From: Salinivirgaceae bacterium
Lineage (GTDB): Bacteria; Bacteroidota; Bacteroidia; Bacteroidales; SZUA-534
Assembly: GCA_017650325.1 (NCBI GenBank)
Contig: JAGCFC010000166.1
Span: forward strand, 1,131-65,130
Reading direction: 5' to 3'
Length of the DNA: 64,000 nt
Shown here one piece after another: positions 1 to 64,000 of this stretch. Every line of letters begins with the position of its first letter. The stretch's first letter is position 1. The translations under genes were made by a program, and so were the position numbers. Under the pieces are notes generated by a model. The model was not told where the DNA came from. It ran no database searches and saw only the letters and a program-made list of their open reading frames with translations.

Positions 1-1940
1 AACGCCGATGTTCCCTGAATGCCTTCCGATGTGGCGAGCAGTTTCAGCAGATGGGTAAGGCGGTTGTTGTCGGGATTTTCAAATGAAAGGTCGATTAGAA
101 AACGGCCGAAGCCTTTGCCGCGCAATTTGTTGGCATACTGTGTGATGCAGACTGGTTGATTTGGCGTGATAACTGTCAGACCATTCACGCGGTGGCGGGT
201 ATAGCGGTTTTTGCGCTCGTCGGCAAAAAGGTTGGCAGTCATTTTCACTGGCATTCGTGAGACGAACAGCCGCGGACGGAAATAGACTGGCACAACAATG
301 TTGCGGCATACACCGGTAAGCAGATTTTCGTATTCGTTCTCGACTGGGCTGACAAACCATTCCGCGCCTTGCTGTACGAGCCATACGGCCGCAGCGTCGT
401 TATAGGCGTAAACCAACTCGTTGGTAGCGAAGCGGCTTTGCGGTGGCAATAGTTCCGATTGTGACAAATGGCTCAAGACGAATCTGTTAAAGCCCTTTTT
501 TGCGAAAGCGTCGCAGAATTTGCGTATCTGACCAATTTTTGTCTCGCTTACAAACTGCGGCAGTTCAATCCATATTTTTTGTTGCAACCGCTTGTCTTGA
601 ATATTGGCATTCAACAAGTTCTGCCACTGAAGCGTTGGCAGCGAAACAATTACAATGTCGGCTTTCATCAATGATTGGCACTGCAGCCAATCCAAATTGT
701 CGATGCGGACGATTGTTGCTGGTTTTGCATTGATGCTCAACTGCTTGCGTAAACGTTGTGTAATATCTTTTTTCAGCGCAAGTGGCATTCGTGGTGCGCG
801 GGAAGCCGTTATTGGCAATTCAGTACCAAACTTCTGGCTGCGATAGGCGGTCAGATAGATGTCGGTTCCGGCAGTGGCAGTACCGCGGAAACCTTTGGCA
901 GTGCAAAGACCATCAACAACGCGAAAATTGTCGAGCACAAAAGCGTTTTGGTCAGTGTCGGCATCAGTGCGCACGCGCAGGCGGTTGCCCTTTGCCAACT
1001 CAATATTGGTGGTGAAAATAATTGTACCGTCGTGACAATCAGTAACCTTTCCAATCAAAAGACCGGTGTTCGGGTTGTCGGCAATCGATTCGGCTATGCT
1101 GCGGCCCATAAACCATTGTGTTTTTGGTCGGCTTAAATCGTCAACCGAATCGCTAATCATTTCGCCGTCAAGCACTTTGCGGTAGGCTTGCGCCACTGTA
1201 TAGACATACTCGCCCGACTTGAGCCGCCCTTCCACCTTCAGCGACGAAACGCCCATTTGAGCAAGGTCTTTAATCTTGTCAATCAGCTGGTTATCCTTCA
1301 TGCTGAAGAAGGTGCGTTTTTGTCCTTGGCAATTGTAGAACCGGCGGCAGGGTTGAGTGCAAAGTCCGCGGTTGGCACCTGCGCCGCCCAAATAACTACT
1401 GAATTGGCAAAATCCTGATATTGAATAGCATAACGCACCGTGCACAAACACTTCGGTCTCTATTTTGGTGTGTTGCTGAAGCAGTTTCAATTCGTTGAAC
1501 GTTAGTTCGCGGGCAAGCACAACTCGCTTGAATCCAATGCGTTGGCAGTGGTTTGCACCAACAGAGTTATGGTTGGCCATTTGCGTGCTTGCGTGCGCCA
1601 CAAGTTTCGGAAAATATCGCTGCATAAGGCTGAACACACCCCAATCTTGAATAATTACACCTGCAATTGGCTGTTCCGACAAGAATTGTAGCGTATCGAG
1701 CACATCTGCCAACTCGCTGTTTTTCACAACAATATTCAGCGTAACGTAAACTTTTACGTGGTGTTTGGCGGCCAATTTACATATGGCGGCAAGTTGTGAT
1801 TCGGTGAAATTGGCGGCGCGCCCACGTGCATTGAACCCCTTAAGTCCCAAATAGATGGCATCGGCACCGCCTTCAATCGCGGCGTATAGGCTCTCGATGT
1901 TGCCAACTGGCAGAAGCAGTTCGGGTTTGGTGGCGGGCAT
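1..1940 (-). CDS. Peptidase U32 family protein, long RlhA/YdcP-like form; C-terminus lies beyond the left edge
   Basis: Absent from the ORF track because it has no stop inside the window. Hand translation of the minus strand from ATG 1940-1938 gives MPATKPELLLPVGNIESLYAAIEGGADAIYLGLKGFNARGRAANF..HHVKVYVTLNIVVKN..GVIIQDWGV..VFVHGALCYSISGFCQFSSYLGGAGANRGLCTQPCRR..LKVEGRLKS, a U32 (PrtC/YhbU/RlhA-type) signature. I checked codon by codon that the frame is still open across nt 1-460. Confidence 0.8.
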   Translation of the reverse strand, partial: MPATKPELLLPVGNIESLYAAIEGGADAIYLGLKGFNARGRAANFTESQLAAICKLAAKHHVKVYVTLNIVVKNSELADVLDTLQFLSEQPIAGVIIQDWGVFSLMQRYFPKLVAHASTQMANHNSVGANHCQRIGFKRVVLARELTFNELKLLQQHTKIETEVFVHGALCYSISGFCQFSSYLGGAGANRGLCTQPCRRFYNCQGQKRTFFSMKDNQLIDKIKDLAQMGVSSLKVEGRLKSGEYVYTVAQAYRKVLDGEMISDSVDDLSRPKTQWFMGRSIAESIADNPNTGLLIGKVTDCHDGTIIFTTNIELAKGNRLRVRTDADTDQNAFVLDNFRVVDGLCTAKGFRGTATAGTDIYLTAYRSQKFGTELPITASRAPRMPLALKKDITQRLRKQLSINAKPATIVRIDNLDWLQCQSLMKADIVIVSLPTLQWQNLLNANIQDKRLQQKIWIELPQFVSETKIGQIRKFCDAFAKKGFNRFVLSHLSQSELLPPQSRFATNELVYAYNDAAAVWLVQQGAEWFVSPVENEYENLLTGVCRNIVVPVYFRPRLFVSRMPVKMTANLFADERKNRYTRHRVNGLTVITPNQPVCITQYANKLRGKGFGRFLIDLSFENPDNNRLTHLLKLLATSEGIQGTSA

Positions 1941-3007
1941 CACTCGTTTCTTGCGTTTGTGTAGGTTCGCCAACGGTCAATCAAGGTGGCGAAGTTTTCG
2001 GGCAGTTCAGAATTGAACATCATCCGCTCGCCGGTTACAGGGTGGTCGAAGCCCAATTCCTTTGCATGCAGCGCCTGACCGGGCAGCAGAGTGAAGCAGT
2101 TTTCGACAAATTGGCTGTATTTGGCAAACGATGTGCCTTTCAGAACTTCGCATCCGCCGTATTCAGGGTCGTTGAAAAGCGGATGTCCGATGAATTTCAT
2201 GTGGATGCGGATTTGGTGCGTGCGACCGGTCTCAAGTCGACATTCAATCAGCGTGACGTAGCCAAAACGCTCAAGCACGCGGTAGTGCGTCACTGCGGGT
2301 TTTCCCATCGGAACGTTTTGCGGGAAAACATCCATAATCTGGCGGTTGCGCACGTTGCGGCCTATTTTTCCGACAATGGTGCCTTCGTTGTCGCGAAGGT
2401 CGCCCCACACCAATGCCACATAGCGCCGGTGCGATGTATGATAGAAGAACTGTCTGGAAATGTGTTCTTTAGCTTGTTCGGTTTTTGCCACCACAAGTAA
2501 TCCTGATGTGTTCTTGTCGATTCGGTGGACAAGTCCTGGACGGGCATCGTTGCCGTTGAAAATGGGTAAATCGCTGTAGCGGTAGGCCAATGCGTTGATG
2601 AGCGTGCCGGTGTAGTGTCCGTAACTCGGATGCACAACCATTCCCGCTGGTTTGTTCACAACCACAAGGCTATCGTCTTCATACACAACTTCTATCGGAA
2701 TGTTTTCAGGAACAATCATTATCTCGCGCGGCGGATAGGAGAGCATCACCCGAATCACATCGCCCGGCTTAACGCGATAGTTTGGCCGCACCGACGAACC
2801 GTTCACAATGATGAAACCCGCTTCGGCGGCAGCTTGAATCTTGGTGCGCGACGCGTTTTCAATCTTCATTTGCAAGAATCTGTCGATGCGCAACATCCCT
2901 TGTCCGCGGTCCACATCAAAGCGGTAATGCTCAAACAGGTTCTGATTGTCGCTGTTCTCTTGCAGTTCTTCGAAGTCTTCGGTTTCGTCAAAATTCTCGT
3001 CGGTCAT
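1940..3007 (-). CDS. rluD: 23S rRNA pseudouridine synthase, RluA family (RluD-like)
   Basis: S4-like domain (RIDRFLQMKIENASRTKIQAAAEAGFIIVNG) plus catalytic motif HRIDKNTSGLLVVAKT and GRTHQIRIHM. Track ORF 1940..3109 trimmed to the ATG at 3007 (MTDENF..) because the longer form overlaps the upstream gene. Its TGA overlaps the U32 ATG (TGATG). Confidence 0.9.
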   Translation of the reverse strand: MTDENFDETEDFEELQENSDNQNLFEHYRFDVDRGQGMLRIDRFLQMKIENASRTKIQAAAEAGFIIVNGSSVRPNYRVKPGDVIRVMLSYPPREIMIVPENIPIEVVYEDDSLVVVNKPAGMVVHPSYGHYTGTLINALAYRYSDLPIFNGNDARPGLVHRIDKNTSGLLVVAKTEQAKEHISRQFFYHTSHRRYVALVWGDLRDNEGTIVGKIGRNVRNRQIMDVFPQNVPMGKPAVTHYRVLERFGYVTLIECRLETGRTHQIRIHMKFIGHPLFNDPEYGGCEVLKGTSFAKYSQFVENCFTLLPGQALHAKELGFDHPVTGERMMFNSELPENFATLIDRWRTYTNARNE

Positions 3008-3012
3008 TTCGG

Positions 3013-4848
3013 CTATTTTTTGATGAATTTCAAGGCTGTTGAGCCACCATTGCGATTGATATATACGATATATATTCCTGATTGCAAGTTTGATACGTTT
3101 ATCCGACACTCTTGCGAACTCATAATGGGTTGTCCCATTAAGTTGCAGATGGTCATTAGGCAGTTTTCACCATTCAAGCCATTGATTGTGAGCCAATCGC
3201 TAGCCGGATTCGGATAAACCGACAGTTGGTTTTCTGCATTTTCAGTTTCGGAAATATCGGTGCTCATTGAGCCGAATATCGGACGTAGCATAAGCGAGCC
3301 GGTGAAACTTGTCGGTAGCCATTCGCCGCTTGTGTTGTAGAATATCTTGCTCTGACTGAATCGGTTAACGTCCCAACCAACGTTGAGACGCAGTTTCGAC
3401 GATTGCTGCCAACCCACAAAAATGCCCTTATCGACTTGCAGCGGCTCGCTGAACTCAAAATTCATGAATTGATTCAAGCCGTCGCCGAAATTGGGGCGCA
3501 CAACTTCATCGCAGCGCAACTGGCGGCCAGGTTTGCCGTTGTTGTTTTCCCACGCGCAGATGCTGAACGCATCAGCGGCACTCTCTATCGGGTTTGTTGG
3601 AAGAAAACAGATGCTCAAACCAACAAGTTCGTCGGCCTTGTATGGCGTGTAGAGATAAGCCACTTGCGACGATGCCGCATCCACACCATATGCGTTCTCG
3701 GCTGTGCCGTCATCGTAAGCGTAATAGTTGCCGAAATGCTGATATGTGTAACTGCGATTGTTGCCGGCAATCAATTCATCCTTATCGGTATAAAGTTCAC
3801 ATTCAAATAGATATGTAGCGCTTGTGCGGCCGTCGTGCACAATCGGATTGTCGTCGTAGGCAAACATCCGCTTGTTGTTCTCAAGACCGTCGTAGTTGCC
3901 AGTTCCCATTGTAATTGAGTCTTTTAGATAGACATCGTTATCAACGTCCTTGATGCGGATTCGCACTTCGGCCTTCATTGTGCGGTCCCAATGGTTGCGC
4001 ACGTGAATGTTGAGTCGTGTGTTTTCGGTGTTGATGGCTGACTCGTAGTGTGACCACGGTATCGATGTGAAATTCTTCAAGATAGTGGCTGCCGGTTCCA
4101 CCAGAGCAATGTCGTAAAAGACAGTGTCGTCGGCTGAACGGCCATCATTCAGATATACAAAATCGATGTTCCAATGGTCGCAGTTGATGGTTGCCGACGG
4201 ATTGAAACTTCCCGCCAGGCTCGCATAGTTGAAGAAACGGAACTGGAACTTGTCGGTGAAATATTCCGATTTAGAGATTGGCAGCATCACGAGTGCAAAT
4301 TCCAGAGTGTCAGGCCGGTTTGGCTGAAGATGCAGCACGTTGCTGCGGAAGGTGGCCAAATCGCTTCCTGCCATTGCCCAAAGATTGGTCCACACGCCGT
4401 CGCCCGACGTTATTTGCAAAATAAGCGAGTCGCACACTTCAGGCGCGTTGCCGTTACCTTGCGGCTGATAGTAGAAACTCAGGTATGTCGAAGTGCTGTC
4501 GGCTTTCGAAAGATCGATAGGCTGCGATGTGAGACAGTCGGCCATATAAGGCAGGCTCGATGCTTGCGGGTAGTGCCGTCCGTCGGAATCAATGGCGTCG
4601 AACGTGGCCACGCCCACCGAATACGGATTGATACCGAAAGTGTTGTTAACCCATACACCACGGTCGGTCCAGAGTTGCTGGTCAGGGCTATGGCGGTCGC
4701 CGCTGAAATCATCAATGAACGGCAGTTGCACAGTCGACGAGACGGCCTGCAGCCTGACAGTTTGCTGGCGTGCGGGCGCAAGCGACTCTTGAGCCAACAA
4801 TGGCATTGCACTCAAAATGAGTGCGGCTATTGCAATGATTCTATTCAT
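3013..4848 (-). CDS. Secreted protein with T9SS-type C-terminal sorting domain, function unknown
   Basis: Signal peptide MNRIIAIAALILSAMPLLAQ. The last ~75 aa (LSVYPNPASDWLTINGL..SGIYIVYINRNGGSTALKFIKK) resemble a T9SS type-A sorting tail. I cannot name a motif in the body. Confidence 0.7.
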   Translation of the reverse strand: MNRIIAIAALILSAMPLLAQESLAPARQQTVRLQAVSSTVQLPFIDDFSGDRHSPDQQLWTDRGVWVNNTFGINPYSVGVATFDAIDSDGRHYPQASSLPYMADCLTSQPIDLSKADSTSTYLSFYYQPQGNGNAPEVCDSLILQITSGDGVWTNLWAMAGSDLATFRSNVLHLQPNRPDTLEFALVMLPISKSEYFTDKFQFRFFNYASLAGSFNPSATINCDHWNIDFVYLNDGRSADDTVFYDIALVEPAATILKNFTSIPWSHYESAINTENTRLNIHVRNHWDRTMKAEVRIRIKDVDNDVYLKDSITMGTGNYDGLENNKRMFAYDDNPIVHDGRTSATYLFECELYTDKDELIAGNNRSYTYQHFGNYYAYDDGTAENAYGVDAASSQVAYLYTPYKADELVGLSICFLPTNPIESAADAFSICAWENNNGKPGRQLRCDEVVRPNFGDGLNQFMNFEFSEPLQVDKGIFVGWQQSSKLRLNVGWDVNRFSQSKIFYNTSGEWLPTSFTGSLMLRPIFGSMSTDISETENAENQLSVYPNPASDWLTINGLNGENCLMTICNLMGQPIMSSQECRINVSNLQSGIYIVYINRNGGSTALKFIKK

Positions 4849-5668
4849 TCAGATTGATTGATTCATCAATTTCGGTTTCGGTTCGCGAGTCGGCTCTGAG
4901 CCAGATGTCAACCCGTCCGCCCAACGTTGCGCGCGCACCTGATCCGAAATAGGCAGGTTCCTGACGATAGACGCGGGCGTTCATTGAGTCAGTTGCTGTG
5001 GCGGCATCTTCAATCACCACCTTGCCTACGTTCAGGTAGGCGTTGTTCAGCTCGTTGACGGCCTCAAATTGAGTCAGTCCCTTCAGGTCGGGCAGAGGTG
5101 TGGCGTTGTTGCCGTGGCCGTCGCCCAGCACAAGGTCTATGCTCGAACCCTTGTCGATGAGTGCTCCTTCTGCAATTTCCTGTCCTTCAAACATTTGTTT
5201 CAGAATATTGTTCTTTGCGAAATCGGGTTTGTAAACCAACTGTCCTACTCGCAGGCCATGCATCTCAAGTGTGGCTTTGCCCTGACGGTATGATAGTCCG
5301 GTCACTTTCGGCACCGTAACCTTTGCTCTGTTAAACGCATTGGTTGTGATGAAAATTGTGCGATTCTTTTTGACATGTGTTCCTGGACGTGGGTTTTGGT
5401 CGACAATGCAGCCTTTAGGCATATAGTCGATAAACGTTGAGTCGATAATTGTCAACTGCAAATTCTCGTGTGCGGCAATTTGCTGTGCGCGACTGATTTT
5501 CAAGCCCTTAAAATCGGGTACCGAAATTGTATGCCCATGGTGGGTATAGACTCGCAGAAAAATTGCAAGTGCAATAAACACAACCAGATAGAATCCGGCA
5601 AACTTGCCAACACGGATAAGATTGCGTTTCCAAAACGCGCCATCTTTCAGTTTTTCTATTAATTCCAT
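4841..5668 (-). CDS. PASTA domain-containing membrane protein
   Basis: N-terminal TM segment (FAGFYLVVFIALAIFL) followed by three PASTA-like repeats (VPDFKGLKISRAQQIAAHENLQL.., VPKVTGLSYRQGKATLEMHGLRVG.., LPDLKGLTQFEAVNELNNAYLNVG..). Track start 5758 trimmed to ATG 5668 (MELIEKLK..). The 3' end overlaps the next gene start by 8 nt. Confidence 0.8.
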   Translation of the reverse strand: MELIEKLKDGAFWKRNLIRVGKFAGFYLVVFIALAIFLRVYTHHGHTISVPDFKGLKISRAQQIAAHENLQLTIIDSTFIDYMPKGCIVDQNPRPGTHVKKNRTIFITTNAFNRAKVTVPKVTGLSYRQGKATLEMHGLRVGQLVYKPDFAKNNILKQMFEGQEIAEGALIDKGSSIDLVLGDGHGNNATPLPDLKGLTQFEAVNELNNAYLNVGKVVIEDAATATDSMNARVYRQEPAYFGSGARATLGGRVDIWLRADSRTETEIDESINLNE

Positions 5669-5685
5669 AGTCTTTGTTTGTTTTG

Positions 5686-5693
5686 CAAAGGTA
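5686..5693 (-). promoter_or_regulatory. Candidate Bacteroidetes -7 promoter box (TACCTTTG on minus strand)
   Basis: Matches TAnnTTTG, 17 nt upstream of the PASTA gene ATG at 5668. Confidence 0.45.
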
Positions 5694-5744
5694 AAATAAA
5701 TTATTGCGTCGCAGCGAAACAAAAAGAGGTTCTGCAATCTATAA

Positions 5745-5779
5745 CCCAAAAAAGGCACAACGTCTTGACATTGTGCCTT
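5745..5779 (-). terminator. Rho-independent terminator after the Ser/Thr-rich lipoprotein gene
   Basis: Stem AAGGCACAA / TTGTGCCTT (5752-5760 / 5771-5779) with a 10-nt loop, followed on the minus strand by a T-run (plus-strand A-run 5748-5753). Confidence 0.6.
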
Positions 5780-5803
5780 TTCTCATTGTCAGTTTGCGTT
5801 TTG

Positions 5804-6031
5804 CTATTTGCTGCCAGCGCTTTTCTTCGGTTTGGCTGTTGTGCCGGTCGAAGTTGCTTGCCCTGCCGATTTAGTTGGCGTTGTTGTTGTAGAGCTTGAT
5901 GAACTCGTTTTTGTAACCGAAGAACTGTTGCTGCTTTTGTGAGTGCTTGAGCTTGTCGTTGTCATGCACGAGGTCAGCATTGCAACTGTTGCAAATACTG
6001 CCAAAACTGAGGTTATCCGTTTTAGTTTCAT
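5804..6031 (-). CDS. Small Ser/Thr-rich lipoprotein
   Basis: Signal peptide with lipobox (AMLTSC). 32 of the 53 residues after the Cys are Ser or Thr by my count (TTTSSSTHKSSNSSSVTKTSSSSSTTTTPTK..). Lies 13 nt downstream of the C1 peptidase gene and is followed by a terminator. Confidence 0.5.
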   Translation of the reverse strand: MKLKRITSVLAVFATVAMLTSCMTTTSSSTHKSSNSSSVTKTSSSSSTTTTPTKSAGQATSTGTTAKPKKSAGSK

Positions 6032-6044
6032 AGCTTTAATTTTT

Positions 6045-7844
6045 TTATTTTATTGATTTAGGTGAGTAACTCTTTTTCGTTTTTGCAAGAACCACTTTGG
6101 CCTGATCGCTGTTTTGCCATGCCTTCATTTTCTTGGCAAGTCTGCCCGTGCGGCGCTCCACGTTAAGAAGTGCCGAAATTTCTTCGGTGGTGTAAGTGTT
6201 TGACGCTTCTTCATTTATAGCCGTCTGCATTGGTGAAGGATCGTTTTTGCGAACACTTCTAAATCGCGATGCAAGTGTTTTGTTATTGTCGATCAGGCTT
6301 TTTATCACACCATTTTCGATTTTAAGCGGGCCTCCGTCGGCAGTTGTCAGGTAGTAGTAGTTGTTGTCCTCGTTCGATTCCGACACACCGCTGAATGCGT
6401 CAGCAATCAGTACGAGGTAGTATGAACCAGACACGTTCGGCATTTTATATGACCATTCAAACGGCTCGTTGTTGCCATAAACAGCGTGCGAAACACTCTC
6501 GCCACCATTCACACTGACGTTGCTCCAGCAGTAGCCCTGCGCCGATACGCCAAGCACTTTCGATGCAGTTGCCGGGTCCCAGTCAAAGTTGTAGTTCCAT
6601 GACTTGCCGTTCTCATCGACAAACTTACCGTACTCATCAGTGTATAAATCAACAAGAAGCACCTGGTAGTTGTTGGCATTGTAGGCATCGTAAAGCACGT
6701 AGCAGATAGCCCACGGTTTGTCGGGTTTCAAAGTCGATTCGCCTGCATTGTATACATTGTAGATTGACGTGCGCCAGGTCGGGTCGTTCGAGTCGGGGTC
6801 ATCTTTTTCGTCATAATCCAAATCGGCCAGGGTTGCGGGCACAAGGTCATAGCCCGACGATGTGTTCTGTACTGTGTTCGACGAGCCGACAACAATCTCC
6901 TCATCGTTGCCGTAGGCCACAAATCCGGTATAGGCGAATTTGCCGCCACAGAAGAATTTATAATCGATCCAGATGCATCCGTTGTCGCCCCAGTCGCTAC
7001 CCCATGAGTTCACAACGCGGAAGGCTCCGTTTGCGCCCTTGTTGTCGTCGTAGCCCGAGCACACAAGAGCATGGTAGCCGTGCTGGCCTGTCGATTTGAA
7101 CGATGTTTGGTTTGTGAGCACAGAGTTGTCGTTTGCATACATGAACTCGTCGCCCAGTTTGGCACCGAAAACCACAAGACGGCCGTTACTTAAGTAGCGT
7201 TTGATGGTATTCACATTGGTGATATCAATTTCGCGGTAAGCCTTTATCTTATAGCCCGATGCAGCGCTGTTGGCCGATGCCGACGGCGAGCATGCGCAGT
7301 CGAGTTGCGAGTATGGAACAGCCGATTCGGTAGCCACGCCGCGTTTCTGCATAACGTCGAAAGCGTAGCGGAAATTGGTTCCACCGCAGCCCGTGCCTTT
7401 GTATTTGCTGTCGATAGCCATAAACACGTCGGCTGCCGAGAATGTGTTTGAACTGTTCAATTGTGATGTTGTCAGACCTTTTGATTTTGCATAGAGCCAT
7501 GTGCGGCAGTTGTAGGCTGTGGCCCAGGCCACGCAGGTCCCGTATTGACCTTGGTCGCCAATGCGTGGCAGATTGGCCGAAAGGTCAACCTTCGATGGCA
7601 TTTCTGACTTGAGGTCATTGTCAACATCGTTCAGGTCAATATCGTCTTCAATGGTCTCGGGGTCCTCGTAGTTGAAAAGCCAGCCGAGCCATGTACCTCC
7701 GTTGGTTTTGAGGGTTGTTCCGTCTTCCGACAGCAGAGCGTTCAGAAATTCGTTCAGCGATTCTTCGTCACACGACACAAGCGATACGCCGGCTGTCAGC
7801 AGCGACAATGATAGTGCTACGGTGATGATTTTCTTCATTTTCAT
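6045..7844 (-). CDS. Papain-family (C1) cysteine peptidase lipoprotein with C-terminal extension
   Basis: Lipoprotein signal (..GVSLVSC). Catalytic-type motifs QGQYGTCVAWAT (Cys), GYHALVCSGYDD (His) and VVNSWGSDWGDNGCIWI (Asn/Trp). The C-terminal half contains SESNEDNNYYYL, which resembles a CARDB-type motif. Confidence 0.85.
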   Translation of the reverse strand: MKMKKIITVALSLSLLTAGVSLVSCDEESLNEFLNALLSEDGTTLKTNGGTWLGWLFNYEDPETIEDDIDLNDVDNDLKSEMPSKVDLSANLPRIGDQGQYGTCVAWATAYNCRTWLYAKSKGLTTSQLNSSNTFSAADVFMAIDSKYKGTGCGGTNFRYAFDVMQKRGVATESAVPYSQLDCACSPSASANSAASGYKIKAYREIDITNVNTIKRYLSNGRLVVFGAKLGDEFMYANDNSVLTNQTSFKSTGQHGYHALVCSGYDDNKGANGAFRVVNSWGSDWGDNGCIWIDYKFFCGGKFAYTGFVAYGNDEEIVVGSSNTVQNTSSGYDLVPATLADLDYDEKDDPDSNDPTWRTSIYNVYNAGESTLKPDKPWAICYVLYDAYNANNYQVLLVDLYTDEYGKFVDENGKSWNYNFDWDPATASKVLGVSAQGYCWSNVSVNGGESVSHAVYGNNEPFEWSYKMPNVSGSYYLVLIADAFSGVSESNEDNNYYYLTTADGGPLKIENGVIKSLIDNNKTLASRFRSVRKNDPSPMQTAINEEASNTYTTEEISALLNVERRTGRLAKKMKAWQNSDQAKVVLAKTKKSYSPKSIK

Positions 7845-8794
7845 TCAAAATTTAAGTTAATAGGTTCCATGCCTTTGTTTCCCGAAAGGTCGGCATCGTC
7901 ATGGTTGATAGTTGCGCCGCTGGTTTTGGGCTCAGTGGCGAAAATATTGTCTACAATTTCAATGTGTTTTTCGAATTTCGCATTTGACAGGTTCAGCCCG
8001 CCCAGGAATTTATTTCCGTTGAAACTTGCCGAATTGGCGAATTTGCATTTGGCCATTTTCAGCAGTCCTAAGAATGTCGAATTCTGGAAGTTGACACGTC
8101 CGCCAAACTGAGTGTTGGTGAAGTCGCAAAGTGCGTCAATACGCGTGTTCGAAAAATCGGTGTAACCGCCGATAACAGCATCGGTGAATGTTGCAATGTC
8201 GCCGATGTGGCAGTATTGGAAGTTCACGGCTTCCTTAAAATTCGCTTTCGCGAACGATGTCCGTCTGCTGAGCGATGCGCTCACAAAAAGGGCGTCGCCG
8301 TTAAAGCCTGTTCCCGTAAATGACGAGCCTGCTGTTGAGTTGATGCCGCTGAAGTTGGCCTCACCGTCAACCTTGCAGTCGTAGAAATCGAACCGTCCGC
8401 CGAATTCGGTCTGTTGAAAATCAACGCCTTTGGCAAAAGAGCAGTTGCGGAAAGTCACATTCCGCGAGAAAACGCAGTAAACATTCTGCACACCCTTTCT
8501 CCGCAGATCAAAAGTCGCAACGCTGTCAGCAAACTCGCAGTTGACAAAAACCAACTCGCAGTTGATGTAGACTGGTGCCGTTTCAAGCGCCAGAGCGCCA
8601 GAGCCTGCTTCGGTAAAGTTTAGATTTCCTTCAACGCGCTTGTCATGAATGATGAGCACCGGCTTGTCTTTCATTTTCTTAATAATGTCGGCAGATTTCA
8701 TTGTATTCGAATTGTCGCCCGCTGCAGCCTTGTGGCAACATATCATGCCTGATGAGCATATCAGCGTGAGAATGGCAAGTACTATTTTCCGCAT
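7841..8794 (-). CDS. Exported pentapeptide-repeat protein
   Basis: N-terminal signal or lipoprotein-like sequence (MRKIVLAILTLICSSGMICC), then a long run with 5-residue periodicity (ANFSGINSTAGSSFTGTGFNGDALFVSASL..TDFSNTRIDALCDFTNTQFGGRVNFQNSTF..ASFNGNKFLGGLNLSNAKF). Its stop overlaps the C1 peptidase start (ATGA). Confidence 0.7.
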   Translation of the reverse strand: MRKIVLAILTLICSSGMICCHKAAAGDNSNTMKSADIIKKMKDKPVLIIHDKRVEGNLNFTEAGSGALALETAPVYINCELVFVNCEFADSVATFDLRRKGVQNVYCVFSRNVTFRNCSFAKGVDFQQTEFGGRFDFYDCKVDGEANFSGINSTAGSSFTGTGFNGDALFVSASLSRRTSFAKANFKEAVNFQYCHIGDIATFTDAVIGGYTDFSNTRIDALCDFTNTQFGGRVNFQNSTFLGLLKMAKCKFANSASFNGNKFLGGLNLSNAKFEKHIEIVDNIFATEPKTSGATINHDDADLSGNKGMEPINLNFE

Positions 8795-8814
8795 AAAAAT
8801 CGCTGTTTAATATG

Positions 8815-8822
8815 CAAATGTA
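8815..8822 (-). promoter_or_regulatory. Candidate -7 promoter box (TACATTTG on minus strand)
   Basis: TAnnTTTG match 20 nt upstream of ATG 8794. Confidence 0.45.
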
Positions 8823-8967
8823 GTTTTTTTCGTGTTAGATATGCGTTCAATCGTAAAAATTGATTGAAGGAAGGAGGGGCGTTGGCTGTGTGATGATCAT
8901 CGGTTACCAGCTATTTTTAAATAAATTGTGGCTGTCGAAAAAAAGTTTGTAATCTTAAATATCTTGT

Positions 8968-8975
8968 TATATTTG
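8968..8975 (+). promoter_or_regulatory. Candidate -7 promoter box (TATATTTG)
   Basis: TAnnTTTG match 27 nt upstream of ATG 9003. A TTTG at 8946-8949 could serve as the -33 element. Confidence 0.5.
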
Positions 8976-9002
8976 CGACGCTTTTAGCGCAAAATAATTG
9001 AA

Positions 9003-9641
9003 ATGAAAAAACATATAGTCTGGGCAATTCTCTTGTCATTCAGCATGTTACTACCAGCAAGTGTTGCTTTCGCCGTTGAGGCGGATGACGATGCCGAATG
9101 GGTACTTGTTACTGAAGATACTGATATTAAAGTATTTGAGCGATGGATTTCGGTTGAAAAAAATCGTGCTCGCGAGCGTTCAGGAAAGATGGTTTTAAAA
9201 TGCAAACCAGAAGAATTGCTTGCTGTTATAGCTGATGTGACTAAAACAGGTATTTGGATGAGCAATGTTGAGGAGTGTCGTGTTGTAAGGCGTGTCAGCA
9301 ACGAAGAATGGTATGTTTATACTTTGATGGATGCTCCATGGCCTATTGGAAAACAGGACTTTGTGTCGAAATACACTGTTACCCGAAAAGGCGACCGCAT
9401 TTTTGTCAACATCGATCAGCAGACTGATCTTATACCAAAGAAAAAGGATATTGAGCGTCTTGATACCTTTAGTGCACGTTGGGAGATTACACCAGTGAGC
9501 GAAAACACTATTAATGTAAACTTCACAACTCAGTCTACTCAGCCCGCCAAATACCCTCAGTGGGCTCAGGATCCTATTGTGCGCAAAACTTTCTTGAACA
9601 ACATGAAAAAGTTGCGCCGTCACGTTCAAAAGACCGCGTGA
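9003..9641 (+). CDS. Secreted START/SRPBCC-like (lipid-binding fold) protein
   Basis: Signal peptide (LLPASVAFA). Size and pattern (W..V....DIKVFER...........K....V....PEEL..VI.D......W......E.RVV..V...E.YVY......PWPI..QDFV) resemble START-domain proteins. This is recognition by eye only. Confidence 0.5.
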   Translation: MKKHIVWAILLSFSMLLPASVAFAVEADDDAEWVLVTEDTDIKVFERWISVEKNRARERSGKMVLKCKPEELLAVIADVTKTGIWMSNVEECRVVRRVSNEEWYVYTLMDAPWPIGKQDFVSKYTVTRKGDRIFVNIDQQTDLIPKKKDIERLDTFSARWEITPVSENTINVNFTTQSTQPAKYPQWAQDPIVRKTFLNNMKKLRRHVQKTA

Positions 9642-9807
9642 TTTTCGGATCGCCCAGATCGTGAGATTTGGTTTTCCTGCACTTTTTACAAAAAAAAATA
9701 CAGATTTTTTGTAATAATCTTGAAAAAGTTGTGTCTATATGTATGCAATAGTATGATTTTTTGAAAAAAGCATATTACATTTACATAACTAACTAACACA
9801 ACTTACT

Positions 9808-12800
9808 ATGAACAAACCATTATTATGTGCGGCTATCGCTGCAACATTTCTGTTCTGCGCAAACACCAACGCGCAGATTGTGATCAATGAGTACGGCTCG
9901 TCAACATCATCATTTTTAGACGAATACAATGAGGAGTCCGACTGGATTGAACTTTACAACAAGACAGCGTCTGAGGTCGATTTGAACGGTTGGCATCTTA
10001 CGGACAACGAGTCAAACCTGGCTAAATGGACGTTCCCATCGGTGAAAATTCCGGCCAACGGATTCCTGTTGGTTATGGCGTCGGGCAAAAACCTGACCGA
10101 AGTGGCCGAAGGCAAGTATCTGCACACAAACTTTAACATTTCGTCGGATGGCGAGGCTATTTTTTTGGTTAACGCTGCCGACAGCATTGTGCATCAGGCC
10201 GACTCTGTGCCAGTGCCATGCAATGCCAGTCGGGGTTTGAGCCCCGATGGTGGCGACAATTGGGTGTTTTTTGTTGAGCCGACACCAAACAAGGCGAACA
10301 CCACAAAGGCTTACGCCACATCGGCAACCACAAGCGTGAAATTTTCGCCCGAAGGAGGTTGCCAGAAGGCAGCATTGACAGTGACTCTTACCGCCGAAGG
10401 TAATGCACCAATATATTACACGCTCGACTGCACGGAACCAACCGACACTTCGTTGCTCTATACCGGCCCGATAACGGTTGACTCAACAACGGTAATCCGC
10501 GCCATCACATTTAACGAGGATTTGATGCCCGGCCAGCCATCGACGCAGAGTTACATCTTCCCCGGAAGATTGCATTGGCTTGACCGCGACATGCAAGGCA
10601 ACCTCTACGATACAGTGACGGGATATGCTCTTAATGACGGCATTGATTATGACATGCTTATGGAGCATCTCCAAAATGGCGGTAGTATATTGGACTATTG
10701 TCACGATACAACCATAGTCTATGACCCTCACATTGCAATGGAGCATCCAACGCAGTTTACTCTGCCTGTGGTTTCTCTGACAACCAACCCTTTTAATTTA
10801 TGGGATTCCGTATCGGGCATTTATGTGCTTGGGCGCAATTTTGAGCCGACAGAACCGTATTACGGAGCCAATTTCCATCAGGATTGGGAGCGCCCTGTCC
10901 ACGTTGAGCTTTATTGGACCGATGGTTCGAAACGTCTCGATCAGGATGCGGGACTTCAGATTGCTGGCGCCTGGAGTCGGAGCAACGACCAGAAATCGTT
11001 CTCGCTGCACGCCCGCAACGCTTATGGAAAGAAGTATTTCGAGGCGAAATTGTTCGATGAACTCGACATTGCACAGTTCAAGGCGTTTGTTCTGCGCGAT
11101 TCGGGCAACGACTTTGGCAGTACCCACTTCCGTGATGCAATGATTACGCACCTTATAGCTGGTAACAATATTGATATTCAGGCATATCAGCCAGCTATTG
11201 TATATCTGAACGGTGAGTATTGGGGCATTCTGAACATGCGCGAAAAGTTGAATGAACACTATGTCGAGAACCACTATCCGCACGTCGACCATGACAAGGT
11301 GGATCTGCTTGTTGGAAAAGGAGCTGGCGTAACTGCATCGGAAGGTGACGTGGACGCATATAATGCGATGATGGACTTTATCAAGTCACACGACCTGGCC
11401 GATGGAGCCAACTACCAGAAGGTGGCTGCCCAAATGGAGATTGATGAGTATATAGAATATTTAGTAACGGAGATTTATGGTGGAAACGATGACTGGCCGC
11501 ACAACAATGTGAAGCTGTGGAAATCGAAGAAGAACGGCGGCCGCTGGCGCTGGATGCTTTACGACACCGACCAATCGTATGACATTTGGGAACGCGATGA
11601 AGACCTTCCAACTTACGACAAATTGGAAAAATGCTTGTCGGAATTAGGCAAAAACGGTGATACATGGTCTAATGTGCTGTTGCGCAATTTGGTGAAAAAC
11701 ACAACGTTCCGCAATGAGCTTTCAAACCGTTTTGCCGACCGCATGAATCGTGAGTTCCTTCCCGAGAATGTTAATCATCTGATTGATAGTCTTAAAGGAA
11801 ACATATCATCGGAAATCAACTTCCACAATAACCGCTGGTATATAGGCAGTTACGACGAAAAAGTCAACAGGATGAAAGACTTTGCAAAAAAACGCCCCAG
11901 CAATATGCGTAAGCATCTGCGCAAGCATTTCGATGTGGGTGATGATGTGGTTGTAACACTCAGCGAGAACGACAGCAAGGCTGGCTATATTCAAATCAAC
12001 TCGCTGACACTTAAATCGTTCCCGTGGAACGGCAGTTATTTTAAGAACGTTCCGGTCAAACTGAGGGCTGTGGCACGGCCAGGCTACAAGTTTGTGCGTT
12101 GGGAGAACGCCGACGAGAATGATACCATTAGCACCAATGCGGGAATTGAGCTCACTCTGAACTGCAACGCTACGGTTAACGCCGTTTTTGAAAAAGACAA
12201 CGAATCGTTGTATAACAGTGTGGTTATAAACGAGATAAACTACAAGTCGGCTGATGATTTTGACACTAAGGACTGGATTGAACTTTACAACACCACTTCG
12301 GCGGCAATCAATGTTTCGGGTTGGAAAATCAGCGATGAGAAACCCGATGAAATGTTCACAATTCCGGCTGGCACAATCATTGAGCCTTATGGTTATCTGG
12401 TGGTTTGTGCAAATCAGAACAAGTTGCTCAAATTTAATCCCGAAGTGATTAATTATGTTGGTGATTTCGAATTCGGGTTGGGCAAAGATGACAAAGTTCA
12501 ATTGTTTGATTCCGAAGGCCTTCTTATCGATGAAGTTGCTTATTCGAAATCGTGGGGCGATGCCAACGGTACCGGTCGTACATTGGCTCTGACCGATCCG
12601 TTTGCCGAAAACAACCAGAGCAAAGTGTGGAACGACAATGATGTACACGGCACACCTGGAGCGCAAAACGGATTGTTTAAACCATCGCGGAACGATTTCA
12701 GCATTAATGAGAAGGTTACCATCAATAAAAAGGAGACACCAGAGGAAATTACAGGTATAGAGGATGCGGAAATTGCATCTGTGTCAGTTGTTTGCTACCC

Positions 12801-13041
12801 GAACCCGACAAACGGTCAGGCCACACTTGAGTGGTCGCAGACGGGCGATGCAAATGTGAGGATAGAGTTGTTCAACGTTTATGGAAATAGTCTGGCACAA
12901 ATCTGCAATGGCTGGTTTGCTCAAGGTAGTCACGACATCGATATCAGCCATATTACTGGCAACTTGGCTGCTGGATTGTATTTCGCTAAAATATCAATCG
13001 ATGGTCAGCCGTTGACTAACTTGAAGATTATGAAACAGTAA
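9808..13041 (+). CDS. LTD-CotH-LTD protein with T9SS C-terminal sorting domain (paralog 1)
   Basis: Signal peptide. Lamin-tail-like module (VINEYGSS..DWIELYNKT..GWHLTD..WTFPSV). Chitobiase/hexosaminidase-C-like module (PIYYTLDCTEPTDTSLLYTGPITVDSTTVIRAITF). CotH-like core (LRDSGNDFGSTHFRDAMITHL..IDIQAYQPAIVYLNGEYWGILNMREK..GGNDDWPHNNVKLWKSKKNGGRWRWMLYDTDQSY). Second LTD (VVINEINYKSADDFDTKDWIELYNTT). T9SS-like tail (VVCYPNPTNGQATL..AGLYFAKISIDG..KIMKQ). Confidence 0.8.
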   Translation: MNKPLLCAAIAATFLFCANTNAQIVINEYGSSTSSFLDEYNEESDWIELYNKTASEVDLNGWHLTDNESNLAKWTFPSVKIPANGFLLVMASGKNLTEVAEGKYLHTNFNISSDGEAIFLVNAADSIVHQADSVPVPCNASRGLSPDGGDNWVFFVEPTPNKANTTKAYATSATTSVKFSPEGGCQKAALTVTLTAEGNAPIYYTLDCTEPTDTSLLYTGPITVDSTTVIRAITFNEDLMPGQPSTQSYIFPGRLHWLDRDMQGNLYDTVTGYALNDGIDYDMLMEHLQNGGSILDYCHDTTIVYDPHIAMEHPTQFTLPVVSLTTNPFNLWDSVSGIYVLGRNFEPTEPYYGANFHQDWERPVHVELYWTDGSKRLDQDAGLQIAGAWSRSNDQKSFSLHARNAYGKKYFEAKLFDELDIAQFKAFVLRDSGNDFGSTHFRDAMITHLIAGNNIDIQAYQPAIVYLNGEYWGILNMREKLNEHYVENHYPHVDHDKVDLLVGKGAGVTASEGDVDAYNAMMDFIKSHDLADGANYQKVAAQMEIDEYIEYLVTEIYGGNDDWPHNNVKLWKSKKNGGRWRWMLYDTDQSYDIWERDEDLPTYDKLEKCLSELGKNGDTWSNVLLRNLVKNTTFRNELSNRFADRMNREFLPENVNHLIDSLKGNISSEINFHNNRWYIGSYDEKVNRMKDFAKKRPSNMRKHLRKHFDVGDDVVVTLSENDSKAGYIQINSLTLKSFPWNGSYFKNVPVKLRAVARPGYKFVRWENADENDTISTNAGIELTLNCNATVNAVFEKDNESLYNSVVINEINYKSADDFDTKDWIELYNTTSAAINVSGWKISDEKPDEMFTIPAGTIIEPYGYLVVCANQNKLLKFNPEVINYVGDFEFGLGKDDKVQLFDSEGLLIDEVAYSKSWGDANGTGRTLALTDPFAENNQSKVWNDNDVHGTPGAQNGLFKPSRNDFSINEKVTINKKETPEEITGIEDAEIASVSVVCYPNPTNGQATLEWSQTGDANVRIELFNVYGNSLAQICNGWFAQGSHDIDISHITGNLAAGLYFAKISIDGQPLTNLKIMKQ

Positions 13042-13064
13042 GGTTTCTAATAATGACATATTGG

Positions 13065-13105
13065 CAAACGGCGGTTCGATTATCGGGCTGCCGTTTGTTA
13101 TTTTG
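13065..13105 (+). terminator. Rho-independent terminator after CotH paralog 1
   Basis: Stem CAAACGGC / GCCGTTTG (13065-13072 / 13090-13097) followed by TTATTTTG. Confidence 0.6.
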
Positions 13106-13186
13106 AGTTTTTCCCGCCACAAAGGCCATTCGTAGTCTGAAAAGGTTTTTATGTATAAAAAAACTTCCTATTTGTTTTTGTTTGTC

Positions 13187-13194
13187 TACTTTTG
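13187..13194 (+). promoter_or_regulatory. Candidate -7 promoter box (TACTTTTG)
   Basis: TAnnTTTG match 38 nt upstream of ATG 13233. Confidence 0.45.
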
Positions 13195-13232
13195 GCCGTT
13201 TTTAACGCACGTGGGTGCATAAAGAAACTGAT

Positions 13233-16200
13233 ATGAATAAACATTTGAAACATTGTGTGGCTTTTGCCGCAACTCTTTTTTTCGGGATTAGTGTTAATGC
13301 GCAGGTGGTAATCAACGAGTATTGCTCGAGTACCACGATACATCAGGATGAGGACAAGGCGAACTCCGATTGGATTGAACTTTACAATACAACCGATTCG
13401 GAAGTAAGCCTTAAAGGTTGGCATTTGTCAGACAAATCCGATAATGTCGCCAAGTGGACATTTCCCGATGTCAGTCTGCAGCCGAAGGCTTTTATGCTGA
13501 TTTATGCTTCAGGAAAAGATCGTGCTGTTGCAGGAAAGCCGTTGCATACCAATTTTAACATATCGACCGACGGCGAGACTGTTTACCTTTCGGATGCCAA
13601 TGGAAATATCATCCACAAGACAGACAGCATTTCTGTTCCGAACAATGCAAGTCGGGGACTTTTCCCTGACGGTAGTAGCAATTGGGTCTTTTTCGCCTCA
13701 CCAACACCTGATTCGGCCAACACAACCAAAACTTACGCAACAACCAAAACAAGCACAGTCGAAATTGAGCCGTGTGGCGGAGTATTCACTACACCTGTAA
13801 CCGTAACGCTGAAGACAAGCGGCAACACTCCAATCTATTACACGCTCGACTGCACCGTTCCTACTGCTGCCGACAGTCTGCTCTACACAGGTCCGATAAC
13901 CATCGATTCGACAACAGTTGTACGTGCTATCACTTTCGATGACAATTTGATGCCCGCGCAGCCGACAACCCAATCTTATATTTTCGGCAGCAAGTTGCGC
14001 TGGGTTAATCGTGACAAACAAGGCAAGCCCATTACAACCGAAACCCGCTGGGTTAGTGATAACAACGGCGGCGGTGGAGGCGGCTGGGGCTGGGGTGGCT
14101 GGGGTGGCCATAACGAAACCGTTACAGTCGACCCGGTAAAATACATCGAGCACGGTGAATCTTTCGCATTGCCGGTTGTTTCGCTCACAATGGAGCCTGA
14201 CGATTTATGGGATTATAACACGGGTATGTATGTTGAGGGACCGAACGCTAATCTGAATGCAACTCCGCGTCGCGCAAACTATTACAACGATTGGGAAAAG
14301 CCCGTCCACATTGAGCTTTATTGGACAGACGGGCGTCAGGTACTTTGCCAGGATGCTGGTGTTCAGATTTCAGGCGCATACAGCCGTATGAACGACCAGA
14401 AATCGATGGCGATGCATGCGCGCAAGGCTTACGGGGCAAAATATTTCGATGCAAAACTTTTCGACGAACTCGATCTGACACGTTTTAAGTCGTTTACATT
14501 GCGTGATTCAGGTAACGATTTTGGAAATACCCATTTCCGCGACGCCATGATAACTCATCTTGTAGATGGTAATAACATTGATATTCAAGCATATCAGCCT
14601 GCGGTTGTATTCCTGAACGGAGAGTATTGGGGAATTTTGAACATGCGCGAGAAACTGAATGAAGATTATATCGAAAACCACTATCCGCATGTAAGTGCCG
14701 ACAATGTTGACATAATGGCTGCAAGCGATGTTACAAAGAGCATTACGGCATCGGAGGGCGACGATGTTGACTATAACGCCATGATTAGCTATGTCAAATC
14801 GAATGATATGACCAACGATGCTTGTTACCAGCATGTTTCAACGCTTATCGACATTGATGAATATATTGAGTATATGGTGTCGGAGATTTACGGTTCAAAT
14901 AACGATTGGCCGCATAACAACATAAAGATTTGGAAGTCGAAGAAGCGTGGAGGTCGTTGGCGTTGGTTCTTGTATGATACCGACCAGTCGTATTCGATTT
15001 GGGGAGATCAGTCTGGCGATGACAAATTGGGCACTTGCCTCGAGGAGAAGGATACTCATGGTAACACATGGGCAAATGTCCTGTTCCGCAATCTTACAAA
15101 GAGCGAGAAGTTCCGCAACGCGCTTGCCAATCGTTTTGCCGATCGCATGAACAACGAATTTCTGGCCAAGAATGTCAATCATCTGATTGATAGCTTGTAT
15201 GGAAACATAGCGGATGAAATAGGCTATCATAATTCACGCTGGGGCAAAAGCCTTAACAACGGGCAGGGAATGAAAGATTTCGCGAAAAACCGTCCGAAAA
15301 ACATGCGCAGCCATTTGCGCAAGCACTTTGATGTGGGAGAGGACGTCAAGGTAACGCTTTATGCTAACGACGCCAAGGCCGGTTATGTACAGCTAAATTC
15401 GCTCACACTGAAGAGCTTTCCGTGGAGCGGCACATATTTCAAAAATGTGCCAATCTCAATTCGCGCGATAGCTCGTCCGGGCTATAGGTTTGTACGTTGG
15501 GAGGATGACAATAAAGGTGAGAACACTCATGCTGGAATTAGCGTGAAACTTAATGGCGCAATGTCGTACACGGCAATATTCGAAAAGGATGATGCCAATT
15601 ACAACAGTGTGGTTATTAACGAGATAAACTTTAAATCGTCGGCCGATTACGACACTAAAGACTGGATTGAACTTTACAACACAACAGCAGCTGCCATCGA
15701 TATTTCGAACTGGGTAATTTCAGACGATAAACAGGAGGATGCATACAAAATTCCTGGTGGAACAATCATTCCTCCGTATGGTTACATTGTTGTTTGTGAG
15801 AATTTGAGCAAGATGCTTAAGTACAATCCGAATCTTGTGAATGCAGTTGGTGATTTCCAATTTGGGTTGAGCAAAGCCGATTTGGTGCGTCTGAAGGATT
15901 CTGAAGGTAATCTAATTGACGAAGTTGAGTACGATAGTGGCAAAAACTGGCCCGATGCCAATGGCAATGGTTACACAATGGCGCTTGTTGATCCGTTTGC
16001 CGATAATGAGCGCGTTCTGGCGTGGGGCGAAGATGAAATGTATGGTACTCCGGGTAGCGAAAACGGAATTTTCACTCCCTCACACGATGATTTCAGCATT
16101 AGTGACAACAGTTTCAATATTATCACGGATGTGAACGAGAAACCGGAGGTTGAGGTTTATGCGGCGTGCTATCCTAATCCGTTCGTTGGAGATGCGGCCA

Positions 16201-16415
16201 TTGTTTGGGAGCAGACCGCTGACGCCGACGTGGTTGTTGAATTGTATGCTGCCAGTGGCCGTAAATTGGCAACAGTTGCTGATGGCATGTATTCGATTGG
16301 GGAACATGTTGTAAATATAGGCAGCATTGCCGGTAATTGGTCTAAAGGCTTGTATTTTGCTAAAATAACCATTGTTGGACAAAAACCCGTCATTATAAAA
16401 ATGATAAAGCAGTAA
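13233..16415 (+). CDS. LTD-CotH-LTD protein with T9SS C-terminal sorting domain (paralog 2)
   Basis: Same architecture as paralog 1 (VINEYCSS..DWIELYNTT..GWHLSD; PIYYTLDCTVPT..YTGPITIDSTTVVRAITF; LRDSGNDFGNTHFRDAMITHL..LNGEYWGILNMREK; NNDWPHNNIKIWKSKKRGGRWRWFLYDTDQSY; VVINEINFKSSADYDTKDWIELYNTT; ACYPNP..GLYFAKITIVG). Track GTG start 13215 trimmed to ATG 13233 (MNKHLKH..). Confidence 0.8.
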   Translation: MNKHLKHCVAFAATLFFGISVNAQVVINEYCSSTTIHQDEDKANSDWIELYNTTDSEVSLKGWHLSDKSDNVAKWTFPDVSLQPKAFMLIYASGKDRAVAGKPLHTNFNISTDGETVYLSDANGNIIHKTDSISVPNNASRGLFPDGSSNWVFFASPTPDSANTTKTYATTKTSTVEIEPCGGVFTTPVTVTLKTSGNTPIYYTLDCTVPTAADSLLYTGPITIDSTTVVRAITFDDNLMPAQPTTQSYIFGSKLRWVNRDKQGKPITTETRWVSDNNGGGGGGWGWGGWGGHNETVTVDPVKYIEHGESFALPVVSLTMEPDDLWDYNTGMYVEGPNANLNATPRRANYYNDWEKPVHIELYWTDGRQVLCQDAGVQISGAYSRMNDQKSMAMHARKAYGAKYFDAKLFDELDLTRFKSFTLRDSGNDFGNTHFRDAMITHLVDGNNIDIQAYQPAVVFLNGEYWGILNMREKLNEDYIENHYPHVSADNVDIMAASDVTKSITASEGDDVDYNAMISYVKSNDMTNDACYQHVSTLIDIDEYIEYMVSEIYGSNNDWPHNNIKIWKSKKRGGRWRWFLYDTDQSYSIWGDQSGDDKLGTCLEEKDTHGNTWANVLFRNLTKSEKFRNALANRFADRMNNEFLAKNVNHLIDSLYGNIADEIGYHNSRWGKSLNNGQGMKDFAKNRPKNMRSHLRKHFDVGEDVKVTLYANDAKAGYVQLNSLTLKSFPWSGTYFKNVPISIRAIARPGYRFVRWEDDNKGENTHAGISVKLNGAMSYTAIFEKDDANYNSVVINEINFKSSADYDTKDWIELYNTTAAAIDISNWVISDDKQEDAYKIPGGTIIPPYGYIVVCENLSKMLKYNPNLVNAVGDFQFGLSKADLVRLKDSEGNLIDEVEYDSGKNWPDANGNGYTMALVDPFADNERVLAWGEDEMYGTPGSENGIFTPSHDDFSISDNSFNIITDVNEKPEVEVYAACYPNPFVGDAAIVWEQTADADVVVELYAASGRKLATVADGMYSIGEHVVNIGSIAGNWSKGLYFAKITIVGQKPVIIKMIKQ

Positions 16416-16436
16416 GCCTGTTTTTAGTTTTGACAC

Positions 16437-16470
16437 AACGGCAGTCGGATTTCTGGCTGCCGTTTTTTTA
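16437..16470 (+). terminator. Rho-independent terminator after CotH paralog 2
   Basis: Stem AACGGCAG / CTGCCGTT (16437-16444 / 16457-16464) followed by TTTTTTA. Confidence 0.65.
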
Positions 16471-16548
16471 TGATAAATCTTATGAAAAAGAAGATCTAAT
16501 TGCCAGTGGTTGGACTTATCTGCTGAATACCCGACTCTAATAGTTGTT

Positions 16549-16556
16549 TATATTTG
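16549..16556 (+). promoter_or_regulatory. Candidate -7 promoter box (TATATTTG)
   Basis: TAnnTTTG match 17 nt upstream of ATG 16574. It lies inside the track's TTG-extended ORF, which argues for the shorter gene model. Confidence 0.5.
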
Positions 16557-16573
16557 CGGTAGTTATTTTAGAT

Positions 16574-19500
16574 ATGAAGAGAATAGTATTGTCAGTTTTG
16601 GTATTGGCGTTGACAACCATTAATGCCGGTGCGCAGGTGGTGATTAACGAGTATTGCCCCTCCACATCGGTGATGGCTGATGAGGATGGTGACACTTCCG
16701 ACTGGCTCGAACTTTACAACAGTGGTAGTGGGGAAGTGAATCTTCAAGGTTGGCATTTGTCTGACAGGATGGACAATTTGGCAAAGTGGACATTCCCGGC
16801 TGTGACAATGCCACCGCAGTCTTATCTGCTTGTATATGCGTCAGGTAAGGACAGATATGAATATGAGGCAGGTAAGAAAACATATATGAGCCCGCTCATA
16901 AAATGGGGCGATGAATTTGCTTATGCAATCGGCTCTGACACAATCCGGAAAAACTGGTATTCGATTGGATATAACGATTCTAAATGGTTGAGAGGCAAAA
17001 GTGGTTTCGGTTATGGAAACAAAAATGTCGCAACTCAAGTACCAAGTGGCACAATGTCTATTTTTGTACGTAAGAAATTCAATGTCAGTAACTTGTCCGA
17101 CATTGTTCAACTGATACTCGATTTGGATTATGATGACGGGTTTGTTATTTATATCAATGGAAAAGAGGTGGCTCGAGAGAATTTGGGAAGCAAAGGTGTC
17201 GATCCGTCGTACGCTGAGGCAACCCCCGACTATGTCAATCCGCTGTTGAGTAATTCGCAGCCTACTAAGCGGATTATTCTTAACAATTTTACTGATTATT
17301 TGGTTGAGGGAGAGAATCTTTTTGCCGCAAGGATTCACAACATTTCAGAAACATCAAGTGACCTTCTTCTCATACCGTTTCTCACTATCAGCACAACACA
17401 GCCGGGAAATGAAACTGTCGATGATGTGCTGAATCTGAAAGGAACAATTACGGGCAAATATTTGCACACCAATTTCGGTTTCTCTTCTGATGGCGAAGTG
17501 GTTTATCTGAGCGATTCCACTGGTAGAATTGTCCATCAGACCGACCGCACTGCTGTGCCCCATAATGTGTCGCGTGGATTGGCCAATGACGGATCCGGAA
17601 GCTGGCTTTTTTTCACTGAACCAACGCCTGGATTACCCAATTCAACAAAGTCTTTCCCGACAGCTGAAACCGCTTATGTACGCATTGAGCCAACAGGGGG
17701 CTTGTATAACTCAACTGTCATGGTTTCAATGGTTTCCAATATCGAGGGGCCGATATATTATACAACCGATGGCACGGAACCAACAATGGAATCAGCTGTC
17801 TATTCAGAGCCGATAGAAGTGTCGTCTACCACAATCTTCCGTGCTATATCGTACTGCGACACACTGCTGCCTATGATGCCTGCAACGCAATCGTATCTGT
17901 TCGCCAATCACGAAATAACACTGCCGGTTTTTTCGCTCGTAACCGACCCTTACAATCTGTTCGACTATAATTACGGCATATATGCCGATGGTCCGAATGC
18001 TGAGGCTGCGGATCCACACTATGGAGCCAATTACCACAAAGACTGGGAGCGTCCTCTGCACGTTGAACTTTTTTGGCCGGACGGCACAACAAAAATCTGT
18101 CAGAATGCGGGGGTTAAGATTGCGGGGGCGTGGAGTCGGGCATGGGCGCAGAAATCGTTCGCTATTCACGCGCGTAATGCGTACGGCAACAATATGTTCG
18201 AATGTAAATTGTTCGGTGACAAGGATATATCTGAATTCAAGTCGTTCGTTCTCCGTAATTCGGGAAACGATTGGTATAGCACTATGTTTCGCGATGCGCT
18301 GATTACAAGACTGGTTCGTAATAATAACATTGACATTCAAGCATATCAGCCATCAGTGGTTTACCTGAACGGTGAATATTGGGGTATTCTGAACATCAGA
18401 GAGAAGATTAATGAGCATTATGTGGCTAACAATAACAATTGGGTTGATGCGGATAATGTTGATTTACTAGAGACTAACGGAACCAGAATTCATGGTGAGG
18501 CAAAACATTACAATGCGGTAAAAAGCTATCTGAACTCGCATTCGATGTATAGTACTGACAATTATAATTACATCGCGACACAGATAGACATCGACGAATT
18601 TATTGAGTATATGGTGCTTGAGATATATTGTAACAATGGCGACTGGCCGGGGAACAATTGTAAATTTTGGCACCCCCAAGTTGAAGGTGGCCGTTGGCGT
18701 TGGATAGCTTACGATACCGATTTTGGTTTCGGACTCTATTCCAGCGGCTACGATGAGGATAATTTAGGCTCGTGTATGCAAAATACATCGGGACCTGCTT
18801 TTGTGCTCAACAAACTTTTGGGGAACGCAACTTTTAAACGCAATTTCGTTAACCGTTTCGCCGACCGCATGAACCGTGAATTTAAGGCCGGCGTTGTTAA
18901 TTCGTTGATTGACAGTTTGTCCAGTGTCATTTCCAGTGAGATTGTTTACCACAATAACAGGTGGCATGCCATTGGTAGTTGGAAGAATAATATTGCGGAC
19001 ATGAAAACCTTTGTCAGTGGTCGGCCGGGACAAATGAGGCAGTTCATCCGTAACAATCTGTCGGTGGGTTCGAATGTCACTATTACTGTTGATGTCAGTG
19101 ACGAAGAGGGTGGTTATGTGCAGTTGAACAGTCTTGCTATTAAAGAATTCCCATGGAGCGGCATCTATTTCTCGAACAATCCGATAACTATTAGCGCTAT
19201 AGCCAGACCTGGCTATGAGTTTGTTGGTTGGAAAGAAAAAGGAGATGTTAATCCTGAACTGATGCTTGCAGTTAAGAAGAATACAACTTTCACAGCAGTT
19301 TTCGAGAAAAGCGATGTAAAGTATAATTCCATTGTAATCAATGAAATAAATTATAAGTCGGAGGATGGACAGGACACAAAAGATTGGGTGGAACTATTCA
19401 ATACAACAGCGGCAGATATCGACATTTCTGACTGGATGCTGACAGATGCCACTCGACTTAAAGATTATATAATGCCTAAAGGAACAAAAGTTCCTGCATA

Positions 19501-20107
19501 TGGTTATCTGGTTGTATGTGAGAATAAAAGCAAGTTTATGCGGTTTTGGCCGGAGTTGACCAACGTTGTCGGTAATTTCAAATTCGGATTGAAATCACAA
19601 GGTGCTGTGCTGTTATATGACGCTGATGGTAATTTGATTGATGATGTAGAGTATGACAATAAATCACCATGGCCGAAACAAGCTGATGGTGACGGATATA
19701 CTCTGTCGTTGGCCGATCCGTTTGCCGACAATTCGTTTGCATGGCAGTGGGAGAGTCCGACACTGTTCGGAACGCCTGGAGCGCAAAATGATAATTACAT
19801 TGGTATGCCTCTTTCGGTAGATGACTCAACTGCATCCTTTATGACTCAACCATTCGCCATGTGCTGTCCTAATCCATTTGACAATAATGCTGAGATATGC
19901 TGGAGCCAGGATGCTGGAGCCAATGTGCGGATTGAGATTATATCGGCTCAAGGGCGGGTTTTGGCCGATTTGGGGCGAAAATGGTATGCCGGGGGTGATC
20001 ATTCCATCAACATAACAGATGCTGTCAAATGGCAGACTGGTTTGTATTTCGCCAAAATAGCTATTGATGGCTGCCAACCGTTGGTAATCAAAATTCTAAG
20101 ACAATAG
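16574..20107 (+). CDS. LTD-CotH-LTD protein with T9SS C-terminal sorting domain (paralog 3, with nested extra module)
   Basis: Same architecture (VINEYCPS..DWLELYNSG..GWHLSD; PIYYTTDGTEPT; LRNSGNDWYSTMFRDALITRL..LNGEYWGILNIREK; GDWPGNNCKFWHPQVEGGRWRWIAYDTDFGFG; IVINEINYKSEDGQDTKDWVELFNTT; MCCPNP..GLYFAKIAIDG) plus a ~200-aa insertion in the first LTD. Start set at ATG 16574 (MKRIVLSV..). Confidence 0.8.
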   Translation: MKRIVLSVLVLALTTINAGAQVVINEYCPSTSVMADEDGDTSDWLELYNSGSGEVNLQGWHLSDRMDNLAKWTFPAVTMPPQSYLLVYASGKDRYEYEAGKKTYMSPLIKWGDEFAYAIGSDTIRKNWYSIGYNDSKWLRGKSGFGYGNKNVATQVPSGTMSIFVRKKFNVSNLSDIVQLILDLDYDDGFVIYINGKEVARENLGSKGVDPSYAEATPDYVNPLLSNSQPTKRIILNNFTDYLVEGENLFAARIHNISETSSDLLLIPFLTISTTQPGNETVDDVLNLKGTITGKYLHTNFGFSSDGEVVYLSDSTGRIVHQTDRTAVPHNVSRGLANDGSGSWLFFTEPTPGLPNSTKSFPTAETAYVRIEPTGGLYNSTVMVSMVSNIEGPIYYTTDGTEPTMESAVYSEPIEVSSTTIFRAISYCDTLLPMMPATQSYLFANHEITLPVFSLVTDPYNLFDYNYGIYADGPNAEAADPHYGANYHKDWERPLHVELFWPDGTTKICQNAGVKIAGAWSRAWAQKSFAIHARNAYGNNMFECKLFGDKDISEFKSFVLRNSGNDWYSTMFRDALITRLVRNNNIDIQAYQPSVVYLNGEYWGILNIREKINEHYVANNNNWVDADNVDLLETNGTRIHGEAKHYNAVKSYLNSHSMYSTDNYNYIATQIDIDEFIEYMVLEIYCNNGDWPGNNCKFWHPQVEGGRWRWIAYDTDFGFGLYSSGYDEDNLGSCMQNTSGPAFVLNKLLGNATFKRNFVNRFADRMNREFKAGVVNSLIDSLSSVISSEIVYHNNRWHAIGSWKNNIADMKTFVSGRPGQMRQFIRNNLSVGSNVTITVDVSDEEGGYVQLNSLAIKEFPWSGIYFSNNPITISAIARPGYEFVGWKEKGDVNPELMLAVKKNTTFTAVFEKSDVKYNSIVINEINYKSEDGQDTKDWVELFNTTAADIDISDWMLTDATRLKDYIMPKGTKVPAYGYLVVCENKSKFMRFWPELTNVVGNFKFGLKSQGAVLLYDADGNLIDDVEYDNKSPWPKQADGDGYTLSLADPFADNSFAWQWESPTLFGTPGAQNDNYIGMPLSVDDSTASFMTQPFAMCCPNPFDNNAEICWSQDAGANVRIEIISAQGRVLADLGRKWYAGGDHSINITDAVKWQTGLYFAKIAIDGCQPLVIKILRQ

Positions 20108-20914
20108 ACAGCCTTCAGGTGTGGCTGGTTCAGATGGTTGCACAACCGGGATTTTTTGGAAGGCCTTAATAGCGCAGAGTGTTACTAAGGCGCATATAAT
20201 TAGAATAATAGCGTGGTTCATTGGCCCTCCAAAATAGTCAGTTATCGATGTGTTCATGTCGCCAGAAAGGTAGCCTAGAAGGAAACCGGCAGTATTGTTG
20301 GCCCAATGCATGAAAATTCCAATCCAGATGCTGCGTGTGCGCCAGAAAAGCCATCCCATGGCGCATCCGATGATGAATGCCGCGATGAACTGCCATGGGT
20401 TGAGGTGTGCGATGCCGAAAATCACAGCCGACCATATTATTGCTTTGCGAGGCTCGTAGCGGCGTAACAATGCCGCCAGAATAATGCCGCGGAACAGCCA
20501 CTCCTCAAGAAACGGAGCAATGATACCAACAGTCAGATAACCAGCAAAATCCAGCGATATTGCTTCGCTGAAAATCTTTGCCACAAAATCGGGCATCGGA
20601 ATCAGCGAGCAGATCGATTCGCTGATTATCGATAAGGCGAATGTCATTAGCAACGCAATTGGGAATAATATCAGTTTTACTTTTTTATAATCAGTAACTT
20701 TCAGATTCCAAACAAAATACACAACAGCAAGTGTCGCGGCAAATTGCAGAATGTAGCCGAACATGACTATCCACGATTTCAAGTTTGGAGCGGCAACCAG
20801 AAGGGTGCTTGTTGCAAGAGTGGCGGGTATGGTCATAACAATGGTTATGCCCAAAATGGCAAAAGCCCGACCTATTGTTATGGAGTTATCTGTTTGTGAT
20901 ATTGTGTTTTCCAT
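20096..20914 (-). CDS. CPBP family intramembrane glutamic endopeptidase (CAAX protease/Abi-like)
   Basis: Polytopic membrane protein carrying the three CPBP motifs: EEWLFR (EExxxR), FGIAH (FxxxH) and HWANN (HxxxN). Its ATG overlaps the NfeD stop (TAATG). Its 3' end overlaps the convergent CotH paralog 3 by 12 nt. Confidence 0.8.
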   Translation of the reverse strand: MENTISQTDNSITIGRAFAILGITIVMTIPATLATSTLLVAAPNLKSWIVMFGYILQFAATLAVVYFVWNLKVTDYKKVKLILFPIALLMTFALSIISESICSLIPMPDFVAKIFSEAISLDFAGYLTVGIIAPFLEEWLFRGIILAALLRRYEPRKAIIWSAVIFGIAHLNPWQFIAAFIIGCAMGWLFWRTRSIWIGIFMHWANNTAGFLLGYLSGDMNTSITDYFGGPMNHAIILIICALVTLCAIKAFQKIPVVQPSEPATPEGCLLS

Positions 20915-22311
20915 TATTTGTCTGATTTAGGCTTAACGTACAATTGCCCGGCCTCACATCCGGTTATCTCAACTTCAGAATCCTTGTCGATGAATCCGTA
21001 AACTGATTTTGCATCGAAATAGTGTCCGTCAATGCTTATTTTTCCCGATGGGCGAAGTACTGTGGCGGCAACGGCTTCTTTGCCTATAAACTGCTTTAAA
21101 TCGGGACTTACGGCAACAAAACCGTCTTCAGTCTGCTGTGAGGCGGTGAGCGACAGGCGGTTGCCGAAAATAGTCGCTGTGTAGAATTTCGAACTGATCC
21201 AGATGCAACCCGCAATTGACGCCGCAGCCGACAGAGTTACAAGTAAAAACGATTTCACAATGTCATCGGGCGAAATGTCGGGGGTGTGTCCGCCGCCGAA
21301 ATCGCCAATCATGGCAAGGGTTAGTCCAATCACAGCCAGGACAATGCCGGAAATGCCGCATACACCGAATCCCGGAAAAGCGAACAGTTCAACCACAATG
21401 AGCACAATACCCAGAATAAAAATGGCAATTTCCCAATGTGCGGCAAGGCCTTCAAGGTAGAGCGGCGCAAAGTAGAGAATGGCGGCCACAACAGCAATCA
21501 CTGACGGGAACCCGATGCCTGGCGATTGCATCTCAAAGTAGATGCCGCCTATGATGGCCATGATGAGCAGACCTTGTAAGGCTGGATTCATGAGCCACCC
21601 TAGCGCCTTGTCGAGTCCTGTGGGTTCATATTCCTTTATTATTGCATTATGGTATCCCGATTGTTCGATTACCTCGTTGATGTTTTCGGCCAAGCCATCG
21701 CAGAATCCATATTTGATGGCTTCGTTGGAAGTGAATGTAAGTACTTTTCCTGTGTCAATCAGATGGGAAATATAGACATCAGGGTCAACCATGGCTTCAG
21801 CGATCTGCGGGTCGCGTTTCCATTTCAGGATGGTGTCGGAACCGTTTATTATTGTGTCACAACCGTGAGCTTCGGCAGTTGAACGCATTATGCCGCGCAT
21901 GTAACTTTGGTATTTGTCGGGCATTGCAGAGCCACTTTGGTTTACAACCGTTGCCGCACCAATGCTGGCACCTTTGCGCATGTAGATCTTATTGCAGGCT
22001 ATGGCTATTAGAGCGCCAGCCGATGCCGCGTTGTTGTCGACGAATGCTATGACAGGAATGTCGCAGTTTAGAATTCGGGTGCGTATTGAGTCCGCATCGA
22101 CAACAGCGCCACCATATGTGTTCATGTGAATGAGAACCATGTCGGCACTATCGCGGCTGGCCATGTCAAAAGCGTGTTGGGTTTTAATCCAAAGTGCGGG
22201 ACCAACATCTTCGGTCATCTCCAATTTAATCACTTTTGCCGCATCGTCAGCGGCAGTAGTGGCAAGGCTTGCCCCAAGCAAGGTGATCAGAAGAATTGCA
22301 AGTTTTTTCAT
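20914..22311 (-). CDS. NfeD family membrane-bound ClpP-class serine protease (long form)
   Basis: Signal or TM segment, then a ClpP-like domain (LIHMNTYGGAVVDADSIRTRILNCDIPVIAFVDNNAASAGALIAIACNKIYM), a multi-TM block and a C-terminal NfeD-like beta domain (GKEAVAATVLRPSGKISIDGHYFDAKS..GQLYVKP). Track start trimmed to ATG 22311 (MKKLAILL..). Confidence 0.75.
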   Translation of the reverse strand: MKKLAILLITLLGASLATTAADDAAKVIKLEMTEDVGPALWIKTQHAFDMASRDSADMVLIHMNTYGGAVVDADSIRTRILNCDIPVIAFVDNNAASAGALIAIACNKIYMRKGASIGAATVVNQSGSAMPDKYQSYMRGIMRSTAEAHGCDTIINGSDTILKWKRDPQIAEAMVDPDVYISHLIDTGKVLTFTSNEAIKYGFCDGLAENINEVIEQSGYHNAIIKEYEPTGLDKALGWLMNPALQGLLIMAIIGGIYFEMQSPGIGFPSVIAVVAAILYFAPLYLEGLAAHWEIAIFILGIVLIVVELFAFPGFGVCGISGIVLAVIGLTLAMIGDFGGGHTPDISPDDIVKSFLLVTLSAAASIAGCIWISSKFYTATIFGNRLSLTASQQTEDGFVAVSPDLKQFIGKEAVAATVLRPSGKISIDGHYFDAKSVYGFIDKDSEVEITGCEAGQLYVKPKSDK

Positions 22312-22335
22312 TTCTGTGTCTGAAACTTTTCTACA

Positions 22336-22343
22336 CAAATCTA
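22336..22343 (-). promoter_or_regulatory. Candidate -7 promoter box (TAGATTTG on minus strand)
   Basis: TAnnTTTG match 24 nt upstream of ATG 22311. Confidence 0.45.
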
Positions 22344-22461
22344 TCAAAATATTTGTCCATTTGCATTACCGGCACGCATTTGAAATGCGCGGCATCATGC
22401 TCCAAGTTGTTTGATGCGGCTACTTGCCCGAAAATTCAGCCTTTAATGGCAGGTTGGTAAT

Positions 22462-22492
22462 AAAAACGGCCCCGTTTTATCGGAGCCGTTCT
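22462..22492 (-). terminator. Candidate terminator after the esterase gene
   Basis: AAAACGGCCCCGTTTT (22463-22478) and AACGGC / GCCGTT (22465-22470 / 22485-22490) can form hairpins next to a T-rich tract on the minus strand. Confidence 0.4.
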
Positions 22493-22514
22493 TCAAATAT
22501 TCGATTTGTACGTA

Positions 22515-23477
22515 TTATTTCTTTGCTTTGCGGGCCTCGTTCAAGAAATTGACCACTTTGGCCAGGTTCTCTTTCGAGTACATGTTGAACCCGTGTCCGC
22601 CGTCTTCAACAGGAATGAAATCTGTTTTTACGCCTTTTGCTTTCAGTGCGTTGTAGAAACTTTCGCCCTGGCAGAATGGTACTACATTGTCTTTTTTGCC
22701 GTGGCAGACAATGATTGGCGGGTCAGACGGGTCAATGTATGCTGTTGCGCTCAAAGCTTTGTAGCGGTTCTCGTTGCCCTCGCGCGGAACACCCAAAACC
22801 ACCTCCTCTGGCGATGTGGGCATCTTCATGGCCTCACCACAATCCATGTGTTGCAAGTCAACCGGACCTGACCAGTCGCAGGCAGCGTCAACACTGCTGC
22901 TGAAGTTGGTAAATGAGCCCACGTTGCCTTCAAGGTCAACCTCGTAGCCGTCAACATTGGCAACCTTCTCGTTGCGCGTTGTGGCCGCAAGCGAGGCGAG
23001 GTGTCCGCCCGACGAGAAGCCCGATGTGGCGATGAACGAGGTGTTGAATTTGTACTTTTCGGCATTGCCGCGTACAAAGCGAATAACGGCCTTGATATCG
23101 TTTATTTGAGCAGGATATTTGGCGTCTCCACTCGAACGGTGGTTTGGTGTTACAACAGCATAGCCCGCATCGAGAAGAGCAGCGCAGATGGTGTTGAGGT
23201 CAGCCGCGCCCTTCGAGTTGTTGCTGAACCATGCGCTTCCGTAGATATGGATAACCACAGGATAGCTTTCTTTTTCTTCTTTAGGCAGATAGATGTCGAG
23301 GTTGTGGTAAACCTCATTGTCACCCGCATAGTTGATGTTGAGGAATTTTTGTGAGTAGCGCATAGTGTCGGTGCTGCTCTGGTTACCGCCAAAACCACCG
23401 AAACCGCCTCCTGGCATTTGTGCAAAACCGACTATGCTTAATAAGCCGGCTGCAAGTGTTAGTCCTAGTTTTTTCAT
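22515..23477 (-). CDS. Secreted alpha/beta hydrolase, carbohydrate-esterase-like
   Basis: Signal peptide (MKKLGLTLAAGLLSIVGFAQ) and a Gly-rich linker. LDIYLPKEEKESYPVVIHIYGSAWF, nucleophile elbow GFSSGGH (GxSxG), and C-terminal HGKKDNVVP..GGHGF. Track start trimmed to ATG 23477. Confidence 0.7.
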   Translation of the reverse strand: MKKLGLTLAAGLLSIVGFAQMPGGGFGGFGGNQSSTDTMRYSQKFLNINYAGDNEVYHNLDIYLPKEEKESYPVVIHIYGSAWFSNNSKGAADLNTICAALLDAGYAVVTPNHRSSGDAKYPAQINDIKAVIRFVRGNAEKYKFNTSFIATSGFSSGGHLASLAATTRNEKVANVDGYEVDLEGNVGSFTNFSSSVDAACDWSGPVDLQHMDCGEAMKMPTSPEEVVLGVPREGNENRYKALSATAYIDPSDPPIIVCHGKKDNVVPFCQGESFYNALKAKGVKTDFIPVEDGGHGFNMYSKENLAKVVNFLNEARKAKK

Positions 23478-23504
23478 AGAAAAAAAGTTTAAATCATTAC
23501 ACAA

Positions 23505-23512
23505 CAAATTTA
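23505..23512 (-). promoter_or_regulatory. Candidate -7 promoter box (TAAATTTG on minus strand)
   Basis: TAnnTTTG match 27 nt upstream of ATG 23477 and downstream of the SusD terminator. This suggests the esterase is a separate transcription unit. Confidence 0.45.
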
Positions 23513-23560
23513 ACAATAGAGTTGGTATTGTGTAGTGGTCGCGGTGTGTTTTCTAATAAT

Positions 23561-23592
23561 AAAAAAGGCCGACGTGAGTCGGCCCTTTTATT
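23561..23592. terminator. Bidirectional hairpin terminator between SusD and the esterase gene
   Basis: Stem GGCCGAC / GTCGGCC (23567-23573 / 23578-23584) with loop GTGA, flanked by an A-run upstream and a T-run downstream. Confidence 0.65.
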
Positions 23593-23606
23593 ATTCAACA
23601 GATAAA

Positions 23607-25469
23607 TTATTCTTCTGTAGTTTCAGCTGTTGTCCAGCCTTCGTGTTGTTTGATGTTCGGATTTACCTGAATCTCACTAAACGGAATCGGGAAATATCTG
23701 TATTTGTTAAGCTGATCAGACTTTGATGCGTCCAAACCAGTAGGATTCGAACCATTAGGATTCTTTCTAACAATATAGAATCTGTGTTTTCCTTCTACAT
23801 CGCCAGTTCCTTTTTCAGGACCATTGGCATCGAACATTGCATCGTACAATTCCGGAATGTTTGTACCATTATCCTTAAGTCTGTCAAAGACACTAAGGTC
23901 ATTGTCTTGAATGCTCCAACGAACCATATCAGCCCAGCGGCAGCCTTCAGCAAACAACTCGAAACGTTTCTCCTGTTTAACAGCGTCCAGAGTCAGTTCT
24001 GAGCTTACAGTTGCAGAACCGGCACGATTCTGGATGGCGTTCAGATATTTCAAACCATCATTGTCGTTGGTTCTTGCGCAAGCCTCAGCATAGAGGAGGT
24101 AAGCTTCGCCCAAACGAGCAAGAAGGACATTTCTCAAAGATACATTGTCTTTTCCAGGATATAACTCCTCAATACGAGCTTGACGTTTGTACTCCCAGAA
24201 ATAAGTGTATGCATACAGATAGGTCTCAATACCGCGTTTATTGTCGGCTTCCTTTTCTTCACGAGTCAGAGGAGTACCGTCTTTCTTGAGGTCTTTCTTT
24301 GCACCATAGCTCATTTCATAAAGAGCTTCATTGACATGCTTCATCCATGCTTTACGACGCCATCTTTTGTCTTTGTCAGCATCCTTCTCATATACGAGTG
24401 TTGTTGCAAAATCGTCAAGATCAGCATCCTCAGGGATTTTAGTATTGCAATCGTTATTTAAGAAGTCGCGGCACCAATCCAGGCGTAAGCCAAGACCACC
24501 CCAACCCATCTGGATCTCTTCAGGGCTGCCGGCCATGTGGCCAGAACGCCAGTTCATAATGTTAGAGTACATCCAGTTACTGCGGTCGATGATACCGTTC
24601 CAGTCAGAAGAACCGCTGTTGTATGCAAAGTTTGCAGACATAATTTGCTCTTCATTGCCATCACCCATTTTCAGGAATGTCTCGCCGATGCGTTCTCCAG
24701 GAACAAGTGCATAGTTTGTTGATTCAACAAGAGGCTTGAGTGCGCTCTTCGATTTGTCAAATTCACCAGCAAACATATACGATTTACCAGCTACAAACTG
24801 AGCAAAACCTTTGGTAACTTTGACAGTACCGTCTTTATCAGAAGTTCCTTGACGTTCGTCAAGATCATCCACAACTGCCATGCATTCGTCACCACACCAT
24901 GTCAGCAACTCGTTGTGGTCGCTGTTGGTAATGACTTCGCTACCAGTAAGCACTTCAGTGATTTTCGGAGGATCGTTCCAAACAATTGCAAGCATCATGT
25001 GAGCGTATGCACGGATCACGCGAGCCTCGCCAACACATCTTTTCTGAACAGCCGACAACTCACTGCCATCGCTTCCAACATTGTTGATAATCAAGTTGGC
25101 GCCATAGATAATGCGATAGAATGATTTGTACATATCGGTTAAATCTCCATGGTCAGAAGCGTAACGGAATTCGTTTAATTGCGCCATGAAGTCGTTGTCA
25201 CCATAGAACTCACCTGCAGCGTACATATCATCACCACACAAGTTGTAGGTGAAGAAGAATGCATTGTGAATACCATTTACGTTGGCATTAGTTATCGATT
25301 TTTCGAAAATCTCATACATACCATTCAATGCATTTTGTGCATCGTCGTCAGTTTTGTAGAAGGTATCGATTGAGTAAACACCCTTCTGAGGCTCCTCAAG
25401 TTTATCTTCACAGGCTGTAGCCATTATGGCACATGCGCCTATCAGTATTGAAAATTTTAATTTATTCAT
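23607..25469 (-). CDS. SusD/RagB family nutrient-binding outer-membrane lipoprotein
   Basis: Lipoprotein signal (IGACAIMATAC). About 620 aa, immediately downstream (12-nt gap) of a SusC-like gene. Ends with the SusD-typical C-terminal block (RWADMVRW, YFPIPFSEIQVNPNIKQHEGW). Confidence 0.85.
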   Translation of the reverse strand: MNKLKFSILIGACAIMATACEDKLEEPQKGVYSIDTFYKTDDDAQNALNGMYEIFEKSITNANVNGIHNAFFFTYNLCGDDMYAAGEFYGDNDFMAQLNEFRYASDHGDLTDMYKSFYRIIYGANLIINNVGSDGSELSAVQKRCVGEARVIRAYAHMMLAIVWNDPPKITEVLTGSEVITNSDHNELLTWCGDECMAVVDDLDERQGTSDKDGTVKVTKGFAQFVAGKSYMFAGEFDKSKSALKPLVESTNYALVPGERIGETFLKMGDGNEEQIMSANFAYNSGSSDWNGIIDRSNWMYSNIMNWRSGHMAGSPEEIQMGWGGLGLRLDWCRDFLNNDCNTKIPEDADLDDFATTLVYEKDADKDKRWRRKAWMKHVNEALYEMSYGAKKDLKKDGTPLTREEKEADNKRGIETYLYAYTYFWEYKRQARIEELYPGKDNVSLRNVLLARLGEAYLLYAEACARTNDNDGLKYLNAIQNRAGSATVSSELTLDAVKQEKRFELFAEGCRWADMVRWSIQDNDLSVFDRLKDNGTNIPELYDAMFDANGPEKGTGDVEGKHRFYIVRKNPNGSNPTGLDASKSDQLNKYRYFPIPFSEIQVNPNIKQHEGWTTAETTEE

Positions 25470-25481
25470 AGTTAATCAATT

Positions 25482-28400
25482 TTAGAATGTTACACTAACA
25501 CCGAAAATTAACTTCTTTGATACCGGATATGTACCAAGGTCGATACCCATCTGGTCAGCGTTTTCTGTTGTAGCTGTCTCAGGATCAAGACCAGGGTATT
25601 TTGTGATGGTAAAGAAGTCGTCGAGTGATACAAATACTCTTGCGTTCTGGATATAAGCTTTCTTAGTTATATCGGCAGGAAGTGTGTAACCCAATTGTAT
25701 TTGTTTAAACTTGAAGTAATCGCCTTTGAAGATGTTGGCGTCAGATGCCCAGAAGTCAGATCTTGTCTTGCATTCCTCAGGATTCGGGAATTTAGCATTG
25801 CGATTGTCTTCTGACCAAGAGTTTTTGTGGTAGTACTCAAGGGTGTTGTTATACTGACGGTCGGTACGGAACAATACAGGGAAGATACTGTTTCCACCAA
25901 CACCAGTACCGAATACAGTAAAGTCGAAACCTTTGTATTCCAGGTTGATTGTCAAGCCATAGGTGTATTTAGGCATGCCTTGGCCAATATCAGTACGGTC
26001 AGCATCGGTAACTTTGCCGTCGCCATCAAGGTCTTGCAACTCGAATGTACCGTCTTCAGGATTGATGTGGTCAAGTTTGTAGCCGTAGAAGTACCAAATT
26101 GGGTGACCCTCTTCAAACGCGTTTCTGATCTGGTTTACATAGTATGAACCATGCAGAATGCGTGCACCTGCATCGGGGTGGATATAAGTAACCTTGTTCT
26201 TCAGAGTAGAGAAGTTTCCGTTTACTGAATAGTTGAAGTCGCCAAGTTTGTCTTTCCATCCTAATTCGATTTCAAGACCTTTGTTTTCAATCTCACCGGC
26301 GTTTTTGGTTACGCTAGAGAAACCAACCTCAAGCATAGGAGTTACGTCAACCAAGAGGTCTTTTGTGGTCTTCTTGTACCAGTCGATGCCAAGTGACAGA
26401 CGGCTGTTCAGGAAGCGTGCGTCAAGACCAAGGTCGATCTGCTCTGATGTCTCCCATTTCAAATCAGGGTTAGCCAAACGTGATGGAAGTGAGCCGTAAG
26501 ATTTTGAGGCGCCATCTTCAACACCGTATTGGTACCAACTTTGGTTGTAGTTCAAAGATGCTTTGTATGGGTAGCCGTTCAACACGTTGATGTTACCATT
26601 GCGGCCCCATGATGCACGCAACTTCAAGAACGACATAATGTCGGTGCTGATGTTATCCTTGATGAAGCTTTCGTTGCTGAGTGTCCAACCAGCAGATACT
26701 GATGGGAATTTACCCCAACGGTTTTCTTTTGAAAGTTTTGAATCATCGAATGCGTCAGCACGGAAGTTGAATTGCAAGCTGTACTTGTTATCGTAAGAAT
26801 ATGTCAAACGACCAAAGTAAGACATGTTAGCCGAGCGGCTTGGTGAGTTGCCGAACGATTTTTTGCACAATTTTTCGGTATTTGTGGTTTTGATGGTAAC
26901 GCTCTCGATGTCGTCAATAGTTGCAGTAGAGCCCTTGACAAACGATACTGTAACTTCGTCTTTCGACAGAGTGCTTGTACCTTCTGTTACGTTCTCCTGC
27001 TCTTGAACATAGCTCAGATAGCGGAATTGCTCATCATAAGCAGGCAGAATGCCTTTACCTTGAGCTGAACCATCGACATTGTCGCTTTTGTTCTCAATGT
27101 ATGACATACCGGCCATTACACCGACATTGCTCTTACCAAAGTCAACATTGTAGTTGAAGAAGTTCTCCCACTGATAGTATAAGCCAGTGTTTGCTGCAGC
27201 TGACAAGTTGTATTCCTGGCTCAATGCCATACTGTTTGCCCAATATGGGGTAGAATAGCTGTGTCTGGTGCTGTAGTTGAGACGGTAGCCTAAACGAGAA
27301 GTGTAAACAAAACCTTTGAACGGAGAAAGGTTTGCGAATGCAGTACCGCGAACAGATACACCGCCATTGTCAGCGTTAGTACGATACAATTGGATAAGCG
27401 GAGAACCGTGGTCGTTTTCTACATATTTTGATACTGCAAGCAGACGGCCGTCATCGTCTCTAACTGCGAGAGATGGGTCTGCTTCGTATTTAGTCTGGTT
27501 TGCAGATGGGAAATCCTCGAAGCTGTCATAGTAAACCGGAGTCAACGGGTCGTTCTGAATAACGGCCATCATCACAGAGTTGGTCTCGCTTCTGTGCGAT
27601 ACTGATTTTGTTGACCATTTTTCAATAGAAGTGTTAGTTCCAACGGTCAACCAATCTTTAATCTTGTAGTCGGCGTTGATTTGTGAAGACAGACGTTTAT
27701 AAACATCGCGATCACCTACAACAATACCATTGTTGTCAAGGAAGTTCAACGATACAAAATAGTGGCCGCGTTGGTTGCCACCCTGCATTGACAAAGAGTG
27801 TTGGTGAGTCTGGCTTTTCTCAAACAAAGCGTCAGCCCAGTCGGTATCAATTTCACCATCGTCGCCTCTTGCTTCCATGTCGGCCTCAATGTTAATGCCC
27901 TGCATTTTCTTGAAGTCGATGAATTGCTCACGGTTCATTACACCAGGTTTCTTTGCCAATTGGTTCTGTGTGAACTTGTAGCTGTAGGTGATGGTTCCTT
28001 CGCCCTTGTCCTGACCAGATTTGGTTGTGATGAGCACAACACCGTTACCTGCTTCAGCACCGTAGATGGCAGCTGATGCGGCGTCCTTCAAAATCTCCAT
28101 TGATTCAATCATTGAGGGGTCGAGGTATTGGATGTTGTCCACCTTCAAACCGTCAACGATCAACAGAGGTCCGATGTTACCACTGTTAGAAGAATAACCA
28201 CGAACGCGGATGGCAGCGCCTTGACCAGGAGCACCAGAGTAGTTCAGAATCTGAACGCCAGATGCCTTACCTTGCAGAGCTGAAGCTGCGTCGGTGATTG
28301 AAAGTTTCTTGAGGTCGTCAGAACGCACCGAAGCAACTGAACCAGTCAAGTCGCTCTTCTTTTGCGTACCGTAACCAACGACTACAACCTCGCTCAAGCC

Positions 28401-28712
28401 CACCATGTCGGGGACAAGACTAACGTTGTACGGACCATTACCGCTAACGGTAATTTCTTCAGTAGTGTAGCCAATGTAGGAAACCTGAAGAACATCACCG
28501 TCGGCAGCGTTCATTGTGAACTCACCGTTGCCTGCGGTAATGGTACCAGTTGTGGTTCCCTTAATAACTACGTTTGCTCCCGGAATGGGAAGTTGCGATT
28601 CGTCAAGAACCTTACCCTTTACTTCATGCTGTTGGGCAAAAGCTCCGACGGATAGCAGCATCATTGACAGTGCAAGCACTGCGTTTTTCCATAATAGATG
28701 CATTTTCATCAT
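25482..28712 (-). CDS. SusC/RagA family TonB-dependent outer-membrane transporter
   Basis: Signal peptide. Carboxypeptidase-regulatory-like N-domain (VKGKVLDESQLPIPGANVVIKGTTTGTITAGNGEFTM). Plug (EVVVVGYGTQKKSDLTGSV..IESMEILKDAASAAIYGAEAGNGVVLITTK). Long beta-barrel ending in F. Confidence 0.9.
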   Translation of the reverse strand: MMKMHLLWKNAVLALSMMLLSVGAFAQQHEVKGKVLDESQLPIPGANVVIKGTTTGTITAGNGEFTMNAADGDVLQVSYIGYTTEEITVSGNGPYNVSLVPDMVGLSEVVVVGYGTQKKSDLTGSVASVRSDDLKKLSITDAASALQGKASGVQILNYSGAPGQGAAIRVRGYSSNSGNIGPLLIVDGLKVDNIQYLDPSMIESMEILKDAASAAIYGAEAGNGVVLITTKSGQDKGEGTITYSYKFTQNQLAKKPGVMNREQFIDFKKMQGINIEADMEARGDDGEIDTDWADALFEKSQTHQHSLSMQGGNQRGHYFVSLNFLDNNGIVVGDRDVYKRLSSQINADYKIKDWLTVGTNTSIEKWSTKSVSHRSETNSVMMAVIQNDPLTPVYYDSFEDFPSANQTKYEADPSLAVRDDDGRLLAVSKYVENDHGSPLIQLYRTNADNGGVSVRGTAFANLSPFKGFVYTSRLGYRLNYSTRHSYSTPYWANSMALSQEYNLSAAANTGLYYQWENFFNYNVDFGKSNVGVMAGMSYIENKSDNVDGSAQGKGILPAYDEQFRYLSYVQEQENVTEGTSTLSKDEVTVSFVKGSTATIDDIESVTIKTTNTEKLCKKSFGNSPSRSANMSYFGRLTYSYDNKYSLQFNFRADAFDDSKLSKENRWGKFPSVSAGWTLSNESFIKDNISTDIMSFLKLRASWGRNGNINVLNGYPYKASLNYNQSWYQYGVEDGASKSYGSLPSRLANPDLKWETSEQIDLGLDARFLNSRLSLGIDWYKKTTKDLLVDVTPMLEVGFSSVTKNAGEIENKGLEIELGWKDKLGDFNYSVNGNFSTLKNKVTYIHPDAGARILHGSYYVNQIRNAFEEGHPIWYFYGYKLDHINPEDGTFELQDLDGDGKVTDADRTDIGQGMPKYTYGLTINLEYKGFDFTVFGTGVGGNSIFPVLFRTDRQYNNTLEYYHKNSWSEDNRNAKFPNPEECKTRSDFWASDANIFKGDYFKFKQIQLGYTLPADITKKAYIQNARVFVSLDDFFTITKYPGLDPETATTENADQMGIDLGTYPVSKKLIFGVSVTF

Positions 28713-29139
28713 ACAAAAGTTTTTGTTAATTATTAAATAGATTAGTCACCGGCTGGCGAATTCCTAGAATCCACCAGTTTATCTTGAAAAATGTTGTTGT
28801 TGCATACATAGTCACATTTCGAAGTACGAATTTCCGAAATGCCTTTTGTATCCTACTAAAAATGTGTTTCATATTTTTTCTTGTTTGTAACATCTTTTTT
28901 TATTTTTGTTACAAAATTTTTCAATAACATAACATTATCGGTAATTATGTTGTTGAATAATAGATCGATAAAGATTTTTAAAGGTACTTTTTAACTTTAT
29001 AACAAATGGAGAGAGTGTTGCAAGACTGCGAAATGCAAGCGCAAAGCGGATTAGAGGGTGTAATTCATCATTTTGGGTGTTTTTTTGGCCACGCACGACC
29101 ACTACCTCCAAGTGTTATTGTTTTATTGAAGCATGTCGT

Positions 29140-32100
29140 ATGAAACGATTTTTGTCATTCTGTTGCGTATTGTTGCTCTGCGGGGGTCCTGCAAGGTCAA
29201 ATGATTGTGTTGTCTTTACATCCGAACGTGAGTTGCCGTCGAGTATGGTTAACCAGGTGTTTCAGGATTCTGACGGAGTTATCTGGTTCGCAACTGAAGG
29301 CGGTTTGGTCAGGTTCGACGGTGCCGATTATGTTACATTTCAAAAAAGCGAGACGGACACAACTTCGCTGCAGAACAACTACGTACGATTGCTTCATGAG
29401 GACAGCGACGGACGTTTTCTGGTCGGTACTCTCACGGGGCTTCAATTATATGATCGCGACTCACGGTCATTCAGCGGCATACGTCCATATATCGATGGAA
29501 TGAGATTTCCTCAGGGCATTAACGTGTCTTGCATAACAGAGGTTGACAGCGTTGTTATGGTTGGAACGTCGGGCTATGGAATTTTTGTGCTTACTAGCGT
29601 CAATGGTGTGTTGTCGCTGGTTCAGGACCCTGACTTGTTGCCCAATTGCTACTATATAGAAAAAATGATGTGTGACAGCCGCGGCAATCTTTGGATTGCC
29701 ACGCTAGATAAAGGCGTGTTTGTGCTTGACGGTCGCCGAAGGGTTATTGGATCGTATGCTTTTGATAGTAACGAATCTTGTTTCTCATTGGTTGAGACGT
29801 CAGATGGTGTATATATAGGTACGTCGCGGGGAAACTTGCTTTATTGTGATCTGACCAAGGACCTTTCGATTCAACCATCGGTAAAAATGCGTCTCCGCAG
29901 TGCAATTGTCGATCTGTATAATGCTGCCGATACAACTACGTTGCTGATTGGCACTGATGGCGACGGGCTCAAAGTATATAATATTGTTACAAATGAATTG
30001 TCCGATTATAATTTGGGTCTTGTCGGGTTAAATAGCAAAAAGTTAAAGGTTCATTCAATAATGCAGGATCGGCGAGGCAACTTATGGCTTGGCTGCTTTC
30101 AGCAGGGCGTAGTGTTGGAACCGGTGACTGAAAATGAGTTTGTATTTATAGGTAGCCGTTCGTCTGTGGCCAACACAATAGGGTCATGTTGTGTCATGTC
30201 GGTCACTTGCGACGGGAACAAAATATGGGTGGGCACAGATAATGATGGAATATACCAGTTGAATGCTGATTTCTCGTTATCGCGTCATCTTTCTGCTGAC
30301 GGCCCGAATGGCAGTGCCCCGCGGACAACACTTTGTATCCATAGAGATTCCTACGGAACGGTGTGGGTGGGGTCATATCTTGAAGGACTTTTCAGATTGA
30401 ATGAGAGCACAAGAAAGTGCGAGCCTTTTGAATTGCAGAATGACGCTGACAGCAGCAAGGTGAACAGCGTTTATTGTATGGCCGAGGATGCCAACCACAA
30501 CTTATGGGTTGCGGTTGCCGGTCGCGGACTTTGCAGAATCAACACCAAGACATTTGACCAGAAAATTTACCATACGTTACAAGGTGGCGTCGGGTATTCA
30601 GAGGATCTCAACCTGCTGTCGCAATCGTGGATTAACACATTGTTGCTAGTGGAGGACAAGCTCTATTTCGGCGGATATGACGGTTTTGGATGCCTAGATA
30701 CCGGGACCGATGATTTCTTGTCGTCTTTGGGGACAAACAGGTTGCTGGCGGGCGAGGTTGTATACGCCATGCATGAAGATGCCGATGGAGAAATATGGGT
30801 CGGAACGGCGAACGGATTGTTCAGATTTGATCCGCAGACACGAGACATTGTGAGGTATACAATGTCGGATGGATTGCCTAGTAACTCAATATCATCTATC
30901 GAGAGCGATTCGGAAGGAAATCTATGGATAAGCACTAACGGAGGAATTTCTTGTTTAATCAGGCAAGACTATTCCTTCTCAAATTATTATGCGTCTGACG
31001 GGTTGCAGTGTAACGAGTTCAGTAAGTCGGCTTCGAGTGTGAATTCGGATGGAATGCTCTTTTATGGCGGAGTTAGCGGAATGATTTGCTTTTATCCTCA
31101 AAAAATCAAAAAACATTATTCGATTCCCGGAATTAGAATTACCAATTTCTATATACACGACAAAGCTGTCACTAAAGGAATGCTTTCTGGTGGGAAGCCG
31201 ATAATCAATCGGGAGATCACAAAAGAGGATGACGTTTATCTGTCGCATACCGACAATTCTTTTAGTATAGAGTTTACTGCCATGGAATTCACCAATCCTG
31301 AGCGCGTGGGTTATTTGTATAATATGGACGGAAACGGATGGATCCACTTGAGTCATGGCAGCAATAAGGTGTCGTTTAGTAATTTGAAATACGGAACGCA
31401 CGAATTTAGCGTTAAGGCTGCCAACGCAAATTCGTTTTCGAAAACACGTAAACTCACAATTCATATTGCGGCTCCATGGTATGCAACAACTGTGGCTTAC
31501 ATCGGTTATTTATTCATGTCGGTGGTGATTATTGTGCTCGTATCGTTGCATTTGCACCGCAGTCGTGTTTTACGGGCGCAGGTGTTGGAGCACAAACACG
31601 CGGAAGATATTAACGAAGCGAAGCTGCAATTCTTTATGAATATTTCTCATGAGATCAGAACTCCTATGTCGCTGATTATTGGTCCTTTATATAAGCTTAT
31701 CGGTTCTGACAAGGATGAGGAGCGTCAACGCACATACGATGTTATCAGAAGGAATGCCGAGCGTATTCTCAGCCTTATTAACCAACTCATGGATATACGC
31801 AAGATAGATAAGGGTCAGATGCGGTTGTGTTTTGCGGAATCCGACATTGTCGGCTTGGTAAGGGGAGTATGCAACAATTTCGAATATCAAGCTAAATTGC
31901 AGGAGGTGGACTTGAATTTTGTGTCAAATGCCACAGAAATAAAAGCATGGGTTGACGCTGGGAATTTCGACAAGATCATTATGAACATGCTGTCGAACGC
32001 GTTCAAATTCACTCCTCGCGGAGGTTATGTGAATGTGTCGTTGGAGCTGATGCCGGCCAGCACAGATGAAAGTGCTCCCAATGAGGGTTGCATTGTCATA

Positions 32101-33243
32101 GATGTTGAAGACAGCGGAACCGGTATAAACCCTGAGGATCTAAATAGAATATTTGACAGATTCTATCAGTCAGGCGGGAAAAAGGCGGCGCCGGGAACAG
32201 GCATAGGTCTCCATCTTACAAAACTGCTTGTGGAATTGCATCATGGAACAATCGAGGCTTTCAATAACATTGACAAGCCGGGTTGCCATTTTACAGTCAG
32301 ATTACCGATGGGCACCCGACATTTGACTAATGATGAGTTGCTTGCGAAAGATGTACGACAAGTTGATGAAAATGAGTATCAGTCGCCAATTCCGGTGGAA
32401 AATACCCAGACGGAGACGATTCCTGAAACAAAAAAACGTTCGAAGACGAAATATCAGGTTCTTCTTGTGGAGGACGATGATGAGATAAGGCATTATATAA
32501 AGGAAGAATTGTCGTCCGATTTCCATGTGAGTGAATGTGTGAATGGAGAAGAGGCCCTCGACTTTGTTTTGCGCAACACGCCCGATATTGTCATCAGTGA
32601 CGTGTTAATGCCGGTTATGGACGGCAAGACATTGTGTCAGAAGATAAAACAGAACATCACGGTCAATTATGTGCCAGTGATTCTGCTGACATCGCTTACT
32701 TCTGAAAACGACAAGATTGAGGGACTGGATGTTGGTGCGGACGCTTATATGACGAAACCTTTCAATGTTGAAGTTCTGAGGCATGCGGTTATGAATCTGT
32801 TGCGCAGCAGGGCGACGCTTAAAAACAAATTCCAGGGCAGGCAGTCTCAGGCGGGCAACATAAAGAAACTGGAGGTTAGTTCGCCCGACGATCGTTTGAT
32901 GCAGCGTGTTATGACTGTGGTGAACAAAAACATCGGCAACCCCGATTTAAGTGTTGAAATGATTGCAAGCACCGTAGGCATAAGCCGTGTCCACTTGCAT
33001 CGCAAATTGCGGGAGTTGACAAACCAGACGGCACGCGATTTTATCCGCAACATGCGACTGCAGCAAGCCGCATCGTTGCTATCCGAAAAACGTCACAGCA
33101 TATCAGAGGTTGCTGAAATTGTCGGATTCCAAAGCGTACCTCATTTTTCAACCGTATTCAAGGATTTGTATGGTGTATCGCCGAGTGACTATATGGAGCA
33201 AAGCAGGTCTGAGGCGGAAAGTGAGGCCAATAATGTCGATTAA
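29140..33243 (+). CDS. Hybrid two-component system sensor kinase/response regulator with AraC-type HTH (HTCS)
   Basis: Signal peptide and a repetitive periplasmic sensor (repeated ..G.LW(I/V)(G/A)T..G(L/V)..). TM, then H-box FFMNISHEIRTPMSLI, an ATPase domain (DSGTGI..GTGIGLHL), a receiver (VLLVEDDDEIR..DIVISDVLMPVMDG) and an AraC-type HTH (VGISRVHLHRKLRELT..GFQSVPHFSTVFKDLYGVSPSDY). Start set at ATG 29140 (MKRFLSF..). Confidence 0.9.
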   Translation: MKRFLSFCCVLLLCGGPARSNDCVVFTSERELPSSMVNQVFQDSDGVIWFATEGGLVRFDGADYVTFQKSETDTTSLQNNYVRLLHEDSDGRFLVGTLTGLQLYDRDSRSFSGIRPYIDGMRFPQGINVSCITEVDSVVMVGTSGYGIFVLTSVNGVLSLVQDPDLLPNCYYIEKMMCDSRGNLWIATLDKGVFVLDGRRRVIGSYAFDSNESCFSLVETSDGVYIGTSRGNLLYCDLTKDLSIQPSVKMRLRSAIVDLYNAADTTTLLIGTDGDGLKVYNIVTNELSDYNLGLVGLNSKKLKVHSIMQDRRGNLWLGCFQQGVVLEPVTENEFVFIGSRSSVANTIGSCCVMSVTCDGNKIWVGTDNDGIYQLNADFSLSRHLSADGPNGSAPRTTLCIHRDSYGTVWVGSYLEGLFRLNESTRKCEPFELQNDADSSKVNSVYCMAEDANHNLWVAVAGRGLCRINTKTFDQKIYHTLQGGVGYSEDLNLLSQSWINTLLLVEDKLYFGGYDGFGCLDTGTDDFLSSLGTNRLLAGEVVYAMHEDADGEIWVGTANGLFRFDPQTRDIVRYTMSDGLPSNSISSIESDSEGNLWISTNGGISCLIRQDYSFSNYYASDGLQCNEFSKSASSVNSDGMLFYGGVSGMICFYPQKIKKHYSIPGIRITNFYIHDKAVTKGMLSGGKPIINREITKEDDVYLSHTDNSFSIEFTAMEFTNPERVGYLYNMDGNGWIHLSHGSNKVSFSNLKYGTHEFSVKAANANSFSKTRKLTIHIAAPWYATTVAYIGYLFMSVVIIVLVSLHLHRSRVLRAQVLEHKHAEDINEAKLQFFMNISHEIRTPMSLIIGPLYKLIGSDKDEERQRTYDVIRRNAERILSLINQLMDIRKIDKGQMRLCFAESDIVGLVRGVCNNFEYQAKLQEVDLNFVSNATEIKAWVDAGNFDKIIMNMLSNAFKFTPRGGYVNVSLELMPASTDESAPNEGCIVIDVEDSGTGINPEDLNRIFDRFYQSGGKKAAPGTGIGLHLTKLLVELHHGTIEAFNNIDKPGCHFTVRLPMGTRHLTNDELLAKDVRQVDENEYQSPIPVENTQTETIPETKKRSKTKYQVLLVEDDDEIRHYIKEELSSDFHVSECVNGEEALDFVLRNTPDIVISDVLMPVMDGKTLCQKIKQNITVNYVPVILLTSLTSENDKIEGLDVGADAYMTKPFNVEVLRHAVMNLLRSRATLKNKFQGRQSQAGNIKKLEVSSPDDRLMQRVMTVVNKNIGNPDLSVEMIASTVGISRVHLHRKLRELTNQTARDFIRNMRLQQAASLLSEKRHSISEVAEIVGFQSVPHFSTVFKDLYGVSPSDYMEQSRSEAESEANNVD

Positions 33244-33506
33244 GATTTAATCAATTTGCAAACGTTTGTTTTTGATTAATGATATAATAGATATATTGTT
33301 TTGTTTTATAAATAATTAAATGAAAATAATGTTACATTGAGATAAAAAAAAGTAACAATTTTGTGTACTTTTTGTAACATTTGGAGAAAAAAATGTCTCA
33401 TTTGTGAAAAATGGTATGAAATACATTTATAATCTTTGGGGCGTTGCATAAGGCAAAAATGCATTTATGTGAAAGTGACTATAAACATTTAATAACCAAA
33501 CATTTT

Positions 33507-36500
33507 ATGATGAGGAAACATCGATTATGGAAATTGGCGGTTGCAATACTGCCAATGATGTTGCTCTCTTTCAGCGTCTTTGCGCAGAAACATCAGGTTT
33601 CTGGAAAGATTTTGGATGAGGAGCAAATGCCCATTCCGGGTGTTAACGTTGTAATTAAAGGTACAACGATTGGAACAATTACTGGAGGTGACGGTACATT
33701 CAGTATGCAGGCCGCCGACAATGATGTGCTGGTTATCACTTACATTGGTTACACCACTGAAGAGATAACCGTTAAAGGTGCCGGCCCCTACAACTTGTCG
33801 TTAGCTCCTGACGTAGTTGGTTTGAGTGAAGTTGTGGTTGTCGGTTATGGACAACAGAAAAAAGCCTCAGTTGTGGGTGCCATCACCCAGACAACTGGTG
33901 CGACACTTCAACGTGCCGCTGGTGTCTCGAACATTGGTGCCGCTTTGACAGGTAACTTGCCGGGCGTCATCACTACTCAGGATACTGGACAGCCAGGTGA
34001 GGAGGATGCTAAAATTGTAATCCGTGGTACAAGTTCATGGAACGGCAGCGATCCGTTGGTTTTGGTCGACGGTATCGAGCGTTCGATGAATTCTGTCGAC
34101 ATTACTTCGGTTGAGAGCATCTCAGTTTTGAAAGACGCTTCTGCTACTGCAGTTTACGGTGTGAAAGGCGCTAATGGCGTTATCCTTATCACCACCAAAC
34201 GTGGTGAAGAGGGTAAGGCTCGCATCGATGCCGGTTTCACTACCACAGTAAAACGAGTTTCGAAGCTGCCTAATAAGTTGGATGCCTACGATGCTTTGGT
34301 GGCTCGCAACAAAACTGTTGAGATGGAGTTGCCTGTAACACCGAAAGACTCTTGGGAGTACATCACACCGCAGAGCGAAATTGAAAAATATCGCGACCCG
34401 GATGGTGTAACCACCAATGAGCAGGGCCAGACACTCTTGAATAGAGAGCGTTACCCGAATGTCGATTGGCAGGATGAGTTGTTCCGCAAACAGGCCATTT
34501 CATACAATGCCAACTTGAGTATCAGTGGTGGTACAAAAGCCGTTAGATACTATGGTTCGGCCGACTATGTTTACGAGGACGACCTTATGCGTTTGTTCGA
34601 CAACGGACGTGGTTATGAGACTGGTTACAGTTATCAGCGTATCAATGCCCGCAGCAATATCGACTTTACAATTACTAAATATACAGTGTTCAAAATGAAC
34701 CTTGCCGGTTCGCTTGGCATTAAGAAGGCTCCGGCAATGAACGCTGGCGATACCTGGCAGGAAGGTCAGCGCTGGGCTGGTGCTTACAACATTGCACCTG
34801 ACGTGTTCCTTCCACAGTATAGCGATGGCGCATGGGGCTACTATCCTCAGGTTTCGAACGTAACAAACTCTGCACAGAACTTGGCTTTGGCCGGTATGGC
34901 AAAGAAAACCACAAACTCTATTACCACTGACTTTATTCTTGAGCAGCGTCTCGATTTCTTATTGAAAGGTTTGAGTGCACGTGCAAACATGTCAATGGAC
35001 AACCAGTTTGAGGAGAATGGCCGTGGCGTGCAGGACGCATATAACGACGCTCAGGAAAAATGGATTGACCCGAAGACTGGTCAGGTTTATATCCGTCACG
35101 ATATTGATGGTGACAATACTGGTTTCGACTGGGCTGAGCAAGTTAGCTGGTCAACTAATGGAGGTTCGATGGGTAGTGTTAACCGTCGTTTGTACTATCA
35201 GGCACAATTGAACTGGGCACGCGATTTCGGTGCACACGGCATTACTGCCATGGGATTGTTCTCACGCAACAAACAGTTGTTTGGCGATGGTATCCCATCG
35301 TATCGTGAAGACTGGGCCTTCCGTACCACTTATAATTATGCCGGACGTTACTTCTTTGAGTACAACGGCGCCTACAACGGTTCTGAGAAATTTGCCCCTG
35401 AAAACCGTTTCGCATTCTTCAACTCTGGTGCTATTGGCTGGATGATTTCTGAAGAAAGCTTCATGTCATTCTTCAAGGAGAACCACTATATTGATATGTT
35501 GAAAATTCGCGCATCATTGGGCGAGATTGGTAGTGATAATGCCGGATCATTCCTTTATATGGACGAGTGGGCATACGGCGGCAAGGCAGGTATGACACTT
35601 GACGGCGGTGGCGATAGTATCTATACCTTCTATAGAATGTCGAAGTTGGGTAATAAAGACGTTCACTGGGAGACAGTGCGCAAGTTCAACTTCGGTATCG
35701 ACTATTCGTTGTTCCAGGGATTGTTTGCAGGTAACATCGAAATATTCCGTGACAAGCGTTACGATGTGCTTCTTAACGGTAGCGATCGTGCAACTCCGGC
35801 ATATTTTGGTTTCGATGTTCCAGTGTCGAACCTTGGTGAGGTTCATGCAAAAGGTTATGAGATTGAGCTTCGTATCAACAAACAGTTCAACCGCGAGACC
35901 CGCGCATGGGCTAACTTCAGCATCACCCACAACGAGAATGAAATTATCGAAAAAGATGATGCTCCTCTGAAACCTAACTATCAGAAAGAAGAAGGCTACG
36001 CAATCGGCCAGTACAGAACGTTTATCGATCGGGGATTCATCAACAACATCGATGAGTTGTATGGTAGCCCGGCATTTGAGACCGACGACCGTTTCCGTCT
36101 TCCTGGCAGCTACTACATTGTCGATTTCAACGGCGACGGTGTTATTGATAGCAAGGATAGCGCACCTTACGGATACACAAGTACTCCGCAGAACACTTAT
36201 AACGCCACTTTGGGCTTTGAGTGGAAAGGTTTCAGCGGATTTGTACAGTTCTACGGCGTCCGCAATGTAACACGTGACGTTGTGCTTCAGAGCTTCGGAC
36301 AAAAACTGAACACCGTTTATGATATGGGTGAAATATGGTCAAAGGAGAATCCCGATGCCGACGTAACCCCGTATCGCTGGAGCACAGCTCCGGTGAGCAA
36401 GGAAGGTGGACAGTTCCCCGCATACGGAACACAATACATCTTCGATGGTTCGTATGTTCGTCTGAAGAATGTTGAGTTGGCATATTCATGGCGCGAGAAC

Positions 36501-36674
36501 AGCTGGATTAAGAATATTGGTTTCAAATATCTGAAGGTGTTTGTCAACGGCAACAACCTTTGGTTGTGGACCCGTATGCCTGACGACCGCGAGGCCAACC
36601 TTGGTGGTGGCGGTTTCTTAGGTGCTTACCCAACTGTAAAACGTTTCAATATTGGTCTTAAATTAACACTCTAA
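33507..36674 (+). CDS. SusC/RagA family TonB-dependent outer-membrane transporter
   Basis: Signal peptide, carboxypeptidase-regulatory-like N-domain (VSGKILDEEQMPIPGVNVVIKGTTIGTITGGDGTFSM), plug (VESISVLKDASATAVYGVKGANGVILITTKRG) and a long barrel. Start set at ATG 33507 (MMRKHRLW..). Confidence 0.9.
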   Translation: MMRKHRLWKLAVAILPMMLLSFSVFAQKHQVSGKILDEEQMPIPGVNVVIKGTTIGTITGGDGTFSMQAADNDVLVITYIGYTTEEITVKGAGPYNLSLAPDVVGLSEVVVVGYGQQKKASVVGAITQTTGATLQRAAGVSNIGAALTGNLPGVITTQDTGQPGEEDAKIVIRGTSSWNGSDPLVLVDGIERSMNSVDITSVESISVLKDASATAVYGVKGANGVILITTKRGEEGKARIDAGFTTTVKRVSKLPNKLDAYDALVARNKTVEMELPVTPKDSWEYITPQSEIEKYRDPDGVTTNEQGQTLLNRERYPNVDWQDELFRKQAISYNANLSISGGTKAVRYYGSADYVYEDDLMRLFDNGRGYETGYSYQRINARSNIDFTITKYTVFKMNLAGSLGIKKAPAMNAGDTWQEGQRWAGAYNIAPDVFLPQYSDGAWGYYPQVSNVTNSAQNLALAGMAKKTTNSITTDFILEQRLDFLLKGLSARANMSMDNQFEENGRGVQDAYNDAQEKWIDPKTGQVYIRHDIDGDNTGFDWAEQVSWSTNGGSMGSVNRRLYYQAQLNWARDFGAHGITAMGLFSRNKQLFGDGIPSYREDWAFRTTYNYAGRYFFEYNGAYNGSEKFAPENRFAFFNSGAIGWMISEESFMSFFKENHYIDMLKIRASLGEIGSDNAGSFLYMDEWAYGGKAGMTLDGGGDSIYTFYRMSKLGNKDVHWETVRKFNFGIDYSLFQGLFAGNIEIFRDKRYDVLLNGSDRATPAYFGFDVPVSNLGEVHAKGYEIELRINKQFNRETRAWANFSITHNENEIIEKDDAPLKPNYQKEEGYAIGQYRTFIDRGFINNIDELYGSPAFETDDRFRLPGSYYIVDFNGDGVIDSKDSAPYGYTSTPQNTYNATLGFEWKGFSGFVQFYGVRNVTRDVVLQSFGQKLNTVYDMGEIWSKENPDADVTPYRWSTAPVSKEGGQFPAYGTQYIFDGSYVRLKNVELAYSWRENSWIKNIGFKYLKVFVNGNNLWLWTRMPDDREANLGGGGFLGAYPTVKRFNIGLKLTL

Positions 36675-36685
36675 TGCTTGAACCG

Positions 36686-38638
36686 ATGAAAAAGATACAT
36701 AATTCATTATTATTCGTTGGGTTGTTGGGACTGGCATTGTGCTCAACTTTCACATCGTGCAAGGATTATCTCGACAGAGAGCCAAACACAACTGTGTCGG
36801 CAACTGATGCCTTCAAAAACTTCAACAACTATCAGGGTTTTGTTGAGCTGATAATCAACTGCATCCCGGATAAAGAGAAATGTAACTGGTGTCCGTCATG
36901 GAACTGGGGCGACGATGAAATATTCAACCCCGAGGCCGATGACCGTATGACACACCAGGCCGATCTTGGTAACTTCCGTGCATGGAGTCAGACTGGTAAC
37001 TGGCTGCTTACAGCCACTAATAACCCGACTGATGCAAGCGCACCAAAAAACCACTCATTGTGGGGACATGCGTGGTATTGCATTCGTCAGGCCAATATGG
37101 CTCTTGAGCATATCGATGAAATGGACGGAACTGAAGAGGAAAGAAATGTTATTCTCGGACAAAGTTATTTCTTCCGTGCATGGTGGCACTTCGAGTTGAT
37201 GGAGTATTTTGGCGGTCTGCCATACATCAACAAAGTGCTTGATGCCAATAACATTGAGAAACTTCCGCGTTTGTCGTTCCAGGATTGCGCCGATAGCTGC
37301 GCCCGCGATTTCCAGCGTGCCGCCGATTTGCTTCCAATCAATTGGGATGACACTCAAGTTGGTAGCGCAACAAAAGGCAAAAACCAATTGCGCCCCAACA
37401 AGATTACGGCGCTTAGCTACAAAGGCAAATGCCTTTTGTGGGCGGGTAGTCCGCTGATGAAAGCCGTTAAAGATGAGGCTCCGCTTCTTGGCGCTATTGC
37501 AAGCGGCAGAACCTATGCTTATGATGAAGAATACTGCAAACGCTCTGCTGAAACGTTTGGCGAGGTGCTTCAGTTGGTTGAAGATGGCGAAACCGAATAT
37601 GCTCTTGTTGAGTTCAATTATGAAGACATCTACAATCACACAAAGGCTAAAGGTGCGAAGAACTGTTATTCAGACTTGTTCTATACTCAGAATCAAGGTT
37701 ATCGTACTCCTGGCTCAACAGAGGCTCTTATGCGTGGTCCGTCGAAAGACTGGAACAGTTCGAACTGGAACACCACAAAGGTGTTTGGTCCTAAGGTTGC
37801 CGGTTTGGTCGAGCACGATAACGTAATCCACCAGCCGACAGCAAACCTGGTTGAAATGTACGGTATGGCTAACGGACTTCCGATTGACGACCCTGCATCA
37901 GGTTTCGATCCGGAGCATCCGTTCAACAACCGTGATCCGCGTTTCTATCATGACATTGTATTCGACGGATTTAAATATATCAATGGTTCAACTACCGATA
38001 AGGAGGCATACCGCTATTGCGAGTTGTTTACAGGCGGTAATATGCGCCCTGTTGCCAACGGCAGTCAGACAGGCTACTTTATCCAGAAGCTTGTGCCTCA
38101 TACTTGCAACGTTATCGATAAAGGATATGATTGGGGCAAGGGCACACACACCTATCTGTCATATATGCGCTTGGCTGATGTTTACTTGATGTATGCAGAG
38201 GCTTGTGCTGCTGTCGGTGGTGCAAAATACAGCGCATCAACGTTTGGCAAAACATCGGAGCAGGCCGTGAATGTGATTCGTGACCGCTGTGGCGCAGGCC
38301 ATGTAGCAGCAAAATATGTGGCTGACAATAATAAGTTTATGGACGAAATTCGTCGTGAGCGTGCTGTGGAACTTTCATTCGAAGGTTTCCGTTTCAACGA
38401 TTTGCAGCGCTGGTTGCTTTTGACCGAATATCCGTATAACACCAAGTTCCGTCAGGAATTTGACCGGTTGGAAGACCTCGAATTCTTCAAAAACAACGAC
38501 CCGCGTGAGGCAAAAGTCGCTAATTACCGTAAGGAGGTTATACTTACCCGTAATTTTGGTGCAAAACATTATTGGTTCCCATTCTTGGATGCTGATATTT
38601 ATCTGTATCCCGAATTCCAACAGAATCCAGGATGGTAA
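36686..38638 (+). CDS. SusD/RagB family nutrient-binding outer-membrane lipoprotein
   Basis: Lipoprotein signal (LLGLALCSTFTSC), directly after SusC. C-terminal SusD-like block (RRERAVELSFEGFRFNDLQRW, YWFPF). An alternative ATG at 36674 overlaps the SusC stop (TAATG). Confidence 0.85.
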   Translation: MKKIHNSLLFVGLLGLALCSTFTSCKDYLDREPNTTVSATDAFKNFNNYQGFVELIINCIPDKEKCNWCPSWNWGDDEIFNPEADDRMTHQADLGNFRAWSQTGNWLLTATNNPTDASAPKNHSLWGHAWYCIRQANMALEHIDEMDGTEEERNVILGQSYFFRAWWHFELMEYFGGLPYINKVLDANNIEKLPRLSFQDCADSCARDFQRAADLLPINWDDTQVGSATKGKNQLRPNKITALSYKGKCLLWAGSPLMKAVKDEAPLLGAIASGRTYAYDEEYCKRSAETFGEVLQLVEDGETEYALVEFNYEDIYNHTKAKGAKNCYSDLFYTQNQGYRTPGSTEALMRGPSKDWNSSNWNTTKVFGPKVAGLVEHDNVIHQPTANLVEMYGMANGLPIDDPASGFDPEHPFNNRDPRFYHDIVFDGFKYINGSTTDKEAYRYCELFTGGNMRPVANGSQTGYFIQKLVPHTCNVIDKGYDWGKGTHTYLSYMRLADVYLMYAEACAAVGGAKYSASTFGKTSEQAVNVIRDRCGAGHVAAKYVADNNKFMDEIRRERAVELSFEGFRFNDLQRWLLLTEYPYNTKFRQEFDRLEDLEFFKNNDPREAKVANYRKEVILTRNFGAKHYWFPFLDADIYLYPEFQQNPGW

Positions 38639-38678
38639 TGGTTCCACGAATAATTGTTGAATTTATAAACGATAAAAG

Positions 38679-41612
38679 ATGAAACATAAACATAATATAT
38701 TAGTCATGAGTGCCGCATTGGCCGTTGCGCCATTTGCTTTGAGTGCCCAGACCGATGTACAGGCGGAGCCTGAGATTCAGGATTCTGTCTATATGGTCAA
38801 AACGGCATTCCGCAGTGTGGCACAAGGAGACCTGCTTGGTGGTGTTTCGGTTGTCAATGTTGAGGATATGCTCAAAAAGAACTACACCACTTACAGTCTC
38901 GATCACATGGAGAGTCTGGCCAGTGGCTGGAATGGCAAATCGCTGTGGGGCATGGACGAGGATAACGGCCAGGGCTATTTGGTTCTTATCGACGGAATAC
39001 CACGTGACGCCAACAATGTGCAACCATCAGAAATTGCGCAGATAACATTCCTTAAAGGTGCCAATGCGGTTGTTCTTTATGGCAGCCGTGCGGCTAAGGG
39101 CGCTATACTCATCACAACCAAGCGTGGTCAGGCCCGCGAAGGACTTAAAATCGACTTGAATGTGAACACTGGCATTGATGTTATTAAGGAACTTCCTGAA
39201 TACTTGGATGCCGCTGATTATATGGTATGGTATAATCAAGCTAAACGTAACGACTGGTTCGACGAGGAATATGGCGTTGATTACGACGACGACGATCTGA
39301 CTTATTCACTTGACGAAATTGAAAAGACAAGAAGCGGCGTAAACCCTTATCGCTATGTTGATATCGATTACTATTCTCCTGATTATATTAAGAAGACAAA
39401 AAGTCGCAAGGAGGCTGTTCTTGAGTTGTCAGGAGGTAACAACCGTGCCCGTCTTTACGGAAACATCAACGCTTACTCTCAGAACGATTTTGTTAAGCTT
39501 GCTGATGCCAAAGACACTCGTATCAACCGTTTGAGCGTTCGCGGTAACGTCGATATCGACTTCAATGACTATATTTCTGGTCATATCGATGCCAACGCAA
39601 CTTTCTATGATTCAAAGCACCGTCAGTATAGCAGCAACCCTGGCGACAACATGACCTATTGGAGAATGGCTTCAACCGGACGTCCGAACTACCCGAACCA
39701 TGCGGCTCCGCTTATTCCCCTCGATAAGATTGCAGAGGATGCTGTAGGCCGTGAGTTGGTTGAAAACACAAGCAATATTTATGAAGACAGTTTCCTTGGC
39801 GGTACAAATTCCGACCAGTCTAATGTGTTCAGCCAAATATATGCCGGTGGCGAGTTGAAGTGGACAAGCCGTCAGTTCCAATTTGATGGAGGTTTGAATT
39901 TCAATCTTGGAAAATTGATTGAAGGACTTTCATTGAAGACCAATTTCGGTATGGATTTCAAAGCGTCATACAACACTCGTTTCGATCCTAAATATGCTGT
40001 TTTCCAGCCTACATGGGGATATTATAACGAGAATAATGAATATGTTGACGATGAGATGATCCATAGAATCACTCAGATTGGTACTGATGAGGTAACTGGT
40101 AGGAAAATGTTGTGGGGTACAAAGGAAACCCGCACAATGGCTCTGTCGTTCCAGTTCGATTATGTACGCAGCTTTGGCGACCACAATGTGTCGGCAATAT
40201 TGTTAGGCAACGGATTCCAACAGACATTGGACGGTGAGTATCACAATACCACCAATGCCAATCTTGGTTTCGATTTGAGCTACAATTTCGCTCATCGTTT
40301 CTATGCACAATTCAGTGCGGCCGAAGTACACTCCGCCAAATTGGCTGAGGGACACCGCAACGCTTTGTCACCATCATTTACACTGGGATGGAATCTGGCT
40401 CGTGAGTCGTTCCTCGATGGCTCAATATTCGCTGACCTTATGATTTCGGCATCGGTTAGCCAACTGAACGAAGACATCGACATTAACAAGTATTACTTGT
40501 ATAATGGTGCGTGGGATAAGAACACATGGGGCTTTGGATGGGCCGATGGTAAGAGCACAACAACCATCACCCCGACCCGTGGTGAGAACGCAAAACTTGA
40601 AATGATTAAACGCAAGGAGGTATCTGTCAATTTGAAAGCCTCAATGTTCGACCGTTTCGTTACTGCCGATTTCACATACTTCGCAAACCGTTGGGAAGGC
40701 TACTTGGTTAACACAACTGAGGATTGGCCAAGCCACATGCAGAAGTTTATCCCTTACTTGAACAATGACATCAACAGCCGTAACGGCTTCGATTTCGCAG
40801 TCAACTTCAACAAAGACATCAACGAGGTTGGCGTGTCGCTGGGTGTTGTGGGAACTTACTACAATACCAAAGTTGTGAAGAAGGAACAGTCAACTTTAGA
40901 CAAGGTAAATCAGAGTCAACTTAACCGTGAGGGCAAACCAATCGATGCTATCTGGGGATACAAGAATCTCGGATTTTTCCAGAGTGTAGATGAAATTCTG
41001 GACTCTCCTGAGCAGAAAATCGGAGATGTACGTCCTGGCGATCTCCGTTATGCCGATTTGAGCAACAATGGTGTTGGTGATACATTGATTAATGCCAATG
41101 ATATGGTTTATCTGGGTAGGGATGGTCGTTTCGGCGCTCCGTTTACAATGGGTGTCAACTTGACTATCAAATATAAGAATTTCACATTCTATGCTTTGGG
41201 TTCAGCCAAGTGCGGTGCTTATGCTCGTAAGAATAATGCTTACTACCAGCCGTTTGGTAACGAGAAATATTCTGTGTTAGTTAAGGACACATGGACTCCT
41301 GAGAACAAAGACGCTAAGTATCCGGCACTTACTACTAAGACACCGGCAAATAACGATAGGTCTAAAATGAATAACTATGCAGAATCTGACTTCTGGTTGT
41401 ATAAGGACAATGCTTTCTCGTTGACCAAGATTCAGTTGACTTACGATTTGCCGAGCGAATTGTTTGGTGACAGCTTTGTGAAAGGTGTCAGCGCTTTTGT
41501 CAGCGGTAAGGATTTGTTGACAATTTCGAAAGAGCGCAAGGTTATGGAAACTGCTATTGCAAGCGATCCTAAGACCCGTTTCTTCCAAGTTGGTGTGAAA
41601 GCGACCTTCTAA
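38679..41612 (+). CDS. SusC-like TonB-dependent transporter lacking the N-terminal carboxypeptidase-regulatory-like domain
   Basis: The signal peptide runs straight into plug-like sequence (LVLIDGIPRDANNVQPSEIAQITFLKGANAVVLYGSRAAKGAILITTKRG), followed by a long barrel ending in F. Confidence 0.85.
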   Translation: MKHKHNILVMSAALAVAPFALSAQTDVQAEPEIQDSVYMVKTAFRSVAQGDLLGGVSVVNVEDMLKKNYTTYSLDHMESLASGWNGKSLWGMDEDNGQGYLVLIDGIPRDANNVQPSEIAQITFLKGANAVVLYGSRAAKGAILITTKRGQAREGLKIDLNVNTGIDVIKELPEYLDAADYMVWYNQAKRNDWFDEEYGVDYDDDDLTYSLDEIEKTRSGVNPYRYVDIDYYSPDYIKKTKSRKEAVLELSGGNNRARLYGNINAYSQNDFVKLADAKDTRINRLSVRGNVDIDFNDYISGHIDANATFYDSKHRQYSSNPGDNMTYWRMASTGRPNYPNHAAPLIPLDKIAEDAVGRELVENTSNIYEDSFLGGTNSDQSNVFSQIYAGGELKWTSRQFQFDGGLNFNLGKLIEGLSLKTNFGMDFKASYNTRFDPKYAVFQPTWGYYNENNEYVDDEMIHRITQIGTDEVTGRKMLWGTKETRTMALSFQFDYVRSFGDHNVSAILLGNGFQQTLDGEYHNTTNANLGFDLSYNFAHRFYAQFSAAEVHSAKLAEGHRNALSPSFTLGWNLARESFLDGSIFADLMISASVSQLNEDIDINKYYLYNGAWDKNTWGFGWADGKSTTTITPTRGENAKLEMIKRKEVSVNLKASMFDRFVTADFTYFANRWEGYLVNTTEDWPSHMQKFIPYLNNDINSRNGFDFAVNFNKDINEVGVSLGVVGTYYNTKVVKKEQSTLDKVNQSQLNREGKPIDAIWGYKNLGFFQSVDEILDSPEQKIGDVRPGDLRYADLSNNGVGDTLINANDMVYLGRDGRFGAPFTMGVNLTIKYKNFTFYALGSAKCGAYARKNNAYYQPFGNEKYSVLVKDTWTPENKDAKYPALTTKTPANNDRSKMNNYAESDFWLYKDNAFSLTKIQLTYDLPSELFGDSFVKGVSAFVSGKDLLTISKERKVMETAIASDPKTRFFQVGVKATF

Positions 41613-41638
41613 TGTCTGATTTAATTAAGAATTGAGAT

Positions 41639-43486
41639 ATGAAATTGAATAGAATAATAAAATTAGCGGTCTTGATTCCTTTGGTAGCCGCATGCGACGA
41701 TATGTTTGAGCCGGGAATCGAGAACAATCAGGACTTTGAGACACTGACAAAGATTCCGACGAATGCTGCCGGTCTGGCAATGCATGGATATGCTGACCTT
41801 CCGTATCAGGGTGGTTCGGCTGGCGCTTTCAATGATGTTGCCACTGATGATGCCGTTACAAACGATTTTGGTAACGCCTATCTGAAGGTTGGCAACGGCT
41901 ATTGGAGTTCTAAGCAAGGTGGTATAAATCCATTTGACCATTGGACAAGTTATCGTACCAATTTGCAGTATGTCAACAGGTTCCTTGAGGAGATGGATGG
42001 CTTTAACTGGGCAGGCAAAGCTTTGGTCAATGAAATGTTCAAAGACCAGATTAAAGGTGAAGTTTACGCACTCCGTGCATTGCAGATGTTCAGTTTTCTG
42101 CGCTATCATGCAGGTTATGTGAATGGAGAGCTTATGGGTATACCATGTCTTACACGTTCTGAAACTGCTGGCGATGACTTTAATGTTAGCAGAACTTCTT
42201 TCAAGGAGTGTATAGATCAAATATTCAGCGATTTACAAGTTGCACAGGAATATTTGCCTTACGACTATGTTAATATTAAGGATTCTGATATTCCTGATAA
42301 ATACAAGGAGATGGGAGTTGATAATGCGGAGGATTACAACCGCGTGTTCGGCGAAAGCAAGATGGGCCGTATGTCAGGCAGAATTGCTGCAGCAGTCGAG
42401 GCTCAAGTAGCTTTGTTTGCAGCAAGCCCCGCATATTCCGATCAGTCAGGTGTTGATTGGGAAGACGCAGCCGAAAAAGCTGCGGCCCTACTGAATACCA
42501 TTGGCGGCGTCAGTGGTATTGATCCCAATGGCAACCATTGGTATAACAACATCGAGGAGATTCGTGATGTTCGCGGTGGTCGTGTTCCTGCTGAAATCAT
42601 CTGGCGTGACAATGTAAGTGAGACCAATGGTTTGGAGGGTGACTGCTATCCTGCTTCGTTGTTTGGCAAGGCACGTATTAATCCAACTCAGAATCTTGTT
42701 GACGCATTCCCGATGGCAAATGGCTATCCTATTAGTGATGCGGCAAGTGGCTATGATCCGCAAAATCCGTATGCGGGCCGTGATCCCCGTTTCGACATGT
42801 ACATTGTGCATGATGGATCAGATTTTGGACCATACAGAACCACAAAAGCTCAGGTAAACACTGATTTGATTAACACTACTGTAGACAGCAAAGATAACGT
42901 CGATGGTTTGGATGCAGACAAAGGTGGTGCTCCAACACGTACCGGCTATTTCATGCGCAAACTTCTCAATGAGGATTGTATCATCAAGATGAAGGACGGT
43001 GGTAGCGGTATCAGTGCGCAGCACAAATACAATGCACGCATTCGCTACACTGAGATTTTCCTTGATTACGCAGAGGCTGCAAATGAGGCTTATGGTCCGA
43101 AAGGAACAGCGCCAGGTGCTAACTACAGCGCATACGATGTGATTAAAGCAATACGTGAGAGAGCAGGAATCACCGATACCAAATATTTGGATCAATGCGC
43201 TGGTGATAAGGACAAAATGCGTGAGCTTATCCGCAACGAACGCCGCATTGAGCTTTGTTTCGAAGGTCATCGTTTCTGGGATCTCCGTCGCTGGAAAGCA
43301 GATTTGAACGAGCAGGTTATGGCAATGGAAATCAAGACTGTCAATGGTAAAAAGACATATACTCCAACGCCTGTAAAAAATGAAACCCGCAACTATGATG
43401 ATTGCATGTACTATGGTCCAGTGCCAGAAGCAGAAATCAACAAGTGGTCGGCTCTGAAGCAGAACGATGGTTGGGATAAGTTCTAA
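41639..43486 (+). CDS. SusD/RagB family nutrient-binding outer-membrane lipoprotein
   Basis: Lipoprotein signal (LIPLVAAC), directly after SusC-like gene 38679..41612. SusD-like C-terminal block (RNERRIELCFEGHRFWDLRRW, YYGPVPEAEINK). Confidence 0.85.
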   Translation: MKLNRIIKLAVLIPLVAACDDMFEPGIENNQDFETLTKIPTNAAGLAMHGYADLPYQGGSAGAFNDVATDDAVTNDFGNAYLKVGNGYWSSKQGGINPFDHWTSYRTNLQYVNRFLEEMDGFNWAGKALVNEMFKDQIKGEVYALRALQMFSFLRYHAGYVNGELMGIPCLTRSETAGDDFNVSRTSFKECIDQIFSDLQVAQEYLPYDYVNIKDSDIPDKYKEMGVDNAEDYNRVFGESKMGRMSGRIAAAVEAQVALFAASPAYSDQSGVDWEDAAEKAAALLNTIGGVSGIDPNGNHWYNNIEEIRDVRGGRVPAEIIWRDNVSETNGLEGDCYPASLFGKARINPTQNLVDAFPMANGYPISDAASGYDPQNPYAGRDPRFDMYIVHDGSDFGPYRTTKAQVNTDLINTTVDSKDNVDGLDADKGGAPTRTGYFMRKLLNEDCIIKMKDGGSGISAQHKYNARIRYTEIFLDYAEAANEAYGPKGTAPGANYSAYDVIKAIRERAGITDTKYLDQCAGDKDKMRELIRNERRIELCFEGHRFWDLRRWKADLNEQVMAMEIKTVNGKKTYTPTPVKNETRNYDDCMYYGPVPEAEINKWSALKQNDGWDKF

Positions 43487-43504
43487 TATTAAAATGTAAA
43501 TACG

Positions 43505-45097
43505 ATGAAAATGAATAGAATAGTATCAATTTTGTCAGTAGGTGCGGTTGCATTGGCATTTGCTTCTTGCAAAAACAGCGAACAGAATTTCCCTGATTTT
43601 GACGGTGGAACAACAGCCTATTTTTCTTACCAATACCCAATTCGTACTTTGATATTGGGTAATGTTGAGACCTACGACAATACCAGCGATAACGAACACC
43701 GTTTCACCATTTATGGCACATTCGGAGGTTCGTATGAGGGTGTGAATGCAAAAATCGATGTCGAAGTTGATGAGTCGCTTACCCAAAATTTGTATTTCGA
43801 GGATGGTTCAGAGGTGAAAGCAATGCCAAAGGACTATTACGAAATAAAAGGCGAGGAGCTTGACTACGGAGGCGGATTCCGTGGTGGAGTCGAGATTCAG
43901 CTTACCGAGAAGTTCTTTGAGGATCCTTTAGCTGTGAAAAACACTTATGTTATTCCTGTTGTAATGGGTGACAATTTTTCAGGAGTAGACCGTATCAATC
44001 GCGGTACACCTATTATTGAAGGAACATCACCATTGCGTCAGGACGCAAGTAAGTGGGATGAGTCGCCTAAAGATTATACATTGTTCTGCGTTAACTACAT
44101 TAATGAATATACGTCAACTTACCTTCGCCGTGGTACCGACAACTTTGATAAATTGAAATTCAAAGAAGTTACTGAAACTGTGACAGGTGATGATATGTGT
44201 ATAGCTATTCACGCTGGTCCAAAGAAGGAGCAAGTTTGGGACAACCAGTTCTGGATTGACGCTGTTACTCCTTTTGTGGAAAACGACGTGTTTACTTTGA
44301 CAATGGATGTGAAGGCAACAAAAGAGGCTAAATCGGGTACGCAGATTCACGAAGGACCGGGTGCGTATAAAGCTAATTTAGGTGAGATTACTTTCCCGAC
44401 TGAGTGGAAAACAGTGACTATTACTGGAACCATTACGAGCGGACAGGCTGGTGGTCATTCCATAGCTTTCAACCTTAGCGAATTGGCAGACTCAAACGAC
44501 TACTATATCGACAATGTGAGCTTTATGCTTAACAATGTCGAGATGATGACAAACGGTCGTTGCGATGATGTTGCAAGTGCCAATTATTACACAAAGGAGC
44601 GTCATACGTCTTCTGAGGGAGCTACCGTTCCAAGCACATTTGAATCGACGGGCAAAAAGCAGACAGTAACCAATGTTTATCAGGTTCCTGATGGCTACGA
44701 AAAAGTTACTGAAAGCCGCCATGCTAAGTTCATCGAAAGCGACGAGGTTGTTTACACAACTTCAAAATCGAGAAACCAAGTTATTCTCCCAATTGCCACT
44801 ACTGAAGTTGCTGGTGTGCCGACTACTTGCGAGTTGGTGCTTACTTTCGATGGCTATAACTGCACAATTACATCGAATAACGAGACATTGTACAAGGCTT
44901 CGGGTACAGGAAAGTATGTTAAGGACGGAGCTCCTCTTGCATGGGGCAATAAGGACCGCGATGTGCTTTACCTCGATTACACCGTCGATTTCAAACAGGA
45001 TGATGTGCATTATGCAACTCAAGACACTCTTGTTTGGCGCGATCGTGGTTCAGTAGCCGCAATTCAGACTTACAAACCAGTTTACAAAGAGGATTAA
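43505..45097 (+). CDS. Surface glycan-binding-type lipoprotein (SGBP-like) with a central CBM-like module
   Basis: Lipoprotein signal (ALAFASC). It occupies the position after the SusC/D pairs that is typical of SGBPs. The N-terminal part (TAYFSYQYPIRTLILGN..HRFTIYGTFGG) resembles DUF1735-type domains. The central stretch (QVWDNQFWIDAVTPFVENDVFTLTMDVKATKE..SIAFNLSELADSNDYYIDNVSF) resembles CBM4/9/22-type modules. Family names are from memory and were not searched. Confidence 0.5.
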   Translation: MKMNRIVSILSVGAVALAFASCKNSEQNFPDFDGGTTAYFSYQYPIRTLILGNVETYDNTSDNEHRFTIYGTFGGSYEGVNAKIDVEVDESLTQNLYFEDGSEVKAMPKDYYEIKGEELDYGGGFRGGVEIQLTEKFFEDPLAVKNTYVIPVVMGDNFSGVDRINRGTPIIEGTSPLRQDASKWDESPKDYTLFCVNYINEYTSTYLRRGTDNFDKLKFKEVTETVTGDDMCIAIHAGPKKEQVWDNQFWIDAVTPFVENDVFTLTMDVKATKEAKSGTQIHEGPGAYKANLGEITFPTEWKTVTITGTITSGQAGGHSIAFNLSELADSNDYYIDNVSFMLNNVEMMTNGRCDDVASANYYTKERHTSSEGATVPSTFESTGKKQTVTNVYQVPDGYEKVTESRHAKFIESDEVVYTTSKSRNQVILPIATTEVAGVPTTCELVLTFDGYNCTITSNNETLYKASGTGKYVKDGAPLAWGNKDRDVLYLDYTVDFKQDDVHYATQDTLVWRDRGSVAAIQTYKPVYKED

Positions 45098-45120
45098 TTA
45101 ATCCTTTGGTTTCATAACAA

Positions 45121-45152
45121 AAAAGGTCTTGAGGTTTCTCAAGGCCTTTTTT
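45121..45152 (+). terminator. Rho-independent terminator closing the PUL
   Basis: Stem GGTCTTGAG / CTCAAGGCC (45125-45133 / 45138-45146, one G-U pair) with loop GTTT, followed by TTTTTTG. Confidence 0.65.
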
Positions 45153-45167
45153 GTTTGCCGAAAAACG

Positions 45168-45175
45168 TACCTTTG
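45168..45175 (+). promoter_or_regulatory. Candidate -7 promoter box (TACCTTTG)
   Basis: TAnnTTTG match 16 nt upstream of ATG 45192. It lies inside the track's extended ORF. Confidence 0.45.
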
Positions 45176-45191
45176 CGGAAAACAGAACAAA

Positions 45192-45854
45192 ATGGATGTA
45201 AACATAGAGCAATCGTGGAAAACTCGTCTTCAGAGTGAGTTCGACAAGCCATATTTCAAGACTCTAACCGATTTCGTGCGCGACGAGTATCGCATAAATA
45301 CCATCTATCCGCCGGGAAGGTTGATTTTCAACGCTTTCAATCTTTGCCCGTTTGATAATGTTAAGGTGGTGATAATCGGGCAGGACCCTTATCATGGTCC
45401 TGGACAGGCTCACGGCTTGTGTTTCTCGGTGCAGGATGGAATTGATTATCCGCCTTCGTTGCGCAATATTTTCAAAGAGATACAGAGCGACATTGGCACA
45501 CCGGTTCCAGCTTCGGGCGACCTGACACGGTGGGCAAAGCAAGGTGTGCTGCTTCTGAACGCAACGCTCACTGTTCGGGCTAATTTGGCAGGATCGCATC
45601 AACGGCGTGGTTGGGAGACTTTTACTGATGCCGTTATCAATGCCGTGGCTACCGAAAAGCAGAATGTGGTTTACATCTTGTGGGGCTCATACGCACAGCA
45701 GAAGGCCGCAATGGTCGACCGCAGCAACAATCTCGTGCTCGAGTCGGTTCATCCGTCACCGCTGTCAGCATCGCGCGGATTCTTCGGTAACCACCATTTC
45801 AGCCGTGCCAATCAATATCTTGTGGAACATGGAAAAGAGCCAATTGTTTGGTAA
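45192..45854 (+). CDS. ung: Uracil-DNA glycosylase (family 1)
   Basis: Motifs VVIIGQDPYHGPGQAHGLCFSV, LLLNATLTV and HPSPLSASRGFFG. Start set at ATG 45192 (MDVNIEQSW..). Confidence 0.9.
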   Translation: MDVNIEQSWKTRLQSEFDKPYFKTLTDFVRDEYRINTIYPPGRLIFNAFNLCPFDNVKVVIIGQDPYHGPGQAHGLCFSVQDGIDYPPSLRNIFKEIQSDIGTPVPASGDLTRWAKQGVLLLNATLTVRANLAGSHQRRGWETFTDAVINAVATEKQNVVYILWGSYAQQKAAMVDRSNNLVLESVHPSPLSASRGFFGNHHFSRANQYLVEHGKEPIVW

Positions 45855-45873
45855 TGTTTGAGGGATTGAATAT

Positions 45874-45901
45874 CTAATGCCTAATGCCTGTTGCCTAATG
45901 C
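45874..45901. repeat. Heptanucleotide tandem array, 4 units (CTAATGC x3, CTGTTGC x1)
   Basis: Read directly: CTAATGC CTAATGC CTGTTGC CTAATGC, in the 55-nt spacer between ung and the ABC ATPase gene. Confidence 0.8.
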
Positions 45902-45909
45902 CTTTTAAA

Positions 45910-47364
45910 ATGTCAGAATTTATTTCAATAAAAAACTACCGCCCGCGTGTTGATGATGGGATTTTTCCTGAGCCAATCAACTGGGAGATACGTGAAGGCG
46001 AGGTTTGGACCATTGTGGGAGACAACGCCAGCGGCAAGACAACGATGGCGAACATCTTGCGAGGCAAGTTTTTTGCCGATGAAGGCGAGATTATCTATCA
46101 TTTTCTTGAAGCCATCCGCACGTCTGAATATCAGACACTTTGGCCGGACAAGTTCATCAAAACCGTCAATTTCAAATCGGCCTATTCAACGTCTGATTTC
46201 AAGCAGATGTACTATCAGCAACGGTTTCACAGCACCGAAGTTGATGAGTGTCCGTTTCTGTCGGAGATGTTCAAACCATCACAGATTGAGGAACTTAACG
46301 GCAATCCGCTTTTCCGCTCGCTGAACATCCAATCATTACTTAATCGCCGCATAATACACTTGTCGAGTGGCGAGATGCGCCGAATGATTATCGCGAAAGC
46401 TCTGATTGACAAGCCGCGAATGCTGATTTTCGACAATCCGTTTAACGGGCTCGATGTCAAGATGGTGCCGCAGGTCGATGAGTTGCTGTCGAGTTTGCCG
46501 CAAACGGGCGTGCAGATAATGTTCATCAGCCCCACCGCCGACCGCATTCCATCGTGCACAACACATATTCTGCAACTAACAGGCTGTCGGATAACTTATT
46601 GCGGACCAGTGTCAAAGTTTAAGCCGCAGCCCGAAACGTTGCCAACGGCGCCAGCAATCGACTGGAATCGCATTCCGGCCATCGAGCCGTCGCTGAGCGA
46701 AACGATTGTCGAAATGCGCGACATCGAAATATCTTATGGCAGTCACATTGTGCAGCAGCATCTCAACTGGACCATCAGGCGTGGCGAGAAGTGGGCGTTG
46801 CAGGGGCTTAACGGCACTGGAAAATCGACATTGTTGAGTTATATTTTTGCCGATAATCCGCAAGCCTACGCTAAAGACATTGCGCTGTTCGGCCGCCAAC
46901 GAGGCACGGGCGAGAGCATTTGGGACATCAAAAAACGCATTGGGTTTACATCGTCGGAGATGCATCTTTACTACCGCGAGCCGGTAAGCTGTTTGAAGAT
47001 TGTTGAGTCCGGATTTTTCGACAGCATCGGGCTTTACCGCACATGCATCGCCGAGCAGGAGCAGACGGCACGTTATGTGATGCAGATTGTAGGTATCAGT
47101 CATCTTGAGGAGCGCACGTTTATGAAGATATCGTCGGCGGAGCAGAGGCTGGTGCTTTTTGCGCGTACGCTGGTCAAAAATCCGGAGGTGCTGATACTTG
47201 ACGAGCCTTTCCACGGTCTCGACAATCGGAATCTGCACCGTTGCTTGGATATTGTGGCTGATTTCTGCCGCCAACCGGACAAAACTCTTGTCTTTGTGAC
47301 GCATAACGCACACGAGTTGCCTAAGTGCATCGAAAAAACACTAGAACTGAAATTTAATAGTTGA
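45910..47364 (+). CDS. ABC transporter ATP-binding protein with two nucleotide-binding domains (ModF-like, no permease nearby)
   Basis: NBD1 has GDNASGKTT, LSSGEMRRMIIAKAL and MLIFDNPFNGLD. NBD2 has GLNGTGKSTLL, ISSAEQRLVLFARTL and LILDEPFHGLD. Start set at ATG 45910 (MSEFISI..). Confidence 0.8.
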   Translation: MSEFISIKNYRPRVDDGIFPEPINWEIREGEVWTIVGDNASGKTTMANILRGKFFADEGEIIYHFLEAIRTSEYQTLWPDKFIKTVNFKSAYSTSDFKQMYYQQRFHSTEVDECPFLSEMFKPSQIEELNGNPLFRSLNIQSLLNRRIIHLSSGEMRRMIIAKALIDKPRMLIFDNPFNGLDVKMVPQVDELLSSLPQTGVQIMFISPTADRIPSCTTHILQLTGCRITYCGPVSKFKPQPETLPTAPAIDWNRIPAIEPSLSETIVEMRDIEISYGSHIVQQHLNWTIRRGEKWALQGLNGTGKSTLLSYIFADNPQAYAKDIALFGRQRGTGESIWDIKKRIGFTSSEMHLYYREPVSCLKIVESGFFDSIGLYRTCIAEQEQTARYVMQIVGISHLEERTFMKISSAEQRLVLFARTLVKNPEVLILDEPFHGLDNRNLHRCLDIVADFCRQPDKTLVFVTHNAHELPKCIEKTLELKFNS

Positions 47365-47365
47365 A

Positions 47366-47953
47366 ATGGCTGATATAAAGTTTATTACCGATAGATATAA
47401 AGTTGTTCTGGCGTCGAAATCGCCACGTCGTCAGGCACTTCTGAAAGAGATTGTGCCCGAATTCTCGATTATGCTACGCGATACGGCTGAGACCTATCCG
47501 CCGACGCTAGTAGGTGGGCAGATAGTTGAGCATCTGGCAATGCTCAAAGCATCGGCATTCGATGGTGAGTTAGATGACAATCAGCTGCTCATTACGGCCG
47601 ATACCATTGTTTGGATTGACAATATGGTTCTTGGCAAGCCGAAGGACAGGAGTGAGGCAATCGATATGTTGAAGCGCCTTTCGGGCCGCCGCCATACAGT
47701 TTACACGGGTGTGTGTGTCAAAACAACCAATAAAACCAAAGTGTTCAACGTGGCTACAGATGTCTTTTTCCGTCAGCTTGACGACAGCGAGATAGCCTAC
47801 TATGTCGACAATTACAAGCCATTCGACAAGGCAGGCTCGTACGGCGTTCAGGAATGGATTGGCTATGTGGGGGTTGAGCGCATCGAAGGTTCGTACTTCA
47901 ATGTCATGGGACTTCCGGTGCAGCGGCTCTATCAGGAATTGAAAGAGTTTTAA
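47366..47953 (+). CDS. maf: Maf-like nucleoside triphosphate pyrophosphatase
   Basis: VVLASKSPRRQALLKEI.., ITADTIV.., GKP.., AGSYGVQE motifs typical of the Maf/YhdE family. Confidence 0.85.
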   Translation: MADIKFITDRYKVVLASKSPRRQALLKEIVPEFSIMLRDTAETYPPTLVGGQIVEHLAMLKASAFDGELDDNQLLITADTIVWIDNMVLGKPKDRSEAIDMLKRLSGRRHTVYTGVCVKTTNKTKVFNVATDVFFRQLDDSEIAYYVDNYKPFDKAGSYGVQEWIGYVGVERIEGSYFNVMGLPVQRLYQELKEF

Positions 47954-48096
47954 GTTCAACAGGCTGTTCGCGAAATATTCTCAAAAAATTCGCGTTTGTT
48001 AGATTTATGTAGTTATTTTGCCGCAAATGCCCGCAATGGTTGAAGTTTAGGCCGGCGGGCGGTAAAATTAAGCATTCTATTCGTTAAAAAAGGAAT

Positions 48097-49461
48097 ATGA
48101 AAGTTCGCATTCTTTTGTTAGTCAGTTTGATAGCTGCGGTGTTCTATACATGCGACGACGATGGCGACTCTTACGATGTGGGCGACGTGTTTTCCGACAG
48201 TCGGTCAGTGTTGGGATATGTCGATTCGTTTTCGCTCAGATTGTCTACTATTCGGCTCGATAGTTTTATAACATCGGGCAGTAGCGACATTTTTGTGGGA
48301 TACTACAAGGACGAAAAGGTAGGGAATGTACTTCCGGAAACATATCTGCCGATAATCTTTTCTTCGAAAACCAACATACCAGAGGATTCTGAGTATGACA
48401 GCCTTGTTGTATGCTTTAAGCCCAAAGGAGGTTGGGTTGGAGACACGCTGCAACCTAAAGAAGTGAAAATTTACGAGGTGTTGGAGGAGATAAAACCCAA
48501 GCACTATGCCGACCAGCAGCAGATGTTCAACCATTGGAAACTGAACCGTAGCAATGCGGAATTGGCAACAGTAAGCCTTGAGCCTAACCCAACGCGGGGA
48601 GTCGTGTCATGGGCGCGTATGTCGGACAGTTTGGGCCAGATCTGGTTCGATATGATTGTCAATGGCGATGATGCCATGGATAGAAACGATTATTTCGAGG
48701 AGTATTTCAAAGGTATTTGCATTGTTCCGCAAACAACCAATTGCTCATGGGGCCTCGATTTTGTTACATCAAGCACAGCTATCCAGCAGTCAAAAGCGGT
48801 TGACGATGCAGTGCAATTCGAGATAAGGCTCTATTATCGAAAACCTGGTGATGATGAGGAGGGCTCGTACATGACGTTTATTGTAAACTCTTCAAATCCT
48901 TACAAATATGTGCATTTTGAGAATGACAGGTCAGGAACTCAGTTTGAAGATCTTCAAATAGACGGAGACAGGGTGTATTCCGATGAAAGCGACAATGTAT
49001 CATATATACAGACAGGCAGCGGAATGGCCTTGCGCATTGATTTTCCCACATTGGCGGGTTTGAATTCCGCATCGGAATATATGAGCGTGGTTGACGCCCG
49101 TTTGCTTATCAAGCCGAGAGAGTTTTCGTACGATGAGGAGTATCAACTTCCTTCAACGTTGTATCTCGCAATAACTGACGAGTCAAATGATTTGCATTCA
49201 AATGTCTCTAATATGGATGGCTCCATTGTAAGCTCAAATATTGGATATCTGTCCGACGGCCAGCCTTATTATGTATTCTCCGTACTTACATTTGTGCGAC
49301 GTTTTATTAATATGAAGATTGAGAACAGTAATAATACCTTGGCCTTGATTGTTTTGCCATCCGATCTGGAGAACTCATCTTCGTTTAAACGACTTGTCGT
49401 TGATGACAATAACAAGTTCGCTGAGAACGCCCTACTACAAATTTATTATGTAACATACTGA
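48097..49461 (+). CDS. Putative lipoprotein, function unknown (possibly DUF4270-like)
   Basis: Signal with Cys (LIAAVFYTC). 454 aa with no catalytic motif I recognise. The family guess is from memory only. Confidence 0.45.
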   Translation: MKVRILLLVSLIAAVFYTCDDDGDSYDVGDVFSDSRSVLGYVDSFSLRLSTIRLDSFITSGSSDIFVGYYKDEKVGNVLPETYLPIIFSSKTNIPEDSEYDSLVVCFKPKGGWVGDTLQPKEVKIYEVLEEIKPKHYADQQQMFNHWKLNRSNAELATVSLEPNPTRGVVSWARMSDSLGQIWFDMIVNGDDAMDRNDYFEEYFKGICIVPQTTNCSWGLDFVTSSTAIQQSKAVDDAVQFEIRLYYRKPGDDEEGSYMTFIVNSSNPYKYVHFENDRSGTQFEDLQIDGDRVYSDESDNVSYIQTGSGMALRIDFPTLAGLNSASEYMSVVDARLLIKPREFSYDEEYQLPSTLYLAITDESNDLHSNVSNMDGSIVSSNIGYLSDGQPYYVFSVLTFVRRFINMKIENSNNTLALIVLPSDLENSSSFKRLVVDDNNKFAENALLQIYYVTY

Positions 49462-49463
49462 TT

Positions 49464-50714
49464 ATGCGTTGTTCTGTTAAAATAATTTGCTTGTTGATGT
49501 TTTCATTTGTTGGTGGGGCTGTGGCGCAGAACAACACTATATCTCCGTATTCAAAATATGGAATAGGTTTGTATGAACAAACGGGATATGGCCGTAACAT
49601 ATCAATGGGCGGTACGGGAATTGGACTCAGGTCAGCCAACAACGTCAATAATATCAATCCGGCATCGTATGCGTCGATCGATTCAACAATGGTGTTGTTT
49701 GATATAGGGTTGCACCTTGATTATGAGTACATTGAGACGCATCTTGACTCTGGTGATAAACTTAATGGCAATATTTCTTACTTCTCATTGACAATGGCTC
49801 CTAATAATAATTTAGGAATATCGTTTGGAATATCGCCATACACGAGCGTAGGCTATACCATTAGGTCGATTGAATATATTTCGGGCGGAGGCCAGGATAA
49901 ATATATGTCATATGTTGAGGGAATTGGCGGATTGACTCGCGTTTACGCTGGTTTTGGCGCCAATTTGCTGAAAAACACATCGATTGGAATGAATGTGTCG
50001 GTGCTTTTCGGCCCTAAGACAGAGCGCCAGTCGCTTGCATTGTCTGCAGCTGATAATTTCTCAATTTACACTGAGACATCGGATTATTACCATGGGGGTA
50101 AATTGGATTTCGGATTGCAGCAGACAATTCCATTGTCAAAAGAAAAAAGTCTGACCATAGGAGCAATTGCCAGCACTCCCGGAATATTGGATTGTGAGCG
50201 TGTCACATTGGCAACCAACACTTTCTATCGCATCGGTTATATCGATACAATATACTTCGACAACGATGATTATGACCGTATCACAACCTTGCCAGCCACC
50301 TTCGGTGCCGGATTGTCTTATAAATCGGGAAGGTTTACCATTGCGGGCGATTTCAATTACAACCCTTTATCGAAGTTCGATGTGGCTGATTTGCGCACGA
50401 AACTAATTGATAACAAGTCGTTTTGCCTTGGTGCTGAATATATTCCCAAGCAATTGGGCCGAAAGTTTGATTTGGTTTTCCGTGGAGGCGCCGGATTCGA
50501 TTCGGGAACAACAAAAATTGACAGTTATGTGCTGAAATCGTATAGGATTTCGGCTGGTGTTGGGTTCAAAATACACTCCATACGGTTTAATACCTATTGT
50601 ATGTACAAACGTCAGGGCACACTCGACAACCTTCTTGTGCTCGACCAGTCATTGCAATTTGGTCTCAATCTGACGTATATCGACTACTGGTTCCAAAAAC
50701 GCCGTTTCTATTAA
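49464..50714 (+). CDS. Outer-membrane beta-barrel protein, function unknown
   Basis: Signal peptide ([10 protein letters not shown]), N-terminal [10 protein letters not shown] motif, alternating amphipathic strand pattern and an aromatic C-terminus (..KRRFY). It starts 2 nt after the preceding gene, and its stop overlaps the rnhB start. Confidence 0.55.
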
Positions 50715-51313
50715 TGCTCGAACTCAATTACAGCGGATTGGCTAATGAGGCTGGCTGTGATGAGGCTGGGCGTGGATGTTTGGCGGGTCCTGTGTTTGCC
50801 GCCGCTGTCATCCTTCCTGAGGGATTCTCTAACGACAAATTGAACGATTCGAAGCAGATGACGGAGAAAAACAGATATTTGCTCCGCGATGTCATTATGC
50901 GTGAGGCAAAGGCTTATGCTGTTGCCAAACTCGATGCCGCAAAAATCGATGAGATAAATATCTTGAACGCCTCAATAGCTTCAATGCATCTTGCACTTGA
51001 CCAATTGGTTGTGCGACCGGAGTTTGTAATTGTCGATGGTAATCGCTTCCGCAAATATCAGGATGTTCCGCATCAGACAATTGTTAAAGGCGATGGAAAA
51101 TATCTGTCGATTGCTGCAGCGTCAGTACTGGCAAAAACTTTCCGTGACGATTTTATGAAGCAGATTGACAAGGAATTTCCGCAATACAATTGGGCCAAGA
51201 ACAAAGGTTACCCTACAGCCGACCACCGTGCGGCTATAGCCAAGTATGGTGTCACCCCTTACCACCGGCGTTCGTTTCGTTTGCTGGATATGCAATTGAA
51301 ATTTGATTTTTAG
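50714..51313 (+). CDS. rnhB: Ribonuclease HII
   Basis: [32 protein letters not shown] and VIVDGN motifs. Start set at ATG 50714 (MLELNYSG..), overlapping the upstream stop (TAATG). Confidence 0.9.
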
Positions 51314-51412
51314 CAAATTGCCTGTTGGCTGGCGATTGCGGGTCAGTTTAATCCGAAACTTTTATTTCAAGAACTTCCACATTGAGTAGGTGGACCTTTT
51401 GTGAGGCTAAAA

Positions 51413-52636
51413 CTATTTGAAAATCAACGTTGAGAATTCGTTGTCATTGAGTGTTTCGTTTGCAACTTCAAGGAGATCGGAACTTGTGAAGTTGTTGATT
51501 TTCTCGCAAATCTCGCTCAATGGATCGATGGTGTCGAAAAGTAGGCTGCTGCGGCCTAGATTCAGCATAAGGCCAGAGTAATTCTCGGTGCTTATGGCCA
51601 GTTGTCCGATCATTTGCTTTTTTGCGCGGTCGAGTTGCAGAACTCCCATCCGTTCTTCACGGAGACGGCGCAGTTCGCGGCGTATGATGGTAAGGCAGCG
51701 GTCTATTTTCTCGTAGTCGGTGCCAAAATAAATCCCGAAAGTACCAGTATCGGTATATGGGGTGTAAAACGACTCGATGTTGTATGTGTAGCCATGTTTT
51801 TCGCGCAGTGCGAGGTTCAACCTGCAATTCATTCCGGGACCGCCCAATGTGTTGTTTATCAACTCAAATGCCAGTCTGTTCTGATGGTCGGTGGGGTAGG
51901 CGCGGTTCCCGAAAATGCAGTGCGACTGGTGAGTTTCGAGGTCAACCTCGAGCATGTGCGGGGAATATGGATTGACGGGTGTCCGCGTGAAATCACGTTT
52001 TTTTGTGGCGATAGGGCCAAAATAGCGTTCGGCAAGCCGCACAATGGTTTTGAAATCAACGGGTCCCACCGAGCAGATTGCAATTTGGTCGGTGTTGTAT
52101 GTGCGCTCGATGAACCGCAAAATGTCAGTGTGGTTATATCGGGCAATCGATTCGGGCGTTCCAAGAATATTGCGACCAATGGTGTGTCCGCTGAAAATCA
52201 GGTCCTCAAAATCATCGAAAATAAGGTCGCCTGGCGAGTCTTTGTACGAATTTATCTCATCCACAATCACTTCTTTCTCTTTTTCGCATTCGTGGTCGGG
52301 GAAAATGGAATTGAAAATGATGTCGGAGAAAAGTTCCATGGCGCGGCCATAGTAGTCTTTCAGAAAAGTGGCGTAAACGCAGGTCTCCTCTTTTGTTGTG
52401 TAGGCGTCAATCTCGCCACCGACATTCTCAAGGCAGCTTATAACATTGTATGCCTTGCGTTTGCGTGTGCCTTTGAAAATCACATGCTCGATCATGTGGG
52501 CGATGCCGTGCTCGTTTTCAAGCTCATCGCGCGAGCCGGTATTTATCACAACACCCATGTGAGCCACTTGTGTGGCTGATTGGCTGTGGATTACCCGGAT
52601 TCCGTTGCTTAACCTATGATATTCGTATTCGGCCAA
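51413..52636 (-). CDS. M16 family (pitrilysin/insulinase-like) zinc peptidase
   Basis: HxxEH zinc motif in GIAHMIEHVIFKGT. N-terminus ..YHRLSNGIRVIH is typical of the M16 family. The only start candidate after the upstream in-frame stop is a TTG at 52636. Confidence 0.85.
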   Translation of the reverse strand: MAEYEYHRLSNGIRVIHSQSATQVAHMGVVINTGSRDELENEHGIAHMIEHVIFKGTRKRKAYNVISCLENVGGEIDAYTTKEETCVYATFLKDYYGRAMELFSDIIFNSIFPDHECEKEKEVIVDEINSYKDSPGDLIFDDFEDLIFSGHTIGRNILGTPESIARYNHTDILRFIERTYNTDQIAICSVGPVDFKTIVRLAERYFGPIATKKRDFTRTPVNPYSPHMLEVDLETHQSHCIFGNRAYPTDHQNRLAFELINNTLGGPGMNCRLNLALREKHGYTYNIESFYTPYTDTGTFGIYFGTDYEKIDRCLTIIRRELRRLREERMGVLQLDRAKKQMIGQLAISTENYSGLMLNLGRSSLLFDTIDPLSEICEKINNFTSSDLLEVANETLNDNEFSTLIFK

Positions 52637-52659
52637 AACCTTGTTTTTTTAACGAGCCG

Positions 52660-52667
52660 CAAAAGTA
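52660..52667 (-). promoter_or_regulatory. Candidate -7 promoter box (TACTTTTG on minus strand)
   Basis: TAnnTTTG match 23 nt upstream of the M16 start. Confidence 0.45.
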
Positions 52668-52760
52668 TAGATTTTTTGGAAAAAGAAGATTAAATGGCAA
52701 AAAGGCGTCGCGATAAGTCATTGACCAATCGTCCGAAAAACTTAAAAATGAAAACAATAC

Positions 52761-53273
52761 TTAGGCTGTTCGTTCGGGTTTCAGCAAATCGCCAACATTC
52801 TGCTTGATCAAATTGTTGTAGAACAATATGTTGAGCGACAACCCGTCTTTTTTGTCCCGTTCAATGCTGATGAAACTTTCTCCGTCGCCAATTGTCCAGA
52901 ACAAGTCATAATCATCGGCATTATAGAAATTTATGTCGGCATTGCTGCAAATGCCAGAATCGTCGAGTCCGAAAACATCGCAAATCCTTTTCGAAAGAGC
53001 CATGACAGATTCAGCTGAATAATTGTCGCAAAGCAACTTTACGTTTACAGGGTTTGAGCCGGTAATGACCTCCTTGTCGTAGAAAATCCGGAATTGCAGT
53101 CTGTCGAACAGTTCGAATTCCTTCTGTTTCAGCTCTTTTTCATACACAATCATAAATGTGGCTGGTGTTTCGATACTGTCAATCTCATTGTATTCGTCAT
53201 GGAAGAACGACGAAAGCTTGTAGTTGAAGCTATCAAAAAAAACTTCCTCACGTGTTTTACCATCCATATTCAT
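52761..53273 (-). CDS. Hypothetical cytoplasmic protein
   Basis: 170-codon ORF with no signal peptide and no motif I recognise. Start moved from the track GTG (53276) to the adjacent ATG (53273). Confidence 0.4.
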   Translation of the reverse strand: MNMDGKTREEVFFDSFNYKLSSFFHDEYNEIDSIETPATFMIVYEKELKQKEFELFDRLQFRIFYDKEVITGSNPVNVKLLCDNYSAESVMALSKRICDVFGLDDSGICSNADINFYNADDYDLFWTIGDGESFISIERDKKDGLSLNILFYNNLIKQNVGDLLKPERTA

Positions 53274-53394
53274 CACATGCCGATTTTAGCAGTTATGACA
53301 GAAAATTGCGATTAAATTGATGCTTAAAGTTATTAATTTATTGTAATGATTGTCATTCTGACTCCTAAAAACGCAAAAAAAAAGTTTAAAGGCA

Positions 53395-53428
53395 TAAAAA
53401 AAGCCGTTCCAAAACGTGTGGAACGGCT
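53395..53428 (-). terminator. Rho-independent terminator after yebC
   Basis: Stem AGCCGTTCC / GGAACGGCT (53402-53410 / 53420-53428), followed on the minus strand by a 6-7 nt T-run. Confidence 0.65.
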
Positions 53429-53448
53429 CTCTATCGTTATTCTGTTAT

Positions 53449-54159
53449 TTAGGCAATGTTTGTGTAAACAGCCTGAACGTCGTCATCCTCCTCAAGTTTC
53501 TCAATCAGTTTGTCGATGTCGGCAATCTGCTCTTCGGTGAACTCAACCGGATTCTGAGGGAAACGTTGCAGAGTGGCTTTCTTAATCTCGATTCCAGCCT
53601 TCTCGATGGCTTGGGTGAGGTTGCCAAATTCGGTGTATTCGGCGTAAGCGTAAACGGTGTTCTCGTCAACGTCGAAATTCTCCAAACCGGCGTCAATCAG
53701 TTCAAGCTCAAGGTCTTCGAGGTTGATGTCGGGTTTCTTCTCGAACTCAATCACAGCCTTGCGCGAGAACATGAACTCGAGCGAGCCTGTCGGGACCAAA
53801 CCGCCGTCATGCTTGTTGAAATACGATTTCACATTGGCAACTGTGCGGGTTGTGTTGTCGGTCATGCACTCCACAAATACCAAAACTCCGTGAGGTCCTT
53901 TGCCCTCGTAGTTCACTTCGGTGTATGCGTCAACGTCTTTGCCGGCTGCACGTTTGATGGCGGCATCGATGTTGTCTTTAGGCATGTTCTCGGCCTTGGC
54001 ATTCTGAATGGCGGTCCTCAGTTTCGGGTTCATGTCAGGGTCCATTCCACCCTCTTTTGCTGCTGCTGTAATTTGTTTCGCCAATTTCGGGAACATTCTG
54101 GACATGTGTCCCCAACGTTTTTCTTTGGCGGCTCTACGGTATTCAAACGCGCGTCCCAT
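53449..54159 (-). CDS. yebC: YebC/PmpR family DNA-binding regulatory protein
   Basis: N-terminus [71 protein letters not shown] is the family signature. Confidence 0.9.
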
Positions 54160-54199
54160 ATTGTATCAGTTTTATTTCAAAAATTTTTGTTAACGGCCG

Positions 54200-54207
54200 C
54201 AAAAGTA
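54200..54207 (-). promoter_or_regulatory. Candidate -7 promoter box (TACTTTTG on minus strand)
   Basis: TAnnTTTG match 40 nt upstream of ATG 54159. Confidence 0.45.
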
Positions 54208-54308
54208 ATTTTTTTTTGCAGAAAATAACAAGAACTGAAAGCCCTGATTTAGAAGTTCGGCACAAAGCTTTTTCGTTAGTGTTATCTTTATCGTCAGTGA
54301 TAACGTTC

Positions 54309-55280
54309 CTATACCACAAACTCTATTATCTGCCGCGCCAGAACCGAATATAGCACGCCGGCCAGCATCACAATCTTCATCAAAGAGCTTATGCGGTGAT
54401 AGTGCTTCACCTCACTGGCTGTGATGGTCATTACTGCGGCAACAACAAGCGGCACTATTATGAAAACACATATATATATAAGTGTGAGCGATTCGTGCAG
54501 CCAGATGTTGTAAACGGCGAGCATGGCGGCAATTGTTGCAGCTATCAGTACTACCACAACTATTTTCGACACTCGCATTCCGTAGTATAGTGGCAGAGTG
54601 TTGCAGCCGCAGGTGCTGTCGCCCTCAAGGTCTTCCATGTCTTTCACAATCTCGCGTATCAGATTGGTAATGAATGCGAAAAATGCAAATCCGGCCATCC
54701 AGTACATTATCGGCATGAATGACAGATCTTTGAGCAACATCTCATAGCCATACTCGCGGGTGAGTGTAAGGTACTCGAATAGTCCTACCTGGAGCGGGAT
54801 GGTGGCTGTTCCGCAGGCTACCACAAGGTTGCCCACCAGAAACTGACGTTTGTAGGTGGTTGAGTACAGCCAGAAAATGCCGGCAATCATAATATAGAGA
54901 AGCACTATCGAAAACATTTTCATGTGCCATGCGAAAATGCCAGCCAGAACAATTGCGGATGCCACAAGAGCAATGTGGTATACCATGGCGTGGCGTCGGG
55001 GAATGGTTTTGTCAACTATCACACTGTCGGGGCGGTTCACGCTGTCGATGCGGCGGTCGAAATAGTCATTGATCACATATCCGCCCGCACCCAGAAGCAC
55101 GTTAATCATCACTAGTGCAAGAAAATAGCAGTCGGGTAACTGAAATCGCAGGTGTGACCCAAATTGAATCGAAAACTGATAGTCGAGCATTGGCTGAATA
55201 ATGCAGTAGCGCATCAGATACATTGTAAGTGGCACCATTAGCAGGTTTGGCCACCTTATTATCGACAAGTACTTACCCAT
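54309..55280 (-). CDS. UbiA family prenyltransferase
   Basis: Polytopic membrane protein with the Asp-rich motif VINDYFDRRIDSVNRP (NxxxDxxxD). Start set at ATG 55280 (MGKYLSIIRWPNLL..). Confidence 0.75.
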   Translation of the reverse strand: MGKYLSIIRWPNLLMVPLTMYLMRYCIIQPMLDYQFSIQFGSHLRFQLPDCYFLALVMINVLLGAGGYVINDYFDRRIDSVNRPDSVIVDKTIPRRHAMVYHIALVASAIVLAGIFAWHMKMFSIVLLYIMIAGIFWLYSTTYKRQFLVGNLVVACGTATIPLQVGLFEYLTLTREYGYEMLLKDLSFMPIMYWMAGFAFFAFITNLIREIVKDMEDLEGDSTCGCNTLPLYYGMRVSKIVVVVLIAATIAAMLAVYNIWLHESLTLIYICVFIIVPLVVAAVMTITASEVKHYHRISSLMKIVMLAGVLYSVLARQIIEFVV

Positions 55281-55335
55281 TTTTGTTATTATTATAGATG
55301 CAAATGTGCGATTTATTGACGAAGCAAACAATTGT

Positions 55336-55363
55336 TTAATGATTAATGATTAATGATTAATGG
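55336..55363. repeat. Heptanucleotide tandem array, 4 units (TTAATGA x3, TTAATGG)
   Basis: Read directly. By hand check the array places stop codons in all six reading frames. Confidence 0.85.
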
Positions 55364-55373
55364 TAAGAGGCAA

Positions 55374-55401
55374 GTGTTTAGAGTTTAGGATTTAGAATGT
55401 T
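55374..55401. repeat. Degenerate heptanucleotide array, 4 units (GTGTTTA GAGTTTA GGATTTA GAATGTT)
   Basis: Read directly. Period 7, three GnnTTTA units plus one degenerate unit. Confidence 0.65.
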
Positions 55402-55561
55402 TGGCACTGTGTTGTTTACCAAATGGTTCGCTCTTCCATAGCGTTTTCTTATGTGGGTATGCCGACTGGCGGCTGCGCTTTGCTTGCGGCCGGTTATGCA
55501 GATTAAGTCCTCCGGACTTTTTCCTGTCAATTGCTATTAATAACCAAATGTTTGGTCGGAT

Positions 55562-55589
55562 AATCAAAAATCAAAAATCAAAAATAATC
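55562..55589. repeat. Heptanucleotide tandem array, 4 units (AATCAAA x3, AATAATC)
   Basis: Read directly. Confidence 0.8.
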
Positions 55590-55604
55590 TGTGTTCTATA
55601 TCTT

Positions 55605-55646
55605 CCAATGCCCAACACCCAACACCCAATCCCTAATGCCTAAAAT
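55605..55646. repeat. Heptanucleotide array, 6 units (CCAATGC CCAACAC CCAACAC CCAATCC CTAATGC CTAAAAT)
   Basis: Read directly. It contains four CCC tracts (55611-55633) and ends with the CTAATGC unit also seen at 45874. Confidence 0.75.
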
Positions 55647-55689
55647 CATCTTTTTTCCTACGAAAGTGCGTTCTGTATTAAATTTTACC

Positions 55690-55697
55690 TATATTTG
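55690..55697 (+). promoter_or_regulatory. Candidate -7 promoter box (TATATTTG)
   Basis: TAnnTTTG match 73 nt upstream of ATG 55771. Confidence 0.45.
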
Positions 55698-55770
55698 CCG
55701 CTCGAAACATTATTGTTTCTGTTTTTAAAAAGAGAAAACAACCTAAAAATTAACATTTTAATTTTAAAAA

Positions 55771-57159
55771 ATGATGAAAAAGAGTTTTTTAATGATTGGT
55801 GCTCTTTGCATGGGTGCCGCATTTGTATCTTGCGTTGACGATTCAGAGTCAAGCGAAGTTAAAGATTTGCGCAAGCTTCAGCTCAGCCAGGAGCAAGCCA
55901 AATTGGACCAAACGTACTGGAATATGTACGAGGCAGCAATTAACAATGTGAAAACTTATCAGGGTGATTTGAACACTGCTCAACAGAACCTTGACGGTAT
56001 CAAATCGGGTAACCTTACTCACACTGCTGTGAAAGAGGCTGCTATCGCATACCAGAACATGGTTATTGCCCGCAACAAGAAGGACATTGACGACAAGAAC
56101 GCCGAAATCGCTGCTCAGAAAGCAATGGAAGGTATGACTTACGAGCAAATTCAAGAGGCAAAAATCAAAGCTGATAACGACAAAGAGAAAGCTAAAAAGG
56201 CCCTTGAGGATTACTGGATTGCTAAAACCAACGAGGGCTACAACTTGAGCTATGACTCTTACACTGGTGACAAAACCGTTGACGCTTCAAGCGCTTCAGC
56301 TATGACAAGCATGTTGCTTGGCGATGGCAGCGGCAATATTAAATACCGCAACAACAAGTTGTGCGAGAACGATTGGGTTAAGGCTTTGAACGCTATTTAC
56401 GATTCTGAAATTTATTCTTATGTTGATGGTGATGGTCTGACTAAGACAAGCAGCGACTATGACTTCAGCTATACAGATGATGATGACGATCCGGGTACAG
56501 GCTCGTACACTGCAACTTCAATGTTGAGTAGCCAGACTATTCAACTGAAGGATAACAATGGTTATTCGTTCCAGACTTATACCAAGTACACCTTCAAGGA
56601 TGTTAAGAAATATAAGAAAGCTCTTAGCGAGTATGTTGGCAAACTTAAAGATGCAATTCCTGACAAAGACAATCCGTATTATTCAGCTTCAGTAACAGCT
56701 TACAACCAATACAAAGCCTTGGCGGATAAAATTGCCGCTTTAACTGAGGTTTTGGGTGACGAAGGAAAAACCGCTGCTTACGAGGGAATGCTTAAAGCAT
56801 ACGAAGGCTATGCAAAAGAAATCCGCGCATTTGGTGTAGAAGTTGACAAGGCCACTGCTATTGCAAGTGTTTACGCAAAATCTTCTGCAAGCAACAACGA
56901 GAAGACAATTGCCGGTCTTCAGGATGCTATCAAGGGTTACAACAAAGCCATTGAGGATGCTACTAAAGCAATCAACGATATTGAGAACACAATTGTTGAC
57001 GATGCAACAGCTCAGAAATACTATGAGGCTTTGGTTGCTGACCTCAACAGCCAGATTGCAGCCAACAACGCAGTTGCCGAGAAATATCGCGCTCTTATTG
57101 TAGGAAGCAGCAGCAACAACACACAAAACACAACTCCTGCTGAAACTACAGCTGAATAA
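55771..57159 (+). CDS. Coiled-coil-rich surface lipoprotein, function unknown
   Basis: Lipoprotein signal (GAAFVSC). The N- and C-terminal thirds are Ala/Lys/Glu-rich and heptad-like (..QEQAKLDQTYWNMYEAAINNVKTYQGDLNTAQQNL.. and ..IAGLQDAIKGYNKAIEDATKAINDIENTI..). The central part is Asp/Ser/Tyr-rich. Confidence 0.55.
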   Translation: MMKKSFLMIGALCMGAAFVSCVDDSESSEVKDLRKLQLSQEQAKLDQTYWNMYEAAINNVKTYQGDLNTAQQNLDGIKSGNLTHTAVKEAAIAYQNMVIARNKKDIDDKNAEIAAQKAMEGMTYEQIQEAKIKADNDKEKAKKALEDYWIAKTNEGYNLSYDSYTGDKTVDASSASAMTSMLLGDGSGNIKYRNNKLCENDWVKALNAIYDSEIYSYVDGDGLTKTSSDYDFSYTDDDDDPGTGSYTATSMLSSQTIQLKDNNGYSFQTYTKYTFKDVKKYKKALSEYVGKLKDAIPDKDNPYYSASVTAYNQYKALADKIAALTEVLGDEGKTAAYEGMLKAYEGYAKEIRAFGVEVDKATAIASVYAKSSASNNEKTIAGLQDAIKGYNKAIEDATKAINDIENTIVDDATAQKYYEALVADLNSQIAANNAVAEKYRALIVGSSSNNTQNTTPAETTAE

Positions 57160-57198
57160 TCAATAATCTTAACTAAACAATTTTAAAAGGTTTTGATT

Positions 57199-57909
57199 AT
57201 GAGAAAATTATTGTCAGTAACTGTTCTGTCGCTGTTGGCGTTCGCAGGTACGGTTGTCGCTCAAGACAAACCTATCTACCTGGGCGTAACAGTAGGCTAC
57301 AACAGTTTCTTAAACGCAGACGCATCGCTCTATAGCAATGGTCTTGCAGCCGAGGCTCAGTCGCCGAGTTGGACCGATAAAGGTGCCGTTCTCGGTTTCG
57401 AAGCTGGCGCATACCTTGCTCCTGAGTTGCGCGTTCTGGCTGGCGGTGGTTTAAACCGTACAGTAAAGCCCGGTCATGCAGAGACTGCAGCTGCGGCTGG
57501 CGTTCCGGCATATGCTGAGACACCAAACCGCACCAATATGAACTACGCGTTCTTTGTTGGTGGTGATTTCTGCCCAAGCATGGGTGGCAATGTCCGTCCG
57601 TATGCTGGTGTCCGCGCTCGCGCTGCATACTGCCTCAACACTGAGAAGTATAGATTTGAGAAAGCTGAGACTATCGAAGGTAGCGAGAAGAAATTTGCCG
57701 AGACATGGAACCTTGGCGGTGCCGTTGTATTCGGTGCTGACTATTCGTTCAACGGCGGTTTGATTATCGGCTGCCAGTTCGATTTGTTCTCTTACACCTA
57801 CGCCGCTGTGCAGTACAAGGCACAAAATGGTGTTAAGCCAAATGTTGGCCGCTGCAACAGCATCGGTTTCATTGCCGCTCCAACACTCCGTGTAGGTTTC
57901 AACTTCTAA
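57199..57909 (+). CDS. Small outer-membrane beta-barrel protein (OmpA-N/OmpW-like size)
   Basis: Signal peptide (LLAFAGTVVAQ), alternating strand pattern and C-terminal ..LRVGFNF. Start moved from the track TTG (57193) to ATG 57199. Confidence 0.6.
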   Translation: MRKLLSVTVLSLLAFAGTVVAQDKPIYLGVTVGYNSFLNADASLYSNGLAAEAQSPSWTDKGAVLGFEAGAYLAPELRVLAGGGLNRTVKPGHAETAAAAGVPAYAETPNRTNMNYAFFVGGDFCPSMGGNVRPYAGVRARAAYCLNTEKYRFEKAETIEGSEKKFAETWNLGGAVVFGADYSFNGGLIIGCQFDLFSYTYAAVQYKAQNGVKPNVGRCNSIGFIAAPTLRVGFNF

Positions 57910-57931
57910 TGATTTAGTTAGAGTTCGATAT

Positions 57932-57966
57932 AAAAAAAGGCTGCTCACTGAGCAGCCTTTTTTATT
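57932..57966. terminator. Bidirectional rho-independent terminator (serves 57199..57909 and the convergent kdsC operon)
   Basis: A-run, stem GGCTGCTC / GAGCAGCC (57939-57946 / 57950-57957), then T-run. Confidence 0.75.
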
Positions 57967-57989
57967 TTTCAAATGTTGTGTTGAAAATC

Positions 57990-58517
57990 CTATAAAAAAT
58001 TAGGTGTTTCAAAATTCACCCATCGCCCTTGTGCACGAAGAACCTGCTCAATCACATCGCGTACGCAGCCGTGACCGCCAGGCAGGTCCGATACGTACTT
58101 GGCAAACGGCTTTATGTCGTTTACGGCGTCGGCAGGGCAGGTGGGGACTCCCGCGCGTTTCAGAATAGGGTAGTCGGGTATATCGTCGCCCATATAGAGC
58201 ACATCGTTATCGGTCAGGTTGTGGCGTTTCAGAAAATCATCGAAGGCCGGCACTTTTGCAAGGCTACCGATATAGAGGTCGGTTAAGCCAAGACTTTCGA
58301 AACGCTGCACCACTCCGGCGTTGTTCTTGCCTGCGCTAATGATGGCAATAGGGTAACCCTGTTCATGTGCGAATCGCAGCGCAAATCCGTCGCGGGTGTT
58401 CGATTGGCGCACCTGTTGGCCGTCGGCAAGGCAAATCATAGTGGCGTCGGTGCAGACACCGTCGATATCGAAGGCAAAAGCCTTCACTTTCATCAAATCT
58501 TCTTTAAAATTCGACAT
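57990..58517 (-). CDS. kdsC: KDO 8-phosphate phosphatase (HAD-IIIA, KdsC family)
   Basis: HAD motif I FAFDIDGVCTD, plus GDDIPDYPILKRAGVPTCPADA and the ~175 aa size typical of KdsC. Confidence 0.8.
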   Translation of the reverse strand: MSNFKEDLMKVKAFAFDIDGVCTDATMICLADGQQVRQSNTRDGFALRFAHEQGYPIAIISAGKNNAGVVQRFESLGLTDLYIGSLAKVPAFDDFLKRHNLTDNDVLYMGDDIPDYPILKRAGVPTCPADAVNDIKPFAKYVSDLPGGHGCVRDVIEQVLRAQGRWVNFETPNFL

Positions 58518-58558
58518 TTGTGTAAATAGTTTATTTTTCCCCGGCAGTTGCAGCCGTT

Positions 58559-59329
58559 TCAGTTTTCTTTTGGCTTGTATCTGCCCTGAATCCTTTCCGA
58601 CACAAAACTATACAATTTTTGCAACTTACCGTCGGGCAGCGATTGCATTTGACGGCTCATCACTGTAGTGTCGCCGCGCCTGGCCGGGCCGGTTTGTGCT
58701 GCTGTAGGGCCCATGTCGGCTGCTTTGGCGGCCGTCTCGGCTATCAGTTGCCTCATTATCTCGAATGGAATGTCGCCGCCTTTCAGTATGGTCTCGGCTT
58801 CAGCGTACATGCAATTGGCAAAATTGCTGGCAAACACTGCTGCCAAATGCAGTTTGGATCGTTGGGCCGATGTCATTGGTCTTACATCGTTGCTCAGCGA
58901 GTTGGCGAGAGCAGTAAGCGTTTCGGCAGTTTGCTCGTTGTTGCCTTCAATGCAGAATGGCACGCAACTGACATCGATTTTTCGGCTTTTGCTGAACGAT
59001 TGAAGCGGATAGACTACGCCGTGGCGGTCGAATCGTTCCAAAACGCTCATGGGGACGCTACCAGCTGTATGCGCCACAATTCCTTTAACTTCAGGCATTT
59101 GTGCGGCCACGCCGGCAATGTTGTCATCGCTTACGCTTATCAAGTATATATCGGCGCCGTTAGGAATGGCGCTAATGTTGTCGAACGGTTTGGTATTCAG
59201 TTTTTTTGCCAATTCGGCTGTGTGAGCCTGTTGACGTCCGCAGACACCGGTAATGTTATGGCCGGCCTTAATCAGTGCTGTCGAAAGGTGCGTAGCTACA
59301 TTTCCCGAACCGATAACAAAAATATTCAT
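58559..59329 (-). CDS. Rossmann-fold NAD(P)-binding protein (DUF2520-type)
   Basis: N-terminal dinucleotide-binding motif MNIFVIGSGNVATHL. Its ~256 aa size and position next to kdsC match DUF2520 proteins as I remember them from Bacteroidales. Confidence 0.55.
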   Translation of the reverse strand: MNIFVIGSGNVATHLSTALIKAGHNITGVCGRQQAHTAELAKKLNTKPFDNISAIPNGADIYLISVSDDNIAGVAAQMPEVKGIVAHTAGSVPMSVLERFDRHGVVYPLQSFSKSRKIDVSCVPFCIEGNNEQTAETLTALANSLSNDVRPMTSAQRSKLHLAAVFASNFANCMYAEAETILKGGDIPFEIMRQLIAETAAKAADMGPTAAQTGPARRGDTTVMSRQMQSLPDGKLQKLYSFVSERIQGRYKPKEN

Positions 59330-59339
59330 CGGCCAGTTT

Positions 59340-60383
59340 TTATTTTTGGTAGAACTCGGGTGTCACCACAATCGACTCATGCAGGCGGTCATCGGGGCCA
59401 ATGAAACGGAAATCGACCGACCCTTCGTTCAGCATGATCATTTTAACGGAGTAAAGGTCGAGAGCGTTTTTCCATAGTTCGGTCTTAACCAGTTGCTCGA
59501 GAGCGGCTCCTTTTGGCGTTGTTTTCTGTCGGCTTCTGATGTAAAGTGTCAGCTTGTTGGTGCCATAATCCATCTTTACGCTCGACAATTGAATCTTGCT
59601 TATGATGTCAAACGGTATCCCCTTCCTGTCGGACTTCAGCACACGTTCAAAATCTTTTTCCGGACAGCGGAACGGTTCGGTGGTGGTGAGGGCGTTGCTG
59701 ATGTCGGACGGATGGATGACAATGGCGTAAATACGTTGGTTCCGTGGCTTCGTTGGAAACACAGGATCGAGAATGACTGCGTTCATTGAAGATCCGTTTT
59801 TCGATTCGTAGAATGCATATCTTATTTGCAGAGAGTCGCTCAGACAGGCGTTAAGTAGCTCACGGTCTTCGTTGCGCAAGTGTTTCAGCAATTGGCTGTG
59901 GCGGTATTTCGACTCGCAAATCAGTCGTTCGTCAGTGTAATCTTTAAGGTAGGTGTTGGCTAGTGTGAGTGCTATCTTAACATATTTCCGCTTAAGAATA
60001 ATACTGTCTGTTGTTATGCCTTCGGCAAAGGGTTGCGGCAGTGTCGCCATTTTTTCATTAATAATGGAGTCCAGCTTGTAGTTGGTCTCGGTGGTTGCTT
60101 GCGTGGCTTTGTCTTCGTGGTTATGAATAAACCACATGATGCCCATTGCAATTGCAAACGCCACTATTAGAACGGCAGTTATTATTTTTGTGGCCGATTT
60201 TTGCGAACCGCCTATCATCGATTCCTCGAGTTCGGCAATGTCGTTTGCCGAAGCATGCAAATCGGCACAGTGCTTGTCGAAAGTGGGCTTGTCATTGGTC
60301 AGTCCGCAAACAATGCCGCGTTCTATATCGCGTTTTGAATTCCGGCAGATGGCGCAGTATTTTATTTTGTCCGATAGTTCCAT
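59340..60383 (-). CDS. Hypothetical membrane-anchored protein with N-terminal Cys-rich (zinc-ribbon-like) segment
   Basis: CAICRN..CGL..HC at the N-terminus, one TM segment (IITAVLIVAFAIAMGIMWFI) and a ~260-aa C-terminal domain with no motif I recognise. Confidence 0.5.
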   Translation of the reverse strand: MELSDKIKYCAICRNSKRDIERGIVCGLTNDKPTFDKHCADLHASANDIAELEESMIGGSQKSATKIITAVLIVAFAIAMGIMWFIHNHEDKATQATTETNYKLDSIINEKMATLPQPFAEGITTDSIILKRKYVKIALTLANTYLKDYTDERLICESKYRHSQLLKHLRNEDRELLNACLSDSLQIRYAFYESKNGSSMNAVILDPVFPTKPRNQRIYAIVIHPSDISNALTTTEPFRCPEKDFERVLKSDRKGIPFDIISKIQLSSVKMDYGTNKLTLYIRSRQKTTPKGAALEQLVKTELWKNALDLYSVKMIMLNEGSVDFRFIGPDDRLHESIVVTPEFYQK

Positions 60384-60452
60384 TTGAGTAGTGTGTTTAG
60401 CGTTATTAGCTGCAATTTAATAAATCAGTTATTAAATCCGTCATTCAGTCAA

Positions 60453-61073
60453 TCAATTTTTGCCGGAATTGTATGGCACACGGTTCAAAATTGAGCGGCC
60501 CAAAGTTATTTCGTCGGTATATTCGAGCTCGTCGCCTACTGACAGACCGCGTGCAAGCGTTGTTATTGGCACTCCGAAGGGGCTTAGACGCCTGAAAAGG
60601 TAGAAGTTTGTAGTGTCGCCTTCGATGGTGGTGCTGGTGGCCAGAATAATTTCGGCAATGGTGTTTCCCTGCACCCGGCGTTCAAGGCTGTCGATGTTCA
60701 GATTTTTCGGTCCGATGCCGTCCATTGGCGATATGCGGCCGCCCAACACATGGTAGAGTCCGCGGTACTGGCCGGTATTCTCAATGGCAATCAGTTCACG
60801 GATGGTCTCAACAACGCAGATGAGCGAATGGTCGCGGCGTTCATCGGAACAGATGTCGCAAAGGCCTTCCGACTCTGTAATATTGTGACATTCAGGACAG
60901 ATCATAATGTCGGTTTTCATTTGGCTGATGGCCGACACAAATGACTCAACTTCGTCGTCGGGTTGGTTAAGCAGATGTAACGTAAGTCGCAGTGCGGTCT
61001 TTTTGCCGATCCCCGGCAGTTTGCCGAATTCATTCACCACATTATCGAGCAGTCGCGATGGGAGTTGTTGCAT
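60453..61073 (-). CDS. recR: Recombination protein RecR
   Basis: HhH motif [12 protein letters not shown], zinc finger CPECHN..CDIC, and a Toprim region ([14 protein letters not shown]). Confidence 0.9.
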
Positions 61074-61092
61074 TATTTCGATTTTTATAATC

Positions 61093-61100
61093 CAAATATA
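61093..61100 (-). promoter_or_regulatory. Candidate -7 promoter box (TATATTTG on minus strand)
   Basis: TAnnTTTG match 19 nt upstream of the recR ATG 61073. Confidence 0.45.
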
Positions 61101-61157
61101 AAGTAAAAGTTGAGAAACAACGGATGGTCAAATCCTAATTTCATTCCTAAAAAATTG

Positions 61158-61165
61158 TAGATTTG
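61158..61165 (+). promoter_or_regulatory. Candidate -7 promoter box (TAGATTTG)
   Basis: TAnnTTTG match 17 nt upstream of ATG 61183. Confidence 0.45.
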
Positions 61166-61182
61166 CGGAAAACAAATCTGAT

Positions 61183-62682
61183 ATGTCGCCTACACTTATA
61201 ATTATTGTGCTTTTAGCCTACTTTGGAGTGTTGCTGGGCATTTCATATTTTACAGGACGCAAAGCCGATAACGATTCGTTTTTCATTGGCAACCACCGTT
61301 CTCCGTGGTATTTGGTGGCCTTCGGGATGATTGGCACAAGCATTTCGGGTGTCACGTTCATATCGGTGCCGGGCGAGGTCGGATTCAATCAATTTGCCTA
61401 TATGCAGATGGTCATCGGCTTCTTTTTCGGCTATTGGATTGTTGCAAAAGTCTTGTTGCCAATCTATTACAAATACAACTTGACCAGTATTTACACTTAT
61501 CTCGAAACCCGCTTCGGCCGCACGTCGTACAAGACCGGCTCGGCATTTTTTCTTTTGAGCCGAGTTATCGGATGCTCGTTCCGTTTGTTTCTGATGGTTA
61601 GTGTGCTTCAGCTGGCAGTGTTCGATGCGTGGGGTGTTCCGTTTGAGTTGACGGTGCTGGTTATAATGGCGCTCATTCTGCTATATACATTCAAGGGTGG
61701 CATCCGAACCATTGTTTTTACCGATACGTTGCAAACTCTATTTATGCTTACTGCGCTGGTAATCACCATTGTGGCCGTTAAAAACTCGCTCGGGTTGAGC
61801 ATCGGCGGAGTGGTGAACGAGATTTGCCAGTCCGACTATTCGCGTATCTGGTTCTTCGACAATCCGAAAGAGAAAACATTCTTCTGGAAGCAGTTCCTTA
61901 GCGGAATCTTCATTGTTATTGTAATGACCGGTCTTGACCAGGATATGATGCAGAAAAACTTAAGTTGCCGAAATCTGAAAGACGCACAGAAGAACATGTA
62001 TTGGTATGGATTCGCGTTTATTCCTGTCAATTTGCTTTTTATGGCGCTGGGCGCAATGCTCTACATCTATGCCAGTCGTAACGGAATTCCCGTTCCCGAG
62101 CAGACCGACAATCTTTACCCGATGCTTGCCACGCAGGGTTATCTGCCGCAAGTGGTTGCGCTTTTCTTTGTGGTGGGGCTTGTGGCGGCGGCTTATTCGT
62201 CGGCCGATTCGGCACTCACGGCGCTCACTACGGCTTTTTCTATCGACATACTCGAAATCGGGAAGCGCAATCTAGCACCTGACGCTCAGACACGCCTTCG
62301 CAAGCGTGTTCACATCTGCATTGCGGCCGTTGTGTCGTTGGTCATCATTATCTTCAACCGTTTGAACGACCGAAGCGTAATCAGCGCCATATATACCATT
62401 GCCGGCTATACCTACGGCCCACTGCTGGGACTCTATGCCTTTGGGCTGTTTACTAAAAAACCGGTCCGCGACCGCTGGGTGTGGATTGTGGCGGTGGTGT
62501 CGCCGTGCATCTGCATTGTGCTCAACTGGCTTGCGCCGAAACTGCTCAATGGGTATAAAATGGGATATGAACTGCTAATTATAAACGGAGCTCTGACTTT
62601 TGCCGGATTGTGGATTTTACAGAAAAAAGATACTCTGAACGCAACCAAAACAGAGGTCGGCACGTCTATCATGTGCAACTAA
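61183..62682 (+). CDS. Sodium:solute symporter (SSS) family transporter
   Basis: About 13 predicted TM segments. The N-terminal pattern (FFIGNHRSPWYLVAFGMIGTSISGVTFISVPG) is typical of the SSS family. Confidence 0.75.
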   Translation: MSPTLIIIVLLAYFGVLLGISYFTGRKADNDSFFIGNHRSPWYLVAFGMIGTSISGVTFISVPGEVGFNQFAYMQMVIGFFFGYWIVAKVLLPIYYKYNLTSIYTYLETRFGRTSYKTGSAFFLLSRVIGCSFRLFLMVSVLQLAVFDAWGVPFELTVLVIMALILLYTFKGGIRTIVFTDTLQTLFMLTALVITIVAVKNSLGLSIGGVVNEICQSDYSRIWFFDNPKEKTFFWKQFLSGIFIVIVMTGLDQDMMQKNLSCRNLKDAQKNMYWYGFAFIPVNLLFMALGAMLYIYASRNGIPVPEQTDNLYPMLATQGYLPQVVALFFVVGLVAAAYSSADSALTALTTAFSIDILEIGKRNLAPDAQTRLRKRVHICIAAVVSLVIIIFNRLNDRSVISAIYTIAGYTYGPLLGLYAFGLFTKKPVRDRWVWIVAVVSPCICIVLNWLAPKLLNGYKMGYELLIINGALTFAGLWILQKKDTLNATKTEVGTSIMCN

Positions 62683-62695
62683 TTGAAAAATTGAA

Positions 62696-63268
62696 ATGAC
62701 TGGAACAATTGATTGGGACGAACTGGTCAGATTGTGTAAACGGAACCGGCCCGATGCACAGCAGAAGGTGTATAATCTGCTGTCGTCGAAGATGTTCGGA
62801 GTGTGCTTGCGCTATGCCAAGGACCGTACAGAGGCAGAGGATATCCTTCAGGACGGGTTTCTGAGGATTTTTACTAAAATCGGCCAATTCGATTTTAAAG
62901 GTTCTTTTGAAGGTTGGGTCCGTCGCGTGATTGTGAACTGCGCGCTTGAGCGATATCGAAAGCAGAATTTGCTTTACAACGTGAGTGAGATTGGCGATTA
63001 TGACACGCACTTGTCGTCGGACGATGTGTTAAGCGAGATTTCGGCCAGCGAACTCCTTCAAATGGTACAGGAACTGACACCGCAGTACCGTACGGTGTTC
63101 AACCTTTATGCCATTGAGGGTTACTCGCATCAAGAGATTGGACAGATGATTGGCATTTCGGAGAGTACGTCGAAATCGAACTTGTCGCGAGCAAGATGTA
63201 TTTTGCAGGAGAAGGTTGAGGCTCTTTACGGGCAGCGCCAACGTGATGTGAAAATATTAAATAAGTGA
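62696..63268 (+). CDS. ECF-type RNA polymerase sigma-70 factor
   Basis: Region 2 (AEDILQDGFLRIFTKIGQF..FEGWVRRVIVNCALERYRK) and region 4 (LTPQYRTVFNLYAIEGYSHQEIGQMIGISESTSKSNLSRAR). Confidence 0.85.
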   Translation: MTGTIDWDELVRLCKRNRPDAQQKVYNLLSSKMFGVCLRYAKDRTEAEDILQDGFLRIFTKIGQFDFKGSFEGWVRRVIVNCALERYRKQNLLYNVSEIGDYDTHLSSDDVLSEISASELLQMVQELTPQYRTVFNLYAIEGYSHQEIGQMIGISESTSKSNLSRARCILQEKVEALYGQRQRDVKILNK

Positions 63269-63280
63269 TTATATTAGCAG

Positions 63281-63628
63281 ATGATAATTATGAGTATCAA
63301 AAACATTGACAAGATTTTCCGTAAAGGGTTGCGCTATAACGAAGCCACGGCGCCCGATTATATTTGGGGTCAGTTAAGCAACACGCTGGCATCGCAGCGC
63401 CGCAACAAACGCCGGTTTATGTTTGCAGCGGCCTCAGTGGCTCTGCTGTTGGGCATTGGCGCTGTATGGATGGGCATCGATAACGGCCGTCAGCAACAGA
63501 TTGCCGGTGGTGCGGCAGCCGATTCGGTTCCGGTAATCCATTCTGCCGAAATGCTCGAGGCTCCATCGTTTGCCGACAGTGCAACATACGTAAATGATTG
63601 TGTTGTGAACGAGTTTGAAGGTGAATAG
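63281..63628 (+). CDS. Putative anti-sigma factor (short, single-pass membrane protein)
   Basis: Lies 12 nt downstream of the ECF sigma gene. One TM segment (FMFAAASVALLLGIGAVWMGI). Assignment is by position only. Confidence 0.4.
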   Translation: MIIMSIKNIDKIFRKGLRYNEATAPDYIWGQLSNTLASQRRNKRRFMFAAASVALLLGIGAVWMGIDNGRQQQIAGGAAADSVPVIHSAEMLEAPSFADSATYVNDCVVNEFEGE

Positions 63629-63763
63629 ATGACATTTGAGAAACAAATAGTTGCATTTTTATCTAGCCCCGATTTCTGAAATTATATGTGCGAAATACCG
63701 AAATTATCTTTTGCATTTTCGCTAAAAAACATTTACTTCGCATTGTTTTGATGAAAAACTGAT

Positions 63764-63823
63764 ATGAGCAACGTAAACAATTTGAACAGCAAACAGTGGT
63801 GGTGGCGCCGGTCCGGAATGTAG
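63764..63823 (+). CDS. Candidate Trp-operon leader peptide (19 codons, three consecutive Trp codons)
   Basis: ATG AGC AAC GTA AAC AAT TTG AAC AGC AAA CAG TGG TGG TGG CGC CGG TCC GGA ATG TAG = MSNVNNLNSKQWWWRRSGM. Too short for the ORF track. Followed by alternative hairpins and a TrpB-like gene. Confidence 0.6.
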   Translation: MSNVNNLNSKQWWWRRSGM

Positions 63824-63857
63824 TGGATTGGCCCGTCGGTTTGTTGTATGACATATA

Positions 63858-63890
63858 ACCCGCAAGCAATCCACTTGCGGGTTTTTGTTT
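63858..63890 (+). terminator. Attenuator terminator hairpin downstream of the Trp leader ORF
   Basis: Stem ACCCGCAAG / CTTGCGGGT (63858-63866 / 63874-63882) with loop CAATCCA, followed by TTTTTGTTTG. AGTGGATTG (63822-63830) is complementary to CAATCCACT (63867-63875), giving a competing structure. Confidence 0.65.
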
Positions 63891-63945
63891 GCCGTATCGT
63901 CAGCATCGATAAATGTGATTTTTAACATAATTTAAATTCAAAAAA

Positions 63946-64000
63946 ATGGAAAAACAGAAGAGGTTCTTATTGAATGAGAACGAGATACCAACTCAATGGT
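63946..64000 (+). CDS. TrpB-like (TrpB2-type) pyridoxal-phosphate enzyme, N-terminal fragment only
   Basis: Open frame to the window end: MEKQKRFLLNENEIPTQW.. . The ..E(I)P..WYN start is what I remember for TrpB2-type tryptophan synthase beta-like proteins. Only 18 codons are visible. Confidence 0.45.
   Translation, partial: MEKQKRFLLNENEIPTQW

What the first reader, a model, noticed from the sequence alone, without database searches (positions are those of the whole stretch)
9808..20107. Tandem array of three paralogous LTD-CotH-LTD giant proteins with T9SS sorting tails (candidate surface-displayed atypical kinases)
Three consecutive same-strand genes (1077, about 1060 and about 1177 codons) share one architecture, read directly from the translations. 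The order is: signal peptide; lamin-tail-like module (VINEY..DW(I/L)ELYN..GWHL(T/S)D..WTFP); chitobiase/hexosaminidase-C-like module (PIYYT.D.T.PT..Y(T/S).PI.(V/I).S.T); CotH-like core (R(D/N)SGND..FRDA(M/L)IT.L..IDIQAYQP..V(Y/F)LNGEYWGILN(M/I)REK..DWP.NN.K.W..GGRWRW..YDTD); second lamin-tail module (V(V/I)INEIN(Y/F)KS..KDW(I/V)EL(Y/F)NTT); and a T9SS-type tail (CYPNP/CCPNP..GLYFAKI). Paralogs 2 and 3 have their own TAnnTTTG box, and paralogs 1 and 2 have their own hairpin plus T-run terminator. They therefore look like independent units rather than one operon. From established knowledge, CotH proteins are atypical protein kinases in the Bacillus spore coat, and CotH-family proteins act as host-cell invasins in Mucorales. 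A T9SS tail implies export across the outer membrane and usually surface anchoring. As far as I know, a triplicated T9SS-exported CotH array has no assigned function. Together with 3013..4848, this puts four T9SS cargo genes in the first 20 kb of the window.
Basis: partly seen in the sequence, partly recalled or inferred. Interest (0 to 1): 0.7.

Follow-up and report, generated by a model that had tools for sequence, protein, structure and literature searches.

The report
Three secreted CotH kinase-like surface proteins
A rumen Bacteroidales bacterium carries three side-by-side copies of a large exported protein built around a kinase-like "CotH" core with intact catalytic residues; this belongs to a very common, already annotated family whose function outside the cell is still unknown.

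Summary
Window 9808-20107 carries three same-strand paralogous genes of 1077, 1060 and 1177 codons. The CotH core matches Pfam at E 1e-44 to 1e-49. It also matches the Bacillus cereus CotH kinase structure (Foldseek E 9e-12, TM 0.75; profile E 7e-10). The catalytic Asp and Asn and the metal-binding Asp are present in all three paralogs and invariant across five or more phyla (motif NDDWPHNN...D). Paralog 3 also carries a 197-residue GH2-N-like jelly roll nested inside LTD1; it matches no Pfam family and appears to be the ancestral state. The array START-CotH1-CotH2-CotH3-CPBP protease is conserved in rumen Salinivirgaceae MAGs, so the triplication is old. The family is very large (4104 clusters at 50% identity with E<=1e-30) and NCBI already names it "CotH kinase family protein". 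Other Bacteroidota members also carry T9SS tails. In clostridia and rumen fungi the same module sits on dockerins in cellulosomes, with no defined function. Verdict: a real, correctly read, new member of a known but functionally unsolved kind. Extracellular kinase activity and its substrate remain inferred. Interest is moderate.

The parts
9808..13041 (+). Paralog 1 (CotH1), 1077 aa. Layout: signal peptide 1-23 (cleavage ...NA/QIVINEY), LTD1 ~24-160, CHB_HEX_C/Fn3_assoc 181-249, small insert 253-315, CotH core ~316-712, InlB-B-repeat 742-797, LTD2 ~798-955, low-confidence linker, T9SS CTD 997-1077.
   Evidence: AF2 model has mean pLDDT 82.7. Foldseek matches 5jd9/5jda at E 9e-12 with TMt 0.75, and lamin tail 3gef at TMt 0.64.
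13233..16415 (+). Paralog 2 (CotH2), 1060 aa from ATG 13233 (the ORF opens at GTG 13215). Same architecture as paralog 1. It has a Gly/Trp-rich low-complexity stretch (GGGGGGWGWGGWGG) in the small insert before the CotH core.
16574..20107 (+). Paralog 3 (CotH3), 1177 aa from ATG 16574 (the ORF opens at TTG 16544). Same architecture, plus a jelly-roll domain nested in LTD1 and without the small pre-CotH insert. Its catalytic loop reads NGDWPGNN.
16859..17449 (+). 197-aa beta jelly roll (galactose-binding-domain-like, GH2-N-like) inserted between strands of LTD1 of paralog 3. Conserved residues include GFGYG and DYDDG.
   Evidence: No Pfam or PDB sequence hit. AF2 model has pLDDT 92. Foldseek matches the N-terminal sugar-binding domains of GH2 glycosidases and a rhamnosidase, E 2e-6 to 1e-4, prob 1.0. 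The domain is present in all outgroup homologs and in Verrucomicrobiota and Planctomycetota LTD-CotH genes.
10753..11943 (+). CotH kinase-like core of paralog 1 (aa 316-712). The catalytic loop N560-D561-D562-W-P-H-N566-N567 is encoded at 11485-11508. The metal-binding Asp D586 is at 11563-11565. The candidate ATP-binding Lys K396 lies in the QKS motif.
   Evidence: Pfam CotH E 4e-46. A profile of diverse cores matches 5jd9 at E 6.8e-10; it aligns NDDWPHNN to Bc NFDGFVHN and YDTD to Bc WDYD. Invariance across 30 diverse sequences.
14361..15305 (+). CotH Pfam match of paralog 2 (aa 377-691). Catalytic loop NNDWPHNN, followed by YDTD.
18113..19027 (+). CotH Pfam match of paralog 3 (aa 514-818). 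Catalytic loop NGDWPGNN, followed by YDTD.
12778..13038 (+). T9SS type-A C-terminal sorting domain of paralog 1. The equivalents are 16170-16412 in paralog 2 and 19868-20104 in paralog 3.
   Evidence: TIGR04183 scores 34.8 / 27.2 / 26.5 bits against a cut-off of 23. The model shows a seven-strand beta sandwich. Foldseek finds a PorU match.
13062..13100 (+). Intrinsic terminator after paralog 1: 18-bp stem followed by a T run.
   Evidence: One search gives -26.4 kcal/mol, z -7.0.
16437..16464 (+). Intrinsic terminator after paralog 2: 12-bp stem followed by T7. Its sequence is related to the first terminator.
   Evidence: One search gives -19.9 kcal/mol, z -6.6.
13187..13194 (+). TACTTTTG, a Bacteroidota -7-type box 39 nt upstream of the paralog 2 ATG. 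A second box, TATATTTG, lies at 16549-16556, 18 nt upstream of the paralog 3 ATG.
   Evidence: The positions are suggestive, but the motif count in the window equals the chance expectation.

Best explanation
The three genes are separately transcribed paralogs of one secreted enzyme family. Each product is exported by Sec. All three have a signal peptide ending ...A/Q, which fits the Gln often seen at the mature N-terminus of signal peptidase I substrates in Bacteroidota. Each folds in the periplasm and is then passed through the type IX secretion system by its type-A C-terminal domain. The tail is removed, and the protein is either attached to the cell surface or released. Outside the cell, a set of beta-sandwich modules holds a CotH-type atypical kinase domain against a polymeric target. 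The modules are two lamin-tail domains, a chitobiase-C-like domain and an InlB-B-repeat, plus a GH2-N-like jelly roll in paralog 3. The CotH domain keeps the full catalytic signature and most likely transfers phosphate from a nucleotide to that target, which may be a protein or a glycan on plant fibre or on cell surfaces. This is the Bacteroidota (T9SS) counterpart of the dockerin-borne LTD/CotH proteins of clostridial and rumen-fungal cellulosomes. The paralogs have subfunctionalised. CotH3 keeps the ancestral jelly roll and has Gly at position 565 of the catalytic loop. CotH1 and CotH2 lost the jelly roll, gained a small insert and carry His at 565. Shown here: gene structure, domain architecture, fold, conservation of catalytic residues, age and conservation of the array, family size and distribution. 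Inferred: actual T9SS export, surface anchoring, phosphotransfer activity, phosphate donor and substrate.
For: Architecture comes from Pfam and NCBIfam. The CotH fold matches 5jd9/5jda at Foldseek E 9e-12, TMt 0.75, and a profile-to-sequence search gives E 6.8e-10. P1 D562/N567 align with the Bc CotH D...N of NFDGFVHN, and D586 aligns with the first D of WDYD. The spacing matches B. subtilis D228 and D251, whose mutation inactivates the kinase (PMC7821199). N560, D562, W563, P564, N566, N567 and D586 are invariant in 30 cores from Bacteroidota, Verrucomicrobiota, Fibrobacterota, Bacillota, Planctomycetota and Campylobacterota, and in all ~119 close homologs. The N-terminal half of the CotH core is the most conserved region within each orthogroup. 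The jelly-roll fold of the paralog 3 insert is supported. In relatives the same cassette is joined to Malectin, LRR or Big_2 modules and to T9SS tails. The array is conserved in seven species-level rumen Salinivirgaceae genomes, counting the window, and each paralog forms its own orthogroup. There are strong terminators between the genes. The nearby genes fit a plant-glycan degrader: a BD-FAE esterase, three SusC/SusD pairs and an HTCS regulator. Cellulosomal CotH and LTD-LTD-Fn3-CotH dockerin proteins are documented but have no defined function.
Against: No biochemical data exist for any T9SS-tailed or LTD-linked CotH protein, and no open paper links CotH with T9SS. [quoted passage not shown] The ATP-binding Lys could not be placed by a residue-level structural superposition. 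K396 is only a motif-level assignment, and the HMM alignment edge is shifted there. Paralogs 2 and 3 fall below the Pfam cut-off for the tail model. No T9SS machinery gene lies in the window. No conserved partner or substrate gene accompanies the family across phyla.
Confidence: 0.6

Rival explanations
1. The proteins are non-catalytic adhesins or structural proteins. The CotH fold and the flanking beta sandwiches only bind plant cell wall or other surfaces. This matches what has been speculated for cellulosomal CotH ('possibly structural protein CseP', 'plant cell wall binding').
For: Literature speculation is summarised. The proteins carry many binding-type modules. Energy-rich phosphate donors are scarce outside the cell.
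Against: A purely structural role does not explain the absolute invariance of the catalytic-loop Asp/Asn and the metal-binding Asp across more than five phyla and thousands of clusters. Pseudokinases normally lose these residues.
Confidence: 0.15
2. The enzymes are active, but the substrate is not a protein. They would be glycan- or small-molecule-directed phosphotransferases, as Fam20B, POMK, WaaP and Kdo kinase are within the same kinase-like superfamily. Alternatively they would be nucleotide-processing enzymes acting on extracellular nucleotides.
For: The CotH core is always fused to a chitobiase-C-like module. It is also fused, variably, to a GH2-N-like jelly roll, Malectin and other carbohydrate-associated modules. 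The host is a glycan degrader. CotH is reported as distantly related to the Fam20 secretory-pathway kinases (PMC7821199). That Fam20B, POMK, WaaP and Kdo kinase are sugar kinases is from established knowledge and was not tested here.
Against: The only characterised CotH enzymes, from Bacillus, phosphorylate Ser in proteins. No carbohydrate binding has been shown for LTD or CHB_HEX_C modules in these proteins. This rests entirely on domain context.
Confidence: 0.2
3. The proteins are host-cell invasins or ligands like the Mucorales CotH proteins, which bind a host receptor.
For: They share only the CotH fold and a surface location.
Against: The organism is a rumen-lumen commensal clade. The family is spread through free-living aquatic and soil phyla. 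Sequence identity to any characterised CotH is about 15%.
Confidence: 0.03

Closest known systems
Bacillus CotH spore-coat Ser/Thr kinase (B. cereus structures 5JD9/5JDA; B. subtilis CotH)
   Same: Same Pfam family (PF08757) and same fold (TMt 0.75). The catalytic Asp-x4-Asn and the downstream metal-binding Asp are in the same register.
   Different: Sequence identity is about 15%. Bacillus CotH is a ~360-aa single-domain protein that works inside the mother cell, where ATP is available, on the CotB and CotG repeats. The window proteins are ~1100-aa secreted multidomain proteins with no CotB- or CotG-like neighbour. Their catalytic loop is NDDWPHNN rather than NFDGFVHN.
Cellulosomal CotH proteins: C. 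thermocellum CseP (Cthe_0044) and Cthe_0239 (LTD, LTD, Fn3, CotH + dockerin), R. cellulolyticum Ccel_1101, and dockerin-CotH proteins of rumen anaerobic fungi
   Same: These are extracellular CotH modules, some with LTD and Fn3-type modules, displayed on the surface of anaerobic plant-fibre degraders including rumen organisms. Their function is undefined.
   Different: They are anchored by a dockerin to a scaffoldin, whereas the window proteins carry a T9SS type-A tail and no dockerin. I did not have their sequences, so membership of the same subfamily (NDDWPHNN loop) was not tested.
T9SS-tailed 'CotH kinase family proteins' of other Bacteroidota (e.g. Lunatimonas L015, Paludibacteraceae L016, Taishania L019, Marinilabiliales P0099-P0120)
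   Same: They share the LTD / CHB_HEX_C / CotH cassette and the Por_Secre_tail. The ~1175-aa form with the nested jelly roll equals paralog 3.
   Different: The one such relative whose genomic context was examined is single-copy. The three-gene array, with two jelly-roll-less derivatives, is specific to the rumen Salinivirgaceae clade.
Fam20-family secretory-pathway kinases (Fam20C, Fam20B)
   Same: They are kinase-like enzymes that act outside the cytosol on secreted substrates. CotH is reported as distantly related to them (PMC7821199).
   Different: They are eukaryotic and Golgi-lumenal. No direct similarity was detected here. This is an analogy only.

Membership tests
CotH atypical kinase family (PF08757) | Significant full-length match to the family HMM | tested here: met
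   E 4e-46, 9e-44 and 1e-48; model positions 1-322 covered; 150-167 bits against a cut-off of 23.8.
CotH atypical kinase family (PF08757) | Kinase-like fold of B. cereus CotH | tested here: met
   The AF2 model of paralog 1 against PDB gives 5jd9/5jda as top hits, E 9e-12, prob 1.00, TM (target) 0.75. Only paralog 1 was modelled full length.
CotH atypical kinase family (PF08757) | Catalytic Asp (B. subtilis D228) with Asn five residues downstream | tested here: met
   P1 D562/N567 align to the Bc D...N of NFDGFVHN. Both are present in all three paralogs and invariant in 30 diverse and ~119 close homologs.
CotH atypical kinase family (PF08757) | Metal-binding Asp (B. subtilis D251) | tested here: met
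   P1 D586 (YDTD) aligns to the first Asp of Bc WDYD. The spacing to the catalytic Asp is 24 against 23, with a one-residue gap. It is invariant in the diverse set.
CotH atypical kinase family (PF08757) | ATP-binding Lys in the N-lobe | tested here: inconclusive
   K396 (QKS motif) is the candidate. It is invariant in close homologs, and Lys sits at 395 or 396 in 27 of 30 diverse cores. It resembles the Bc KKSY motif. However, the HMM alignment edge is shifted there, model coordinates could not be inspected, and the paper that defines the residue was not available.
CotH atypical kinase family (PF08757) | Protein Ser/Thr kinase activity | not testable with these tools
   Needs an in vitro assay.
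T9SS type-A cargo | C-terminal type-A sorting domain (TIGR04183 / PF18962) at the very C-terminus | tested here: met
   TIGR04183 scores 34.8, 27.2 and 26.5 bits against a cut-off of 23, and the match ends at the last residue. Pfam is above its cut-off only for paralog 1. The model shows a beta sandwich.
T9SS type-A cargo | N-terminal Sec signal peptide | tested here: met
   By inspection only, since no predictor was available. Each has a basic N-terminus, a hydrophobic core and a ...(N/G)A/Q cleavage context. The model shows helix 4-18 at low pLDDT.
T9SS type-A cargo | T9SS machinery (PorU/V, SprA etc.) in the same genome, and actual secretion with tail cleavage | not testable with these tools
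   No such genes lie in the 64-kb window. One further cargo gene is present at 3013-4848.
Lamin tail domain (PF00932) | HMM match and Ig-like fold of the lamin tail | tested here: met
   Two stretches per protein, 119-136 bits against a cut-off of 34.3. Foldseek matches lamin A/C 3gef and lamin B1 3jt0 at TMt 0.64-0.66.
Cellulosomal (dockerin-borne) CotH proteins | Type I dockerin module for cohesin binding | tested here: not met
   No dockerin family appears among the Pfam hits for any paralog. These proteins are a functional analogue, not a member.
Mucorales CotH invasins | Host-receptor (GRP78) binding motif and fungal cell-surface anchoring | not tested
   No fungal sequences were available. 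The context (rumen commensal, pan-environmental family) argues against it.

The most novel reading that the evidence does not exclude
The LTD / CHB_HEX_C / CotH cassette is an extracellular glycan-directed kinase. The carbohydrate-type modules (jelly roll, chitobiase-C-like, Malectin in relatives) would dock it on plant cell-wall or microbial surface polysaccharide, and the CotH domain would phosphorylate the polymer to loosen, tag or capture it. That would explain why the same module was recruited into cellulosomes, T9SS cargo and giant verrucomicrobial surface proteins. The three paralogs would then target different polymers.
Probability: 0.12. Interest if true: 0.8.

Novelty: new member of a known kind. 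Interest (0 to 1): 0.4.

Why it matters
Secreted CotH modules are abundant in fibre-degrading gut microbes. About 20% of dockerin proteins in anaerobic fungi carry one, they sit among the five most abundant Pfam domains in anaerobic-fungal proteins, and this survey found thousands of bacterial clusters. Nobody knows what a kinase-like enzyme does outside the cell. This locus shows that rumen Bacteroidales display the same catalytic cassette through the T9SS. It also shows that the catalytic signature is under strict selection across phyla, and that one lineage has kept three diverged copies for a long time. That supports a real extracellular enzymatic role. It also offers natural comparison material for assays: the presence or absence of the jelly roll, and His versus Gly in the catalytic loop. 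The locus does not by itself reveal the substrate or make the open question newly testable.

Tried and rejected
- Single-sequence phmmer of paralog 1 and of its core against PDB found no CotH. A family profile was needed: a 30-sequence close set gave E 0.041 and a diverse-core set gave E 6.8e-10.
- The papers that define the CotH active site (Nguyen 2016) and that characterise fungal cellulosomal CotH (Lillington 2023) are not held. The residue roles rest on PMC7821199 and on alignments.
- The paralog 3 insert gave no Pfam hit at E<=10 and no meaningful PDB sequence hit. Only structure prediction plus Foldseek identified it.
- I looked for a conserved partner or substrate gene. From memory, VTC/DUF4956 genes sit next to some CotH genes. 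None is in the window, none is beside the single-copy relative P0117, and no neighbour family is shared across phyla in 79 loci.
- Recent gene conversion between paralogs is rejected. DNA identity peaks at 77-82% over short stretches.
- Literature searches for CotH with T9SS or type IX secretion returned nothing relevant.
- The TAnnTTTG boxes are not statistical evidence for promoters, because the count equals the chance expectation.
- Antisense ORFs inside the genes (e.g. 11806-12666, 286 aa) were treated as spurious and not pursued.


Full report
**1. What is there**

ORF listing and translation confirm three consecutive + strand genes:
- paralog 1 at 9808-13041, 1077 aa;
- paralog 2 at 13233-16415, 1060 aa from the ATG (the ORF opens at GTG 13215);
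- paralog 3 at 16574-20107, 1177 aa from the ATG (the ORF opens at TTG 16544).

The Pfam tail model exceeds its cut-off only in paralog 1. NCBIfam TIGR04183 (T9SS type-A sorting domain) exceeds its cut-off in all three, and the match ends at the last residue.

Each protein starts with a typical signal peptide that ends ...(N/G)A/Q(I/V)VINEY. This was read by inspection; no predictor was available. The Gln at the predicted mature N-terminus fits what is commonly seen for signal peptidase I substrates in Bacteroidota (established knowledge).

Identity in the CotH core is 66% (1 vs 2), 54% (1 vs 3) and 51% (2 vs 3).

**2. Transcription units**

The two strongest terminator-like sites in the region lie just after paralogs 1 and 2:
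- 13062-13100, -26.4 kcal/mol, z -7.0;
- 16437-16464, -19.9 kcal/mol, z -6.6.

Their sequences resemble each other, so they probably duplicated along with the genes. Nothing comparable follows paralog 3. Its last 12 nt overlap a convergent CPBP/Rce1-like protease gene at 20096-20914.

The motif occurs 49 times in the window against 49.3 expected, so only their position is suggestive. Independent units is the better reading.

**3. The CotH core**

Single-sequence searches against PDB fail. A profile of 30 cores from several phyla hits B. cereus CotH (5jd9) at E 6.8e-10 over chain residues 52-357.

An AF2 model of full-length paralog 1 has mean pLDDT 82.7. Its top Foldseek matches are 5jd9 and 5jda, at E about 1e-11 and target TM 0.75. 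It also matches lamin tails (TM 0.64-0.66) and PorU.

The profile alignment places:
- P1 N560-D-D562-W-P-H-N-N567 on Bc N-F-D-G-F-V-H-N;
- P1 Y-D586-T-D on Bc W-D-Y-D.

The two B. subtilis inactivating mutations D228Q and D251A (PMC7821199) are 23 residues apart, which matches this spacing.

In the diverse set, N560, D562, W563, P564, N566, N567 and D586 are invariant. They are also kept in all ~119 close homologs.

The Lys is less certain. K396 (QKS) is invariant nearby, and Lys sits at 395 or 396 in 27 of 30 diverse cores. It resembles the Bc KKSY motif. I could not verify it structurally, and the source paper was not available.

**4. Differences between paralogs**

Paralog 3 has a 197-aa insert (window 16859-17449) between strands of LTD1. 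It has no Pfam or PDB sequence match. A pLDDT-92 model matches the N-terminal sugar-binding jelly roll plus Ig arrangement of GH2 glycosidases, and a rhamnosidase (E 2e-6 to 1e-4, prob 1.0).

Paralogs 1 and 2 lack this insert. They carry instead a 45-60 aa insert before the CotH core; in paralog 2 it is partly Gly/Trp low-complexity sequence.

A neighbour-joining tree of 119 homologs shows that all outgroups (~1170-1200 aa) carry the jelly roll. The CotH3 form is therefore ancestral, and the CotH1+CotH2 clade is a derived, jelly-roll-less duplicate that duplicated again.

The jelly roll is also detectable in Verrucomicrobiota and Planctomycetota LTD-CotH genes.

The catalytic loop differs systematically. 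The CotH1 and CotH2 groups have DWPHNN, which is the pan-phylum consensus and also carries the His of Bacillus CotH. The CotH3 group and the Marinilabiliales-type outgroups mostly have DWPGNN.

**5. Source organism and conservation of the array**

The closest genomes are Salinivirgaceae (Bacteroidales) MAGs from buffalo, sheep and yak forestomachs, at 72-75% identity.

The order START-like / CotH1 / CotH2 / CotH3 / CPBP protease(-) / NfeD(-) recurs in six of them (L002, L003, L005, L009, L010, L012). Other states also occur:
- two loci have CotH1+CotH2 only (L008, L013);
- one has a CotH2-like gene plus CotH3 (L011);
- two carry a CotH1 ortholog alone in another context (L004, L007).

DNA identity between the window's paralogs never exceeds about 80% over short stretches. 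The duplications are therefore old and there is no recent gene conversion. Within each orthogroup the N-terminal half of the CotH core is the most conserved segment.

**6. The wider family**

The core alone finds 10,588 clusters at 50% identity with E<=1e-3, and 4,104 at E<=1e-30. NCBI names these proteins 'CotH kinase family protein'.

The CHB_HEX_C-CotH cassette recurs across phyla with varied additions:
- Malectin plus a T9SS tail in Lunatimonas;
- T9SS tails in Paludibacteraceae and Taishania;
- LRR in Oscillospiraceae;
- Big_2 in Lachnoclostridium;
- five LTDs in a MAG labelled Akkermansia muciniphila.

Tandem copies also occur in Fibrobacter and Verrucomicrobiota loci. No neighbouring gene is shared across phyla, and a single-copy relative on a 3.9-Mb contig stands alone.

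**7. Literature**

No open paper links CotH with T9SS. Extracellular CotH modules are, however, a recognised puzzle in cellulosomes:
- C. thermocellum has CseP, and Cthe_0239 with LTD, LTD, Fn3, CotH plus dockerin (PMC6083626).
[quoted passage not shown] - A 2025 review lists structural or kinase-regulatory roles as open possibilities (PMC12484212).

**8. Interpretation**

The best-supported reading is that these are T9SS-exported, surface-displayed or released multidomain enzymes. A catalytically competent CotH phosphotransferase domain is positioned by binding modules on an extracellular polymer.

They are the Bacteroidota analogue of dockerin-borne CotH proteins. They are not members of that group, because they have no dockerin.

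The strict conservation of the catalytic residues argues against a purely adhesive role. The consistently carbohydrate-type companion modules keep open a glycan rather than a protein substrate. Export, anchoring, donor, substrate and activity are all inferred.

The rest of the window fits a plant-glycan degrader: a BD-FAE esterase, three SusC/SusD pairs and a hybrid two-component regulator. No gene there is demonstrably linked to the array.

**9. Verdict**

The object is a new member of a large, already annotated, widely distributed but functionally unsolved family, with a lineage-specific three-gene expansion. Interest is moderate. The locus gives useful comparative handles but no new mechanism.

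Noticed in passing
window 16859-17449 (paralog 3 aa 96-292); also L040, L042, L077, L080 and many other loci: A ~190-aa jelly-roll domain with conserved GFGYG and DYDDG motifs is nested inside an LTD. It matches no Pfam family, yet it recurs in LTD-CotH proteins of Bacteroidota, Verrucomicrobiota and Planctomycetota. It is a candidate uncatalogued carbohydrate-binding-like module.
   Followed up: partly
window 11485-11508, 14898-14921, 18635-18658 (catalytic-loop codons of the three paralogs): The catalytic loop differs systematically between orthogroups. CotH1 and CotH2 have DWPHNN, the pan-phylum consensus. CotH3 and the Marinilabiliales-type relatives have DWPGNN. This may be a specificity or activity switch.
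   Followed up: partly
window 10564-10752 and 13989-14159 (roughly): Paralogs 1 and 2 have a 45-60 aa insert between CHB_HEX_C and the CotH core that paralog 3 and all outgroups lack. In paralog 2 it contains the run NNGGGGGGWGWGGWGGH.
   Followed up: no
window 6045-8794: A papain-family (C1) peptidase gene and a pentapeptide-repeat gene lie between the PASTA-domain gene and the START-like gene. In nine related Salinivirgaceae loci those two genes are adjacent, and L011 has different genes at the same spot. This looks like a variable insertion point.
   Followed up: partly
window 20096-20914 (- strand): A CPBP/Rce1-like intramembrane glutamic protease gene converges on paralog 3 and overlaps it by 12 nt. 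It travels with CotH3 in related genomes. Its best NCBIfam hits, all below cut-off, include proteases that process C-terminal sorting signals (MrtJ, MrtS). No link to the T9SS tails is shown.
   Followed up: partly
window 13062-13100 and 16437-16464: The two inter-paralog terminators share sequence (AACGGCRG...GGCTGCCGTTT). They seem to have been copied with the gene duplications.
   Followed up: no
window 3013-4848 (- strand): A 611-aa T9SS type-A cargo whose first ~530 residues match no Pfam or NCBIfam family. It is conserved at 68-85% identity in the related MAGs.
   Followed up: no
window 22515-45097: A polysaccharide-utilisation region holds a BD-FAE-type esterase, three SusC/SusD pairs (25482-28712/23607-25469, 33444-38638, 38679-43486), a hybrid two-component AraC-type regulator (29077-33243) and a BT_3987-like/DUF5627 surface protein (43505-45097). 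No glycoside hydrolase was recognised within it.
   Followed up: partly
L024 (Fibrobacter), L029, L077 and other loci: Tandem arrays of two or three CotH genes also occur in Fibrobacter and Verrucomicrobiota. The Fibrobacter copies have lipoprotein-like N-termini (…LLCACSNSE). Local amplification of secreted CotH genes is therefore recurrent.
   Followed up: no
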